Shown here: in pieces, positions 1-50,588 of the stretch
Layout: each line of letters opens with the position of its first letter
How positions within the stretch are numbered: the first letter of the stretch is position 1
Source of the DNA: an uncultured Gammaproteobacteria bacterium
Lineage (GTDB): Bacteria > Patescibacteriota > Patescibacteriia > UBA9934 > GWF2-40-263
Assembly: GCA_964374035.1 (NCBI GenBank)
Contig: CAYJWY010000002.1
Span: 1-50,588 of the forward strand
Length of the DNA stretch: 50,588 bases
Direction: 5' to 3'
Notes under the pieces: generated by a model
Database searches by the model: none
The model's input: the letters and a program-made list of their open reading frames with translations, nothing else
Told to the model about the DNA's origin: nothing
Program-made: the position numbers and the translations under genes

Positions 1-56
1 CTTTCGTTTCACGGGCGCCCGCGAAACCCGGCGTTGCCGCCCCGCGGCTTTACGCC

Positions 57-102
57 GTCGACCCCACACAAGGTAGTTTCCACTCCATTGAGTGGGGTCG
101 AC
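57..102. repeat. Imperfect palindrome / stem-loop in GC-rich non-coding DNA at the window edge (11-bp arms, 24-nt loop)
   Basis: Arms 57-67 (GTCGACCCCAC) and 92-102 (GTGGGGTCGAC) are exact reverse complements. The GGGGTC..GAC arm resembles the REP core 70 nt downstream. Confidence 0.4.
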
Positions 103-170
103 AGCCCGTTCAACGAAATCTCACCATTTTTCAGAGGTCTCAAACATATGATCTGGCCGTGGTAAGATAA

Positions 171-193
171 AGTCGGTAGTCGGACCTGACCCC
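171..193 (-). repeat. REP element, single copy (AGTCGGTAGTCGGACCTGACCCC)
   Basis: Exact 23-nt match to the repeats flanking the RAYT gene (3364-3386, 4262-4284) and to both arms of the doublet at 18508-18558. Confidence 0.85.
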
Positions 194-247
194 ACAGTGT
201 CAGTTTTTTGCAGGGGATGTGGATTTTAACGTGATGTTTCAAACCCT

Positions 248-490
248 ATGTGGACGATTTACGTCATGCTTTGCAAGGACAATACATTCTACACCGGCAT
301 CACGACCGATCTGCCCGGGCGTTTGGTTGCCCACAATGCGGGTAAGGGAGCGAAGTACACGCGAGGTCGGGGGCCGATTCGTCTTGTCTGGTCGCAAACG
401 AATCTTACGCAGGGTCAGGCGCGCAAGCGCGAGGGTGAGATCAAAAAATTGACGCATCAACAGAAAGAGCTGTTGATCGAGACACGTTAA
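248..490 (+). CDS. GIY-YIG nuclease-domain protein (small UPF0213/YhbQ-like)
   Basis: 80 aa. N-terminal [16 protein letters not shown] (GIY...YTG pattern) followed by AKYTRGRGP and a conserved Glu region (REGEIKK). Confidence 0.8.
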
Positions 491-519
491 AAAAAGACGA
501 ACTCACTTCGTCTTTTTTT
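488..519. terminator. Bidirectional rho-independent terminator between convergent genes
   Basis: A-run, stem AAGACGAA (494-501), loop CTCAC, stem TTCGTCTT (507-514), T-run. It overlaps the last codons of the SET gene. Confidence 0.7.
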
Positions 520-1015
520 GTTTAGCTGTCCGCTTCTTTGCGCACGGCGAACATCGACATCCGTTCGGCTTGATGTAGACATCGTGATACTCCTGCCCAT
601 AGTCAAACGTAATTTCATCCCCCGACGTTATTTTTTTTGTCGAAAAAAGAAATACCCGATTGCCCTTGATTCGGACTTCGGTGTTTCCTTTGCAACTGTG
701 GTTGGCATAGCGCGCCGTGTTTGAGCGCATTGTTCCGACAATCGTATTGCCGTTTTCAAGTTCAAATAAATATCGACCTCCGATTTTTTGCGCTTTCTCG
801 TCGCTCATCAACGTGCCGTGATACTCGATAACAAATCGACCTTTTGGAATTTCTTCTTCTGCAAACAAACCAAGTCCTGAAGAACTTTTTCGGACGCGGA
901 GAAGAAATTGCGGTGGGCGCGGCGATGGAAACTTCATAATGAGGCCGATGATACAGGAATATGGTGATTGTGAAAAGCATTGAGTGTTGGATCTGATGAA
1001 GGTTGTTTTTTTCAC
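503..1015 (-). CDS. SET-domain protein (putative protein-lysine methyltransferase)
   Basis: Motifs GLGLFAEEEIPKGRFVIEYHG, RYANHSC (NHSC) and EITFDYG, plus a Cys-rich post-SET tail CRCSPC. The true start may be the internal ATG at 937 (MKFPSP...). Confidence 0.8.
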   Translation of the reverse strand: MKKTTFIRSNTQCFSQSPYSCIIGLIMKFPSPRPPQFLLRVRKSSSGLGLFAEEEIPKGRFVIEYHGTLMSDEKAQKIGGRYLFELENGNTIVGTMRSNTARYANHSCKGNTEVRIKGNRVFLFSTKKITSGDEITFDYGQEYHDVYIKPNGCRCSPCAKKRTAKQKKTK

Positions 1016-1058
1016 GTTTCCGTCGTAAGCTCGAAACAGCCATCAACTAGGGGGTGCC

Positions 1059-1331
1059 ATGAGTAAGCGAATCGGTGTTGTAATCGTCGATTTCCTGCAT
1101 CTGGTTTTCGAAATCACCAAGCTCGTTGTCCCAGGCGTTCTGCTGTTCGGCGTCGTTCCCTACGGCCTCTATCGTCTCACGGGTTTTCCCATCTGGGCGA
1201 CTCTGGTCATCATGCTCTTCCTTATCCTGTGTTTGATTACCTGGTACATCATCGTCACTGTTTCCGCCATCTTCAAGGCTCTCTCACACGTCGACGCTAT
1301 CCCATACGACGATCTCGAGTACGAGCCCTAA
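1059..1331 (+). CDS. Hypothetical small membrane protein (2-3 predicted TM helices, acidic C-terminus)
   Basis: 90-aa ORF with long hydrophobic stretches, followed by a terminator-like hairpin. Confidence 0.5.
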   Translation: MSKRIGVVIVDFLHLVFEITKLVVPGVLLFGVVPYGLYRLTGFPIWATLVIMLFLILCLITWYIIVTVSAIFKALSHVDAIPYDDLEYEP

Positions 1332-1350
1332 CATTTCAGCGTTTTCTCTC

Positions 1351-1373
1351 GCGCCGCATCACGGCGTTTTTTT
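1351..1373 (+). terminator. Rho-independent terminator (short stem)
   Basis: Stem CGCCG, loop CATCA, stem CGGCG, followed by T7. Confidence 0.5.
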
Positions 1374-1414
1374 GTGATATCATAGAGTGAACAATTATTA
1401 ATGTTTATGGTTGT

Positions 1415-1480
1415 ATGGCCAAGGGAATGAATGCTCGCAAGAACGTGAAGAAGCCAAAGAAGGACGCGAAGAAGAAATAA
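1415..1480 (+). CDS. Candidate 21-aa Lys-rich small ORF / leader peptide (MAKGMNARKNVKKPKKDAKKK)
   Basis: ATG..TAA read by eye, not in the ORF track. It lies 70 nt upstream of the ABC-F start. Its 3' end including the stop is enclosed by the hairpin AAGGACG (1460-1466) / CGTCCTT (1481-1487). Confidence 0.3.
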   Translation: MAKGMNARKNVKKPKKDAKKK

Positions 1481-1549
1481 CGTCCTTCACTCAATTGAAA
1501 GGGTCTGGTTTGAACTTCATCTGAGAGTAGGGGTCTGTGCTAGACTGGG

Positions 1550-3358
1550 ATGGTTATGCCAGATCCACTTGTAGAAATACGATCCATTAAAAAGACCTAC
1601 GGTTTACAGATTGTTTTGAACGATGTGTCTTTTTTGATTGCCGAAAAGCAAAAAATTGGATTGATCGGTCGAAACGGAGCAGGGAAGTCGACACTTTTAA
1701 GGATTCTGGCCGGGCTTGAGGATGCGGATGCTGGCAACGTGACGTTCTATTCGAAGACTCGGCTTGGTATTGTCGAACAAAACGAGATTCTTCCCGAGGA
1801 CGTCGACACCATCGACTATCTCGAGAAGAGGAGCGGAAAGCCGCCGTGGACGATTCGCAAGGTGGCGTCGCGGTTTGGTCTGCGAGCCGAGCATTTGGAC
1901 AAGCCTCCGACGACTCTCTCGGGAGGATACCAGATGCGCGTGAAGCTCGTTGCAATGTTGCTCGCGGAGCCAAACCTGCTTGTGCTTGATGAGCCGGTGA
2001 ACTATCTCGATTTGCAGACGCTGTTATTCCTCGAGCGCTTCTTGCAGAACTACAACGGCGCGTTCATCCTTGCGGCGCACGATCGCACGTTCTTGCAAAA
2101 TACGTGCACGACGACGTTTGAGATTGAGCGTGGAACGTTGTTGTCGTATCGAGGAACGATCTCGGAATACTTCGATGATAAGAAACAGCGACGTGAGAAT
2201 GAATTGCAGGCGAACAAAAAACTTTCCCGCGACATCGCGCATCAGCAGAAATTTGTCGATCGATTTCGTTACAAGGCAAGTCTCGCGTCGCAAGCGCAAA
2301 GTAAAATCAAACACATCGATCGGTTGCGTTCGAAAATTTCAAAGATCGACTCCGCTCTCGCAACAACGAACATTACGATTCCGTCGCCGTTGTTTGTCGC
2401 GGGCACGGCAGTGAGAGCTGAGCACTTGTCGATCGGATACGGTGACTACGTTGTTGCGAAAAACATCGACTTCGAGATCACTCGCGGCGACAAGGTGGTA
2501 ATCGCCGGTGAGAACGGTCGAGGAAAATCCACGCTACTCAAAACACTCGCTGGCCGCATTCCTGCGATCGATGGCACGTTCAAGTGGTGGCACAAGGCCG
2601 ACATTGGATACTATGATCAGAACACGGATGCAACGCTTTTTGCAAGTGAAACGGTGTTGCAAAACCTCACGCGCATGGCTCCGTTGAACGCGTCTGCGGA
2701 ACGTATTCTCATGATGGCGGGAAATTTTTTATTTCGAAACGACGACCTCGATAAAACGACAAGTGTGCTCAGCGGTGGTGAGCGCGCGCGACTGTGCCTC
2801 GCGGGTGTTTTGTTGCACGAACACAACGTCTTGCTTCTCGATGAACCGACCAACCACCTCGATGTCGAAACAACCGAAGCACTTGCAACCGCGCTCAAGG
2901 GGTATGCCGGAACCGTCATCGTCATCTCACACGCGCGCACATTCGTCGATACACTCGTCGACCGCGTCTTTGAAGTTCGTGGCGGCACACTGCGTCGTTA
3001 CATGGGTTCGTACGAGAGCTACGTTGACGATCTCGCTGAGATGACCGAAACAACGCTTCTCGAGGAAACGGAAGCGACGACGGCAACGTCGAGCGGACTG
3101 TCGTCCCAAGAGCGCGCCGATCTTCACGCAAGGATTCGGGAACATCAACGATCTCAAGCGCGAATCGACTCACAGATGAAGGTCCTTGACCGCGAGAAAG
3201 GCGAGATCCACGCCTACTTTTTCGACAACCCAACAGACTACGCGCCAGTGAAAGCACAACGCCTCGCCGAACTCGACGAGTCCCTCAGCACGCTCGAAAA
3301 GCAATGGCTCGCGGACCAAGCCTCTATCGATGCATCGAGGTTTTTGCTACAATCGTAA
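1550..3358 (+). CDS. ABC-F family ATPase (translation factor / ribosome-associated type, two ABC cassettes, no TM domain)
   Basis: Walker A GRNGAGKST and GENGRGKST, signatures LSGGYQMRV and LSGGERARL, Walker B LLVLDEP and LLLLDEP. There is an inter-domain linker and a C-terminal coiled-coil tail. Confidence 0.9.
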   Translation: MVMPDPLVEIRSIKKTYGLQIVLNDVSFLIAEKQKIGLIGRNGAGKSTLLRILAGLEDADAGNVTFYSKTRLGIVEQNEILPEDVDTIDYLEKRSGKPPWTIRKVASRFGLRAEHLDKPPTTLSGGYQMRVKLVAMLLAEPNLLVLDEPVNYLDLQTLLFLERFLQNYNGAFILAAHDRTFLQNTCTTTFEIERGTLLSYRGTISEYFDDKKQRRENELQANKKLSRDIAHQQKFVDRFRYKASLASQAQSKIKHIDRLRSKISKIDSALATTNITIPSPLFVAGTAVRAEHLSIGYGDYVVAKNIDFEITRGDKVVIAGENGRGKSTLLKTLAGRIPAIDGTFKWWHKADIGYYDQNTDATLFASETVLQNLTRMAPLNASAERILMMAGNFLFRNDDLDKTTSVLSGGERARLCLAGVLLHEHNVLLLDEPTNHLDVETTEALATALKGYAGTVIVISHARTFVDTLVDRVFEVRGGTLRRYMGSYESYVDDLAEMTETTLLEETEATTATSSGLSSQERADLHARIREHQRSQARIDSQMKVLDREKGEIHAYFFDNPTDYAPVKAQRLAELDESLSTLEKQWLADQASIDASRFLLQS

Positions 3359-3363
3359 GAGGT

Positions 3364-3386
3364 GGGGTCAGGTCCGACTACCGACT
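3364..3386 (+). repeat. REP element (left flank of RAYT)
   Basis: GGGGTCAGGTCCGACTACCGACT, starting 5 nt after the ABC-F stop codon. Confidence 0.9.
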
Positions 3387-3403
3387 TTTTAAATAATATC
3401 GTT

Positions 3404-4270
3404 ATGGCAAGACCGCTACGCGTTCAATACCCAGATGCTCTCTATCATGTCATCGCACGAGGAAATGCCTCACAAGACATCTTTCTTGATCATCGCGATC
3501 GTCAAAAGTTTTTGTCTTGGCTTGAAGACACCCTTGCGACACACAATGTTATTTGCCACGCGTACTGTCTCATGGACAACCACTATCATTTGTTGCTCGA
3601 GACGCCGTATGCAAATTTATCCGTTGCCATGCGAGATCTCAACGGTCACTATTCTCAGTGGTTTAATGTGCGTCATGAACGTGTCGGACATTTGTTTCAA
3701 GGGCGTTACAAAGCATTTGTTATCGAAAAAGAACCGTATCTTTTCGAGGTTGCTCGCTATATCGTGCTCAACCCTGTGAGAGCCGGAATAGTTGAACATC
3801 CTCGAGAGTGGAGATGGAGCAGTTATCGAGCTACGGCAGGAATCGTCGAGGCGCCAGCATGGCTGTGTGTTGACTGGCTTTTGAAAAACTTCGACGAAGA
3901 AAGGGATACCGCTCAGAAGGCCTATCGTCGCTTCGTTCTGGCTGGTATCGAGGCAGAGGATCCTTACGAACATGTCGAGCATGCGTTCATTCTCGGTACG
4001 CCGCCATTCGTTCATTGGATTTGGGAGAATCACACAAACGGTTCGGAAACATTGAAGGACTATCCACGTGAACAACGGATCGTTGGAAGGCCGACGCTGG
4101 AAGAAATTTTTTCAGGTGTCACAACAAACCGTGCACGAAATAATGCCATTATTTTTGCTCGTATTCGTTGCGGATATCTTGCGACGGAGATTGCGCCTCT
4201 TGTGAATTTAGATCCAGCAGTCGTTGGAAGAATTAGTAGAGGAACCTATAATGTGGTAAAAAGTCGGTAG
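3404..4270 (+). CDS. IS200/IS605-like Y1 (HUH) transposase of the RAYT type, with a C-terminal DnaA_C-like HTH region
   Basis: YHVIARGN, HUH motif NHYHLLLE and catalytic-Tyr motif ARYIVLNPVRAG. The C-terminus (RARNNAIIFARIRCGYLATEIAPLVNL) resembles the DnaA C-terminal HTH. I prefer the ATG at 3404; the track's GTG at 3362 lies inside the REP. The stop TAG (4268-4270) lies inside the right REP. Confidence 0.85.
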   Translation: MARPLRVQYPDALYHVIARGNASQDIFLDHRDRQKFLSWLEDTLATHNVICHAYCLMDNHYHLLLETPYANLSVAMRDLNGHYSQWFNVRHERVGHLFQGRYKAFVIEKEPYLFEVARYIVLNPVRAGIVEHPREWRWSSYRATAGIVEAPAWLCVDWLLKNFDEERDTAQKAYRRFVLAGIEAEDPYEHVEHAFILGTPPFVHWIWENHTNGSETLKDYPREQRIVGRPTLEEIFSGVTTNRARNNAIIFARIRCGYLATEIAPLVNLDPAVVGRISRGTYNVVKSR

Positions 4271-4284
4271 TCGGACCTGACCCC
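4262..4284 (-). repeat. REP element (right flank of RAYT, inverted)
   Basis: AGTCGGTAGTCGGACCTGACCCC is the exact reverse complement of 3364-3386. Confidence 0.9.
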
Positions 4285-4292
4285 ATTTCGTT

Positions 4293-5180
4293 ATGGAAGT
4301 TATTATTTTCTACAAATATACAGTGGTTTCTGATCCAAAAGGATTCGTAACGTGGTTGAAGGGGCTTTGTGAATCGATTGGGATTAAGGGTCGTATTTTG
4401 ATTGCGCGAGAGGGGATCAATGGCACGGTTGAGGGGACGCGCGATCAGCTGGATTACGTTGAGACGGCTTTGCGTGAGACGGCGTTTGGTGATTTCCGCG
4501 ATCTCTGGTTTAAGTCGAGTCCAAGCAGGGGAGATGCGTTTAGGAAGTTGAAGATCAAGGCACGCCCATTTATCTTGAACGTTGGCCTTGAGGAATCTGT
4601 CATTGATCCAAACGTGACGACGGGGAAACACATCCAGGCTGAAGAGTTGAATCAGTGGTTCGAGAACGGTGAAGATTTTGAGATCATTGATATGCGTAAC
4701 GACTATGAGTACGGCGTAGGTCGATTCAAGAATTCAGTGAATCCAAACATGAATAATTTTCGCGATCTGAAAGATGTTGTGCCGAATCTTGCGCACCTCA
4801 AACAGAAAAAAGTTCTCACGGTCTGCACGTATGGCGTGCGTTGCGAGAAGGCTTCGGGATATTTGATGCAACAAGGTTTCGAGAACGTTTATCAGCTTCA
4901 CGGCGGAATCGGAACCTACATGAAGAATTACCCTGGACAGCATTTTGACGGCTCGCTCTATGTATTTGACGCACGTATGACTGAACGTTTTACTGATCAA
5001 TACACGATTGTCGGCACATGTGTCGCGTGTAATCAAAAAAGCGAGCGCTTTGGAAATTGTGCGCGCGCGGAGTGTCATAAACAACTCATTATTTGCGAGG
5101 CGTGTACGCAAACGCCTGTCTATTGCTCTTCACGTTGCGGCCCGTTGTCTATGCTAGTTCAAACGGCTCAACCGTGCTAG
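4293..5180 (+). CDS. trhO: Rhodanese-domain tRNA uridine(34) hydroxylase (UPF0176/YceA family)
   Basis: N-terminus FYKY...GRILIAREGINGTVEG, rhodanese active-site loop CTYGVRCEK, and a C-terminal Cys-rich region. Confidence 0.8.
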   Translation: MEVIIFYKYTVVSDPKGFVTWLKGLCESIGIKGRILIAREGINGTVEGTRDQLDYVETALRETAFGDFRDLWFKSSPSRGDAFRKLKIKARPFILNVGLEESVIDPNVTTGKHIQAEELNQWFENGEDFEIIDMRNDYEYGVGRFKNSVNPNMNNFRDLKDVVPNLAHLKQKKVLTVCTYGVRCEKASGYLMQQGFENVYQLHGGIGTYMKNYPGQHFDGSLYVFDARMTERFTDQYTIVGTCVACNQKSERFGNCARAECHKQLIICEACTQTPVYCSSRCGPLSMLVQTAQPC

Positions 5181-5213
5181 AATTAGAAGGAAATACGCCA
5201 TAATCATTGTTTT

Positions 5214-6806
5214 ATGAAATGGAAAATGATTGCTTTACTGCTTGTTGTGATGGTGGGTCTTGGAGCAAGTGCGGTGGTGTTTGCAACCCAGCCGCTTAGT
5301 ACGCAAGAACTCACAGCGACGCTTATTCCCGAGCAGGGAACCGTTGAAATGAAACATGTCGGCACGGATCAGTGGATCGTGGTTGAACGAAATACAATCG
5401 TTGTCGCCGGCGATGAAGTGCGAACGGGCGTGAACAGCGAAGCCTCAATTAACTTTTTTGACCAAGGCATTGCCAGACTTGCGAGTAACACAACGATCAC
5501 GATTGCGGAGGCGCGTGTTGATGATGCGAGCTCCACGTTTACGGGTCGTGTCATGTTGCAAGGTGGAAAGGTGTGGTCAAAGCTGTTGGACTTTCTCTCG
5601 CCGAATTCTGTCTACAATGTCGAGACGGCGAGTAGTGTTGCAACTGTTCGTGGAACCTCTTTCTTTGTTCAATCTGATGGCGCTCGCAAGGAGCGATTCT
5701 TTGTTGACTCGCATCGCGTTGATGTATTTGGTGAAGGGCAGGAGGTTCGTGTCGATGAAGGCAACAGTATGCAATGGGAAATTACGGACAACATTGCCAA
5801 ACCTCTTTTTGGCAATGAGGCCGGACTTCCGGATGACGATCGTGCTTGGGTGAAGGATGTGCGTGCCAGCGATAAGAAATTTTTGAAAGACGTTCGCAAT
5901 CGCAATGTGGAGCGATTGAAGGAGTTGTCTTCGGTGCGCAAGAATGGAGGGCTTGATAAACTGATTGACGCGGCGGAAACGATTCGACTCGCCGCAACAC
6001 TCGACAATCAAACCAAGGATCAACTGGCAGAGCGATTTGCATTGCGAAAATTTGCCGTGGCAGAGCTTGCGGTGATGCAGGGAGACGCGAAAAGTCCGTC
6101 GCAACGTGAACAGGCCTTGCGTGGGTTGCGTGGTGGATTGTCTGAGGAAGGACGTCGTTCTATGGGTGTGATGCTCCGTGCCATGGTGCATCAGGATGAA
6201 GATGCTCAAGTTCCAGAGGATCTTTGGAAAGAACTTGGCGAACGTCTTCCGGAAGAGGGGAACATGCTGGATTTTGTCACAAATCGTCGTGCATTGTTTC
6301 GTGATTTGATCAAATCCGAACCCACGCTTGATCAGCCTCTTGAGCTCAGGCCGTTGACCGACACCACCACGCTCACGCCACAACCACTCGAGATTCGACC
6401 GACGACGATCGCGCCAAAACCAATGCTTGCGCCAACGCCTGTCACGCAACCGGTTGCAGGCACCACAACGATTGCGCCCTCAACAGCGACAACGACTCAA
6501 CCGGTGCCTGTTGTGCCAACCGAATTACGTCTTGTGGCGGACAAGATCAATCTGAAGAGCGGACAAACGAGCATGATTCATGCGTGGCTTGTGATGAATG
6601 ACGGAACACAAAAAGACGTTACAAAGGATGTCGTGTGGTCCGCGACGCCTGACGATCTCAGTGGTGATGTTGTTGGTGGTGTTCAGGATGGTCTGTTTAC
6701 CGCAACATCCAACGGCGGAAAGACGACGGTTCGCGCAAGTATTCGTTCGTCTGAAAAAGAATTTTCCGCAACGATTCAGATGACCGTTTTTGTGATCGCG
6801 ATGTAA
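5214..6806 (+). CDS. FecR-domain protein with N-terminal membrane anchor, Pro/Thr-rich linker and C-terminal Big_2 (Ig-like) domain
   Basis: Signal/anchor MKWKMIALLLVVMVGLGASAVVFA. FecR-like segment VVAGDEVRTGVNSEASINFFDQGIARLASNTTITI...VATVRGTSFFV. The C-terminus is Ig-like (LFTATSNGGKTTVRASI). Confidence 0.7.
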   Translation: MKWKMIALLLVVMVGLGASAVVFATQPLSTQELTATLIPEQGTVEMKHVGTDQWIVVERNTIVVAGDEVRTGVNSEASINFFDQGIARLASNTTITIAEARVDDASSTFTGRVMLQGGKVWSKLLDFLSPNSVYNVETASSVATVRGTSFFVQSDGARKERFFVDSHRVDVFGEGQEVRVDEGNSMQWEITDNIAKPLFGNEAGLPDDDRAWVKDVRASDKKFLKDVRNRNVERLKELSSVRKNGGLDKLIDAAETIRLAATLDNQTKDQLAERFALRKFAVAELAVMQGDAKSPSQREQALRGLRGGLSEEGRRSMGVMLRAMVHQDEDAQVPEDLWKELGERLPEEGNMLDFVTNRRALFRDLIKSEPTLDQPLELRPLTDTTTLTPQPLEIRPTTIAPKPMLAPTPVTQPVAGTTTIAPSTATTTQPVPVVPTELRLVADKINLKSGQTSMIHAWLVMNDGTQKDVTKDVVWSATPDDLSGDVVGGVQDGLFTATSNGGKTTVRASIRSSEKEFSATIQMTVFVIAM

Positions 6807-6815
6807 CGAACGGTT

Positions 6816-8786
6816 GTGAAGCAAAAAAAAATACAAACCTACCTCCTCGGCCTTGCGACAATTTTTTTTGTGCTTTTGGTGAGTGCGTTTGAATACTTCG
6901 GTTTCTTCTCCGATCTCAATGTCGGACTCGAAGATCGTCTGTTGCATGAACGCGGTGTGAGCGATGACATCGTTATCGTTGCCATCGATAACAAGAGTAT
7001 TCAAGAAATCGGCGTGTGGCCATGGCCGCGAAGTGTTCATGCAAAGATCATTGATGCACTCAGCGCACAAAAAGCGCGAGTGATCGGATACGACGTCACG
7101 TTTTCTGAACGTAGCAATGAGCGCGATGACGCAGATCTTGTTCGAGCCATCAAGGACAGCAAACGCGTGACGCTTGCGGAGGAGGCAACGATTCGTTTGT
7201 CTGATTCTGCGATTCCAGAGGCAACCGAGTCTCTTCATGCATTGGCGGCATTTCGCGAAAACGCCACGTTTGGTGTCACGACACTTGTCACGGATACAGA
7301 TGGCGTGGTTCGACGAACACCGTTGAGTATTTTTGAAGACAACGAGCAGAGAGACACATTCGCCACACAGCTCGCAGGCGCGATTCAAAATGTCGACCCG
7401 CGCGCGTTTTTTGATGACGACATGACCTATCGCATCCCTTACGCGGGGAAACCTTACGCCTACAAAACTGTTTCTGCCATCGATCTGATCAACGGCTCCG
7501 TGCCGGAGGAAGTGATCAAAAATCGTATTGTGCTCGTGGGTGCTCTAGCTCCGGATCTCCAAGATCTTCATCTCACGCCGCTCAGCAATGGCGTCATGAT
7601 GCCCGGCATCGAGGTACAGGCGAACATCATCCAGGGCTTGCTCGATAACGTCCGTATTCAAGTCTTTCCGGCCTGGGCTCGTTTTCTTTTTTATCTCCTT
7701 CTGGCAGTCCTACTCTTTTTCGCCAGTGTGCGTCTACGACTTCGATTCGCCATCTTGTTCTCGATCTGTTTGTTTTTTCTCTATTTGATTGCGGCCGTGA
7801 TTTTGGCCTTGTTCAACATCCTTCCGCCGATCATCTATCCCATGATGATCATTTTTGGTGGCTCAACCATTGACCTGGGTTATCGCTATATCAGCGAGCG
7901 GCGCGAGCGGCGATCCATTCGTAGTGCGTTTGATCGCTATCTCGCGCCACAAGTCATTGACAACATCATTGCGGGAGAATACGAACTGCATCTTGGCGGG
8001 ATGAAAACCGAGCTCACGATTTTATTTAGCGACATTCGTTCGTTCACATCGCTCTCAGAAAAATTATCAGCGCAAGATCTCGTCTCACGGCTCAACGAAT
8101 ATCTCACGGCGATGACCGACACCGTGCTTGCGACGCAGGGCGTTGTTGATAAATATATCGGCGATGCTATTATGGCGTTTTGGGGGGCACCGATCAAACA
8201 AGAGGATCACGTGGTACGCGCGGCAACAACCGCGCTTGCGATGAAACAAACACTCGTTGAACTACACGAACGTTGGATGAAGAATGGAACACCGCTGTTT
8301 AACATCGGTATTGGGTTGAACACAGGCGAGGTCATCGTTGGTAACATGGGCTCGGAAAAGCGTTTCGATTACACCGCGATCGGCGATGATGTGAATCTCG
8401 CGTCGCGAACCGAAGGACTCACCAAGCACTACGGTGTCACCATTTTAATTACGGAAGCAACACAGAAGAGACTCGACGAGCGTTTTGTGACACGGTTTAT
8501 CGATCTGGTTGCCGTCAAGGGTCGTACACAACCGGTGAAGATGTTTGAGTTGTTTGGCTATCATGAAACGTTGACAGCGCGACACAAGGCATTCCTCGAA
8601 CAATTCGCGCGCGCGATCGATCTGTATCGTCTGCGAGAATGGGATAAGGCACACGCGATGTTTACGGCGTTATGGAAGGAATACGATGATCATCCATCAG
8701 CCCTTTATGCGGAACGCTGTGCTATGATGAACGTATATGGCCCAGGAGAAGATTGGAACGGCGTCTACGTCGCCCAAACAAAATAA
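6816..8786 (+). CDS. CHASE2 sensor-domain class III adenylate/guanylate cyclase
   Basis: GTG start. Periplasmic CHASE2-like N-terminus (VIVAIDNKSIQEIGVWPWPRSVHA), TM block, and cyclase motifs FSDIRSFT, KYIGDAIMAFWGAP, GLNTGEVIVGNMGS and YTAIGDDVNLASRTE. Confidence 0.88.
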   Translation: MKQKKIQTYLLGLATIFFVLLVSAFEYFGFFSDLNVGLEDRLLHERGVSDDIVIVAIDNKSIQEIGVWPWPRSVHAKIIDALSAQKARVIGYDVTFSERSNERDDADLVRAIKDSKRVTLAEEATIRLSDSAIPEATESLHALAAFRENATFGVTTLVTDTDGVVRRTPLSIFEDNEQRDTFATQLAGAIQNVDPRAFFDDDMTYRIPYAGKPYAYKTVSAIDLINGSVPEEVIKNRIVLVGALAPDLQDLHLTPLSNGVMMPGIEVQANIIQGLLDNVRIQVFPAWARFLFYLLLAVLLFFASVRLRLRFAILFSICLFFLYLIAAVILALFNILPPIIYPMMIIFGGSTIDLGYRYISERRERRSIRSAFDRYLAPQVIDNIIAGEYELHLGGMKTELTILFSDIRSFTSLSEKLSAQDLVSRLNEYLTAMTDTVLATQGVVDKYIGDAIMAFWGAPIKQEDHVVRAATTALAMKQTLVELHERWMKNGTPLFNIGIGLNTGEVIVGNMGSEKRFDYTAIGDDVNLASRTEGLTKHYGVTILITEATQKRLDERFVTRFIDLVAVKGRTQPVKMFELFGYHETLTARHKAFLEQFARAIDLYRLREWDKAHAMFTALWKEYDDHPSALYAERCAMMNVYGPGEDWNGVYVAQTK

Positions 8787-8795
8787 GTTGATTCT

Positions 8796-11300
8796 ATGCA
8801 ACCCAGCTTCGTACCTTTTTCTCTTGCGTCCGTTCGTGAGCTCGAGGAACAATTTTCAACAAGCAACATCAACGGCCTGTCTGAAGCACAACGAAGGCAT
8901 CAGCTGACGTTGTTTGGTCGAAATATTTTGAGTCATGGCAAGGAAACCGTTTGGACACTTCTTGCACGCCAGTTTCGTTCCGTATTCGTCTGGCTCTTGT
9001 TCTTTGCCGCCGGCCTCTCATTTTTTCTTGGTGAGCACATTGATGCGATGCTTATCGTTGTGTTTATTTTGTTTGGTGTTGTGCTTTCATTTTACCAAGA
9101 ATACAAATCAGAAAACATTCTTCAAGCCTTGAAGAAGTATTTTGTTTCGCGTGCAACCGTGATACGAGATGGAAAGCAAGAACAGATCATGAGCACAGAA
9201 CTCGTGCCTGGCGATGTTGTGATTGTTGAGCCTGGCGACATCATTCCTGCTGATGTACGATTTATTGAAGCAATCAATCTTTCCGTTGACGAGGGTCTTC
9301 TTACAGGTGAATCGCGAGCCGTGGAGAAAAGGGCCGACCTGATGGCGAGAGCGCCAACCAGCTTATTTGAAGCGAGGAACATTGGATTCTCCGCAACACA
9401 TGTCATCAGCGGGATGGGGAGAGGTATTGTTATCGCCACAGGTTCATCAACAGCCGCTGGTTCGACGGCGAAACTCGCCACAGATACAAAACATGTCAGC
9501 GGCTTTGAGGCATCCATGAATCAGTTTAGCGTATTCATGTTACGTCTTGTTGTTGGAACATTGTTTGTGCTTTTTGTCCTACATTATCTTATCAAGGGGC
9601 CAGATGTGCAGATCGGTGAGCTCCTCATTTTTTTTGTTGCTCTCGCTGTATCGGTTGTTCCAGAGGCATTGCCCGTTGTCTTTACGTTTGCTCTATCAAG
9701 TGGTGCCGCGCATTTGGCAAAACGCAAAGTCGTTGTCAAACGCCTCACCTCGATCGAAGATCTTGGCAGTATTGATATTCTGTGTACTGACAAGACAGGG
9801 ACGATTACGCAAGGTGTGATGTCGCTTGCCGCGATCAGTGCTGGCGATGGAGAAACGCTTGCTATAGCGCGACTCGGGATTCCCGATCTTGAATCAGTTT
9901 CCAATCCCTTCGATCATGCCCTGATCAACTCGACACAAAAAGTAACGAAACTCAAGGAGACCTACACTTCCACCAAGCACATCGGGTTTGATCCGAAGTT
10001 ACGGTTTGACTCGACCCTCCTTGAAGGGAAATCTTCGTGTGTTATTTTTCGTGGCGCTCCTGAGGCTGTCATCATGCGTTGCAAGGTTGATTCAGCCAAG
10101 CGTAGAGAAATCCTTTCTTGGATCGAACAGGAAGGACGATTCGGTCGAAGAGTTTTGGGTATTGCGCAACGTGTTCTTGAGGACGTTACCGAACATTGGT
10201 CGGAAACGAGCGAGTGTACATTTGTTGGCATGCTTTCGTTTGAAGATCCACTGAAGCCCACATCCATCAAGGCTCTTGAGAAGGCACGATCCCTCGGCAT
10301 TCAGATAAAAATTTTGACGGGTGATCGGGCCGAAGTAGCGGGAGCCATTGCGCAACAGCTTTCGCTTATTACAAACCCAGACGACGTCATCACCGGTGAC
10401 ACATTATTCGCACTTGCTGAGGGTGAACAGCTTGCCGCGGTCAAGAAGTATGATGTTTTTGCTCGCGTGAGCCCAGAAAATAAGCTCATGATCATTCGTC
10501 TTTTGAAACAACACGCGCGTGTTGGATTTTTGGGTGAGGGGATTAACGATGCGCCAGCACTCAAGGAGGCGCAGGTCGGCATTGTTGTCCAAAATGCCTC
10601 GGACGTGGCGCGTGAGTCTGCGGATATTGTCTTGCTTGAAAAGAATCTGCTCGTCATTTTGGAGGGCGTCGCACATGGTCGCAAGGTTTCTGCAAATGTT
10701 CTTAAGTATATTAAAACAACACTCGCTTCAAACTTCGGGAATTTTTATTCCGTGGCGATCGCTTCATTGTTTATCCCCTATCTGCCGATGTTGTCGATTC
10801 AAATCTTACTCGTCAATCTTCTTTCCGATTTTCCGATGATCGCGATTGCGGGCGATGCCGTTGAAGAGGATGAACTCACCAAGCCAAAAGGGATGGATAT
10901 GCATGAGATGGGCTTTGTCACGACTTTTTTTGGTGTGGTGAGTTCTGTCTTTGATTTTCTCTTGTTTGCGGCGTTTGTTCCCCTTGGAGCCGCGCTTTTA
11001 CAAACCGCGTGGTTTGTTCAAAGTATTCTAACAGAGCTTCTCGCAATCTTTTCTCTACGCACACGTCGATGGTTTTTCCTCGCGCGTGCGCCGGGAAAAA
11101 TGCTTTCGGTCTTAGTTGTCGGAGCCATGGTGACCACGCTGGCGCTTCCATCCTTTGAGGTCACACGCAAGCTATTCAGTTTCGCCGTGCTCTCAACAAA
11201 GCATTACTTCATCATTGGAGGCATCCTGCTTGGATACTTCGTGGCAACGGAATTCACCAAACATCTGTACTATCGCTCTATTGAGACACAAAAAAATTAA
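8796..11300 (+). CDS. Cation-transporting P-type ATPase (Ca2+/Mg2+-type, P2/P3-like)
   Basis: TGES, phosphorylation site CTDKTGTITQG, TGDRAEVA, hinge GEGINDAPALKEA, and multiple TM segments. Confidence 0.9.
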   Translation: MQPSFVPFSLASVRELEEQFSTSNINGLSEAQRRHQLTLFGRNILSHGKETVWTLLARQFRSVFVWLLFFAAGLSFFLGEHIDAMLIVVFILFGVVLSFYQEYKSENILQALKKYFVSRATVIRDGKQEQIMSTELVPGDVVIVEPGDIIPADVRFIEAINLSVDEGLLTGESRAVEKRADLMARAPTSLFEARNIGFSATHVISGMGRGIVIATGSSTAAGSTAKLATDTKHVSGFEASMNQFSVFMLRLVVGTLFVLFVLHYLIKGPDVQIGELLIFFVALAVSVVPEALPVVFTFALSSGAAHLAKRKVVVKRLTSIEDLGSIDILCTDKTGTITQGVMSLAAISAGDGETLAIARLGIPDLESVSNPFDHALINSTQKVTKLKETYTSTKHIGFDPKLRFDSTLLEGKSSCVIFRGAPEAVIMRCKVDSAKRREILSWIEQEGRFGRRVLGIAQRVLEDVTEHWSETSECTFVGMLSFEDPLKPTSIKALEKARSLGIQIKILTGDRAEVAGAIAQQLSLITNPDDVITGDTLFALAEGEQLAAVKKYDVFARVSPENKLMIIRLLKQHARVGFLGEGINDAPALKEAQVGIVVQNASDVARESADIVLLEKNLLVILEGVAHGRKVSANVLKYIKTTLASNFGNFYSVAIASLFIPYLPMLSIQILLVNLLSDFPMIAIAGDAVEEDELTKPKGMDMHEMGFVTTFFGVVSSVFDFLLFAAFVPLGAALLQTAWFVQSILTELLAIFSLRTRRWFFLARAPGKMLSVLVVGAMVTTLALPSFEVTRKLFSFAVLSTKHYFIIGGILLGYFVATEFTKHLYYRSIETQKN

Positions 11301-11357
11301 AACAGTGTTTTCATTATTCAACCCTATCGTTGTCATGCACATGCATTTCTTCACCTT

Positions 11358-11666
11358 ATGAAATCGAAATCAACAGTCAAAGATTTTTTCCAGTTTCTTA
11401 CCGAGTACAATATCGTACAGCTTGCGGTTGCCTTTGTGATGGGAGCGGCGGCAGATACGCTCATTAAGTCCATCGTGAACAATCTCGTGATGCCCTTGAT
11501 TCAACCTTTGTTTATTGCGGGTCGATGGCAAGACGCTGTCTGGAATATTGGACCGTTTGCGTTTGGTCTTGGACCATTCTTTGCTGACGCTCTGCGATTC
11601 ATCACACTCGCATTTGTTGTCTTCTTTGTGGTCAAGCGTGTGATCAGAATTGAAAAGAAGCCGTGA
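11358..11666 (+). CDS. mscL: Large-conductance mechanosensitive channel
   Basis: FFQFLTEYNIVQLAVAFVMGAAADTLIKSIVNNLVMPLI plus a second TM helix. It is short at 102 aa. Confidence 0.8.
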   Translation: MKSKSTVKDFFQFLTEYNIVQLAVAFVMGAAADTLIKSIVNNLVMPLIQPLFIAGRWQDAVWNIGPFAFGLGPFFADALRFITLAFVVFFVVKRVIRIEKKP

Positions 11667-11691
11667 AAAAAAAGAGAACGGTTGTTCCGTT
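11666..11691 (-). terminator. Rho-independent terminator for the rlmN/rluB-like operon
   Basis: The minus strand reads stem AACGG, loop AACAA, stem CCGTT, then T8. Confidence 0.55.
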
Positions 11692-11694
11692 GTC

Positions 11695-12519
11695 TTATTC
11701 GTTGCGTGCACGTGCGAGTCGAATGAGTTCTGTGACTTCTTTTCTGGAAAGTGTGCGTGTCTTTCCAGGCGGAAGATTGTCGAGCGTGATATTTAAGACG
11801 CGCACACGCTTGAGCGATTTCACGCTGTAGCCAAGCTGTTCGCACATGCGACGAATTTGTCGGTTGCGTCCCTCGGTCAAGATGATGCGAAACGCGTGTG
11901 GACCCATGCGTTTGGTTACGGCGCGTTTTGTCATCGAGCCGAGAATCATCATCCCGCTCTCCATCGTTCGCAAATCCTGATTCTCGAGTTCTTGCTCGAC
12001 GGTCACGATGTATTCCTTCTCGTGGTGACCTCGTGGATGTGTAATGGCTTCCGAAAGATTTCCGTCGTTTGTGAGAATGAGCAGTCCACTGGATGCGACG
12101 TCTAGACGACCGATCGGGAAGAGGCGTTCTTGAAGATTGAGAAACGTTGCGATCGTATCACGGCCGTTTGGATCGACGGAGGTTAGGATGCCCACAGGTT
12201 TGTGGAAGGCGAGATACTGCAAGGCTGGTCGATGCGCAATCATGCGTTGTCCATCCACGACGATATCTTCCTCACCGGAAACGACCATGCCCTTTTCGGC
12301 CCTGCGGCCATCGACACGAACCAAACCCTCGTCGATCAGACGATCGGCTTGTCGACGCGAACATACGCCGCGTTCCGCGAGGTATTTGTTGATTCGGACC
12401 AGATGACTGCCAGAATTTGCCCGCCCCTCGAAGCCTTGGCGAGGTGGGGTCGAAGGTTGCGCTTGAAATGCCGCCTTGTCGAGCTCAGGGTGTTGTTGTC
12501 TTCGCATAAAGTTGTCCAC
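11695..12519 (-). CDS. RsuA/RluB/RluF-family pseudouridine synthase with S4 domain
   Basis: S4 domain RINKYLAERGVCSRRQADRLIDEGLVRVDG. Catalytic motif GRLDVASSGLLILTNDG. Confidence 0.88.
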   Translation of the reverse strand: MDNFMRRQQHPELDKAAFQAQPSTPPRQGFEGRANSGSHLVRINKYLAERGVCSRRQADRLIDEGLVRVDGRRAEKGMVVSGEEDIVVDGQRMIAHRPALQYLAFHKPVGILTSVDPNGRDTIATFLNLQERLFPIGRLDVASSGLLILTNDGNLSEAITHPRGHHEKEYIVTVEQELENQDLRTMESGMMILGSMTKRAVTKRMGPHAFRIILTEGRNRQIRRMCEQLGYSVKSLKRVRVLNITLDNLPPGKTRTLSRKEVTELIRLARARNE

Positions 12520-13531
12520 ACGCCGCGGCGATATCTTCTCCCATGGTACGACGTTTGGTCACGGTCACACCAGATGCATCCAAATCATTGAAAAAGTCGC
12601 TCATACCCTTGGAGGTCGACGTGAAAAATTCACCGCCTGTGAAGTTATACGGTATGAGATTAACACGAATGTTGCCGATCTTGTGAATGAGGTTTGCAAG
12701 CAAGTTCGCGTGATGGGCTGTGTCGTTGATGTCTTTTAACATGACGTATTCAAACGTGAGGTGATGTCGACGATTACCGAAGCGTTCAAGATAGCGTCGC
12801 GACCAGTCCGTGAGTTTGGGTAGGAAGTCGTCGTAAGACGTCGGGACAATTTCCTTTCGTGTTTTTGGATCAGCGCTGTGCAAGGACACGGCAAGACGCA
12901 CATGCGGCCAAAGTGGGTCATTGAGCAACATCTCGAGGCGCGGGAGAATACCGACGGTTGAAACCGTGATACGTGTGCGACCGAGATCTGTGTGTTCGAG
13001 AATCGTTCGAATCGACTCGCGTACATTCTCGTAGTTTGCCATTGGCTCGCCCATGCCCATGAAGACGATGTTTGTGATGCGCTCAGGAAGTTCCGGATGC
13101 TTCTTCAAGTACGCGACCCAGTAGCGATATTGGTCGACGATTTCGTCTGCAAGCAGGTTACGCGTGAGGCCCATCGTTCCGGTTGCGCAAAACGTACAAC
13201 GCATGGCGCACCCAACTTGTGACGATACGCAGATGGTCCACCAGCCGCGTGGATTAAGCATGAGCACAGTCTCGATGTTGTTTCCACCATCGACTTCGAG
13301 CAGAGCTTTGACCGTGTCCTTCTTTAAACTTTGTTGAACGAGTGTCTCTTTCACCGACATCCATGGAATCGTTTTTTTGAGTTCGTCGCGCATCGCTTTG
13401 GCAAACACACTTGCATCGTTCCATCCATGAAACGTCGGCTGAAACAAAACATCGACGAATTGTTTTCGTCGAAAGGTTTCTGCATTGGGAAAGCGCTCGT
13501 TGAATTGTTCGATGCGTGATCGAGGTAACAT
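12485..13531 (-). CDS. rlmN: Radical-SAM 23S rRNA/tRNA adenine-C2 methyltransferase
   Basis: CAMRCTFCATG radical-SAM cluster motif, FMGMGEP, and the conserved C-terminal AACGQL. It overlaps the downstream gene by 35 nt. Confidence 0.9.
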   Translation of the reverse strand: MLPRSRIEQFNERFPNAETFRRKQFVDVLFQPTFHGWNDASVFAKAMRDELKKTIPWMSVKETLVQQSLKKDTVKALLEVDGGNNIETVLMLNPRGWWTICVSSQVGCAMRCTFCATGTMGLTRNLLADEIVDQYRYWVAYLKKHPELPERITNIVFMGMGEPMANYENVRESIRTILEHTDLGRTRITVSTVGILPRLEMLLNDPLWPHVRLAVSLHSADPKTRKEIVPTSYDDFLPKLTDWSRRYLERFGNRRHHLTFEYVMLKDINDTAHHANLLANLIHKIGNIRVNLIPYNFTGGEFFTSTSKGMSDFFNDLDASGVTVTKRRTMGEDIAAACGQLYAKTTTP

Positions 13532-13582
13532 AAGCGTCTCATTATTGACTTTTTTTGAGATTGCGTCAAGCTGGGGGTATCT

Positions 13583-14293
13583 ATGACTATAAAAAAATTT
13601 TCCGCTGTTTTGCTTGCTCTTTCCTTTGTGATCACTCCGATGAGTGCGGTGTTTGCGCGCACAACAACGACCACGTATCTACCAGCCTTGAGTCAGTGGA
13701 CACGTTCTGGAAGTACGTCGGTGGGATCTGAGTCCGTCACGCTCACGGGCGGTTCACAGGGTTGGGTCTTCGTTGATATCGACGCACGTCGGGTCAACGG
13801 ATCGTATCTTGCGGTTGCGGCGTTTGCCAATAAGTCCGATACGCGTTCTTGGAACTCGTCGCAAAATCGTAGCTCTGGTAATCCGTATCTCTATGCCTAC
13901 TTGATGGACGCAAATAAACGCATCAAGAAGTACATCACCGCGGACACAACCACTTCCAGTTCTCGAAACGACAGCGACCGCGTTGTCTACGGAATTTTTC
14001 CCATCGAATCCGACACGTCGACCATTCGTGTGTTCTTGATGCAATCGAGTATGAAGGACGTAAGCAACTACGGCGCGAATGTAACGTTTACGAACCCTGT
14101 TTTGCTTTCAGCCTCCACGAACGCGTCCGTACAGACCTTGGTCAATGCCTACGCGCAAGGTACGCTTGATCTCACGCAAACAAACACACCTTCGTCTTCA
14201 GCGTCGTTGACTTCCACCTCAACAACAACGTCCAGCACGGATAGACACAGCCATTCACGAATTCAACGTCATTACCGATCCGGTCATCGGTAG
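13583..14293 (+). CDS. Hypothetical secreted protein with Ser/Thr-rich C-terminus
   Basis: Signal peptide MTIKKFSAVLLALSFVITPMSAVFA. I recognise no catalytic motif. Confidence 0.6.
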   Translation: MTIKKFSAVLLALSFVITPMSAVFARTTTTTYLPALSQWTRSGSTSVGSESVTLTGGSQGWVFVDIDARRVNGSYLAVAAFANKSDTRSWNSSQNRSSGNPYLYAYLMDANKRIKKYITADTTTSSSRNDSDRVVYGIFPIESDTSTIRVFLMQSSMKDVSNYGANVTFTNPVLLSASTNASVQTLVNAYAQGTLDLTQTNTPSSSASLTSTSTTTSSTDRHSHSRIQRHYRSGHR

Positions 14294-14355
14294 TTTGTCT
14301 AGAAGTTCGAGGCTTTGCACTTTATGCTAGGCCTGGGCTAGGCCTTCAGCATGTC

Positions 14356-14394
14356 AAAAAAAAACCGATCATCCCTTATGGGCGATCGGTTTTT
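14356..14394. terminator. Bidirectional terminator hairpin between convergent genes
   Basis: A9, stem ACCGATC (14364-14370), 13-nt loop, stem GATCGGT (14384-14390), T5. The DEAD-box ORF stop (14376-14378) lies in the loop. Confidence 0.65.
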
Positions 14395-15704
14395 CGATAA
14401 CCGCTTCTTGGCGGTCGGCTGTTTCTGTTGTGACGTGGACGATTCGGATCCGCGTGTCGGCTTGGCGGGGTGTTGCGTCGTTGGGGCGCTCGAGATCCAC
14501 CACCGCCTCCACCTCGAGGACCGCGCTCGCGTTCAACCTCACGCTCCTGCGCAAGGAACTTGCCTCGTGACTCGCTGAGATTTCCATCGGCCTTACTGAC
14601 CTTCAGTGTCTTTCGAATCAATCGTTCGATCTGCATGATATCACGCTTCTGCTCTGGTGATGCAAACGAGATGGCCTTTCCCGTACTCCCCGCACGACCT
14701 GTTCGTCCAATGCGGTGCACGTAATCTTCTGTGTGATCAGGTAAATCGTAGTTCACGACGAGTTCGATATTTTTCACATCGATACCACGCGCCGCGATGT
14801 CGGTTGCCACCAGCACGCGATAACGTCCGTTCGTGAATCCTTTGAGCGCATCTTGTCGTTGCGCTTGTGATCGGTTTGAGTGAATCTCAGCGACACCGTG
14901 GTTCATCGATTTGATCGAGCGCGCGAGTTTCTTTGCTCCGTGTTTCGTGCGCGTAAAGACGAGCACCGTTCCCTTGTACTGTGTGAGAATGCGTTCAAGC
15001 AATGCCGTCTTGTCCGGCTTTGGTACGATGAAAACTTCTTGGTCAACTTGTTCAGCCGCGGTTCCTGCCGGGGCGACCTCGACACGAAGCGGTTTTCTCA
15101 TGTACGTCTTGGCGATATTTGCAATCTCCGAGGGCATCGTTGCCGAGAACAACATCGTTTGTCGTTCATGAGGCATGGCCGCAAGAATTTTCTTGAGCTG
15201 TGGAGCAAATCCCATGTCGAGCATGCGATCGGCTTCATCAAGCACGAGAACACCCACGTTGGTGAGCGATGTATTACGCTGTTCCATGTGATCAATTAAG
15301 CGTCCTGGTGTTGCCACGATGATGTGTGGCTTTGCTTTCAGTTGTCGAATTTGCGGGCCCATCGCCATGCCGCCGATGAGAATTGCAGAACGCAGTCCTA
15401 GTGGACCAGCAAGTTTTCGCAATGTTTCTTCAACCTGCACGGCGAGTTCGCGTGTTGGTAAAAGAATCAGTCCCATCTTTTTGCGCGCTGACAACTGTTG
15501 CAACATCGGAATGGAAAACGCGAGTGTCTTTCCGGTTCCGGTTTGCGCAATACCGATCAAATCCTCGCCGCCGATGGCGATGGGAATTGCTTTGAATTGG
15601 ATAGGTGTGGGATGTTTAAATCCCAGTTGATCTAATCGTTGAAGGAGATTTGGTGCAATCCCCATGCCGTAAAATTGTTTTTGTTCCAGTTCATCTCTTG
15701 ACAT
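14376..15704 (-). CDS. DEAD-box ATP-dependent RNA helicase (RhlE-like) with Arg/Gly/Pro-rich basic tail
   Basis: Q-motif region, AQTGTGKT, PTRELA, DEAD (VLDEADRMLDMGF), SAT, HRIGRTGRAG. Confidence 0.92.
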   Translation of the reverse strand: MSRDELEQKQFYGMGIAPNLLQRLDQLGFKHPTPIQFKAIPIAIGGEDLIGIAQTGTGKTLAFSIPMLQQLSARKKMGLILLPTRELAVQVEETLRKLAGPLGLRSAILIGGMAMGPQIRQLKAKPHIIVATPGRLIDHMEQRNTSLTNVGVLVLDEADRMLDMGFAPQLKKILAAMPHERQTMLFSATMPSEIANIAKTYMRKPLRVEVAPAGTAAEQVDQEVFIVPKPDKTALLERILTQYKGTVLVFTRTKHGAKKLARSIKSMNHGVAEIHSNRSQAQRQDALKGFTNGRYRVLVATDIAARGIDVKNIELVVNYDLPDHTEDYVHRIGRTGRAGSTGKAISFASPEQKRDIMQIERLIRKTLKVSKADGNLSESRGKFLAQEREVERERGPRGGGGGGSRAPQRRNTPPSRHADPNRPRHNRNSRPPRSGYRKTDRP

Positions 15705-15753
15705 AGATGTTTACACTATCAAAAAACCAGCCAAAAAGCAATGGCTGGCCGTG

Positions 15754-16134
15754 TTAGTCTTGCGCATCGTGGCTATTGTCCCACGCACTGCGAGGATGAA
15801 GCGCTTGATTTTTGATCGCATCATCGAGAAACCTCTCTTGACGAAATGCGTCGATGATCCGATCGGCTTGATCGTTCAAGAGTGCACTGTCTGGCGTGTG
15901 TTGTGCAGACAGTTTACCTTTGAGCGCTCTTCTGCGATTGAGCTCACCCAGAACCTTGTAGTAGGCAGATCGTCTATCAGGCTCAGCGAGATGATTGACC
16001 GCCATCCAAATAGCCGACGTGAACTTGTACTTATCAGGACCCTTCATGAATCGCATTGCTTCATCCGCCCAATGGACGACTGCGCGGTCGATTCTTGGAG
16101 CGAAGTCAGGTGATTGGCGCATGCTCTCTCCCAT
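15754..16134 (-). CDS. Hypothetical protein
   Basis: 126-aa ORF with no recognised motif. The opposite-strand ORF 15751-16113 is probably its shadow, so the strand choice is uncertain. Confidence 0.35.
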   Translation of the reverse strand: MGESMRQSPDFAPRIDRAVVHWADEAMRFMKGPDKYKFTSAIWMAVNHLAEPDRRSAYYKVLGELNRRRALKGKLSAQHTPDSALLNDQADRIIDAFRQERFLDDAIKNQALHPRSAWDNSHDAQD

Positions 16135-16248
16135 ACGTTCAATGTTACGTGGGTATGATAGGCGCTTTTTTTGAAAAGAGCAATTCCGATTCCGAGGATT
16201 TCTGACACTTCACAGAACGCTGAAGCACATGATACAATCACCAAACTT

Positions 16249-16848
16249 ATGAAATCCAGATTACCCGTGATCACGTTTGTCTTGATTTTGATTGCAACAG
16301 CACTCGCCGTATTTGGATATGTTCGCAATGCTTCGAAGGACCAGGATAACACGGGGGAAATCAACCGTGAGGCCATCCTCTCAGACGCTCGAAAAAGCGG
16401 GCTCATCATGGACGAAACGGAGATTGCCCGAATGGAAAATGCTGTTGTGGAAAAACCTGCAAGTGCGAAATTCATCACGGACGTGAGTCCCTACAAGGAT
16501 CTCACGTTTAATGAATGGCGTTCCGGTGCGCTCGCGGATGTGACGGGCGGAGGCAGTTTCGGACTTGCCCATTCGCGGTTTGCAAATGGCACGTACACAC
16601 TGGTCTCAATAATGGGAGGGCTCTTACCTGTGAGCGATAACGCCTTTTATGAGGGTTGGCTTGTTAAAAGAGGTGACACGCCGCGCATGATAAGCATTGG
16701 ACCAGTTGTTACACTCGACGAACGTGCTTTTTCCATTTTGACAGCCAATGAAGATTTGACCTCATTCGATTTTTTTGTTCTGACCCTTGAAACAAACGAC
16801 GCAAATCCGAAGCCGGGAAAACATATTCTCGAGGGAACGCTTCAGTAG
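16249..16848 (+). CDS. Membrane-anchored protein with an anti-sigma-K (RskA) C-terminal-like domain
   Basis: The ATG at 16249 gives MKSRLPVITFVLILIATALAVFG (TM anchor). The C-terminus FYEGWLVKRGD...FFVLTLETNDANPKPGKHILEG resembles the RskA extracytoplasmic domain. The track ORF starts at a TTG at 16171. A TGATACAAT extended -10 lies at 16230-16238. Confidence 0.5.
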   Translation: MKSRLPVITFVLILIATALAVFGYVRNASKDQDNTGEINREAILSDARKSGLIMDETEIARMENAVVEKPASAKFITDVSPYKDLTFNEWRSGALADVTGGGSFGLAHSRFANGTYTLVSIMGGLLPVSDNAFYEGWLVKRGDTPRMISIGPVVTLDERAFSILTANEDLTSFDFFVLTLETNDANPKPGKHILEGTLQ

Positions 16849-16902
16849 ATTCCCAGCCGCAGATTTTTTGTTTGCGTATTCTTTGATACACTTGTTTGCG
16901 TT

Positions 16903-18501
16903 ATGCGAATCTTCCTTGCTCTATTTTTTTGTTTGAGTCCTCTGAGCGCTCTTGCCGCAATCACGGAGGATTCCGATGTCTCGCAAGACTCCTCAAAAGA
17001 GGATGTCGCATTTTTGAGACCCTCGATTTCCGAGGTGAATCGAACGCTTGTCTGCCCGCAAAAGAACCAGTGTCAAGCTGTCTTCATCATCAAGGGACGC
17101 AATTTTGAAAACGCAAACGGCGTTGGTGCCGTGAGGATCGCAGACGATTGGGCCGAAGTTGTGAAATGGACGCCAACGTCCATCGTGGCGATCACCGATG
17201 AGCAGAACCTCGATCGACAGCCCGCCGTGACAGTTGACACGTCCATCCATCGGCCTGAACTTCTCACAGATGATCCCGTCTTGAATGAAATGTTTAAGGA
17301 GTCAATCCAGGTGGCCATCGACTCGATTCGCATTGCGCCTGATCAAACGCGTTACGTGACTGCCGGTCCTTATTACACAAGCCCGGAGCGCGTCTATTAT
17401 CGTGATAGCTACTGGACGTCCGGGCTCATTTTGCTCATAGAACCTTCAGTGATTCGTGATCAGATCTTGTTACTGGCAAGCGGAATCGAATCAAACGGAT
17501 CCGCACCGAGCGCTCTACCCGTGAATCCCGATGACAGAAAAATTCCACTTTGGGTCGATCACTACGACTCGGGTTCGTATTTCGTCATGCTTGTACGAGA
17601 TTACCTCGCCTGGACAGGAGATACGAGCATCCTTGCAGAACGTGTGAAAAATCGGACGATCTTTGAGACGATGGAGGACGCACTCACGTATGTATCGACC
17701 AGGGATACAGACGGCAACCTGCTCATTGATAAACCCGATGATCGAGCGCTCAACGATTGGGCCGACAGCATTCCGCGACCCGGAGAGGTGTTGTACAATC
17801 AGGCACTCTTCTACAAGGCAATGCGCGACATGGTGGACGTTGCGAAACTGTTCAAGCAACCATCACACGCAACCGTGTTTCATCGTCAGTCACTGCTCCT
17901 GCGCCATCGCATCAACGAGCGACTGTGGAATGACGAAAAAGGGTACTATTACGAACGTTGTGATAAAACGGGATGTGTCGATCGTCTTACCAACGACTCA
18001 TCCGTTGCCGCACTTTACGATGTGATCGATCCAGCCAACAAGCAACGTTTCCTCAATAGCCTGCTTGAGCTTGAATCTCGCAGAAACAATAACATCGGGT
18101 ATGGCGACTGGGGCGTGAGCAATGTGTTTCCGTTTTACGAAGGAACCAAGGCGTACTTTTATCAAAACGGAACCGACTGGCCGTTTCTCGACGGCATTAA
18201 CGCCGGAGCTCGATTAAGGGCTGGTGACGCAAACTGGTATTACCCGATGACGCAGTGGTGGATTTATTGGAAATCTACAAAACGTCAGGGTGTCATGCCT
18301 GAATACGTCTCGGTGATCGACGACAAACCCGGCCTCTCGCAAGCCTGGTCTGTAAATCCGATGTTTTCGTTTGTTCGATACGGACTCGGTTTCGATCCGG
18401 ATATCAACGGGAACTACACGATCAAGTCATCGCCGATTAAAACGTTGGATGTCAAAAATTTCTTCGTGAGAGGGAAGCGGATCGAACGGACGATCCAATA
18501 G
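16903..18501 (+). CDS. Secreted (alpha/alpha)6-barrel glycoside-hydrolase-like protein (GDE_C/GH15/GH63-type) with an N-terminal IPT/TIG-like module
   Basis: Signal peptide MRIFLALFFCLSPLSALA. Motifs YYRDSYWTSG, NDWADS, LYNQALFYKAMRDM, WNDEKGYYYE and YQNGTDWPFLDG. Confidence 0.5.
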   Translation: MRIFLALFFCLSPLSALAAITEDSDVSQDSSKEDVAFLRPSISEVNRTLVCPQKNQCQAVFIIKGRNFENANGVGAVRIADDWAEVVKWTPTSIVAITDEQNLDRQPAVTVDTSIHRPELLTDDPVLNEMFKESIQVAIDSIRIAPDQTRYVTAGPYYTSPERVYYRDSYWTSGLILLIEPSVIRDQILLLASGIESNGSAPSALPVNPDDRKIPLWVDHYDSGSYFVMLVRDYLAWTGDTSILAERVKNRTIFETMEDALTYVSTRDTDGNLLIDKPDDRALNDWADSIPRPGEVLYNQALFYKAMRDMVDVAKLFKQPSHATVFHRQSLLLRHRINERLWNDEKGYYYERCDKTGCVDRLTNDSSVAALYDVIDPANKQRFLNSLLELESRRNNNIGYGDWGVSNVFPFYEGTKAYFYQNGTDWPFLDGINAGARLRAGDANWYYPMTQWWIYWKSTKRQGVMPEYVSVIDDKPGLSQAWSVNPMFSFVRYGLGFDPDINGNYTIKSSPIKTLDVKNFFVRGKRIERTIQ

Positions 18502-18507
18502 CAAAAT

Positions 18508-18558
18508 GGGGTCAGGTCCGACTACCGACTTTTTTAGTCGGTAGTCGGACCTGACCCC
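18508..18558. repeat. REPIN-like doublet: two inverted REPs forming a perfect 23-bp hairpin with a TTTTT loop; likely also a bidirectional terminator
   Basis: GGGGTCAGGTCCGACTACCGACT-TTTTT-AGTCGGTAGTCGGACCTGACCCC, lying between convergent genes. Confidence 0.9.
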
Positions 18559-18584
18559 AAAACGAAAAACGCCGCAAGGCGTTC

Positions 18585-19448
18585 TTATGTTAGATCTTCT
18601 TGTTTGAAATCAGGATGTCCGTTCACGAATGCTTGCATCGACTGTGACTGCTTTCCTTCAACCTGCACTCTTATGATGTCGAGACGACCATCGTCTATCA
18701 CTGCGGTCTCGAGAATTTTCAGTCGTTGTCCTTTCCACGTCGTCCATGTGCCGGGCCATGGTTCCATGGCGCGAACCTGACGATCGATTTCGACAGGCGT
18801 CCGTTTCCAATCGATACGTCCATCCTCGCGATTGAGAATGTTTGTCACACTCGCGAGCGTGTCGTCTTGTGGTGTAGGTTTGATGTCGCCTCGCGCGTAA
18901 GCCTTGAGCGTCTGCACAAGCAAATCCGGGCCGATCGCCATCACCTTATTCTCAAGCGTTGTGTTCGTTTCTCGCGAATCTATGGCGATTATTTGCTGAG
19001 TAAGGACCGGCCCTGTATCCATACCTGCGTCCAGGAGCATGATCGAGATCCCTGTTTGCGTCTCGCCCTTGAGGATCGCGGTCTTCATCGGTGATGGGCC
19101 TCGGTACTTCGGCAGGAGTGAGGGGTGGACGTTCACGATGCCAAGCGGGGCAATGTCAAGCACGGCCTGTGGAAGAATATTGCCATACACAACGAGGACA
19201 AATGCGTCTGCGTTGAAGGTTTTCAAGGTTTCGACGACCGAAGGATCTCGAAGCGTTTCGAACTGGAAGACGGGAATTTCACGAGCCATGGCAGTCCGCT
19301 TTACGGCTGGCGCTGACAGTTCTTGTTTTCGACCAACGGGTTTATCACTCTGACAAACAACAGCGACGACCTCCATCTCGGGGTCGTCGATCAAATGTTC
19401 AAGAAAGGGAACGGAGAATTCGGGGGTTCCGAAGAAAATGATTTTCAT
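18585..19448 (-). CDS. fmt: Methionyl-tRNA formyltransferase
   Basis: MKIIFFGTPEFSVP, HPSLLPKYRGPSP, and conserved def-fmt synteny. Confidence 0.92.
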   Translation of the reverse strand: MKIIFFGTPEFSVPFLEHLIDDPEMEVVAVVCQSDKPVGRKQELSAPAVKRTAMAREIPVFQFETLRDPSVVETLKTFNADAFVLVVYGNILPQAVLDIAPLGIVNVHPSLLPKYRGPSPMKTAILKGETQTGISIMLLDAGMDTGPVLTQQIIAIDSRETNTTLENKVMAIGPDLLVQTLKAYARGDIKPTPQDDTLASVTNILNREDGRIDWKRTPVEIDRQVRAMEPWPGTWTTWKGQRLKILETAVIDDGRLDIIRVQVEGKQSQSMQAFVNGHPDFKQEDLT

Positions 19449-19945
19449 AACACGTTTGTCGGTGGCTTTGTGTAACGCACAACCTTGTCGATGAAGAGCG
19501 TTCCGTTCAGGTGGTCGATCTCATGTTGAAACACGGTTGCAGGGAAACCTTCCGCTTTGATTTCGACTTGATCACCGTTTGGTAACATCGCACCAACCTT
19601 CACACGCTTGTGTCGTCGAACAATGCCAAACACACCCGGGACGGAGAGACAACCTTCCTCGCTGTCGACCTGTGAACGTGACGCGGAAAGAATTTCAGGA
19701 TTCAAGAACGCTTGTGGTCCGTCTTCTCCCATATCGACAATGATGAGTCGCTTGCGCACACCGATCTGAGGCGCGGCGATCCCGACGCCATTCTCGACCT
19801 TCATCGTATCGATCAGGTCCGCAATCAGCTTCGTGAGCTGTGGTGTTTTATGTTCCGATACCAAGATTGTCTCCGAAGGAATGCGGAGATCATCGCTTGG
19901 ATTTGTGAGGACGGGGATGGCACTCATAGCGCAGGACGTTAACAA
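19445..19945 (-). CDS. def: Peptide deformylase
   Basis: GIAAPQIGV, EGCLSVPG, HEIDHLNG. An alternative start is Met7 at 19927. Confidence 0.92.
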   Translation of the reverse strand: MLTSCAMSAIPVLTNPSDDLRIPSETILVSEHKTPQLTKLIADLIDTMKVENGVGIAAPQIGVRKRLIIVDMGEDGPQAFLNPEILSASRSQVDSEEGCLSVPGVFGIVRRHKRVKVGAMLPNGDQVEIKAEGFPATVFQHEIDHLNGTLFIDKVVRYTKPPTNVL

Positions 19946-21762
19946 GAAAAAACGTTTGTGTCAATGATATATTGATCATCGAGTGACGTGAAGAGGGTGA
20001 GAAGTTGGTTGACGTGTTCATCGAGAACACCCAGTTCGATGTGCCAGTGATGTTTGTCGTCAAAGATGGGGCCGACGACGCTTAGATCGATGCCGAGATC
20101 AGCGATTTTTTTCGACAGGATCCCGGCTTGGAGTTCTGCTTTGCGCGCTTCTTCGTCTTCAAATGAAATTTGCATCCATCGGCGTTTGGGTGGCAGATCG
20201 AGTGCGGCACGCTCAGCGAGTTCTTGCTCAAGCACGGCCTGCGGATTTGCGTAGAAGTCCTGAAAGAGTTCGGGCGAGTCTGTTTGAAGCATGAATTGCG
20301 CGCGATGTGCGTACGCAAATCCTCGCCATTCTTCGATGCGTTGAAGCGTCTTTTCGAGCGCACGAAAGGTTGGTGTGAAGAGTGGAGCGTCCGCGTCGAG
20401 CACAACGACGAGGCCAATGCGAGATGGCGCAAACGGATTGAAGTGTTGCTCATAGTAATACTGCGTCACGAGAAGAATTTGGTGATCGCTGAGTTCTGGA
20501 TGATCCTTGTCGACGATTGCGACTGGAACATTAAACAAAAGCGCGAGAACTTGGGCGACACGCTGGTTGCCAAATCCCTTCTCGAAAATAGTTGTCGAGC
20601 GACAATTTGGGCAGGAAAGGGGAATGGGGCCGACATGGGAACAACGCGTACAGCTCACGGTGTGCGACCAGGCGCGTAGCATGCCGTCGCAGTTGGGACA
20701 CAAGAAGGCGTGCTTGCACGCTTGGCAGGAGAGTTGCTGTGCAATGCCTTTGCGGTTGTACACACAGACGACCGTTTTCTTTTCCTCAAGGGCCTTCGCT
20801 ATTTCCATTGAAACCGAGTAGCTGACAACGGGATGCGGCGAGGCTTGTTTCTCCGTGCGTTTGTTAACGATCGTAATGGGAGTTGATGGGCCTTGTGAGA
20901 TGATATTGGTTGTCGAAAATGTCGTCAGATCGTCAACGCGTGGGACGGAATCGAAAAAGAAGACGTTTGTTTGGAAACGTTGGGCGATGCCAAGTGCGGT
21001 GAGACGCGCGTCGAAACGCGGATTGCAGTCGGATTGTTTGTGCGACTTGTGTCCACTGCGTACGACGAAGATGGTTGTGATGGTTGGGTCGACGAGAAGG
21101 AGAGCGAGCTTGGTGCCAACCAGAACGCCATGCGTTTGCTTACGATAGGCCTGCCAAATCGCGAAGCGTTCGTTGTTGGACTCTGCTCCTGTGAGCGATC
21201 CGTTCGCGCCGGGAAGATACGCCTCAAGCCACTTTACATCGCGCACGGTTGGTGCAACGACGAGACATTTTTGCTCTGGATGCCGTTCGAGGAACTTCGC
21301 GATCACGGCCGTCGAGCGTCGCAGGTCACTGGCGTGAACAAACGCAAATCGTCGTCGAAAAAGTTCTTCCGCGTTGCGACGAATTGTGTATCCTTCATCG
21401 CTTGGGATCGTGAGTTCGCGCTTCATGAGCGGTGCGTGTGTCTGTCCTGCTCGTTTCGGCGGACGTGGCAATGCGTGATACAACATGCTTGGAACGGATT
21501 GCGCAAGATCAAACGCGAGCCATTCAAAAAAAGAGAGTTCATCCTCCCTCAAGGCGTAGCCCGTTGTCGACGCCACAGATTTTAGTTCGATCCCGCGCAA
21601 GGACTGATTCTTTGTGCGCGCAACCACGCCGTACACGGTCATCTCACGAAAGGGGATCGTGACGATGTCGCCGCGCTGTACGACAAAGTCGTCCGGAACG
21701 AGATAATCGAACACGGTGCATTTTCTGGGCATGCGCTTGAGTGGATAGACTTGCGCGATCAT
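19939..21762 (-). CDS. priA: PriA-like primosomal protein N' lacking Walker A and DEEH ATPase motifs
   Basis: N-terminal 3'-DNA-binding-like segment (FDYLVPDDFVVQRGDIVTIPFREMTVYGVVA). Cys-rich zinc region CQACKHAFLCPNCDG...CTRCSH...CPNC. priA-def-fmt synteny. The expected GxGKT is ASDLRRST and DEEH is RSGH. Confidence 0.7.
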   Translation of the reverse strand: MIAQVYPLKRMPRKCTVFDYLVPDDFVVQRGDIVTIPFREMTVYGVVARTKNQSLRGIELKSVASTTGYALREDELSFFEWLAFDLAQSVPSMLYHALPRPPKRAGQTHAPLMKRELTIPSDEGYTIRRNAEELFRRRFAFVHASDLRRSTAVIAKFLERHPEQKCLVVAPTVRDVKWLEAYLPGANGSLTGAESNNERFAIWQAYRKQTHGVLVGTKLALLLVDPTITTIFVVRSGHKSHKQSDCNPRFDARLTALGIAQRFQTNVFFFDSVPRVDDLTTFSTTNIISQGPSTPITIVNKRTEKQASPHPVVSYSVSMEIAKALEEKKTVVCVYNRKGIAQQLSCQACKHAFLCPNCDGMLRAWSHTVSCTRCSHVGPIPLSCPNCRSTTIFEKGFGNQRVAQVLALLFNVPVAIVDKDHPELSDHQILLVTQYYYEQHFNPFAPSRIGLVVVLDADAPLFTPTFRALEKTLQRIEEWRGFAYAHRAQFMLQTDSPELFQDFYANPQAVLEQELAERAALDLPPKRRWMQISFEDEEARKAELQAGILSKKIADLGIDLSVVGPIFDDKHHWHIELGVLDEHVNQLLTLFTSLDDQYIIDTNVFSC

Positions 21763-22553
21763 GTGGTTGCGAGACGAAAATTTGCCACAAGATATCCCAC
21801 GCCGTGCGGTGCTTCATAGGAAAGAATTTCCGGACGAACATGCATGCGTTCAAGGATGCCGAAAAAAATGAGGAGCGGACGATAGGCACACTCAGATGAT
21901 TCTTTGACTACCTTCGAAGAAATTTTTAACAACTTTGCACTCGAAACATTTTTGACCGCCTCAAGAACCGCATCATCAAACACGCGGCCTTCTTTTTTGA
22001 ATCCAACGGGAGCGTCCGATGTGAGCGCGTGCGACAAATCGCCAGAGGCAATCACGGCGATGCGTTTTGCGGAATCCGCAAAGAGTTCCTTCAAGATGCG
22101 GCCGAATGCGAGATGCATCTTTGTATCAAGTCCACTGTAAACAATGGGAACAATCTTCGTGTTCAGTTTTTTGGTTAACAAAAGCAGTGGAACACCTGGA
22201 CCATATTCCAGCGTTGCGTTCGAGGTGAAGGTACACGCGACGTTCTCTGTACGCATCGTTCGACGCAACAATGCCGCGAGTTCAAGATCCGGTTTGAATT
22301 CCTTCGTCGTCGCGTGATCCCCAAATTGCGCAAGCGAGACGTGATAGCTCTCGTGCAAGTTCACGGCAAACGCGTCTTGGTGTATATCACTGTGCGATGC
22401 AATCGTAACGATGACATCCGGTTTCGCGAGTTCGAGAGCCTCAGCTAATCCTGCCATCGCTTCGAGCGTGTCATCAAAATCATGGTAACGATCTTTACTG
22501 ATCGATTCGATGAGAAGCGGGGAATGCGGAACAAACGCGGAGAAGACAATCAT
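21759..22553 (-). CDS. LigB/class III extradiol dioxygenase-fold (Memo-like) protein
   Basis: MIVFSAFVPHSPLL... and IASHSD. Size and pattern are typical of this fold. The call is from memory of the family only. Confidence 0.45.
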   Translation of the reverse strand: MIVFSAFVPHSPLLIESISKDRYHDFDDTLEAMAGLAEALELAKPDVIVTIASHSDIHQDAFAVNLHESYHVSLAQFGDHATTKEFKPDLELAALLRRTMRTENVACTFTSNATLEYGPGVPLLLLTKKLNTKIVPIVYSGLDTKMHLAFGRILKELFADSAKRIAVIASGDLSHALTSDAPVGFKKEGRVFDDAVLEAVKNVSSAKLLKISSKVVKESSECAYRPLLIFFGILERMHVRPEILSYEAPHGVGYLVANFRLATT

Positions 22554-23965
22554 AGGCCGGCGGTGGTTAGTTCAGAGATCTCCTCTTGTGGAATCAACGT
22601 TGAGACAGGATCACCCAGCGGACTCAACAAGACAGAGCGTTCGTTGGTCCAGATGATTTGATTCCACTTCCATCCATACGAAAGAAACGTAACCTCATCG
22701 ACAATGGGATGTCTGAGACCGTCGGCGATCACAAAGACATCCGGTGAACCCACGACCGCAACGAGCGTTCCGTCAGGGAAGGTGAGTGGATCAGCCGTTG
22801 CATAGGCGTCGAGATCTGCGGAGGCGACGGGAAAAATTTCGGAAGGGATTTTATAAGCTTCCAGCAATTGCTTGGACATGATCGGATGCTTCTTGCCGTT
22901 CTTAACGAAGAACACGCCGCCTGTTGATTTGTTTTGCAAGAGTGCGCCTTGTGGATACACGTCGCTGGTCGTAATGGGTTCTCCTTCACGAAACACTTCG
23001 AGATCTGTCCAGTCGACATCAATGACTTCATCTGGATCGTAGCCAAGTTTACGAAACGCCTCCGGAGTGCTGAATCCTCGGCGTGTGTCGTCAACGATCA
23101 GGTACACCGTTCCGCGAGGCGAGCGTAAGAGCGAATAATTTGGGAAGGCAATGGGTGTGCCGATCGGATAGAGTTCGAGTTGCGATGGCGTGGCTTGCAC
23201 AACTTGATGCTCATTGAATCGACTCTGGAATGCCGCGCGTGACTGGATGGGACGACGTACGCCATGTTGTATGAGCCAGATGCCACCCGATGTTGAATCT
23301 TGCAGTAAGGATCCGGTGAGATAGTTACGCGTAAACCAACGCGTCCAAATCGTGACGAAGTTTTTGTTTCCGTGCAGGTGTGGTGTGTAGGTGTACAGCG
23401 CGCTGGTGACCTTGTTTACAGGAACCACAACGGTTCCGTCGATGAGCGTTGCTCTGCCCGGACCAACACCTGACTCGGTGAATCCACGACGCGTGAGATC
23501 GACGAGATAGTTTTGTCGGATACGTTGCGCGGCGTAATAGACTTGTTTTCCGAATCCTTTAAATTTTTGAATGCGTGGATCCGACTTTGCGCAATCGTCG
23601 CACACGCTGTAGCCCATCGCCCAATCGAGTTGATCTTGACTTGGCGCGTCGTCTTCCACAAGGCTTTGTTCTCGTTGCAACAGGACGAGGAGAAATTTTG
23701 GGTTCAGTTGAAACGCTTGTGCGGCGTCCCAAATGATTTGTGATGCGGGTACGCGCAAACCGTTGACATCTTCTGTGACGAGCGAGCCAAGATAGCCACG
23801 CGTGAGAAATTGATTCAGTTCTGTACGTGTCATCGCGGATGCATCAAAAAATTCTTCGTCGGAAAGTAATTCGTGGGGATTAAAAACGACGTCCGCCAAG
23901 CCAGCCGACGTCGAAATCGGGGAAAGAAGCAGGATAAAAATAACAAGCGGGACGAGCTGTTTCAT
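22550..23965 (-). CDS. Secreted hypothetical protein with four internal ~25-aa repeats
   Basis: Signal peptide MKQLVPLVIFILLLSPISTSA. Repeats: GGIWLIQHGVRRPIQS, GTVYLIVDDTRRGFSTPEAF, GGVFFVKNGKKHPIMSKQLL, DVFVIADGLRHPIVDEVTF. Confidence 0.65.
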   Translation of the reverse strand: MKQLVPLVIFILLLSPISTSAGLADVVFNPHELLSDEEFFDASAMTRTELNQFLTRGYLGSLVTEDVNGLRVPASQIIWDAAQAFQLNPKFLLVLLQREQSLVEDDAPSQDQLDWAMGYSVCDDCAKSDPRIQKFKGFGKQVYYAAQRIRQNYLVDLTRRGFTESGVGPGRATLIDGTVVVPVNKVTSALYTYTPHLHGNKNFVTIWTRWFTRNYLTGSLLQDSTSGGIWLIQHGVRRPIQSRAAFQSRFNEHQVVQATPSQLELYPIGTPIAFPNYSLLRSPRGTVYLIVDDTRRGFSTPEAFRKLGYDPDEVIDVDWTDLEVFREGEPITTSDVYPQGALLQNKSTGGVFFVKNGKKHPIMSKQLLEAYKIPSEIFPVASADLDAYATADPLTFPDGTLVAVVGSPDVFVIADGLRHPIVDEVTFLSYGWKWNQIIWTNERSVLLSPLGDPVSTLIPQEEISELTTAGL

Positions 23966-23974
23966 GTGACCCTA

Positions 23975-26647
23975 TTATACCACAGCTTTTTCGCGAGCCA
24001 CGGCCTGTGCCGTGATCGTAATTTCCCCTTGTTTGGCTCCAATGGTGACGATGGAATCCTCAGAAACCTCGCCCGTGACGATCTTCATGGCGAGGCCATC
24101 TAGGATCTCAGACTGAATCACGCGCTTGAGCGGTCGCGCGCCGTAGGAAGGATCGTACCCCTTTTCAGCGAGCAGTTTTTTTGCAGGCTCAGAGATGCGG
24201 AGCGTGATTCCGCGTTGTTTCATCAGACGTGCTGAAACGATACGCAACTGCATCTCAACGATGTCTGCGATGTTTTGTTCATTGAGCGAGTGAAAGATGA
24301 TGACGTCGTCGATGCGGTTGAGAAATTCAGGGCGGAAGTAATCCTTGAGCATGCCCATGATCTGCACGCGCGTCGCTTCGTCGCCTGTACGATCGTGCAT
24401 CTCACTATTGAAGCCCATTTCCTCCATCCTTGATCCTGAACTCAAAATCAAATCAGAACCGATGTTACTCGTCATGATGATGACCGTGTTTTTGAAATTC
24501 ACTTTGCGACCCTTCGCGTCTGTGAGATGTCCGTCGTCGAGAATCTGCAACAAGATGTTGAACGTGTCCGGATGTGCCTTCTCGATTTCGTCGAAAAGAA
24601 GAACGCTGTACGGTTTGCGTCGAACAATTTCTGTAAGCTGTCCGCCTTCATCATAACCGACGTATCCGGGAGGGGAGCCGAGGATCTTTGAAATCGAGTG
24701 CTTCTCCATGTACTCGGACATATCGAGACGCACGAGCGCAGACTCGTCGTTAAACATAAACTCGGCAAGCGTGCGCGCGAGTTCGGTTTTTCCAACACCG
24801 GTAGGTCCAAGAAAAATAAACGAACCGATCGGTCGATGCTCTTCACCGATGCCGGCGCGAGATCGACGAAGCGCGTTGGACACCGCCTTAATAGCCTCCT
24901 CCTGTCCCACAAGTCGTTTCGTGAGTTCATCTTCCATGCGAGCAAGCTTTTCCATTTCCGACTCGAGCATTTTTGAAACCGGAACGTGCGTCCAGCGCGC
25001 GACAACGGTTGCGACATCTTCTTCACCGATCACGCCCTTGAGCAGTCCACGCTCGGCTTGGAGTTGTGTGAGCGCTTTCTCCGCATCGCGTAATTTTATT
25101 TCTTGCGCGGGAATTTTTCCGTAACGAATCTCCGCAACCTTCTCAAGATCACCGCGTCGTTCCTCAAGCTCAGCCTCGGCGCGGAGTCGATCGATTGCGG
25201 CTTTCACCTCCTGCAGGGTCGCAATCTTTTCCTTCTCGTTTTTCCACCGCGCCTCCAGTCCTCCGGCGGATTCACGAAGATCCGCAAGTTGCTTTTCGAT
25301 TTCTCCCAGGCGTGCGCGCGAATCCTTGTCGTCTTCTTTTTGCAATGCCTTCTGTTCGATTTCCAGGCGCATGATGTCGCGCTTAAACACGTCGAGTTCC
25401 TCAGGCATCGAGTCGATTTGCATGCGTAAAGCCGACGCGGCCTCATCGATCAAATCGACCGCTTTGTCAGGTAGAAATCGTTCTGTGATGTAACGATGCG
25501 AAAGTTGCGCGGCCGCAACAATCGCCGGATCGCTGATGCGAACGCCGTGGTGTAACTCGTACTTTTCCTTGATTCCACGCAAGATCGCGATGGTATCCTC
25601 GACACTTGGTTCTTCAACGACCACGGGTTGAAAACGGCGTTCAAGCGCTTGATCTTTTTCAATGTGCTTTTGATATTCCTTCAAGGTGGTTGCCCCAATC
25701 GCGCGTAGCTTTCCTCGAGCAAGCGCCGGCTTCAACATATTGGACGCATCGAGCGATCCGCCTTCCGTGGTTCCCGCACCGACAAGGGTATGCAACTCAT
25801 CAATAAATAAAATCATGCGGCCGTGCGCGTCTTCGATTTCTTTGACAACGGCTTTCAATCGATCTTCAAACTCTCCGCGATACTTTGTTCCCGCAACCAT
25901 CGATCCGATATCAAGGGTGATGATCGTCTTGTCACGCAGGAGTTCCGGCACATCGCCTGACGCAATACGTTGCGCAAGCCCTTCAACGATCGCGGTCTTT
26001 CCCACACCGGCCTCTCCGATTAAAACCGGATTATTTTTTGTACGACGTGAAAGCACTTGCATCACGCGACGGATCTCACTATCGCGCCCGATGATGGGAT
26101 CGATCTCGCCGCGCCGCGCGCTTTGTGTGAGATCGAAACCGTATTTCTGCAGGGCCTGATAGCGTGACTCCGGCTCTGGTGAATCCACTCGTTGCGTACC
26201 ACGGATATCTTTGAGCGCAACCATCACCTTGTCTTCGTCGATGTCGTATGTTTTTAACAAACGACCAATCGCTTTGTTTGTGATCAATCCCAAAAACAAA
26301 TGCTCCGTCGAAATAAAATCATCCTTAAACGTCTTCGATTTTTTGTGCGCATTCGATAGCACGGTGGCCATCTGCTGACTCATGAAAATCTGTGCAACGC
26401 CACCCGTTCCGGGAAAGCCGTGCTGTTGAACGGGAAGGGAATTGAGAATCTCTTCAATCTCGTTGCGCAGTTCAGCCTTCAGTGGCGAGACTTTGTCGAC
26501 GATCGATGTGACAACACCGTCATCTTGTGCCATCAGCGCCGCAAGAAGATGAATCGGCTCGAGCGCCTGCTGACCATGTTCAACGGCAATACCATGAGCC
26601 ATCTGCAAAGCCTCCTGAGATTTCAAGGTAAAGTTATTGGGCATCAT
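23975..26647 (-). CDS. clpB: AAA+ disaggregase chaperone ClpB
   Basis: Clp_N repeats, Walker A GEAGVGKT and GPTGVGKT, and a long middle coiled coil. I chose the start at MMPNNF (26647); the track ORF extends to 26740 with a non-conserved 31-aa leader. Confidence 0.93.
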
Positions 26648-26837
26648 AAAAATGGGGTTAACAGTCTCTAAATACTCCCTGAGCCCGTCGAAGGGGAATG
26701 CGGTTGCGGCCTTCGACCACACTCCGCGCGCCGTCGCCATAGCGCTTTGGCGCGTCGGTGACTAAAGCTTCGAGTGGCGAGCAGGCTCAGGCGATATTGT
26801 TCGTTCTATGGTACCATTTTTTCTATCTATGCGACAC

Positions 26838-27644
26838 ATGATTTTTGCCACCCCTGTTGATGATTTTTCCTTAGACGAAGTGCGGCAGAGGATTCAATCG
26901 TGGTTGAACGATGGTCGTGGCAAGGTGATCGCGACACTAAACCCCGAGTTCATACTGCTTGCTCGCGAGAACGAAGCATTCCACGGCTTGCTGTCGCGCG
27001 CGGATCTTTGCGTTGCTGATGGGGTGGGGTTGCGCTTCGCCGTTTCTGCGTTAACGGACGAGGTGCTTGTGCATCGACACACAGGCGTTGATTTGGTTCA
27101 AGTCATTTGCGAGCTCGCTTCACAGTCAGCCTCGCGAGTCCTGTTACTCGGCGGTGCCATGGCAATGGCTGATCGTGCACGCACGATAGTGCTTGGTGAG
27201 CATCCGACGCTCTCACTGTCGTCCATTGACCCTGGGATTGTTCAGGGTGATGCAAGTAATGTCACGATTGCAGGCGAACTGATCGAACGCATTGGTCAGA
27301 TGCATCCAGATGTGCTCATCGTTGCGCTTGGCCAGGGGAAACAAGAGCGGTTCATTCGTCAAATCCTCGATCTGATTCCAGAAATCCGACTCGCCATCGG
27401 CGTTGGCGGCGCGTTTGAGACAATCGCTGGATCCAAACCTCGAGCCCCGCTCGTATTTCGTCGTTCCGGCTTCGAGTGGTTGTGGCGCCTTATGATCGAA
27501 CCAAGTCGTTTCCACCGCATTGTTCGTGCGTCCTTTGTCTTTCCACTCGTCGTTATTTCCGCTACACTGAGGCAACACCGGTTTCTTAAAGCGGTTAAAC
27601 ATACCTTGCCGGAATTATGGAAACAACTCACAAACAAGTCGTAA
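26838..27644 (+). CDS. WecB/TagA/CpsF-family glycosyltransferase
   Basis: NPEFILLARENEAFHGLLSRADLCVADGVGL and GFEWLWRLMIEPSR. The start could be 26808. Confidence 0.7.
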   Translation: MIFATPVDDFSLDEVRQRIQSWLNDGRGKVIATLNPEFILLARENEAFHGLLSRADLCVADGVGLRFAVSALTDEVLVHRHTGVDLVQVICELASQSASRVLLLGGAMAMADRARTIVLGEHPTLSLSSIDPGIVQGDASNVTIAGELIERIGQMHPDVLIVALGQGKQERFIRQILDLIPEIRLAIGVGGAFETIAGSKPRAPLVFRRSGFEWLWRLMIEPSRFHRIVRASFVFPLVVISATLRQHRFLKAVKHTLPELWKQLTNKS

Positions 27645-29098
27645 CAAGATTTCCGCCGTCGCCCACAGGCTTTCTTCATGTGGGTTCGCTCAGAACGGCG
27701 CTCTACAACTACTTGCTTGCTCGCAAACACGGCGGCAAGTTCATGATCCGTGTCGAGGACACGGACCGCGAGCGACTCGTTGAAGGTGCGGTCGAGGGTT
27801 TGATTCGCGTACTGGAAGTCATGGGACTCGACTACGATGAGGGACCGATCGTTGTCGATGGAAAACTGTCAGAAAAAGGGGAACATGGTCCATACACGCA
27901 ATCGGCGCGACTCGACATCTATCGGCGCTACGTCGACATCCTTATCAATGCCGGGCATGCCTATTACTGTTTTTGCTCGAAGGAGCGACTCGAATCAGTG
28001 CGAACACAACAACAGCTCGCAAAACTTCCGACCAAATACGATCGAACATGTTGCAAACGTTCCGATGCAGACGTCGGCTCGAAACTTGAAAGCGGTGAGG
28101 CGCACGTGATTCGCATGAGAATTCCGGAAGGGAAGACAACATTTCACGATGAGATTCGCGGTTCCATTTCGATCGATCACAACGAAATCGACGATCAGGT
28201 CCTCATGAAATCAGATGGATTCCCAACCTACCATCTCGCCGTGGTTGTCGACGATCATCTCATGGGCGTCACGCATGTTGTTCGCGGCGAGGAATGGATC
28301 TCATCGGTTCCCAAACACATCATGCTTTATCAGTGGTTTCAGTTTCCCTTGCCTGTCTATGCTCATCTGCCACTCATCTTGAACGCAGACAAATCAAAAC
28401 TCTCGAAGCGTCAAGGTGATGTTGCGGTCGAGGATTATCTAAAAAAGGGTTACTTGCCCGAGGCACTGATCAATTTTGTCGCGCTTCTGGGATTTAATCC
28501 AACAGGCGATCGTGAAATTTATAGCAAACAGGAGCTCACGGAGGCCTTTGATCTTCAGAAAATCAACAAATCAGGCGCTGTCTTCGACATCACAAAGCTT
28601 AACTGGATGAATGCTCAATACATCAAACATCTGTCGCATGAACAGCTCGTTCATGCTTGCAGAGCATTTGTTTTGCAAAACACCATTGATGACGAATTAC
28701 TTTCAAAAATCGTTTTCGTCGAACGGGGACGTATGGAGCGTCTTGACGAAATCAATGCAAGAATTCAGCCCTACCTTCACCTTGCCGTCTATGAACCCTC
28801 AATCGTTGTGTGGAAAAAGTCCGATGTTGACGACGCAAAGATCCAGTTAGAAGGCCTTCTTGAGTTGATCCGTGGACTCGCGGATGATGTGATGGAATCA
28901 CTTGTGTTGATTGAAGGTGCGATAAAGGAGTATATTGAGAGTAAACATTTACAAAATGGCAATGTGTTATGGCCATTGCGTAGCGCGCTCAGCGGTTGTG
29001 TGCAATCCGCAAGCCCCTTTGAACTTCTCTGGGTTCTTGGAAAAGCGGAATCGCTAGCTCGAATCACGTTTGCCATCAATCTTCTTGCAAAAAAATGA
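27617..29098 (+). CDS. gltX: Glutamate--tRNA ligase
   Basis: RFPPSPTGFLHVGSLRTALYNY (HIGH-type motif) and KLSKR (KMSKS motif). Confidence 0.93.
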   Translation: METTHKQVVTRFPPSPTGFLHVGSLRTALYNYLLARKHGGKFMIRVEDTDRERLVEGAVEGLIRVLEVMGLDYDEGPIVVDGKLSEKGEHGPYTQSARLDIYRRYVDILINAGHAYYCFCSKERLESVRTQQQLAKLPTKYDRTCCKRSDADVGSKLESGEAHVIRMRIPEGKTTFHDEIRGSISIDHNEIDDQVLMKSDGFPTYHLAVVVDDHLMGVTHVVRGEEWISSVPKHIMLYQWFQFPLPVYAHLPLILNADKSKLSKRQGDVAVEDYLKKGYLPEALINFVALLGFNPTGDREIYSKQELTEAFDLQKINKSGAVFDITKLNWMNAQYIKHLSHEQLVHACRAFVLQNTIDDELLSKIVFVERGRMERLDEINARIQPYLHLAVYEPSIVVWKKSDVDDAKIQLEGLLELIRGLADDVMESLVLIEGAIKEYIESKHLQNGNVLWPLRSALSGCVQSASPFELLWVLGKAESLARITFAINLLAKK

Positions 29099-30306
29099 GG
29101 ATATTCAACTTTCATCGATATACGGCAATGGTTCTTGTGATCATGCTTTTTCTCGTAAGCATTCCATTTGGAATTGTTCGGGCTGATAAGATGAATCGTT
29201 CTGACGACATCAATGCCCTCAATCAAACGATCGAGGAGAAAAAGGGGAGTATTGAACAAATCGAGCGACAAATTGAGGAATACGAGAAAAAAATCAAAAA
29301 AAAGTCATCAGAAAAAATTTCGCTTATAATGGAACTTGAGTTGATTCAAAACAGAATCGCAAAAACAGAACTTGATATTGAACAAACAAATACCGAGGTT
29401 GAGCTGGTTTATGCCCAGTTGCGTCTGCTTGAAAAAGAGCTTGAGAAGATTGAAGTAAACATCGATCAGAGCCGCGAACATATTTCCGGTATTCTTAGAG
29501 AAATTCAGATCAACGATCATGCCGTTCCGCTACAAATTTTGTTCGCTACGGAGTCGTTTTCTCAATTTTTTGATCAAGTCGACCAACTTGAAACGATCAA
29601 CGCCGACTTGCAAACAGCCATAAAAACAATGAAGGCATCGCGTGCCATGTTGGAGGAAAAAAAGACATCGCAAGAAGCGAAGTTTGGTCAACTCAATGCG
29701 TTGCAAATAAGCCTTGAGCGAGAGATTGATGTCCTGAATAACTCAACAAAAGCCAAAGAAATCCTGATTTCGCAAACACAAAAATCAGAGGCGGAGTTTC
29801 AGGTCTTCCTGCGTGAATTGAAACAGGAACAGCAGTATATCGATCAACAAATCAATGCTCTTCAATTGGAGATTGAAGATAAGCTGTCCGCATCAGATGA
29901 AGTAGGGGATAGCAGTGTCCTTTCCTGGCCGATGGATACCAACAGGGGTGTGAGCGCTTATTTCCAGGATCCAACGTACCCGTTTCGCTATCTCTTTGAA
30001 CACTCCGGCATCGATCTTCCGGCGAGTACCGGTACACCGGTCAAGGCTGTCGCTCCCGGCTATGTCGCCTGGACAAAAAAAGGTCGTCAGTACGGAAATT
30101 ATGTCATGATCATTCACGCAAACGGTGTTGCCACGTTGTATGCGCATTTATCACGCATTGACGTGCAAGCAGATGAATTCGTTTCCAGAGGCAAGATCAT
30201 TGGCGGCGTTGGAAGCACCGGGCTTTCAACAGGACCTCACCTGCACCTTGAGGTGCGTAAAAACGGCATTCCTACCAACCCACTCAATTACCTTATTGCC
30301 CGATAG
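29095..30306 (+). CDS. M23-family metallopeptidase with long N-terminal coiled coil (EnvC-like)
   Basis: HSGIDLPA, HANGVATLYAHLS, GPHLHLEVRKNG. ATGA overlap with gltX. Confidence 0.88.
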   Translation: MRIFNFHRYTAMVLVIMLFLVSIPFGIVRADKMNRSDDINALNQTIEEKKGSIEQIERQIEEYEKKIKKKSSEKISLIMELELIQNRIAKTELDIEQTNTEVELVYAQLRLLEKELEKIEVNIDQSREHISGILREIQINDHAVPLQILFATESFSQFFDQVDQLETINADLQTAIKTMKASRAMLEEKKTSQEAKFGQLNALQISLEREIDVLNNSTKAKEILISQTQKSEAEFQVFLRELKQEQQYIDQQINALQLEIEDKLSASDEVGDSSVLSWPMDTNRGVSAYFQDPTYPFRYLFEHSGIDLPASTGTPVKAVAPGYVAWTKKGRQYGNYVMIIHANGVATLYAHLSRIDVQADEFVSRGKIIGGVGSTGLSTGPHLHLEVRKNGIPTNPLNYLIAR

Positions 30307-30307
30307 T

Positions 30308-30514
30308 ATGAATCTTGAAAACATCATCAAAGGAATAGGATGGGTATTTACATTGACGCCCATTGTCGTCTTTATCGGAATAGGCGTTGTGATGATCAAA
30401 GGAGCGATGAAGGACGATGAGTTGGTTCGTTCGCTTGTCCTGTTGGCAATCGGGATTTTCTTCATCGGTGTCATCTTGCTTCTGCTCATCTATCTCACAC
30501 GCCTCTTTACCTGA
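30308..30514 (+). CDS. Hypothetical small membrane protein (2 TM)
   Basis: The ATG at 30308 gives MNLENIIKGIGWVFTLTPIVVFIGIGVVM...LLLLIYLTRLFT. It starts 2 nt after the M23 stop. Confidence 0.45.
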   Translation: MNLENIIKGIGWVFTLTPIVVFIGIGVVMIKGAMKDDELVRSLVLLAIGIFFIGVILLLLIYLTRLFT

Positions 30515-30614
30515 GTGAGAAGCTCTTGTGAAACGCTTGCCACAGGGGAGAGGCTATGCGAGTTTTGTGAGAAAGATAATGTGTCGCACAATAAATCTTC
30601 TACGACGCATGTGC

Positions 30615-30656
30615 AAAGCCTGGCTTACACGCGTGTATGCCAGGCTTTGTTTTTTT
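30615..30656 (+). terminator. Strong rho-independent terminator of the gltX-M23 operon
   Basis: 10-bp stem AAAGCCTGGC / GCCAGGCTTT with an internally palindromic loop (ACACGCGTGT), followed by TGTTTTTTT. Confidence 0.8.
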
Positions 30657-30985
30657 GGCTTAACTGCGGCCTTTTTAAATGCGCTATTAGCGTTTTAGAG
30701 GTATCCCAGTACCTGTGGGTTTAGTTACCGCACAACGATTTTGAGGCTTAACGTAGGCTTAAAACGACCTGGGTCCAACACCTGTGTTTTCATCTGTGTA
30801 CAGTTCGTGGTTCGTTATCGTTAGCCATGGGCTTTAACCTGAGTTCGATCGAACCGCATCCAGGTTTAAGCCTTGGACTGCTGGGGAATTCGATTCAGAT
30901 TCAATAAGCGTTCATGTCCCCTGTGATCTCGACTGTGGCAAGAATGCTTACTATTTTACGACACAAAACAGGACAGGCGATGAGA

Positions 30986-31810
30986 TCACTGGAAATACAC
31001 ATGATCTCCGAATCGAAGGTCAATGTAGTTGAGACGTGCCACGTCGGGAACTTTGTCGCGCAAGATGATTTGAAGGCGCTCAGCCTGCGCAACAATGTCC
31101 CCTGTTGCGTCGAAGAGGATCTCATAACCCTGCTGAGTCTCGACGCCCATCCACTTGCCTGCCACACGATCGATCTGTGTGTTCTGAATCGCGATCTGTT
31201 GTTTGGTGAGTTGCTCGTGAAACAAAAGAATGTTTTCGACTTCTTGCTTGGTCATCACACGCGCACCGATTGACACAGGTGTGTTGTTGCGATCAACGAA
31301 GATGGGAAGGTCCAACATGTCTTCTGTGGCAACGTCTCGAACAATGGTTCCCTCCAAATCAACGACGTATTGTTTTGTTGCTGTTTGCCAAATAACGATC
31401 GAATCCTTTTCAACAACACCGATGTGCAGTGTTTGATCTTCAAGCCGAAGTGTGAGCGATTCAAACGCGAATGTTGACCTCAGCTGTTTTTGTAAATCTT
31501 GCTCCTGATACACAAAACGATTTCTGTGATCGAAAACTAAAAGGAACGGCTTGTCGAAATACCTTCGCAACACGTCTTCGAAGACCTTGGTTGAAAAGTA
31601 CTTTGTTCCCTGAACATCCACGTTACGAATCGTAAAGTGATCATTGAACAAAAAACGTGTCGTGAGAATCGTGAGAACAACAAGACCTGCGATGGATAGC
31701 ATCGCTATCTGACGATAGTTGAGTTCTTTCACCTGAAAATACGGATTCCGAAATTTTTGGGAACGGTAAAGTTTCTTTTGAGCATTTCGAAAGTGATTGC
31801 GTTTGGCCAT
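30986..31810 (-). CDS. ftsQ: Cell division protein FtsQ/DivIB (POTRA domain)
   Basis: N-terminal TM segment, then the POTRA-like FTIRNVDVQGTKYFSTKVFEDVL. Confidence 0.7.
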   Translation of the reverse strand: MAKRNHFRNAQKKLYRSQKFRNPYFQVKELNYRQIAMLSIAGLVVLTILTTRFLFNDHFTIRNVDVQGTKYFSTKVFEDVLRRYFDKPFLLVFDHRNRFVYQEQDLQKQLRSTFAFESLTLRLEDQTLHIGVVEKDSIVIWQTATKQYVVDLEGTIVRDVATEDMLDLPIFVDRNNTPVSIGARVMTKQEVENILLFHEQLTKQQIAIQNTQIDRVAGKWMGVETQQGYEILFDATGDIVAQAERLQIILRDKVPDVARLNYIDLRFGDHVYFQ

Positions 31811-31813
31811 AAC

Positions 31814-32950
31814 TTAAACCACGACACGTGGCAGAGTTGGGTTAATGCGTGCAAGCACTTCGTAACCGATCGTTCCAATCTGCTCAGCCATGTCGTTTAT
31901 CAGAATCTCATGTCTCCCCTCTCGGCCCAGGAGAATCACCTCTTGTCCTTTTTCTGGATTTGGTACTGCCGACACATCGACCATCATCATATTCATACAC
32001 ACTCGACCCACGACCTTGCAACGATAACCGGAAACTAACACCTCACCCTTTGACGAAAAACGTCGATCATAACCGTCGAAGTAGCCCACAGGCAAGACGG
32101 CAATTCGACTGCGTTTTGAAAGCACCTCTGTGAGACCATAACTCACCGGTGTTCCCGCTGGTAGCGATTTAATTTGGGCGATGCGAGTCTTCCACGCAAG
32201 AACTGGCTGAAGATCGATTGCGATTTCTTGTTTACGTGCGGCGCGTTGTGTTTGCTCGGACGGCCACACGCCGTAAAGCGAAATACCGGTGCGCACAAGC
32301 GTTCCGTGTGTGTCGGGATAAAGAATCACCGCCGCGGAACACGCGCAATGAATGTGTTCAGGATGCAGTCCGAAATCCTGGGCCGCCTTGACCGCCTGTG
32401 TGAATCGACCAAATTGCGCTGAGGCGTATTCGGGCGTATCAGCGTCTTCAATCGTTGCGAAATGTGTCGAGAGTCCTGAGAGCACGAGATGCTTACTTCC
32501 GTTGAATAGCTGTAGAAGCACAGACAAGTCTTCCTCGAGAACACCTTGTCTTGAGGTACCTGTTTCAATTTCCAGATGGACAAAGGCCTGAGACGCACTC
32601 TTTGCGGCAGTCGCCTGCAATTCACTGATCCCCTCTTCATCATACATTGTTAACTGAATTTGGTGGTGAATGGCTTCCTCAAATCGATCTGGCAAAGTGA
32701 ATCCCAAAACCAGAATCAGCGCGCTGGGAAAACGTTGTCGCAAATAAATCGCGTCATCGATCGCGTCCACACCAAACGCATCAACGCCGGCGCGTCCGGC
32801 AATGTGGGAAATCTCGCTCAGACCGTGCCCGTATGCGTTCGCTTTCACAATCGCACAAAATCGCGCTCCATGGGAAATGGAACGCAGATGTTGGATATTA
32901 CTCATGAGCGCGCGCTCACTGATTTCGATCCAGGTTCGATCTTGTCTCAC
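31814..32950 (-). CDS. alr: Alanine racemase
   Basis: PLP-Lys motif AIVKANAYGHG and C-terminal GYEVL...R pattern. Confidence 0.92.
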   Translation of the reverse strand: MRQDRTWIEISERALMSNIQHLRSISHGARFCAIVKANAYGHGLSEISHIAGRAGVDAFGVDAIDDAIYLRQRFPSALILVLGFTLPDRFEEAIHHQIQLTMYDEEGISELQATAAKSASQAFVHLEIETGTSRQGVLEEDLSVLLQLFNGSKHLVLSGLSTHFATIEDADTPEYASAQFGRFTQAVKAAQDFGLHPEHIHCACSAAVILYPDTHGTLVRTGISLYGVWPSEQTQRAARKQEIAIDLQPVLAWKTRIAQIKSLPAGTPVSYGLTEVLSKRSRIAVLPVGYFDGYDRRFSSKGEVLVSGYRCKVVGRVCMNMMMVDVSAVPNPEKGQEVILLGREGRHEILINDMAEQIGTIGYEVLARINPTLPRVVV

Positions 32951-32959
32951 AACGGAGGA

Positions 32960-33337
32960 TTAACGTGGCAGTTTTTTTGTGCGCACGATAGGTATATAGC
33001 GATGTTGCTCGGACATCCACATGCGCAAACGTTCCTCAAGAGCGGTTTGATCGTGGCCAAGCACGATGAGATCTGGTTTGGCTGTGTTGATGATCGCGAA
33101 GGATCCAAGTTGGTCGTCGCTGAACAACGCTTCATCGACAAACGGTAACGCAACGATCGCATCAAAGCGTGCCTGCTCTCGATGTTGTGGAACTTTATCC
33201 TTCAGTTCTTTGACGTGGCTATCGCGCGCGACGGCAACCACGAGCGTTGTTCCGTGTATTTTTGCTTGTCGCAAAAAAAAGGCATGACCTCGGTGCAGAC
33301 CGTCAAATGTTCCAAAAACAAGCACGCGCCCTGCCAT
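32960..33337 (-). CDS. Stand-alone nucleotidyltransferase (RibF N-terminal / FMN adenylyltransferase-like, cytidylyltransferase superfamily)
   Basis: VLVFGTFDGLHRGHAFFL, a GxFDxxHxGH motif. Only 125 aa, with no riboflavin kinase part. Confidence 0.6.
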   Translation of the reverse strand: MAGRVLVFGTFDGLHRGHAFFLRQAKIHGTTLVVAVARDSHVKELKDKVPQHREQARFDAIVALPFVDEALFSDDQLGSFAIINTAKPDLIVLGHDQTALEERLRMWMSEQHRYIPIVRTKKLPR

Positions 33338-33338
33338 A

Positions 33339-34814
33339 TCAGTCGGTTTTTGTGCGAAGCGTTGGAAACAGAATGACCTCCTTCAGGTTTGGGGCGTCGG
33401 TCAAAAAGGCAATCAAGCGGTCGATGCCAATGCCCACGCCGCTCGTTGGAGGCATGCCCTGCATCATCGCTGATAAAAACTCTTCATCCAAAAACTGCGC
33501 GTCCTGACTCCCACGTTCACGTAATGTTTCTTGCAATTCCAAACGTTTGCGTTGATCGATCGGATCATTGAGTTCATGATAATACGCGTTCACGATTTCC
33601 ATACCGTGGACAACAAGTTGCACAGAAGAACTCTTGCTGGGATCGCTTGGACAAGCTTTTGCGAGAGGCTTCAGCTCGATGGGATAGTCGAAAATCCACG
33701 TAGGTTCCTTGAGTGCAATCCGAGCTGTTTTTTTAAATAACTGATCGTAATATTCCCCTATGCCGACCGCGTCACCGAAATCAATCTTAAGATTCTTTAC
33801 GTTTGTTGCTTCGAGCACATCGCGTTCGCTTCGACACGTATCGATATCAATTCCACATGCGTTGATGATCGCTTCTCGAAATGTAAAACGAGGCCAAGCC
33901 GCACCGAAGTCGATCGTCTCTGCGCCATAGGGAACGCTGTGCGAGCCGATCGTGGCCATGATTGTGTGGCGCAGAGTTTCTTCGAGAAAGTCGACAAACA
34001 CGTCCTTCGATGGGACATAGGCCCAGTAGAGTTCGAGCATGGTGAATTCAGGATTGTGCGCGAAGTCGATCCCCTCGTTACGAAACACGCGGCCGATCTC
34101 GAAAATCTTTTCAAATCCACCAATGATGAGGCGCTTCAAATACAATTCAGGCGCGATACGAAGATACAAATCCGCATCGAGTGCGTTGTGATGTGTTTGG
34201 AACGGCCGTGCGTTTGCGCCGCCCGGAATCGGTTGCAAGACGGGCGTTTCGACTTCGAGAAAGTCGCGCTCGTTCAAAAACTGTCTGAGCGATGCGATGA
34301 GATTCGCGCGCTTCACGAATCGATCTTTCACGTCTGGATTCACGATGAGATCGAGCTCGCGTTGTCGATAGCGCGCTTCAATATCGGTGAGGCCATGCCA
34401 CTTCTCCGGAAGTGGTCGAAGGCTTTTCGAGAGCAACGTGTAGTGCTTCGTGTCGATCGTTCGCTCGCCCTTCTTTGTTAAAAAGACCACACCCTCGATC
34501 GCAAGGAAATCTCCTACGTCCGTGAACGTATGAAACTGTTCGTAAACGTCCAGCCCGATCTCATCACGCTTGAGCGCCGCCTGCATCATGGCTGAGCCGT
34601 CTTGCAACTGAAGAAACGTCAGACCGCCATGTTTGCGAATCAAACGTACACGACCAACGACTTGTACCGTCGCTGTTGATTTTTCCAGCGAATCAAATTG
34701 ATCGAGAACTTCTTGCAGGGTGTGTGTACGATTGACCGTCGAGGGAAACGGATCAATCCCCTTCTCACGCATCGCACGCAGTCGCTCCAGTCGAACGGAT
34801 TCTTCTTCGGTCAT
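33339..34814 (-). CDS. lysS: Lysine--tRNA ligase (class II)
   Basis: OB-fold N-terminus, motif 2 FRNEGIDFAHNPEFTMLELY, motif 3 GVGIGIDRL. Confidence 0.93.
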   Translation of the reverse strand: MTEEESVRLERLRAMREKGIDPFPSTVNRTHTLQEVLDQFDSLEKSTATVQVVGRVRLIRKHGGLTFLQLQDGSAMMQAALKRDEIGLDVYEQFHTFTDVGDFLAIEGVVFLTKKGERTIDTKHYTLLSKSLRPLPEKWHGLTDIEARYRQRELDLIVNPDVKDRFVKRANLIASLRQFLNERDFLEVETPVLQPIPGGANARPFQTHHNALDADLYLRIAPELYLKRLIIGGFEKIFEIGRVFRNEGIDFAHNPEFTMLELYWAYVPSKDVFVDFLEETLRHTIMATIGSHSVPYGAETIDFGAAWPRFTFREAIINACGIDIDTCRSERDVLEATNVKNLKIDFGDAVGIGEYYDQLFKKTARIALKEPTWIFDYPIELKPLAKACPSDPSKSSSVQLVVHGMEIVNAYYHELNDPIDQRKRLELQETLRERGSQDAQFLDEEFLSAMMQGMPPTSGVGIGIDRLIAFLTDAPNLKEVILFPTLRTKTD

Positions 34815-34817
34815 ACA

Positions 34818-35273
34818 TTATTGAATTGATTTGATGCGATACGAGATAGCGCCTCCCGGCGTCTTAACGTCCACCGTCTCGCCAACCGCGCGCGCAAAAA
34901 ACGCCGAACCGATCGGTGACTCGTTGCTGATCTTGCCTACCATGGGATCGGCTTCACTTGAACCAACCATCGTATACGTTTTTTCTTCCCCGTTCACCTC
35001 AACCACAAACGTCGAGCCGATGCCGATCGTCTCTCCACCACTTGACTCGTCGATCACAACGGCGTCATGAATCATGTTCTCAAGCTGAGAAATACGTGCT
35101 TCGTTCAGACCTTGCTCTTCCTTGGCTTCGTGATATTCAAAATTCTCAGAGAGATCACCAAGGTCCTTGGCGGCTGTGATACGTTCCGCAATGAGGCGTC
35201 GCTGAACACTCTTGCGATTGTCGACCTCTTCTTTCATCTGGACAAGCCCGGCGGAGGAAATATAAATCGGCAT
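34818..35273 (-). CDS. greA: Transcription elongation factor GreA
   Basis: DLSENFEYHEAKEEQG and C-terminal FKBP-like domain (SPIGSAFFARAVGETV). Confidence 0.92.
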   Translation of the reverse strand: MPIYISSAGLVQMKEEVDNRKSVQRRLIAERITAAKDLGDLSENFEYHEAKEEQGLNEARISQLENMIHDAVVIDESSGGETIGIGSTFVVEVNGEEKTYTMVGSSEADPMVGKISNESPIGSAFFARAVGETVDVKTPGGAISYRIKSIQ

Positions 35274-35285
35274 AAAGATAGGGAA

Positions 35286-35314
35286 ATTTTACGATTCTTT
35301 CAAGGGTGTGTCAA
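35286..35314 (-). promoter_or_regulatory. Sigma70-type promoter of greA
   Basis: The minus strand reads TTGACA-17 nt-TAAAAT. The ATG follows 12 nt after the -10 and there is no SD, so the leader is very short or absent. Confidence 0.55.
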
Positions 35315-35343
35315 TAAAAAACTGGGCTGTTTGCCCAGTTTTA
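35315..35343 (-). terminator. Rho-independent terminator after the AsnA-like gene
   Basis: The minus strand reads ACTGGGC-AAAC-GCCCAGT followed by TTTTTT. Confidence 0.7.
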
Positions 35344-35368
35344 TGGTACCAGAAAACGGACATCTTGT

Positions 35369-36247
35369 TTAGGCGTGTACAGCAACGGGCGACTCGATAA
35401 CAACCGTCTGTTGATTCGTCAAGGCACGGATGAGTCGCGTCATGCCAATGCCACCGCCGTAGCGCGGAACGAACGGGAGGGCAAAGAACGCCTCGAGTTC
35501 CGCTGAGACGCGCTCGCGTCCAAACAAGTCGAACAGTTTTTGTGCATAGCCGCCGCTTGAAATCGTGTAGAAGTCATTTCTCATCTCGTCGACGTTACAA
35601 CTGCGCTCCGCACTTCCGATTGTTTCCATGCCGTCGATGATGACATCAATCTTGTGTGCGTGCGTGGTTCCGCGTCGTTTCATGTTCCAAAACGGCGACG
35701 TGGTGATTGGAAAGTGTTCGAGAAATGTCACGCGGCCGAAGTCGTCGACCATACGAGCTTCGTGTTCAGACGTGAGTTCCTCGACTCCGTAACGCATGGC
35801 CGCGTCGTCGTAAGAGAGATGCGCGAAGTCGGTCGTCGAGCCAAGACCCAGATGCTCACAGAGTTGCACCTCGAGCTCGCGCAGATCATCCATCGTTCCG
35901 CGCGACTCAAACTCGAACATCGGGAAGATGACTTTGTGTCGACCCGGGATCGGATTGGGTTCTTGTCGAAAGCTTGTGCTGACACAAAAAACGCCCGAAA
36001 CATTCGGACGGTTGAGCAATTCATATTCGAGCCACATTTGACCGGTTTGAGGCAGAGGCCAAACCTTCCCACAATACATGTACGTCGCCACCGTCGTTGG
36101 ATCCTCACAGGCCGCAAGAATACTCAAACGATCCTGGGTGTGGACCTCGACGAAGCCGCGAGCGAGAAAGAACGCGCGAAGCTTTTGCACCGCATTGCTG
36201 AACGCCGGAACGTTGGGCTCGCCGATGTACAACGGTTCGTTGGGCAT
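35369..36247 (-). CDS. Class II aminoacyl-tRNA-synthetase catalytic-core paralog (archaeal AsnA / AsnRS-like), with no anticodon-binding domain
   Basis: 292 aa. Motif-2-like FRQEPNPIPGRHKVIFPMFEFE and motif-3-like GGGIGMTRLIRAL. Confidence 0.55.
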   Translation of the reverse strand: MPNEPLYIGEPNVPAFSNAVQKLRAFFLARGFVEVHTQDRLSILAACEDPTTVATYMYCGKVWPLPQTGQMWLEYELLNRPNVSGVFCVSTSFRQEPNPIPGRHKVIFPMFEFESRGTMDDLRELEVQLCEHLGLGSTTDFAHLSYDDAAMRYGVEELTSEHEARMVDDFGRVTFLEHFPITTSPFWNMKRRGTTHAHKIDVIIDGMETIGSAERSCNVDEMRNDFYTISSGGYAQKLFDLFGRERVSAELEAFFALPFVPRYGGGIGMTRLIRALTNQQTVVIESPVAVHA

Positions 36248-36270
36248 AAAAAAATAGACCCTTTCGGGTC
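36248..36270 (-). terminator. Terminator hairpin whose T-tract abuts the next ATG
   Basis: The minus strand reads GACCCGAAAGGGTC-TATTTTTTT-ATG (the start of 35369-36247). Confidence 0.6.
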
Positions 36271-36350
36271 AAATGTTAATGTCGCTCCAGAAGGAGCAGA
36301 TTAGGTGATTTGATGGGGCAAGGATGACGCATGCAAATAAGTATAACAGA

Positions 36351-38348
36351 TTAGGGAACCTGGTTATCCACAATTTTTTCGTTGACCGTTTGGTCGTTAT
36401 TTTGCGCAAACCACCAGGCAAACAATTCACGCGCAAGCGGCACGGCCGCGGCGTTACTTTCTCCGCCTTCTTCCACGAGCACAACGAGCGTGATGTTTGG
36501 ATTTTCGTAGGGACCAAATCCAACAAACCACGCATGGTAAGGCTTGTCGCCTGGCGTTTGTGCCGTACCCGTCTTTCCCGCAACCGGCTCAGTCAACGAG
36601 AGCATTGATCGCGCACTTCCCTGTGTCACTGTTTGTCGCATGGCTTTTCGAACGACAGCCAGAGCATCCATGTCAAGATCCTCAAGGGGTTGCTTGACCA
36701 CGGCAAGGCGTTGATTGCCATTTGGGCCGTCCACCGAATCGATAAGACGGGGCTCAATACGTTGTCCCCCGTTTGCAATCACACTGATCGCCACGGCGAG
36801 TTGAAGTGGCGTTGTCAAAAAATCTCCCTGACCGATCGCCAGGTGATACGTATCGCCGATGTACCAAGCCTCGTTCTTTACCTCTTGCTTCCATTGCTTT
36901 GTTGGCAAAAATCCATCTGCCTCAGAGGGTAAATCGATGCCGGTTGGTTCGCCAAAACCGAATCGTCGCGCGTAGGCTTGAATGCGTTCCACTCCAAGTC
37001 CAACCGTCTGCTGGTATCCCCCGCCAATAATATAAAAAAACGTGTTCACGGAATCGGCAATCGCTTTACGAACATCTGTGACACCGTGTCCCTCTGGTCT
37101 CCAATCGGGAAAAAACCATTGTTTAATTCCTATACCGCCTGTCGAAACAAAGGATGTTCGCTCATCAATAATGCCTTCGGCAAGCGCGGCGTAAGCGATC
37201 ACCGGCTTAAGGGTTGATCCTGATGGATACTCTCCTGAAACAGCTCGATTAAACAATGGCCGATCGGGGTCTTCTAACAATGCCGTGTAAGTTTGGCGTT
37301 CAATCCCTTGCGTAAAGAGATTATTGTCGTAGCTCGGCAGACTGACAAGCGCGCGCACGGATCCTGTTTGCGGATCGAGTGCAACAACCACGCCACGCGT
37401 CGCGTTCACGTTGGTCATGGTTTCTTGTAAACGATTCTCTGCAAACTTTTGAAACTCCAAGTCAAGTCCAAGACGAACGTTCGACCCGTCAATGGCTTGT
37501 GTCTTTGAAACAATCGAAAGACTCTTTCCAACCGCATTCACTTCATTCACCTCATTTCCTGGAACGCCACGCAACATGGGCTCAGCTGTTTTTTCGATTC
37601 CAAGCTTTCCAATCTGATCAATGGGCTTGTAGTCGTTCGCCTCAAGGGTTTCCATCATTTCCTTCTCGCTGATGTTACCAGTGTATCCAAGTACATGCGC
37701 GAGCGACCCGACACCTGTCAGGTAAGCACGTTGACTGCTTGATTGCAGGTCAAACCCCGGGAGCGCGGCCATCTCGATGGCCAGACGAATCGAAGCTTCG
37801 TAGGGAATCCCGCGCTTTAGGGGAATGGCTTCGTAAGGTGTTTTGGAAAATTCCGTCAGCGCTAGATCGATATCGGTCGGCTGAAGACCTGCAAGTTGAG
37901 AAACCCGCTCGAAAATTCTTGTTCGCTCGGATTCATCTATTGGAAGATCGCTCATCGTCATTGTCAAAACAAAGGAGGGAACGTTCTGCGCGATCAGCAC
38001 ACCATTTCGATCATAGATCAGCCCACGCGGAGGAAGAATTCGCTGTGAGCGATACCGATTGGACTGTGCAAGCACGGCGTATTGTTCACCGCGAATAATC
38101 TGCAAAAAAACGGCGCGTGAAAAAAAGAATACAATGACTGCGGACAAACAGATAAACCCTATCATGAGACGTTTTTTTGAAATGGTTGATCCGATAAATC
38201 TCTGTCCGGTGATAAAAAATGGCCGCGCGTCATCTCCAATGGAGATACCAAGATCATCGAACGATGAGCGTGAACTCAACAAACCAAACGAGGATTTCTT
38301 TTGGACAACGAACAGGTCGGACGATGATGATTTGAAAAAGAGGCCCAT
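36351..38348 (-). CDS. mrdA: Penicillin-binding protein 2 (elongasome transpeptidase)
   Basis: SxxK in GSTLKP, SxN in DSVNTFF, and KTGTA. It lies downstream of mreBCD. Confidence 0.9.
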   Translation of the reverse strand: MGLFFKSSSSDLFVVQKKSSFGLLSSRSSFDDLGISIGDDARPFFITGQRFIGSTISKKRLMIGFICLSAVIVFFFSRAVFLQIIRGEQYAVLAQSNRYRSQRILPPRGLIYDRNGVLIAQNVPSFVLTMTMSDLPIDESERTRIFERVSQLAGLQPTDIDLALTEFSKTPYEAIPLKRGIPYEASIRLAIEMAALPGFDLQSSSQRAYLTGVGSLAHVLGYTGNISEKEMMETLEANDYKPIDQIGKLGIEKTAEPMLRGVPGNEVNEVNAVGKSLSIVSKTQAIDGSNVRLGLDLEFQKFAENRLQETMTNVNATRGVVVALDPQTGSVRALVSLPSYDNNLFTQGIERQTYTALLEDPDRPLFNRAVSGEYPSGSTLKPVIAYAALAEGIIDERTSFVSTGGIGIKQWFFPDWRPEGHGVTDVRKAIADSVNTFFYIIGGGYQQTVGLGVERIQAYARRFGFGEPTGIDLPSEADGFLPTKQWKQEVKNEAWYIGDTYHLAIGQGDFLTTPLQLAVAISVIANGGQRIEPRLIDSVDGPNGNQRLAVVKQPLEDLDMDALAVVRKAMRQTVTQGSARSMLSLTEPVAGKTGTAQTPGDKPYHAWFVGFGPYENPNITLVVLVEEGGESNAAAVPLARELFAWWFAQNNDQTVNEKIVDNQVP

Positions 38349-38359
38349 GCGTTCAGTGC

Positions 38360-38890
38360 TTAGTAGGTTTTACGTGGTTCCGGAAGCAGTCCCAGGACAT
38401 TTAATAATGCTCGAATACGCGTTGCACACGGATACAGGAGCGTCATAAAAATCACCAGAAGCAGTATGCGCAATACCGACTCTTGCAAGAATATCAGCCA
38501 ATGAACAGGTGTCTGAAACAACTGTTGGAAGCTCCGCATGAGCGCCTGTGTCGCAAGGATCCCAACAGAGCCCGTTAATGCACAACTGAGAACACCGTAG
38601 TAGGATCGATTGGAAAAAAGATGTTTCGCTGTGACACTAACCACGATTCCGCCGACGGTGTAGGCAACAAGCTCAGAAATGGAGAACCACCCGTAAAAGG
38701 AGTCCAGCAGTGCCCCGTGTATCGGAAGCCACCAGATAAAAACATGCGCACCTTGATGCTGTACGAGGTAGACGCATACGGCAAGCACGAAGGGTGTGAG
38801 AGCGAGAAATCCCGGCAAGGATCGAAAAAAACTCACCTCGATGAGCGAGAAGACAATCATGATTGCTATCCAAAGCAGGAGTCGAATCAT
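38360..38890 (-). CDS. mreD: Rod shape-determining protein MreD
   Basis: Polytopic 176-aa membrane protein. ATGA overlap with mreC and the conserved operon position. Confidence 0.7.
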   Translation of the reverse strand: MIRLLLWIAIMIVFSLIEVSFFRSLPGFLALTPFVLAVCVYLVQHQGAHVFIWWLPIHGALLDSFYGWFSISELVAYTVGGIVVSVTAKHLFSNRSYYGVLSCALTGSVGILATQALMRSFQQLFQTPVHWLIFLQESVLRILLLVIFMTLLYPCATRIRALLNVLGLLPEPRKTY

Positions 38891-39687
38891 AAGGCGGGCG
38901 TAAGAAGCACAACGACGTTTACATAGCGTTTGATGTCGACCATAGGCTCGAGAATGGCTTGCTGAAAGGGTCCATCCGGATCAGGACGTACGGTGTTAAC
39001 CAGTCCAACCAGCAGACCTGATGGCACTGTTGTTTCAAGTCCTGAGGTCACAGCGAGCTGATCAATCTGCACCGATTCCTCAAGTGGAATAAACTCAAGA
39101 ATAGCTAAATTTCCATTAAGGCCACGAGCCATACCAATCGTTTCCGTTTGATTTAAAAGAGAAATCGCTGTTGCGTGGTCTTGATCGGTCAGCGTTGAAA
39201 CAACGGATTGTGTTCTGGAAACGGAAATGATTTTTCCGACATAGAGACCTTGTTCGACGATCACCGCGGCACCGACAAACATGCCGTCATCTGAACCGCG
39301 ATCGATCACAATCTCTGAGCGTTCGTTCGAGTTTGTGCGACTGATGATGGATGCCCCAACAGATCGAAACGCTCTTCCCTCAAGAAATCCAAGCGTTTTT
39401 TTAAGCTGAGCATATTCACGTTCGAGGGTTTGATATTGCACGTTGAGCAACGCATGGGCAATTTTCTCTTGCTGAAATGCTTCTATTTGCTCGCGTGTCA
39501 CTCGACGCTGATCTTGAAACAGGGCTGTCTGTGTGGTGATCCAAGTACCGGCGCCAACAAGTGGCCGCTCGATGAACTGCAGAGCGCGACTCACGGCCCC
39601 TCGAAAAAAAAGCCCGAGGATCAACAACCCAAGAATGAAACCTGCCAACATGTGCCGATTGGAGCCATGGATCCTCCCGCGCTTCAT
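38887..39687 (-). CDS. mreC: Rod shape-determining protein MreC
   Basis: N-terminal TM segment, coiled coil, and beta-domain pattern (GMFVGAAVIVEQGLYVGKIISV). Confidence 0.85.
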   Translation of the reverse strand: MKRGRIHGSNRHMLAGFILGLLILGLFFRGAVSRALQFIERPLVGAGTWITTQTALFQDQRRVTREQIEAFQQEKIAHALLNVQYQTLEREYAQLKKTLGFLEGRAFRSVGASIISRTNSNERSEIVIDRGSDDGMFVGAAVIVEQGLYVGKIISVSRTQSVVSTLTDQDHATAISLLNQTETIGMARGLNGNLAILEFIPLEESVQIDQLAVTSGLETTVPSGLLVGLVNTVRPDPDGPFQQAILEPMVDIKRYVNVVVLLTPAL

Positions 39688-39689
39688 AG

Positions 39690-40742
39690 CTAAATAATAC
39701 TTCCCTCATTAGCAGAAGGAAGCGAGATATCATTGAGGAGCTCTTCATTATCAAGCAAAATTCCCGCTCCTCGAACAACCGACGTAAGCGGATCATCTGC
39801 AACACGTACGGGAATAGCCGCCTGTCGGCTGATGAGCGTGTCGATGCCTCTGAGCAATGCCCCTCCACCCGTAAGCACAATCCCTCGTTCATAAATGTCC
39901 GCGACTAATTCCGGTGGAGTGATTTCAAGCGTTGATTTGATATTGTCAATGATGGTACGAATCGAACGCTCCATCGCCTCACGAATTTTCGTATCCGTAA
40001 TGATAATTTCCTTTGGTAAACCCGTAAGCAAATCACGCCCTCGCATTTCAAATTCAATGGGTTCATCCTGGGCAATCACACTACCCACACGCATCTTGAT
40101 GCGCTCAGCAACACGTTCACCCAGGAGCAAGTTATAGTTTTCGCGAGCGTATTGAATAATATTTTTATTCAACTCCTCACCGGCGGTATCGAGTGACTTC
40201 CATGTCACGACTCCCGCGAGCGACATCACGGCAATCTCGGTTGTCCCCCCTCCAAGATCGACAAGCATAGTTCCCACAGAATCGGAAAGCGGAAGTCGAG
40301 CGCCTAGTGCGGCCAAGAGAGGATTTTCAACCAGGTGAACCTTGCGAGCTCCAGCGGAAAAAGCGGAATCTTCAATGGCCTTACGTTCAACTTCTGTTGT
40401 TTCAAGTGGAACGCCAATCACAATGCGTGGTCGTGCAAACATCGTAAATGAATCTGAGTGAACCTTATCAATAAAATACTTCAACATCTTTTCTGTCACC
40501 TCAAAATCAGAAATAACGCCGTTTGTAAGCGGCTTTGAGATATCGATATGCGGAGGTGTTTTGCCAAGCATATTTTTTGCGTCTTTTCCAACGGCAAGAA
40601 TCTGATCTGTCCGTGTGTTAATCGCAACAACGGAAGGCTCATTTACAACAATCCCTCCGTCCTTTGAATAGACGAGGGTGTTGGAAGTACCAAGATCGAT
40701 CCCGAGATCTTTTGAGAATTTTGAAAAGATGCCTTTGAACAT
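39690..40742 (-). CDS. mreB: Actin-like rod shape-determining protein MreB
   Basis: GIDLGTSNT, DLGGGTTE, GIVLTGGGALL. I chose the start at MFKGIF (40742); the track ORF extends to 40796. Confidence 0.93.
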   Translation of the reverse strand: MFKGIFSKFSKDLGIDLGTSNTLVYSKDGGIVVNEPSVVAINTRTDQILAVGKDAKNMLGKTPPHIDISKPLTNGVISDFEVTEKMLKYFIDKVHSDSFTMFARPRIVIGVPLETTEVERKAIEDSAFSAGARKVHLVENPLLAALGARLPLSDSVGTMLVDLGGGTTEIAVMSLAGVVTWKSLDTAGEELNKNIIQYARENYNLLLGERVAERIKMRVGSVIAQDEPIEFEMRGRDLLTGLPKEIIITDTKIREAMERSIRTIIDNIKSTLEITPPELVADIYERGIVLTGGGALLRGIDTLISRQAAIPVRVADDPLTSVVRGAGILLDNEELLNDISLPSANEGSII

Positions 40743-40773
40743 AAAAACTGAGATGTTGATCTCAGTGATTTTA
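40743..40773 (-). promoter_or_regulatory. TAAAAT -10 box followed by a terminator-like hairpin and T5 abutting the mreB ATG
   Basis: The minus strand reads TAAAAT-CA-CTGAGAT-CAAC-ATCTCAG-TTTTT-ATG. Confidence 0.45.
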
Positions 40774-40821
40774 CCGCAGGCTCCCTTACACAGCAAGGCT
40801 TTTCATGAACTCAATTTGTGT

Positions 40822-41202
40822 TCAGACCTTTCGTTGTATGGACAGCGAGATAAGCTCGATCATGGCGGCAATCAACACACCCAAAAAAAGTGACCACCAA
40901 CGCAAAACACCGGCAGAAAGCATCATCAGTACACTGAGGATAAGAGTACTCAAAATCAGGCTTTGTCGAAACGATCTGATGGTGTGGCGGGATGGATGCT
41001 CGCTCGGACAACTCCATGCGCGAATGCCGGCTCCCAGCAGACTGAGTGTTCCCACCAGAGCAATGGCAAGAGTCGCGTAAAAAAGGATGAATCCAAGGGT
41101 TCCGGTTTTGAACGGGTCAACGGCATTGGTCACAACAATCCACGCAATCCACGCGGCAACGCTCGCAAAACTCATGATGTAGAGATAGAATCGAAACGTC
41201 AT
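40822..41202 (-). CDS. Hypothetical integral membrane protein (about 4 TM)
   Basis: 126 aa, strongly hydrophobic. ATGA-type overlap with the upstream gene. Confidence 0.55.
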   Translation of the reverse strand: MTFRFYLYIMSFASVAAWIAWIVVTNAVDPFKTGTLGFILFYATLAIALVGTLSLLGAGIRAWSCPSEHPSRHTIRSFRQSLILSTLILSVLMMLSAGVLRWWSLFLGVLIAAMIELISLSIQRKV

Positions 41203-41522
41203 ATGTCCTCGTTTGGAAAGCGTTTATTGATACGAAGGGAAAGTTTGGTAAACGGTTTTTCAGGAAATGCCACGCGAAGTTTTTGAAGCAGTTCGGTTTC
41301 AAGTGAGAGCACGACGTGGCGCACGGATGCGTTCAACGCGCAAATGCAAACAATCCCCTCTTTGTAAGAAATCGCCTTTACGTTTGCGCCACTGCCGTTT
41401 GGAAGCAGTCGTCTGAGCGTATCGTTCATAAAACGAACAATTTCAAGCGCACTGACCTGTCGAGTCACATGCGCGCGATGGACAGCGCCGCGGATGAGTT
41501 GTTTGAGGGTGAAGATGGGCAT
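41199..41522 (-). CDS. DUF721 (DciA-like) domain protein
   Basis: 107 aa. The pattern A..V......LRRLLP....A.VKAISYKEGIVCICALNASVRHVV......LLQKL recalls DUF721. Called from memory only. Confidence 0.45.
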   Translation of the reverse strand: MPIFTLKQLIRGAVHRAHVTRQVSALEIVRFMNDTLRRLLPNGSGANVKAISYKEGIVCICALNASVRHVVLSLETELLQKLRVAFPEKPFTKLSLRINKRFPNEDI

Positions 41523-41598
41523 AAAAAAGTGACTGAGTGACTAGTGACTGAGTGACTAGTGACTGAATTTATCCTTAGTCACTAGTCACTCAGTCACT
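41523..41598 (-). repeat. Tandem and inverted GTGACT repeats forming alternative 22-bp hairpins; terminator/attenuator-like
   Basis: Five direct GTGACT units lie in 15-nt periods (41529-41566). Three inverted AGTCAC units lie at 41577-41597. On the minus strand a T6 tract abuts the ATG at 41522. Confidence 0.85.
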
Positions 41599-41619
41599 TG
41601 CGTCCTCATATTCTATTCC

Positions 41620-44571
41620 CTACTGCCTGAACTCACAAATATCCGCATAGTCGCAATACGAACAGTGGAAACCCGGCGTTGGTTCGAACGTGCTTTCGCG
41701 AATCGCGGAGACGCGGTCCTCGATGGTTTCTCGTAGCTTGTCGAGATCAATTTCAGATCCAAGAAACGACACCGTCGAATTATCCTCGAGATAGTGAAAC
41801 GTCAGTTTCCTTGGCTCGAGTCCAAGGGCTTCTTTCGAGGCAATCTGGTAGAGAAATAATTGTTCCTTATCTTCGCGCGACAAGTCTTCAAGACGTTTGG
41901 GCGAACCGGTTTTGTAGTCGATAATCTCAATGCCGCCCTCAACGGCATCAATGCGGTCAATACGACCTTTGAGAACTACCGGACCAAATCGCAGAGTAAA
42001 ACCGACTTCCAGGAAGCGTGGCTCGGGCGTGCGTGTGTCGAATGATCGATAAAACGAACGTAATTGTTGCTTGCCTCGCTCACGATAGGCTTCGCGTTGA
42101 CGATCGTCGATGTACCAATCGTCCTGCCAATTCTTTTGATACAGATCGAGGAGTTCGTCGATCGAAACAGGGAAATCTACGATTGATTCTTGAGACATCG
42201 GTGGGGAAAATAAACGTTCCTGTTGCGACCCCTGGCGTTCTATCCACAGTTCAAAAAAATGTTGCAATGTTGCATGCATGGTCTTTCCAAACGAGAGCGT
42301 CCACTTGCCAAAGACAGGCACGTGCAAAATGTGGCCAAACTTGTACTGCAACGGACAGGTTCGAAACGCGGCGAGTTGCGTAAATGAAAATTGTTTCGGC
42401 AATGCATGGGTGGTGACGTAGGGATCGGTCTGATTGTCGAGCACAGAATCCGTTGTATCGGTATCCAACACATTTAATTCGATCGTTTCTACCACGTGCG
42501 GTTTTTGATAACCCAATTCATCTAAAAACCGCGAGAGTTTTCTCGACCGCGCTCCCCCATAATCATCGGCCGATGTAACATACAATCCGTCTTTCGCGCG
42601 CGTCATTGCGACATAAAACAAGCGACGTTCCTCCTGAAGATGTTGTTCGCTGTCGTGCTCTGGTTGGGGATCAAGCTCGCGCGGAAGTGGAATCGCGTCC
42701 GTGCGTCGTTGCGTCGGAAATTTTCGGTCGATGAGATTCACAACAAAGACATGAGCAAACTCAAGGCCTTTGGCCGCGTGAACGGTCATAATACGAACCA
42801 AATCCGGGCCGGATTCAAGATCAACACTGAGCGAACCCTCCTCGCCCGCATCACGTTCGTGACCAAACTCTTCTAGAAACGTATGCAGTCCTTGGTGATC
42901 GCTTCGCGCCTCAAACGCCTTCATGCGTTCGAAGAGTTGCTGTAGGTAGCGAAAGTTCTCCTGCTTCTGTCGTTCGTTCAGTCCATTGATGTATTCAACA
43001 TAGCCCGTCTCTCGAACCGCACGAACAAACAACTCCGAGACGCGGCGCTTGCTCGCCTCGGTGCGGATTTCCGCGAGCATGGATAGCATGTGTTGAATCT
43101 TTGCGAGCTCGTCCGAGGCGATTTCAGAAAACGTTTGCGCGACCTGCGCAGACTCATACAACGACTTGCCTTTTCGTGCGGAGAGTTGATTCAACTCAGC
43201 AATCGTTATGGGATGAACGCCCCAATGTGGCATGGTGAGTACGCGGTACATGCTTGGACTGTGGTGGGGCTGATCGATGACGCGCAGAAGCGCAATGCTG
43301 TCGAGCACCACCGGCTTGGTATACAACCCTGACAACGCCAAAAATTGATACGGAATCGCATGGCGCTCAAGCGACGTTGCGAAGTCTTCACCAGCCGCAT
43401 TTGATCGAACAAGAATGGCGAAGTCGTTCCAGGTAAGGTTCTTATCCTGTTCTTTCAAGTCAAGAATTTTCTGCACGACTTGAGCAACTTCTTCCTCAAG
43501 TGTTCGCGCGTGCAAGTGATCGATGACTCCCAACGTCTCACGCTGTGACTCGAGCCGCTTCGACAGCGACGTGTCGCGCGCTTCGAGCCGATTTGGATTA
43601 TTGTTTTGAATGAACGCATAGGCACGGTCTAGAATCGCCTGCCCCGATCGATAATTCTTATTGAGCACGATCTTCCGTGCACTGGGATAGTCCTCGTTAA
43701 AACGCAAAATGTTCACGAGCGACGCGCCTCGAAATTTATAAATCGCCTGATCGTCATCGCCAACAACCGTGAGATTGGGCGCGTCGAATCCGGCAATCAG
43801 CGTGATCAAGTCATACTGCGCCTGATTCGTATCTTGAAATTCATCGACGAGGATGTATGGGTAGTGGGCTTTTATCTTCTGTAAAATCTTCGGTCGTTCA
43901 CTCAGGAGTCGTTTCGTATACAAAATGAGATCACCAAAGTCGAGCGAGTCGTGCTCGAGTAGAATCGACTGATAGGTCTGATACGCTCGAGCAAGCTCAT
44001 CGATCCGCGCGACCTCGGTCAGGACGTCTTGGTCGCCATGCATCGAATCCTCATCCGCTTTCTTCCCCTCAGCAAAGTCAACATAGGCCTGTGGATGAAT
44101 TCCCGCGTCTTTTGCTCGAGAAAAATGCGTAAGGAATGATCGCAGATACTTGGTTGGGTTGCCAAGCGGTCGATAGTAGTCAAGCTCGAAGCGGTCAAAC
44201 TGTGTGCGAACGAGCAACCAAGCCTCGAGCTCGGTCACAAGCTTAAAATCTCGCGAAAGGCCGATCTCCGCGCCGTAGTCGCGAAGTAAGCGTTCGCAAA
44301 ATGCGTGAAACGTGGAGATCTGTAAATCCGTATAGCCGTACGGCAACAGCATATCGACACGCTCCTCCATCTCACCAGCAGCCTTATCCGTAAACGTAAG
44401 CGCGAGAACATTCTCGGGTTTGCAAAGTCCTTGTTCAATGAACCAAGCGATACGCCGCGTAATCACGGTTGTCTTCCCTGTTCCCGCCCCCGCGACGATC
44501 ATAAGCGGACCACCGACATGGGTGACGGCTTGGATTTGTTCGGAGTTGAGGTCGCTCAGAAGATCGGACAT
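41620..44571 (-). CDS. UvrD/PcrA/AddA-type SF1 helicase fused to a C-terminal PD-(D/E)XK nuclease with a Cas4/AddB-like Cys cluster
   Basis: Walker A AGAGTGKTTVIT and DEFQDTN, plus further SF1 motifs. Nuclease GRIDRID...IIDYKTG. Cys residues CPLQYKF and CSYCDYADIC. Confidence 0.88.
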   Translation of the reverse strand: MSDLLSDLNSEQIQAVTHVGGPLMIVAGAGTGKTTVITRRIAWFIEQGLCKPENVLALTFTDKAAGEMEERVDMLLPYGYTDLQISTFHAFCERLLRDYGAEIGLSRDFKLVTELEAWLLVRTQFDRFELDYYRPLGNPTKYLRSFLTHFSRAKDAGIHPQAYVDFAEGKKADEDSMHGDQDVLTEVARIDELARAYQTYQSILLEHDSLDFGDLILYTKRLLSERPKILQKIKAHYPYILVDEFQDTNQAQYDLITLIAGFDAPNLTVVGDDDQAIYKFRGASLVNILRFNEDYPSARKIVLNKNYRSGQAILDRAYAFIQNNNPNRLEARDTSLSKRLESQRETLGVIDHLHARTLEEEVAQVVQKILDLKEQDKNLTWNDFAILVRSNAAGEDFATSLERHAIPYQFLALSGLYTKPVVLDSIALLRVIDQPHHSPSMYRVLTMPHWGVHPITIAELNQLSARKGKSLYESAQVAQTFSEIASDELAKIQHMLSMLAEIRTEASKRRVSELFVRAVRETGYVEYINGLNERQKQENFRYLQQLFERMKAFEARSDHQGLHTFLEEFGHERDAGEEGSLSVDLESGPDLVRIMTVHAAKGLEFAHVFVVNLIDRKFPTQRRTDAIPLPRELDPQPEHDSEQHLQEERRLFYVAMTRAKDGLYVTSADDYGGARSRKLSRFLDELGYQKPHVVETIELNVLDTDTTDSVLDNQTDPYVTTHALPKQFSFTQLAAFRTCPLQYKFGHILHVPVFGKWTLSFGKTMHATLQHFFELWIERQGSQQERLFSPPMSQESIVDFPVSIDELLDLYQKNWQDDWYIDDRQREAYRERGKQQLRSFYRSFDTRTPEPRFLEVGFTLRFGPVVLKGRIDRIDAVEGGIEIIDYKTGSPKRLEDLSREDKEQLFLYQIASKEALGLEPRKLTFHYLEDNSTVSFLGSEIDLDKLRETIEDRVSAIRESTFEPTPGFHCSYCDYADICEFRQ

Positions 44572-44580
44572 ATCAACGAC

Positions 44581-44589
44581 ATTTTAGCA
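44581..44589 (-). promoter_or_regulatory. Extended -10 promoter element (TGCTAAAAT) of the helicase gene
   Basis: The minus strand reads TGcTAAAAT. The ATG is 9 nt downstream with no SD, so a leaderless transcript is likely. The -35 position falls inside the palindrome. Confidence 0.45.
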
Positions 44590-44595
44590 CATGCA

Positions 44596-44652
44596 CCGCA
44601 ACCTGGTTGCCGTGAACGCAACCTGGTTGCGTTCACGGCAACCAGGTTGCGG
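44596..44652. repeat. Perfect 57-nt palindrome containing three 13-bp palindromic sites GCAACCWGGTTGC spaced 20 bp apart
   Basis: 28 of 28 positions pair around centre 44624. The sites are 44598-44610, 44618-44630 and 44638-44650. Confidence 0.95.
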
Positions 44653-44717
44653 GATGTTGGCGATTGACAATTTGGCTGAAGGAAGGATGTCAAATCCACT
44701 TCCCAACCTCTCAAACG

Positions 44718-44747
44718 AAAAAGACGCCGTACCTGTGTACTGGCGTC
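44718..44747 (-). terminator. Rho-independent terminator of the 522-aa island gene
   Basis: The minus strand reads GACGCC-13 nt-GGCGTC followed by TTTTT. Confidence 0.65.
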
Positions 44748-44791
44748 GAGGAGTGAGACTCACGATACGTCCTTCACAGCGACGTGTCGGT

Positions 44792-46360
44792 CTAGGTGGT
44801 CTCGTTGTTGGGCGTGGTGGTCGAGGTCCCGGACGTCGATTCGACCTGGTTGCCGATCCCGCCTGCGTCCGGCTCCGTCGTCTGGACCTTGACGGGGTCG
44901 GTGTAGCCGGCCTTCTCGGCGACCTGGTAGAGCAGGCGCTCGCGCAGGGCGACGTGGAAGCGATTGGCGTGGTTATACTCGCCGATGTGCTTGGCGATCC
45001 ACGCGGAGGCGACATCATTCGGGTTGAGCGTCTCGATCGTGACGTCGAGGCGGTTGCCGGAAAGCAGTTCCTCGATCGTCGGTCGAGCGTATCGACGCAT
45101 CTTCGAGAGCGTGCTGTCGATCGCGTCGTACCAAAGCCGCTCGGCACGCTTGAGCGCGTCCTTGGTGAACGGCCCGAGCTGGGCGCGGATGGCGTCGGGA
45201 TTCATCCCGGGCAGGATGAGCTGTTCGCGGATGGCCCGCATGAAGAGCGGGTTCTTGGAATCGAACGGCTTGCTCAGGCACCTGCGAACGAACCGCTCGG
45301 CCTCCTCGGGGTCGTAGCGCTCGAGCTTCTGGTCGAGGACGTCGAAGGGGTTGACGTTGAAGGTGATCCCGCTCAGATCGACCTTGGTCGACGCGCTCAG
45401 ATCGACCTCGCTTCGCAGGCCCATGTAGACCGCGTCGATGCGATTTTCACGCTCCGTGATCGTGAAGACGCACTCGCCGAAGGGGTAGAACTGCTTCCCC
45501 TTCTTCGCGGCCTCCTTTGAGATTCGATCGACGTCGCTCTCCTTGCAGACCAGGCGTGGAGTCTGAGAGCTCGGGTGGAGAACCACCTGCTTGTCGAAGT
45601 ACGTGTCGATCATGCAGATCGTCGTCCTGTCAAGCTCTCGAATTTTCAGGTAGCGTGGTGCATGGAACATGAGCTGTGTGCCCTGACGTCCGACGCCCCT
45701 TACGATCGGCTCGATTCTAGGCCAGTCCTTGTGAAAGGACTTCGTACGGCGGGCCTGATCGACCATGTTCTGCCAGCGCTGAACCAGCTCGAGGTCGGCG
45801 AGGCCCAGCGGAAGGAACTTGTACGGGCCCTTTCGCTTGGGTGCGTACAGAACGCCGTGGAACGCACCTCCCGAGACCACCGTGTTGTCCGGCAGTCGCT
45901 TGAGGAATTCAATGCCGACGTTCAGCAGAGGCACGATCTCGATCTCTCCGTACTGCTCGTAGCCTTCGACCACCTGTCGCGCAATGGGAGCCATATCTTC
46001 GTAGCCCTCGGTGAAGCGCTTCCTGGGAACGAACGTCACGCTGATGATCAGCGGAATGTTCGTCGGCTCGCCATGGGCGTCGGGAACCATTACTCGGCGA
46101 TTGCGCCAGTGCTCACGCTGACGCTGTGCCTCAGCCTTGACATTGATGCGTCGGCGCCGTGCCTCTTCCGGGGTCGACATGGTGGTCTCTGCCGCCACGC
46201 GGTCGAGATCATTGGCGGTCGAGATCACGGCCGGGGCCGCGTGCCAGACGACCATCTCGCCGGTGGTGACCGGTTCGCTGACGGCGGAGCCTTCCTCTTG
46301 AACGAAGGTGATTCCGAGGCGCCTAATGAGGTCCCCGGGTCCGAACTCTTCACTGGACAT
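44792..46360 (-). CDS. Hypothetical 522-aa protein encoded in the high-GC island (no recognisable family)
   Basis: Longest ORF in the region, with G/C-rich third codon positions. AAGGAG lies 8 nt upstream of the ATG at 46360. The track's extension to 46537 crosses the promoter region. Confidence 0.75.
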   Translation of the reverse strand: MSSEEFGPGDLIRRLGITFVQEEGSAVSEPVTTGEMVVWHAAPAVISTANDLDRVAAETTMSTPEEARRRRINVKAEAQRQREHWRNRRVMVPDAHGEPTNIPLIISVTFVPRKRFTEGYEDMAPIARQVVEGYEQYGEIEIVPLLNVGIEFLKRLPDNTVVSGGAFHGVLYAPKRKGPYKFLPLGLADLELVQRWQNMVDQARRTKSFHKDWPRIEPIVRGVGRQGTQLMFHAPRYLKIRELDRTTICMIDTYFDKQVVLHPSSQTPRLVCKESDVDRISKEAAKKGKQFYPFGECVFTITERENRIDAVYMGLRSEVDLSASTKVDLSGITFNVNPFDVLDQKLERYDPEEAERFVRRCLSKPFDSKNPLFMRAIREQLILPGMNPDAIRAQLGPFTKDALKRAERLWYDAIDSTLSKMRRYARPTIEELLSGNRLDVTIETLNPNDVASAWIAKHIGEYNHANRFHVALRERLLYQVAEKAGYTDPVKVQTTEPDAGGIGNQVESTSGTSTTTPNNETT

Positions 46361-46460
46361 GAAACGTTCTCCTTGCCTTATCCGATGTTGCTGTTTTCTG
46401 TCAAAGCATCTTGAAACTCTCACGCAAAGTCGTGTAGAACGACTCGCACTTGAGTCGTGG

Positions 46461-46489
46461 ACAATACACCAGAAACCTTGAAATGTCAA
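46461..46489 (-). promoter_or_regulatory. Sigma70-type promoter for the 522-aa gene
   Basis: The minus strand reads TTGACA-17 nt-TATTGT. It is followed by the ACGACTC/GAGTCGT hairpin (46439-46458) and AGTCGTG direct repeats in a ~95-nt leader. Confidence 0.5.
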
Positions 46490-46555
46490 GCTGTTCGATG
46501 ATTTTCCAGCCATTCGATCGTGTCGCATCTTTGGCAATTTTCTTGATAATTTTCA

Positions 46556-46584
46556 TTGACAAATTCAGGAAACCGTGCTATTTT
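46556..46584 (+). promoter_or_regulatory. Sigma70-type promoter for the 322-aa gene
   Basis: TTGACA-17 nt-TATTTT, back to back with the minus-strand promoter. Confidence 0.5.
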
Positions 46585-46627
46585 GATCGCTCCAAACCTC
46601 ACCCAAATCGCGTTCAGGAGGACACAA

Positions 46628-47596
46628 ATGGACAGAGTCAGTGCCTTGAAAGCGTTGTTTGGAGACAACGCCAATACGACAGCATCGGCGGAAGCGGTTC
46701 TTGCGCTCGGATCAGATCCACGACCCACCCCCGAGGAGGCCAGGCAACTCGGACAGCTGGGACAAGAAGGTAATCGAATTCTCAACAAGGCATGCGCATT
46801 CGCAGAGCGCCCTGAATTCGAATCCGAAGATATGGAGGGTGGAATCGCGCAGGCGATTCTGATCGATTACGCGGCTGATCTGAGCCGTGTTGAATCGACT
46901 CCGCAAGAGAGACAGGTTGCGCAAACGCCGCTCCTGGCGATTATGGATCCAGAACCGGCTCCGGAATCGAAGCCTCACCCGGATTTCATTACAATCCCTC
47001 AAGAGCTGACGCCGGCAAAGGTGGACTTGAACCATCCACCTCTCGACATCGAAGGAAACAAGGATATGGCTCGATGGAATCGAAAGAGGAGCCAGAGCGA
47101 CTCGGATCAAGATGATCCGGTGCAAAAAAAAGTTGTTGCACAGTTGGCTCAGCCGATCGAAGGTCACAAGGATGACCGTCGGAAACAAGATGAGGTCAAA
47201 GTCAAGCCGCCGCCTCCTCCGCCCAAGCCGCCCGAGACTCGCGAGAGCGATTGTCTGATCACGCCGCAGGGCCACGCGATCATTGTCACGCGCAAGTGGT
47301 ACATCTCGCGCACGGCAACGGAATCGTACTACAGGCGCATTCGCGATGGGCAGGTGGTGGGAGCAACACCCGAGGCACTGCACGCTGGGATGGAGGCCAG
47401 GCGCGTCGTCGCGAGCTGGGAACAAAACCAGAAGGACATCCTCAGTTCTCAAACGTCGAGCGGGACGGACAAGAGCTACGCGACGTACTTTCTGAAGTTG
47501 CTCGACGCGCTCAAGCGTAATCACCTCACGCAGGAGCACTACCGCGAGCTCTTCGTCGACGGAAAGGGGCCACACTCGCCACACGGCAAACAGTAG
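46628..47596 (+). CDS. Hypothetical 322-aa protein, largely low-complexity/acidic, with a PPPPPPKPPE linker and a ~110-aa C-terminal globular-looking region
   Basis: AGGAGG lies 6 nt upstream of the ATG at 46628. The track's start at 46556 is the TTG of the -35 box. Confidence 0.7.
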   Translation: MDRVSALKALFGDNANTTASAEAVLALGSDPRPTPEEARQLGQLGQEGNRILNKACAFAERPEFESEDMEGGIAQAILIDYAADLSRVESTPQERQVAQTPLLAIMDPEPAPESKPHPDFITIPQELTPAKVDLNHPPLDIEGNKDMARWNRKRSQSDSDQDDPVQKKVVAQLAQPIEGHKDDRRKQDEVKVKPPPPPPKPPETRESDCLITPQGHAIIVTRKWYISRTATESYYRRIRDGQVVGATPEALHAGMEARRVVASWEQNQKDILSSQTSSGTDKSYATYFLKLLDALKRNHLTQEHYRELFVDGKGPHSPHGKQ

Positions 47597-47599
47597 GAC

Positions 47600-47626
47600 A
47601 AAAAATCTGGCTCCGGAAACCAGATT
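47600..47626 (-). terminator. Terminator of tatD
   Basis: The minus strand reads AATCTGG-9 nt-CCAGATT followed by TTTTTT. Confidence 0.6.
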
Positions 47627-47630
47627 CTCA

Positions 47631-47660
47631 GCGACACCGAATGTTCGATGTCGCTTTTTT
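47631..47660 (+). terminator. Terminator of the 322-aa island gene
   Basis: GCGACA-12 nt-TGTCGC followed by TTTTTT. The T-run overlaps the tatD stop codon. Confidence 0.6.
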
Positions 47661-48543
47661 ATTTGAGCTGAAAAAGCTGAATGGCATTTTCTGTGGTCTG
47701 TCGCTCCACGTCTTGTAAGGACATGGATTTAATTTCAGCGATTTTTTCGGTAACGTATTTTACATACATCGGCTCGTTGCGCGCACCTCGAAACGGGATT
47801 GGTGTGAGGTACGGTGAATCTGTTTCAACGAGGATGCGCTCGATGGGGAGTTCACGCGCGGCGTATTGCAACGGTGACAGGCCATCGACCAAGACGTCTG
47901 TCTTTCTTGGTGGAAACGTAATGACGCCACTGAAAGAAATGAAAAAACCAAGATCGACAAATCGCTTTGCTTCCTCGTACGTCCCCGAAAAACAATGCAT
48001 CACTCCCCTTTTTGGAAGCATCCCATCGTCGATGAGTTGCGTAAGAAGATCTGCTTGCTCTGCGTACGCATCGCGACAGTGAATAATGATCGGCAGATTT
48101 GTTTCCGTTGCGAGATTTGCGTGCTGAATGAATGTCTCTCGCTGAATTCGGATGACCTCGTCTCGATCGGCCTGTTCTGGAATGCGATAATAGTCGAGAC
48201 CCGTCTCTCCGATGGCCACGCACTTTGGATGTTGTGCTAACGTTTTGAAATATGCGTAATCGAATGATTCTGCTCTCGTATGAATTTGTGGCGTCGCTTG
48301 CGCTTCGGGCGGAAGTTCATCGTCATCGTAAAACGATTGTTGCGTGAGATGATTTGGATGCAGTCCCACCGCCGCCCACAGACCCTCGTAACGCTGAGCG
48401 ACATCGAGGCCGTTTCGACTTGTATCTTTTTGTGTGCCCACCGTAATCATCCGTACGCCGTTTGCAAGTGTACGTCTTATCACGTCATCCATATCCTCTG
48501 TGTATGCGTTGAAATGCACGTGGCAGTGAGTGTCAATCAACAT
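47659..48543 (-). CDS. tatD: TatD-family metal-dependent DNase/hydrolase
   Basis: MLIDTHCHVHF, conserved His/Glu/Asp pattern (GETGLDY, HCRDA, HCFSG, ETDSPYL). metG-tatD synteny. Confidence 0.9.
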   Translation of the reverse strand: MLIDTHCHVHFNAYTEDMDDVIRRTLANGVRMITVGTQKDTSRNGLDVAQRYEGLWAAVGLHPNHLTQQSFYDDDELPPEAQATPQIHTRAESFDYAYFKTLAQHPKCVAIGETGLDYYRIPEQADRDEVIRIQRETFIQHANLATETNLPIIIHCRDAYAEQADLLTQLIDDGMLPKRGVMHCFSGTYEEAKRFVDLGFFISFSGVITFPPRKTDVLVDGLSPLQYAARELPIERILVETDSPYLTPIPFRGARNEPMYVKYVTEKIAEIKSMSLQDVERQTTENAIQLFQLK

Positions 48544-48545
48544 AA

Positions 48546-49073
48546 TTACGATGGCGTGCTCTGCTCAGTCGCTTCCTTTGCAGTCCTGAGCCCCTCTGGA
48601 AGCAGGACTTGCAGTGCGGAAACCATGGCGACTAAATAGTTTGCCACCTCAGAGGTTTGCAGTGCGGCAAGTAATGTATCCTTTGGCAAGACTTGCATGG
48701 CATAAAAAATCACCACACCGATGACCACAAGGCCCTCGACAAGACCAAAAATCGCACCAAGAAATCGATCAATCGTTTTTGCAAACGGAATAAAGGAGAG
48801 GACATCCCAAATCTTTCCAAAAAACCAAAAGAGAATACCTATCAAGCGCGAAATGATAAAAAACACGATGATAAACAAAACGATTCTTCCAAACTGACCC
48901 CCGCCAAACATAAAACCGAAGCGATCAAATACCGGGTCGATGAGGCGTGTGGATAAAAAAATGCCTATCATCGAGCCAATCAGGCTTCCAAGGGTATGAA
49001 CGAATCCAAAGAAAAAACCAAACAATATGAACGCCCCGATGATCACCAAAAGAACGATATCGATGAATCCCAT
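48546..49073 (-). CDS. cvpA: CvpA-family membrane protein
   Basis: MGFIDIVLLVIIGAFILFGFFFGFVHTLGSLIGSMIG and four TM segments. Confidence 0.75.
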   Translation of the reverse strand: MGFIDIVLLVIIGAFILFGFFFGFVHTLGSLIGSMIGIFLSTRLIDPVFDRFGFMFGGGQFGRIVLFIIVFFIISRLIGILFWFFGKIWDVLSFIPFAKTIDRFLGAIFGLVEGLVVIGVVIFYAMQVLPKDTLLAALQTSEVANYLVAMVSALQVLLPEGLRTAKEATEQSTPS

Positions 49074-49075
49074 AC

Positions 49076-50518
49076 TTAGTCACGACGAGGGAAAAGCGGC
49101 TCGCCTGTTTGTATGATTGTACCATAGCGTCGCAGAATTTCCTCGGCTGTTTGTGGAATGATTGGTCTAAGCGATCGGCCGACAAAACGGATCATTTCTG
49201 CGAGTTCTGAGAGAACAGCTTTTGCGCCCACCTCGTCTTCCTTCACGAGTTTGAACGGTGCTTTCTTGTCGACAAGATCATTCGCGCGCGCGACGACCTC
49301 GAACACCTCGTCGACATACGCACGCAAATCGTAGTTGTGCATGTGGTTTTCCATGCGTTGTTCCTTCTCGCTCCAATCGATCTCGAATGCATCGAGACTT
49401 CCCGCAAAGTACTTCACCGACATCGCGGCGACGCGACTCACAAGATTACCAAGTTGGTTCGCGAGTTCCGCGAAGCGTTCTTCCATGCGTGTGTTTGAAA
49501 AGTCCCCGTCACCATGCGAAGGAATCTCGCGCAAGAAAAAGTAACGCACCGCATCAACGCCGTATTCTGAGACGAGGTCTTTTGGGTGAATGACGTTACC
49601 AAGAGACTTGGACATCTTCTCCCCTTCGACGGTGATATAGCCGTGAACGAAAAGCTCGTGCGGCAGTGGGACACCTGCGGACAACAACATCGCGGGCCAA
49701 TAGACGGCGTGGAAACGTATGATTCCTTTGCCGATGACGTGGGCGCGTGTGTCGTTGTCAACCCAAAACTTTTTGTAGAGTTCCGAGTCGTCGGCATAAC
49801 CGAGTCCCGTGATGTAATTCGAAAGCGCATCGAACCAGACATACATCACTTGCGAGTCGTCACCGGGAACAGGAACGCCCCAATGCGCCGCGCGCTCTTG
49901 CGATCGTGAAATCGAAAAGTCCTCGAGTCCGCTTCGAACGAAACTAAGCACTTCGTTCTTGCGCGCCTCGGGAACGATGCGCAGTGTATCACTCTCAATG
50001 AGTTTCTCAAGCTGTGCTTGATAGTTTGATAATTTAAAAAAGTAATTTTTCTCCTCGATCGTCTCGAGTTGCGTCTTGTGCTCAGGACAAATACCATCGG
50101 GCACTTCCTTCGTCGTGTAAAACGATTCACACCCAACGCAGTACAATCCGCGATACGTCTTTTGATAAATATCCTCCGGCTTACACGCGACCCAAAGCTT
50201 CTGCGCGCCGCGCATGTGTCGCTCTTCGCGCGTGCGAATGAAGCCGTCAAACGAAACGTTCAGAACGTTCATCAAACGCTTGAACTCGTCGGTGTGTCGC
50301 AGTACAAACGCATCCACATCCTCCCCCGCTTCCTCAGCGGCCCGAACATTCTTCAGACTATTCTCGTCCGAGCCCGCAAGCATGTACACCTCATCGTTCC
50401 CGAGGCGACCTCGCGCATAACGCGTAATCGCATCCGTAAAAACATACTCCATGGCGTGGCCAATATGCGGATCGCCGTTGACGTACGGAATAGCATTGGT
50501 GATAAAAAATCGTTTCAT
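49076..50518 (-). CDS. metG: Methionine--tRNA ligase (short form)
   Basis: FFITNAIPYVNGDPHIGHA (HIGH), Zn-knuckle-like CVGCESFY...CPEH, and KMSKSLGN. I chose the start at MKRFF (50518). Confidence 0.93.
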   Translation of the reverse strand: MKRFFITNAIPYVNGDPHIGHAMEYVFTDAITRYARGRLGNDEVYMLAGSDENSLKNVRAAEEAGEDVDAFVLRHTDEFKRLMNVLNVSFDGFIRTREERHMRGAQKLWVACKPEDIYQKTYRGLYCVGCESFYTTKEVPDGICPEHKTQLETIEEKNYFFKLSNYQAQLEKLIESDTLRIVPEARKNEVLSFVRSGLEDFSISRSQERAAHWGVPVPGDDSQVMYVWFDALSNYITGLGYADDSELYKKFWVDNDTRAHVIGKGIIRFHAVYWPAMLLSAGVPLPHELFVHGYITVEGEKMSKSLGNVIHPKDLVSEYGVDAVRYFFLREIPSHGDGDFSNTRMEERFAELANQLGNLVSRVAAMSVKYFAGSLDAFEIDWSEKEQRMENHMHNYDLRAYVDEVFEVVARANDLVDKKAPFKLVKEDEVGAKAVLSELAEMIRFVGRSLRPIIPQTAEEILRRYGTIIQTGEPLFPRRD

Positions 50519-50588
50519 AACGGTCTGTTTTGCAGTGGGGGGGGGGCGGGCTGAGGGGTTATCGGACACTGAGAAACCCATACACCCC

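Follow-up and report, generated by a model that had tools for sequence, protein, structure and literature searches.

The question raised by this locus is why a long perfect palindrome stands immediately upstream of the helicase gene that heads a conserved operon, and whether it is a regulatory site, a functional part of a neighbouring island or a repeat that came to occupy the promoter region. Analysis of the window, that is, the whole stretch of 50,588 nucleotides under study, together with its DNA fold indicated that the palindrome spans 57 nt (44596-44652) and that its two arms, 44596-44623 and 44625-44652 (28 nt each), are 100% complementary around a central T at 44624. Exact matches to the 13-bp palindrome GCAACCWGGTTGC start at 44598, 44618 and 44638, at a spacing of 20 bp. 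Site 1 (GCAACCTGGTTGC, 44598-44610) is proximal to the promoter, site 2 (GCAACCTGGTTGC, 44618-44630) forms the centre of the whole palindrome and site 3 (GCAACCAGGTTGC, 44638-44650) is distal, while each of the two linkers, CGTGAAC (44611-44617) and GTTCACG (44631-44637), is the reverse complement of the other. The order site, CGTGAAC, site, GTTCACG, site corresponds to that of a BIME, with units in alternating orientation and two alternating linkers. The initial annotation had described this 57-nt palindrome with its 28-bp arms, the three sites with centres 20 bp apart and the reverse-complementary 7-nt spacers, and each of these was confirmed in the window sequence, the count of exactly three sites being that of the window assembly alone.

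Folding of the palindrome as single-stranded DNA gave -39.8 kcal/mol (z = -11.9 against shuffled sequences), and a long hairpin of this kind is also characteristic of REPINs. Neither strand carries a T-run after the stem as an intrinsic terminator would, and the consensus scan did not reveal one either. At the gathering threshold Rfam returned nothing in the window, the palindrome giving only sub-threshold matches to miRNA and sRNA hairpins, and no tRNA or tmRNA gene was found in the window. No further copy of GCAACCWGGTTGC, exact or with up to one mismatch, is present in the rest of the 50.6-kb window. When up to two mismatches were allowed six matches were obtained against 1.07 expected, a number reached in none of 100 shuffles, and the two-mismatch matches outside the array all lie within genes and are at chance level. 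The exact 12-mer ACCTGGTTGCCG, common to the palindrome, does recur at 44844-44855 within the 3' end of the neighbouring 522-aa gene, as had been claimed; this 12-mer could have seeded the palindrome, or its recurrence could be a coincidence.

The initial annotation had raised a fold-back during assembly as a concern. Logan contigs of the same organism were collected from four runs by exact-protein look-ups, and three of the runs cover the palindrome. Contigs from the left flank end in arm-A-G (L127, ERR3478686) or arm-A-GG (L128, ERR4904391; L129, ERR4904390), while the contig from the right flank (L122, ERR3478686) starts with C-T-arm; the first three therefore stop 1-2 nt past the centre of the palindrome and the fourth begins 1 nt before it. 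No independent contig from the three runs crosses the centre. Because both arms were seen joined to both flanks, the palindrome is real. Its size is less secure. Read inward, the two flanks of ERR3478686 both arrive at arm-A-G, a pair of ends that the window sequence cannot give and that cannot be merged into it. A bidirected de Bruijn simulation at k=31 showed that the 57-nt form produces no break, while perfect palindromes with arms longer than 30 nt, for example those of 4-5 sites, reproduce both ERR3478686 ends exactly; the L128 and L129 ends, one base further, are not fully explained by this simulation. As the contigs stop at a centre where the simulated 57-nt form should not break, the array is probably longer or variable in the sampled populations. 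Flip/flop inversion of the centre and fold-back chimeras were both rejected as causes of the contig ends, since in either case the k=31 graph breaks before the centre, unlike the ends observed. The concern about an artefact was thus answered in part, the arms being real and the size uncertain. An exact-protein look-up found no other record of the identical helicase protein, because assemblies break 25 nt upstream of its start.

The window derives from a small genome of Candidatus Uhrbacteria (Patescibacteria). The gene downstream of the palindrome (41620-44571, minus strand) encodes a UvrD-type helicase of 983 aa with a C-terminal PD-(D/E)XK nuclease; wherever its homologues (55-72% identity) are named, they come from this group or from other Patescibacteria. 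The helicase is the first gene of a conserved block continuing with dciA, a 126-aa gene, mreB, mreC, a 176-aa ORF and pbp2. In four relatives it heads the same block, there with greA after pbp2, and the DNA upstream of it varies. Inspection by eye and comparison with relatives confirmed the extended -10 TGCTAAAAT that had been assigned to the helicase gene (44589-44581, minus strand), the hexamer of which ends 9 nt before the ATG at 44571. An element resembling a -10 is located 8-9 nt before the helicase ATG in all five Uhrbacteria lineages compared, with the form TGnTAAAAT in the window, L119 and L133 and TATGAT in L132 and L134, and on account of this short distance the helicase mRNA is probably leaderless or near-leaderless. 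With a predicted transcription start at about 44574 the palindrome covers about -22 to -78, its site centres fall near -30, -50 and -70, and the proximal site extends from about -24 to -36, over the -35 position, an overlap of the operator type. The geometry claimed for the array, covering the -35 region upstream of the extended -10, is accordingly right. A consensus scan for promoters and terminators over 44200-45200 found nothing, and the TTGTCAA box which the -35 argument of the initial annotation requires is, judging from the alignments described below, the -35 of a dead divergent promoter. A second modular hairpin was noticed at the other end of the helicase gene (41527-41599), where AGTCACT units form unequal arms followed by T6 and the dciA ATG; it is absent from L119.

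Comparison with the relatives revealed what had previously occupied the place of the palindrome. The closest relative (L119), with a helicase 72% identical, has kept the -10 element, the operon and both "island" genes, and about 23 kb of its sequence contains neither the palindrome nor any copy of the motif with one mismatch or fewer. Its helicase is preceded by TTTGTCAATC-ctaaac-TGTGCTAAAATGTCG, with 6 nt between the boxes against 70 nt in the window. The sites are absent from the orthologous promoters of L119, L132, L133 and L134, and the upstream regions of three further Uhrbacteria are wholly different except for the -10. A gene for a VWA-domain protein is divergent from the helicase in L119, L132 and L134, the gene caller having set ORFs on the wrong strand at this position in L132 and L134. 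Alignment with these three loci indicated that the window retains a relic of the deleted VWA gene on the plus strand (44664-44704), consisting of a TTGACA -35 (44664-44669), the ribosome-binding site GAAGGAAGG, an ATG at 44687 and the first codons. The palindrome thus fills the spacer of an old divergent promoter whose VWA partner gene has since been deleted. The distance from VWA start to helicase start is 115 nt in the window and 97-125 nt in the relatives, and the palindrome therefore replaced sequence and was not merely added. Deletion of the VWA gene would have relaxed selection on the spacer, and the palindrome lies in DNA from which half of the former function is gone. No target duplication or other transposition footprint was found at the borders of the palindrome.

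Two orphan genes on the other side of the palindrome, encoding 522 aa (46360-44792, minus strand) and 321 aa (46631-47596, plus strand), had been taken as an acquired island next to the palindrome, to which the latter might be linked. Fold and sequence indicated that the 522-aa gene ends in an intrinsic terminator on the minus strand (about 44714-44747; stem GACGCCAGTAC/GTACGGCGTC, then a T-run), and the gap of about 65 nt claimed between palindrome and terminator measures roughly 62-66 nt. Both genes are G+C-rich in the window, and so are their orthologues in the closest relative (loci L119-L121), which hold the same place with 40% and 26% amino-acid identity; the orphan genes are therefore no recent arrivals. 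Since this relative has the genes and lacks both palindrome and motif, the "island" and the palindrome are uncoupled, and the proposed tie between them was not upheld. Neither protein has a match in Pfam, NCBIfam, PHROGs or PADLOC, and no DNA-binding domain was found in either. The family of the 522-aa protein is rare, with 42 cluster representatives, and its profile gave no PDB or Pfam match; the structural model of the protein, which is confident (pLDDT 82), gave no significant fold match, the weak sub-threshold resemblances suggested by the model being mostly to OB-fold proteins. The 321-aa protein has no match in a word-based search, its sole known relative being the L119 orthologue. A link of the palindrome to island-encoded proteins was accordingly rejected, given the lack of such domains or folds and a relative that has the genes and not the sites.

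The motif was also searched for in other genomes. When one genome per species was scanned for pairs of sites within 30 nt, more than 118 loci were listed, the records listed coming from lineages other than Uhrbacteria, against about 0.3 expected by chance according to our own estimate. Most of the loci listed are REP-like doublets belonging to a few MAGs of Gaiellaceae, Actinomycetes and Acidobacteria, in which they recur on dozens of separate contigs, some of the MAG loci being clusters of 4-6 sites. In several Streptomyces, pairs of the 13-mer bracket a TTGACA promoter between divergent MarR and hydrolase genes. The Burkholderiales loci L005 and L066 carry the site repeatedly, with a spacing of 34 bp, and there are three copies (GCAACCAGGTTGC) in L005, where a gene with a ParB/SopB HTH lies beside the repeats. 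In a Parcubacteria MAG paired sites fall within an ORF, and in a Patescibacteria MAG (L108) two exact sites form a perfect palindrome of 42 nt between rpe and tkt. Within Uhrbacteria, a 21-kb sample (L135) contains a hairpin, AAAAGCAACCTGGTTAC-a-GTAACCAGGTTGCTTTTTT, between convergent genes, with arms identical to the site at 12 of 13 positions; it has the look of a bidirectional terminator and points to a hairpin family internal to the clade and not tied to promoters. A scan of viral contigs for paired sites yielded zero matches, and a search of JGI metagenomes for two sites at 7-nt spacing yielded four high-GC matches of Gaiellales type and none from Uhrbacteria. The motif is therefore widely dispersed, in a REP-like manner, in other genomes. 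Such recurrences are expected because many palindromic repeat families exist, and they were rejected as the mark of one conserved binding protein, given that the contexts (REP doublets, a MarR promoter, ParB-linked repeats, coding sequence) are unrelated.

Starting from the observed anatomy, lineage specificity, promoter position and assembly behaviour, the reading that we prefer, with slightly less than even confidence, is that the palindrome is a young, lineage-specific hairpin array of the REP/BIME type and not a dedicated operator. A 20-bp module, composed of the 13-bp palindrome GCAACCWGGTTGC and a 7-bp linker, would have been multiplied by inverted duplication or template switching, which would account for the exact reverse complementarity of the linkers and for the perfectly palindromic form of the array. 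The number of modules would probably differ between strains. The array would have taken the spacer of the old divergent VWA/helicase promoter region, the VWA gene being lost later, and the old upstream DNA would have been pushed away, leaving the helicase-dciA-mreBC-pbp2 block to be driven by the extended -10 alone. The 28-bp stem could insulate the operon either as a cruciform in the DNA or, in RNA read through from upstream, as a roadblock or a site of double-strand-specific cleavage; a role as an insulator hairpin, which had been suggested at the outset, is possible.

Several observations argue for such a repeat array. Duplication gives identity of the sites and symmetry of the linkers automatically, while protein binding needs neither. 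The element is specific to one lineage, lies in a decaying spacer, is apparently unstable in size and has kindred hairpins away from promoters (L135 and L108). In other phyla the exact 13-mer pair is itself a repeat dispersed over many contigs of single MAGs, and in L044 it overlaps the 3' end of a RAYT homologue. The genome moreover tolerates and spreads elements of this kind, as seen from its RAYT gene with the repeat REP1 and from the hairpin at 41527-41599. Against it, a single cluster was found within 50.6 kb, while multicopy occurrence is the defining property of REPs; the RAYT gene is flanked by REP1 and not by GCAACCWGGTTGC, and the borders show no footprint of transposition; and the start-to-start distance of 115 nt means that sequence was replaced. 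Furthermore, the proximal site lies exactly over the -35, the spacing of nearly two helical turns suits a bound oligomer, and by analogy the 13-mer pair in the Streptomyces MarR-type promoter and the ParB-like context in Burkholderiales suggest that the site is workable for protein binding.

The main rival is the reading of the palindrome as an operator array, which we regard as unlikely. A dimeric HTH or winged-helix protein would bind the three dyads cooperatively on one face of the DNA, occlude the -35 and repress helicase-dciA-mreBC-pbp2. The three identical 13-bp dyads, 20 bp apart and near -30, -50 and -70, have the appropriate geometry, and the Streptomyces pairs around a promoter beside a MarR gene, as well as the Burkholderiales repeats at 34-bp spacing with a ParB/SopB-HTH gene next to those of L005, also speak for it. 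The array is, however, found in no orthologous promoter compared even though the -10 and the operon are kept, and the window contains no other site at up to one mismatch, those at two mismatches being intragenic and at chance level. No regulator gene is adjacent, and the two orphan proteins, which also occur in the relative that has no sites, show no DNA-binding domain or fold. Binding does not need perfect symmetry of the linkers, and the L135 hairpin stands between convergent genes where there is no promoter. The tripartite operator proposed in the initial annotation is thus disfavoured by the lack of conservation in orthologous promoters, of further sites in the window and of a candidate regulator.

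Another alternative is that the palindrome is a genuine REPIN or BIME, representing a second class of REP in this genome and mobilised by the RAYT encoded at 3404-4270. This Y1 transposase, recognised by a Y1_Tnp match and by the family model NF047646 (REP-associated tyrosine transposase), has the HUH motif and scores 75.7 bits against NF047646, just under the cut-off of 80; its homologues across Uhrbacteria and other Patescibacteria are 56-74% identical, as expected of a single-copy, vertically inherited RAYT. In an Actinomycetes MAG (L044), a GCAACCAGGTTGC-tta-GCAACCTGGTTGC doublet contains the end of a RAYT homologue (42% identity over 106 aa), which shows that a hairpin of the GCAACCWGGTTGC type can be a REP and says nothing of the same role in the window. 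That homologue is shorter and comes from another phylum, and sharing of a 13-mer is expected by chance across 185,000 genomes. The flanks of the window RAYT contain no GCAACCWGGTTGC. They carry instead exact inverted copies, at 3364 and 4262, of the repeat REP1 (GGGGTCAGGTCCGACTACCGACT), which occurs also as a singlet at 171 and as an inverted doublet with a 24-bp perfect stem at 18508/18536, and which is the only 16-mer family present at least four times in the window. The homologous RAYTs of L135/L136 and L137 also have this repeat or a related one on their flanks, of GGGGTCAGGTC type in L135 and L137, and L135 has an extra 74-nt repeat copy compared with L136. Because REPINs are normally found beside the RAYT to which they belong (PMC5581495; PMC3337134), REP1 is the cognate repeat of the window RAYT, and mobilisation of the palindrome by this RAYT is improbable.

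A regulatory role might also be combined with the apparent variation in copy number. The palindrome would then be a switch, acting as a cruciform or through a bound protein, whose variable number of units sets the expression of helicase-dciA-mreBC-pbp2, and thus of replication and cell-shape genes, in a phase-variable manner in a lineage of Uhrbacteria with few transcription factors; we give this proposal a low probability. Slightly less probable still is a purely supercoiling-dependent cruciform switch, in which extrusion alters the geometry of the promoter or the local superhelicity and thereby tunes the operon. Such a switch would agree with the perfect complementarity of the arms, the high stability of the hairpin and its location just before the -10, and by analogy with the synthetic cruciform-regulated promoters that Horwitz and Loeb reportedly built in E. 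coli in 1988. The G+C-rich centre would nevertheless slow extrusion, TTGTCA would come to lie 21 nt from the -10 with the arms extruded, a spacing that is non-functional, and the element is not conserved in relatives.

That the palindrome is a fold-back or a mis-join absent from the organism is very improbable. Although no independent contig spans it and the ERR3478686 ends contradict the window at the central base, contigs from three runs (three on the left, L122 on the right) pass from unique flank through a full arm into the centre, the sequences outside the arms are unique and unrelated by reverse complementarity, and the modular interior is unlike a chimeric join, so that only the number of sites is in doubt. 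A site of recombination, hairpin-telomere resolution, partition or replication initiation, also suggested initially, is hardly credible: size and perfect symmetry recall protelomerase targets, the 6+1+6 form of the 13-bp site recalls KorB-type operators and dciA lies downstream of the helicase, but ordinary syntenic chromosomal genes flank the palindrome on both sides with no replicon end, the ORFs scanned (those around the palindrome, most of those above 150 aa located upstream of 29.1 kb, and those in the annotated syntenic part of L119) include no protelomerase, ParB, Rep, DnaA or recombinase save the RAYT, the GC skew does not turn here, and relatives with the same gene order lack the element. 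A LexA box, dif, attC, a CRISPR repeat and a DNA-uptake sequence were also considered and rejected, as their consensus formats do not fit the palindrome.

If the palindrome is a structural repeat it is ordinary in kind, and it would indicate that candidate-phyla bacteria with genomes of about 1 Mb harbour hairpin repeats and remodel them, a conserved REP-RAYT system among them, and that such repeats can take over the promoter-proximal DNA of essential operons. If it is an operator or a switch, it would offer a rare handle on gene regulation in uncultured Patescibacteria. In practical terms short-read assemblies break at the palindrome, which also obscures where the helicase gene truly starts, and Uhrbacteria MAGs may be systematically fragmented at such sites.

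Among known systems, the KorB/ParB sites share with the palindrome the 6+1+6 form, and three GCAACCAGGTTGC repeats do stand by the ParB/SopB-HTH gene in L005. Centromere arrays are, however, direct repeats with identical linkers, and no ParB-like gene was found among the scanned ORFs of the window. The operators OR1-OR3 of the temperate phages lambda and 434 and the paired operators of MarR type resemble it in having dyads of 13-17 bp (three in OR1-OR3), spacers of about 7 bp and overlap with a promoter, and the 13-mer pair in the Streptomyces MarR promoter adds to the likeness. In the natural operators, in contrast, the sites differ, the spacers are unrelated, and the sites adjoin the repressor gene and are conserved with it, none of which is true of the palindrome.

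The REPIN-RAYT systems (PMC3116915, PMC3337134, PMC5581495) are similar in that inverted copies form a long hairpin, a RAYT gene is present in the window and doublets of the identical 13-mer are REPIN-like in Gaiellales MAGs. Co-option of REP doublets as terminators is known, and the L135 hairpin appears to be a case of it. The differences are that the repeat of the window RAYT is REP1 and that the palindrome has at least three units and is not a doublet. The BIME/REP clusters of enterobacteria, whose properties were reportedly set out by Gilson in 1991 and Bachellier in 1999, differ in that their REPs are imperfect and 35-40 nt long while the units here are perfect and of 13 bp, in that one cluster only is seen here, and in that here the whole array is itself a perfect palindrome. 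With these clusters the palindrome shares its extragenic position, short hairpin units in alternating orientation joined by alternating linkers, and absence from the same locus in close relatives; a variable copy number, as in these clusters, is probable.

Inspection of the helicase promoter in five Uhrbacteria lineages, namely the window (44569-44589), its nearest relative L119 and the further helicase loci L132, L133 and L134, revealed a -10-like element in every case, with its end 8-9 nt upstream of the helicase ATG; it reads TGnTAAAAT in three of the five and TATGAT in the other two. No Shine-Dalgarno sequence was found at the helicase starts of the same five lineages. The nucleotide sequences at these starts thus imply that the helicase, with which the helicase-dciA-mreBC-pbp2 block begins, would undergo leaderless translation.

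The interval from the helicase stop codon to the dciA start codon contains a second long modular hairpin (41527-41599), with arms made up of AGTCACT-type units, three in one arm and five in the other. A TTTTTT run comes after the hairpin and extends right up to the dciA ATG. The hairpin is absent from L119, in which the helicase-dciA gap is 47 nt, and the Logan contigs L122 and L130, which derive from the same organism as the window, break within it. The helicase gene is therefore enclosed by two lineage-specific hairpins that are unrelated to each other, this one and the perfect 57-nt palindrome (44596-44652).

Beyond the palindrome, positions 44664-44704 (plus strand) carry what is left of a divergent VWA-domain gene that has been deleted, namely its -35, ribosome-binding site, ATG and first codons. 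The gene is intact in L132 (4543-5880, minus strand) and L134 (4535-5875, minus strand), where the gene caller missed it and called ORFs on the opposite strand instead. The palindrome 12-mer ACCTGGTTGCCG (44601-44612) has an exact second copy about 200 nt away (44844-44855), which lies within the codons for ...GIGNQVES... in the tail of the 522-aa protein. About 0.15 matches of this kind are expected over the whole window and far fewer at such a short distance; the palindrome may have been copied from this stretch as its seed, or the match may be due to chance.

The 522-aa gene and the 321-aa gene, which the initial annotation had described as an island, are a G+C-rich divergent orphan pair (44792-47596) whose locus is shared by two species, the second being that of L119 (5167-7974). 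The pair is fast-evolving, with identities of 40% (522 aa) and 26% (321 aa) against 72% for the neighbouring helicase, and of 1.84 billion cluster representatives only 42 belong to the 522-aa family. The confident structure model of the 522-aa protein showed beta-barrel domains and a helical C-terminal domain, and its comparison with known structures gave no significant structural match.

The window also carries a complete REP-RAYT system of the Uhrbacteria genome (3364-4284, 171-193 and 18508-18558). The RAYT-like Y1 transposase (3404-4270; NF047646, 75.7 bits, cut-off 80) has a C-terminal extension, and exact inverted copies of GGGGTCAGGTCCGACTACCGACT flank its gene on both sides (3364-4284). 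Further GGGGTCAGGTCCGACTACCGACT repeats occur as one singlet (171-193) and one REPIN-like doublet (18508-18558), the latter with a 24-bp perfect stem and located between convergent genes. The arrangement is kept in other Uhrbacteria (L135, 9910-10904; L136; L137, 9940-10890), RAYT identity being 56-74% over more than 100 protein clusters, and L135 differs from L136 by a 74-nt duplication containing one REP copy. In the literature collection searched, no paper connected REPs to Patescibacteria.

Among the matches listed from reference genomes (L001-L118), GCAACCAGGTTGC-NNN-GCAACCTGGTTGC doublets constitute a dispersed repeat family of Gaiellaceae and Actinomycetes MAGs, on dozens of separate contigs per MAG; examples are L007, L023, L109, L111, L118, L126 and L044 (1-360), in the last of which a RAYT homologue has its stop codon inside the doublet. 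Doublet variants in Acidobacteria MAG53 are spaced by about 30 nt. In several Streptomyces among the matches listed (L024, 5590-5627; L045, L071, L009 and L114), a pair of the palindrome's 13-mer sites encloses a TTGACA promoter that separates a MarR-family gene from an alpha/beta-hydrolase gene. In the Burkholderiales loci L005 (3794-3874) and L066 the 13-mer site is repeated at 34-bp spacing, with three copies in L005. L005 also encodes a DUF3701 integrase and has a ParB/SopB-HTH gene, which suggests that an integrative element there bears a centromere-like array.

Follow-up and report, generated by a model that had tools for sequence, protein, structure and literature searches.

A divergent pair of genes, designated A and B, stands out in composition from the rest of the window analysed here, a 50,588-nucleotide stretch of Candidatus Uhrbacteria (candidate phyla radiation, CPR) chromosome. 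The pair is very probably a conserved resident of this chromosome and not a recent island. From synteny and the rough proportionality of divergence between the pair and its flanks, we infer that the two genes have descended vertically within Uhrbacteria, to which they are specific, and are not an inserted element. The overall explanation that we favour, and consider probable, is a resident, fast-evolving Uhrbacteria pair in which the codon bias of A is intrinsic to the gene and the encoded proteins would play a binding or scaffold role.

Composition and boundaries of the A/B block

Gene A (positions 44792-46360, minus strand; 522 aa) is recognised from its open reading frame and the codon-position periodicity of its GC content, and its conserved divergent partner, gene B, lies at 46628-47596 on the plus strand (322 aa). 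In sliding 1-kb windows, GC reaches 0.606-0.607 over 44501-46000 and at most 0.541 elsewhere in the 50.6 kb; the tetranucleotide distance is maximal over the same interval (z = 4.8). Gene A has a GC of 0.621, with GC1, GC2, and GC3 of 0.62, 0.42, and 0.82, while gene B has a GC of 0.573 and a GC3 of 0.641. Relative to the 34 other genes of the window (GC3 mean 0.530, sd 0.049, maximum 0.645), these GC3 values correspond to z = +6.0 for A and z = +2.2 for B. The high-GC two-gene block described in the earlier note is thus real, with computed GC, GC3, and tetranucleotide content all deviating. Its hand counts of GC are reproduced at 44801-44900 (0.68), 47221-47280 (0.683), and 42001-42100 (0.54), but 48701-48800 gives 0.43 rather than 0.44.

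The GC excess is limited to coding sequence. The spacer between A and B is 43% GC and the DNA flanking A on its 3′ side 53%; both resemble other intergenic DNA and are host-like. Long antisense reading frames inside A are a by-product of its high GC3, because TTA, CTA, and TCA hardly occur among its sense codons; as such frames are expected from high GC3, an overlapping gene antisense to A is not inferred.

Three assemblies obtained independently from other runs also contain the block, and the contig of one of them (L001) spans its junction with tatD. All three independent contigs end in the middle of a 57-nt palindrome next to the helicase gene, so that the left junction rests on the window contig and on synteny in relatives.

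Expression signals

Each gene carries a full set of expression signals, and the promoters, Shine-Dalgarno (SD) sequences, and terminators that the earlier note had assigned to the 522-aa minus-strand and 322-aa plus-strand genes have all been located. A shared, AT-rich control region of 267 bp (46361-46627) holds back-to-back promoters, both detected by promoter scan. The A promoter lies on the minus strand (-35 at 46489-46484, -10 at 46466-46461; TTGACA-17-TATTGT) and the B promoter on the plus strand (-35 at 46556-46561, -10 at 46579-46584; TTGACA-17-TATTTT, with TG just before). Read directly from the DNA, the SD sequence of A is AAGGAG at 46369-46374 on the minus strand, and that of B is AGGAGG at 46616-46621 on the plus strand. 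The exact TTGACA hexamer, followed by a 17-nt spacer, is directed toward A in 10/10 loci compared and toward B in 8/10; the two exceptions are L089, with a weaker CTGACA-16 match, and L093, with none in the scanned spacer.

The intrinsic terminator of A (44713-44747, minus strand) is a GACGCC...GGCGUC hairpin followed by UUUUUCGUUU. It was found by RNA folding of 44572-44795 on the minus strand, which places the hairpin and its U-run at about 44718-44747; a consensus scan missed it because its loop exceeds 8 nt. At the opposite end, B and tatD share a region of convergent terminators (47597-47663) that can be read from the sequence. The tatD terminator (47600-47624, minus strand) consists of TCTGG-loop-CCAGA plus T6, and that of B (47630-47663, plus strand) consists of AGCGACA-loop-TGTCGCT plus T6, with a T-run that overlaps the tatD stop codon. 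The B stop codon is indeed 3 nt from the tatD terminator, namely from its T-run, as had been noted before, and this convergent junction is reproduced in L001.

Conservation and divergence among relatives

Homologues of A and B, arranged divergently, adjoin metG-cvpA-tatD in 10/10 related Uhrbacteria loci examined; the tatD-helicase spacer, which the earlier note had proposed to look for in an empty state, is therefore not empty in relatives. The pair is found in either orientation, extra paralogues or extra genes accompany it in some genomes, and the other border of the slot is formed by the ATP-synthase operon, a V-ATPase gene, or a UvrD/PD-(D/E)XK helicase gene. With L004 and L005 left out of its construction, a profile still matches reading frames in both loci (E = 1e-63 and 4e-56) and matches none in the remaining 78 tatD loci, mostly of other lineages. 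B homologues adjoin A in related loci, and the B-homologue profile matches 16 reading frames across the fetched loci, including one in L004, which is itself outside the profile.

Both proteins diverge faster than their neighbours. Between the window and L088, identity is 73% for the helicase, 69% for TatD, 44% for A, and 32% for B, and between L004 and L005 it is 87-90% for the flanking genes, 73% for A, and 45% for B. Across relatives, A identity ranges from 24 to 47%, with 73% attained only between the close relatives L004 and L005; this range, together with the same slot in all relatives, indicates long residence. Comparison of L004 and L005 orthologues yields dN/dS values of 0.28 for A, 0.17 for B, and 0.03-0.06 for the flanks, with a dS for A of 0.76, lower than the 1.3-2.8 of the flanks. 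A and B are real proteins, constrained by purifying selection, that change several times faster than the neighbouring housekeeping genes. Where the flanks have diverged more, the pair has too, in rough proportion.

Codon bias of gene A

The GC3 of A exceeds that of its neighbours by 0.16-0.43 in every locus. The rise recurs in hosts whose own GC3 spans 0.33-0.65, and the GC3 of A tracks that of the host (Spearman 0.71, n = 10). Because it recurs across hosts and follows each of them, the anomaly is a property of the gene family and not a mark of foreign DNA. At synonymous sites, A-ending codons are avoided, G is preferred over A in Lys, Gln, and Glu codons, and C is preferred over G at four-fold sites, a signature common to the orthologues. 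The bias is also strand-specific, favouring C relative to G and T relative to A on the coding strand. Selection on the transcript or translation of the A gene fits this strand-specific pattern best. Structure in the mRNA was considered as the cause of the high GC and rejected, since both halves of A fold with z-scores (-1.67 and -1.71) matching that of tatD (-1.73); nor is unusual structure seen in the 5′ UTR of A (z = -0.13).

One alternative is a recombination hot spot, in which alleles are swapped between Uhrbacteria lineages via the conserved flanks and GC3 is raised by GC-biased gene conversion or GC-richer imports. Very fast protein divergence next to slow flanks would agree with such exchange, as would the occurrence of both orientations and of additional paralogues or genes, the disagreement of MetRS identities with those of TatD, CvpA, and the helicase on which relatives are closest, and the climb of GC3 along A and B toward their outer (3′) ends. 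However, gene conversion would be strand-symmetric, whereas the bias of A is strand-specific and avoids A-ending codons. Moreover, GC3 is not raised in the immediate flanks (tatD, helicase, and atp genes), A and B are most alike in the two hosts that are themselves closest, and strain-level SNPs are few and uninformative. We therefore regard a hot spot as unlikely.

A second alternative, also improbable in our estimation, is that A encodes an extremely abundant structural protein and that its GC3 excess reflects ordinary translational selection. The near-consensus promoters and the strong SD conserved across loci point in this direction, and so do an effective number of codons (Nc) of 38, against 44 expected from GC3 alone, the dS below that of the flanks, and a slight GC3 rise in Sod, AhpC, and atpE. 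Yet the codon signature of A is absent from the ATP-synthase, Sod, AhpC, MreB, ClpB, and GreA genes on the same contigs; in L090, for example, C/(C+T) in NNY codons is 0.27 for the atp genes and 0.86 for A. A simple "highly expressed gene" account of GC3 is consequently not supported by these housekeeping genes, and neither is the reading of A's preferred codons as host optimal codons.

Origin of the pair

The earlier note had rightly described a self-contained, divergently transcribed two-gene module, and, as in that note, no integrase or transposase and no convincing border repeats were found here. Its view that the module was inserted and recently acquired does not survive, as a homologous pair stands beside metG-cvpA-tatD in every related Uhrbacteria locus recovered. 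A foreign two-gene island from a high-GC donor, newly placed between tatD and the helicase, would account for the strong local anomaly in GC, GC3, and tetranucleotide content, for sharp borders at the terminators, and for the recurrence of the exact proteins in the same species only. It is nonetheless very improbable: every relative examined has homologous pairs in the same slot, the GC3 of A follows each host and shows no single donor value, the intergenic parts of the block are host-like in GC, and there is no integrase, repeat, tRNA, or phage or plasmid homologue. Searches of the window returned no Rfam families and no tRNAs.

The resident pair resembles classical genomic islands in its locally deviant GC, GC3, and tetranucleotide content and its sharp borders, and differs from them in that it occupies the same site in all relatives examined, lacks mobility genes, repeats, and a tRNA, and has a composition that co-varies with the host. 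Most island finders would call such a block horizontally acquired. The A/B pair provides a counter-example to that heuristic, that is, a sharp GC/GC3/tetranucleotide island with ORFans that appears to be an old syntenic resident with a composition intrinsic to the gene family. With "hypothetical protein" families of CPR/Patescibacteria, the pair shares restriction to a single CPR lineage, a lack of annotation, and a chromosomal location among housekeeping genes. It differs from them by its fixed syntenic slot, its obligatory divergent partner, and its conserved, gene-specific GC3/codon anomaly. CPR genomes abound in orphan families. The pair defines an uncharacterised two-protein CPR module with confident predicted folds without known relatives, fast evolution, and conserved strong promoters, and such modules are candidates for lineage-specific CPR biology. 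The finding is interesting rather than extraordinary.

Protein families and searches

Protein A is a member of an Uhrbacteria-restricted family that was recovered only by exhaustive HMMER search, which gave about 42 clusters at 50% identity (42 representatives). Its members are unannotated or "hypothetical"; Uhrbacteria is given for the single named member and in both MAG titles. A deposited example is MBT5808523.1, a hypothetical protein of Candidatus Uhrbacteria. R473 is invariant in the family alignment, and 40/41 members have neither a transmembrane segment nor a signal peptide. The AlphaFold2 (AF2) model of A (pLDDT 84, pTM 0.69) predicts N-terminal helices, then a beta-rich middle that may contain OB-like barrels, and, at the C terminus, a conserved helical domain. 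For B, AF2 predicts two helical domains, N-terminal (residues 1-90) and C-terminal (residues 210-311), each with a domain pLDDT of about 90, joined by a disordered linker of Pro, Ala, and charged residues (residues 91-208, pLDDT < 50).

As the earlier note had suspected, neither protein belongs to a described family: searches of Pfam, PHROGs, PADLOC, NCBIfam, and PDB sequences were negative. Neither A nor B matched Pfam, PHROGs, PADLOC, or NCBIfam models, with nothing from the PADLOC defence models at E up to 1, and Pfam and PHROGs searches over the family members gave no match (PHROGs 0/41 for A). PDB sequence-profile searches with both families returned nothing below E = 0.2, and word-indexed homology searches with A, B, and the family profile recovered nothing beyond the query. 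Foldseek gave no significant match for the A model against PDB and BFVD or for the B model against PDB alone; in BFVD, A had no match below 1e-3 and no capsid similarity. Relatives are absent from IMG/VR viral contigs, GenBank phages, and PLSDB plasmids, and a limited literature search on Uhrbacteria found nothing relevant. The absence of HUH and Walker motifs, also reported earlier, agrees with the domain searches, in which none surfaced. By eye, residues 336-371 of A (DPFxVLG...D..NP) resemble the DYYxxLG...HPD pattern of a J-domain (DnaJ/Hsp40); this assignment is rejected, as hhalign gives a probability of 3.7%, the HPD is absent, and the DnaJ Pfam model matches 0/41 members.

Another reading takes the pair for what is left of a mobile element, or for one that has been domesticated, such as the capsid-like and replication-initiator-like genes of a small integrated virus or plasmid, or else for a module of the defence or toxin-antitoxin kind. 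In its favour are the protein sizes (~520 and ~320 aa) and divergent layout, which resemble those of small ssDNA elements, and a weak PHROG "replication initiation" match of B (E = 0.029). It is highly unlikely, given that this match lies in the low-complexity linker (residues 148-277), that the viral, plasmid, capsid, PADLOC, and motif searches described above were negative, and that a fixed chromosomal position across the clade is atypical of such elements.

Possible role of the A/B pair

For the favoured resident pair, a working mechanism can be proposed. A and B would be co-expressed from their back-to-back near-consensus promoters and would form a cytoplasmic complex that serves in binding or as a scaffold and has no enzymatic activity. 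A may contribute OB-like beta-barrels and the conserved helical domain, and B would add its pair of small helical domains, carried on a long disordered tether that may be tail-anchored in the membrane of a few species. Nucleic acid may be the most likely ligand of such a complex. Taken in detail, this combination of co-expression, a cytoplasmic complex, and a nucleic-acid ligand is tentative and rather doubtful. We grant a limited likelihood to the wider proposition that A and B form an undescribed, Uhrbacteria-specific cytoplasmic complex with folds that have no solved or viral relatives (e.g., a nucleic-acid-binding or architectural module), in which the avoidance of A-ending codons would reflect gene-specific selection and neither host codon adaptation nor foreign origin.

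The suggestion of nucleic-acid binding draws on OB-fold proteins, which alone recur as a theme in the weak structural matches to the beta-rich middle of A. The best Foldseek matches of A (E = 0.004-0.045, probability at most 0.47, TM-scores of about 0.1; best single match E = 0.004, probability 0.41) are nearly all OB folds: bS1, exosome S1 subunits, eIF2-alpha, the N-domains of Asp- and Lys-tRNA synthetases, RPA, SSB, and baculovirus LEF-3. The likeness consists of the strand-helix-strand order of A residues 229-315, which is compatible with an OB barrel, and of the basic C-terminal patches of many family members. A differs from these proteins in the lack of a significant match (E at least 0.004, TM about 0.1) and of any S1, SSB, or tRNA_anti-codon Pfam match, with no nucleic-acid-binding Pfam domain detected; OB-fold proteins, for their part, have no counterpart of its N-terminal helices or conserved C-terminal helical domain. 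Basic C-terminal patches occur in most members of the A family, and the window's own A is without a basic tail. Most members, although not the A of the window, also have an acidic linker that ends in a basic patch of the KPKRxRK type.

The A/B gene pair and its composition

The two divergent genes between tatD and a UvrD/PD-(D/E)XK helicase gene constitute a conserved, syntenic, fast-evolving and lineage-restricted pair with an intrinsic synonymous-site bias, and not a recent insertion. Gene A (44792-46360, minus strand) encodes 522 aa from an ATG at 46360, with AAGGAG 8 nt upstream, and gene B (46628-47596, plus strand) encodes 322 aa, with AGGAGG 6 nt upstream. Their spacer contains two predicted back-to-back promoters, each scoring 10/12 by promoter scan. 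Gene A is followed by a terminator (hairpin, then U-run), and the terminators of B and tatD are convergent, with the B stop codon 3 nt from the T-run of the tatD terminator. This layout, including the tight junction with tatD, had been described in an earlier note made from the sequence alone and was found in every element. Also in keeping with that note, domain and repeat searches detected no integrase or credible border repeat. A tRNA search of the window likewise found none.

In sliding 1-kb windows, GC content peaks at 0.606-0.607 over 44501-46000 and reaches at most 0.541 elsewhere in the 50.6 kb. Gene A has a GC content of 0.621 (0.62/0.42/0.82 at codon positions 1/2/3) and gene B of 0.573, with a GC3 (GC at third codon positions) of 0.641. 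Relative to the other 34 window genes (GC3 0.530 ± 0.049, maximum 0.645), GC3 lies at z = +6.0 for A and z = +2.2 for B, and tetranucleotide distance is likewise maximal at the block (z = 4.8). The compositional deviation previously noted is thus borne out by computation; three of the four GC hand counts behind it were exact, and the fourth was out by one. The GC1 > GC2 << GC3 periodicity of A identifies its annotated frame as the coding frame. Stacked long ORFs are present as reported; those antisense to A are a common side effect of the scarcity of TTA, CTA and TCA codons in that gene.

Codon bias as a family trait

The GC3 excess is a trait of the A family and no donor signature. Across ten genomes, GC3 is 0.53-0.93 in A and 0.33-0.65 in the flanks; A exceeds its host in all ten, by 0.16-0.43, and the two values are correlated (Spearman 0.71, p = 0.02, ten genomes, not phylogenetically corrected). 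The corresponding difference for B ranges from -0.04 to +0.24. Codons ending in adenine are avoided, this base occupying 0.02-0.16 of four-fold sites in A genes versus 0.19-0.35 in host genes. Lys, Gln and Glu codons favor G over A (0.74-0.92 in most orthologues), and C usually exceeds G at four-fold sites. The window A gene has an Nc of 38 versus 44 expected from GC3 alone, and its GC3 climbs along the gene from ~0.75 (5′ end) to 0.9-1.0 (3′ end), a rise shared by B.

This bias is strand-specific and ends at the coding borders, which argues against donor composition and simple GC-biased gene conversion. Allele replacement or gene conversion at a recombination hot spot is an unlikely source of the pattern, given the strand asymmetry and the unaffected flanks. 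Ordinary codon adaptation to protein abundance is improbable as well, since other expressed genes do not carry the signature; the hosts' general "expressed gene" codon set is not supported as the cause, because the same contigs' ATP-synthase, Sod, AhpC, MreB, ClpB and GreA genes look like bulk genes in codon usage. Unusual mRNA structure was rejected, the folding z being -1.7 in each half of A and in tatD alike.

Synteny of the pair in relatives

An exhaustive HMMER search with A recovered 42 cluster representatives including the query (27 with E < 1e-10), which measure 390-632 aa and align over their full length; the one source name found among them is "hypothetical protein [Candidatus Uhrbacteria bacterium]". 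Genomic context was recovered for nine further members, and in all nine a divergent B-like ORF of 290-390 aa without Pfam match lies beside the A homologue. Where contigs are long enough, the pair always has metG-cvpA-tatD on one side, and its other neighbor is the ATP-synthase operon, a V-ATPase gene or the helicase that also borders it in the window. Whether the tatD spacer is empty in relatives had been raised in the earlier note; it is not. Both Uhrbacteria MAGs with the closest TatD carry a GC-rich stretch directly after tatD (0.63-0.65 versus 0.50-0.53 around it) with an A/B-like pair, namely an ORF of ~550 aa and a divergent one of 337 or 382 aa. An A-family profile built without the fetched loci L004 and L005 matches their ORFs with E-values of 1e-63 and 4e-56, whereas none of the ORFs in the remaining 78 tatD loci, mostly from other lineages, matched it. 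The B profile matched 16 ORFs across the fetched loci, among them the partner ORF of every locus but L005.

The synteny of the pair in all relatives examined contradicts its description as a recently acquired, inserted island and makes a recent foreign origin very hard to credit. A mobile-element remnant or defence module is a similarly far-fetched reading, with no supporting match in any search. Most instructive is the persistence of island-like composition in a gene that appears to be vertically inherited.

The closest relative, L088, shares the window's order, tatD / B / A / helicase / DciA / MreB / MreC, plus two extra genes after A. These (11661-13525, between A and the helicase) are a 181-aa ORF and a 438-aa VWA-domain gene with a moderately raised GC3 (0.48 vs ~0.35 for the host); both are absent from the window, and the slot thus gains and loses genes. 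Relative to tatD, the pair is oriented one way in the window, L088 and L093 and the opposite way in L004, L005, L095 and the P0047 contig. In L089 (1028-2800) and L094 (4308-6116) there is an additional A paralogue, transcribed convergently with the first copy; its GC3 is near that of the host, and it carries a distinct conserved C-terminal extension, FFAKPGS..HQG.LKDGY.

Across ten loci, the A-B spacer spans 112-348 bp with 39-48% GC. A perfect TTGACA with a 17-nt spacer faces A in all ten, and a second perfect TTGACA faces B in eight; L089 has only a weaker CTGACA-16 match facing B, and the spacer scanned for L093 contains none. This divergent promoter layout, far better conserved than the A and B proteins, suggests that the pair is set up for divergent transcription that is co-ordinated and probably strong.

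Rate and mode of evolution

Between the window and L088, identity is 73% for the helicase, 69% for TatD and 64% for CvpA, compared with 44% for A and 32% for B. The corresponding values between L004 and L005 are 87-90% for the flanks, 73% for A and 45% for B. For the latter two loci, NG86 estimates are dN 0.21 and dN/dS 0.28 for A, dN 0.56 and dN/dS 0.17 for B (dS saturated), and dN 0.06-0.09 and dN/dS 0.03-0.06 for the flanks. These figures mark A and B as real, constrained, fast-evolving proteins. The dS of A (0.76 vs 1.3-2.8 in the flanks) is low, as expected if its synonymous sites are constrained, although composition inflates chance identity.

Proteins A and B

Domain, phage-protein and PDB sequence searches gave no library match for protein A or its 41 relatives, and protein B had neither a fold nor a sequence match, consistent with the absence of recognizable family motifs in the first reading. 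As neither protein fits a described family or fold, the pair falls outside known kinds by classification; orphan lineage-specific families are abundant in CPR genomes.

In the confident AlphaFold model of A, made with the family alignment (mean pLDDT 84, pTM 0.69), two long N-terminal helices (residues 36-88) precede a beta region of ten strands (91-184). A pair of helices then leads to a strand-strand-strand-strand-helix-strand-strand unit (229-315), and the C-terminal domain (338-483) is helical. This last domain holds most of the conserved motifs (DPFxVLG, NPLY, RPxIEE, DxxAxWI and SPFHxxLR), with Arg473 of SPFHxxLR invariant in the family. Conserved residues are mostly Pro, aromatic and Arg and form no catalytic constellation. 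Foldseek against PDB and BFVD returned nothing significant for A; its weak matches are nearly all OB-fold nucleic-acid binders (bS1, exosome S1 subunits, eIF2-alpha, Asp/Lys-tRNA synthetase N-domains, RPA, SSB, RNase R and LEF-3). Neither a TM segment nor a signal peptide was found in 40 of 41 members. The C terminus of most members is an acidic Pro/Ala/Ser/Thr-rich tail followed by a basic KPKRxRK-like patch, instead of which the window A and its closest relatives have a Ser/Thr-rich tail. A look-alike of a J-domain N-terminus at residues 336-371 was rejected (hhalign probability 3.7%, HPD absent).

The B model has two confident helical domains (1-90 and 210-311) joined by a linker of ~120 residues that is predicted to be disordered and in which Pro, Ala and charged residues abound; in two orthologues a TM helix follows at the C terminus. 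Tentatively, A and B might form a cytoplasmic, non-enzymatic binding or scaffold complex, for which nucleic acid would be the likeliest ligand.

Junctions and the helicase-side palindrome

Three contigs assembled from other runs encode an identical A protein and match the window with 0-24 mismatches; in L001, 12 of the 24 are bunched in the final ~25 nt of the contig. L001 runs metG, cvpA, tatD, B, A and, by spanning metG to A, independently supports the tatD-side junction. All three contigs (Logan assemblies) stop at window 44622/44623, the center of a perfect 57-nt palindrome and as such a typical assembly break point, so the evidence for the helicase-side junction is the window contig itself together with synteny in relatives.

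The palindrome (44596-44652; 28+1+28) lies between the A terminator and the helicase start and is composed of three GCAACCWGGTTGC copies at 20-nt spacing (9 motif matches vs 1.3 expected). It starts 7 nt upstream of a conserved extended -10 element, TGCTAAAAT (44581-44589), whose position only ~9 nt from the helicase ATG suggests a near-leaderless helicase mRNA. L088 has the same -10 element without the palindrome, and among the fetched loci the motif occurs only in copies of the window strain. Within the helicase promoter, the palindrome may represent either an operator or a recent insertion.

The host chromosome

Judged by its encoded domains, the window is an unremarkable stretch of CPR chromosome: ABC-F, P-type ATPase, DEAD helicase, Fmt/Def, PriA, ClpB, GluRS, M23 peptidase, Alr, a LysRS-type synthetase, GreA, PBP2, MreC/MreB, the UvrD/PD-(D/E)XK helicase, TatD, CvpA and MetRS. 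The closest TatD proteins in a species-representative genome set come from Candidatus Uhrbacteria MAGs (58-59% identity). MetRS (49076-50581, minus strand) shows just 52-56% identity to its counterparts in four Uhrbacteria relatives; those four are 73-89% identical to one another. Judged by TatD, CvpA and the helicase, the window lies much nearer L088 (64-73%), and metG may have been replaced or be fast-evolving.

The sole mobility-type gene in the window, 40 kb from A/B, is a 302-aa ORF (3362-4270, plus strand) with an IS200-like Y1 transposase domain (PF01797, E = 5e-13, residues 26-134). Sizeable ORFs without Pfam match lie at 13583-14293, 16171-16848, 22550-23965 (471 aa), 30986-31810 and 38360-38890. 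A FecR-domain protein followed by a CHASE2-adenylate/guanylate cyclase (5214-8786, plus strand) forms a sensory pair among the housekeeping genes. The lowest GC in the window (0.415-0.418; tetranucleotide z = 2.3) occurs at 28500-30500, spanning the 3′ end of the GluRS gene and the M23 peptidase gene.
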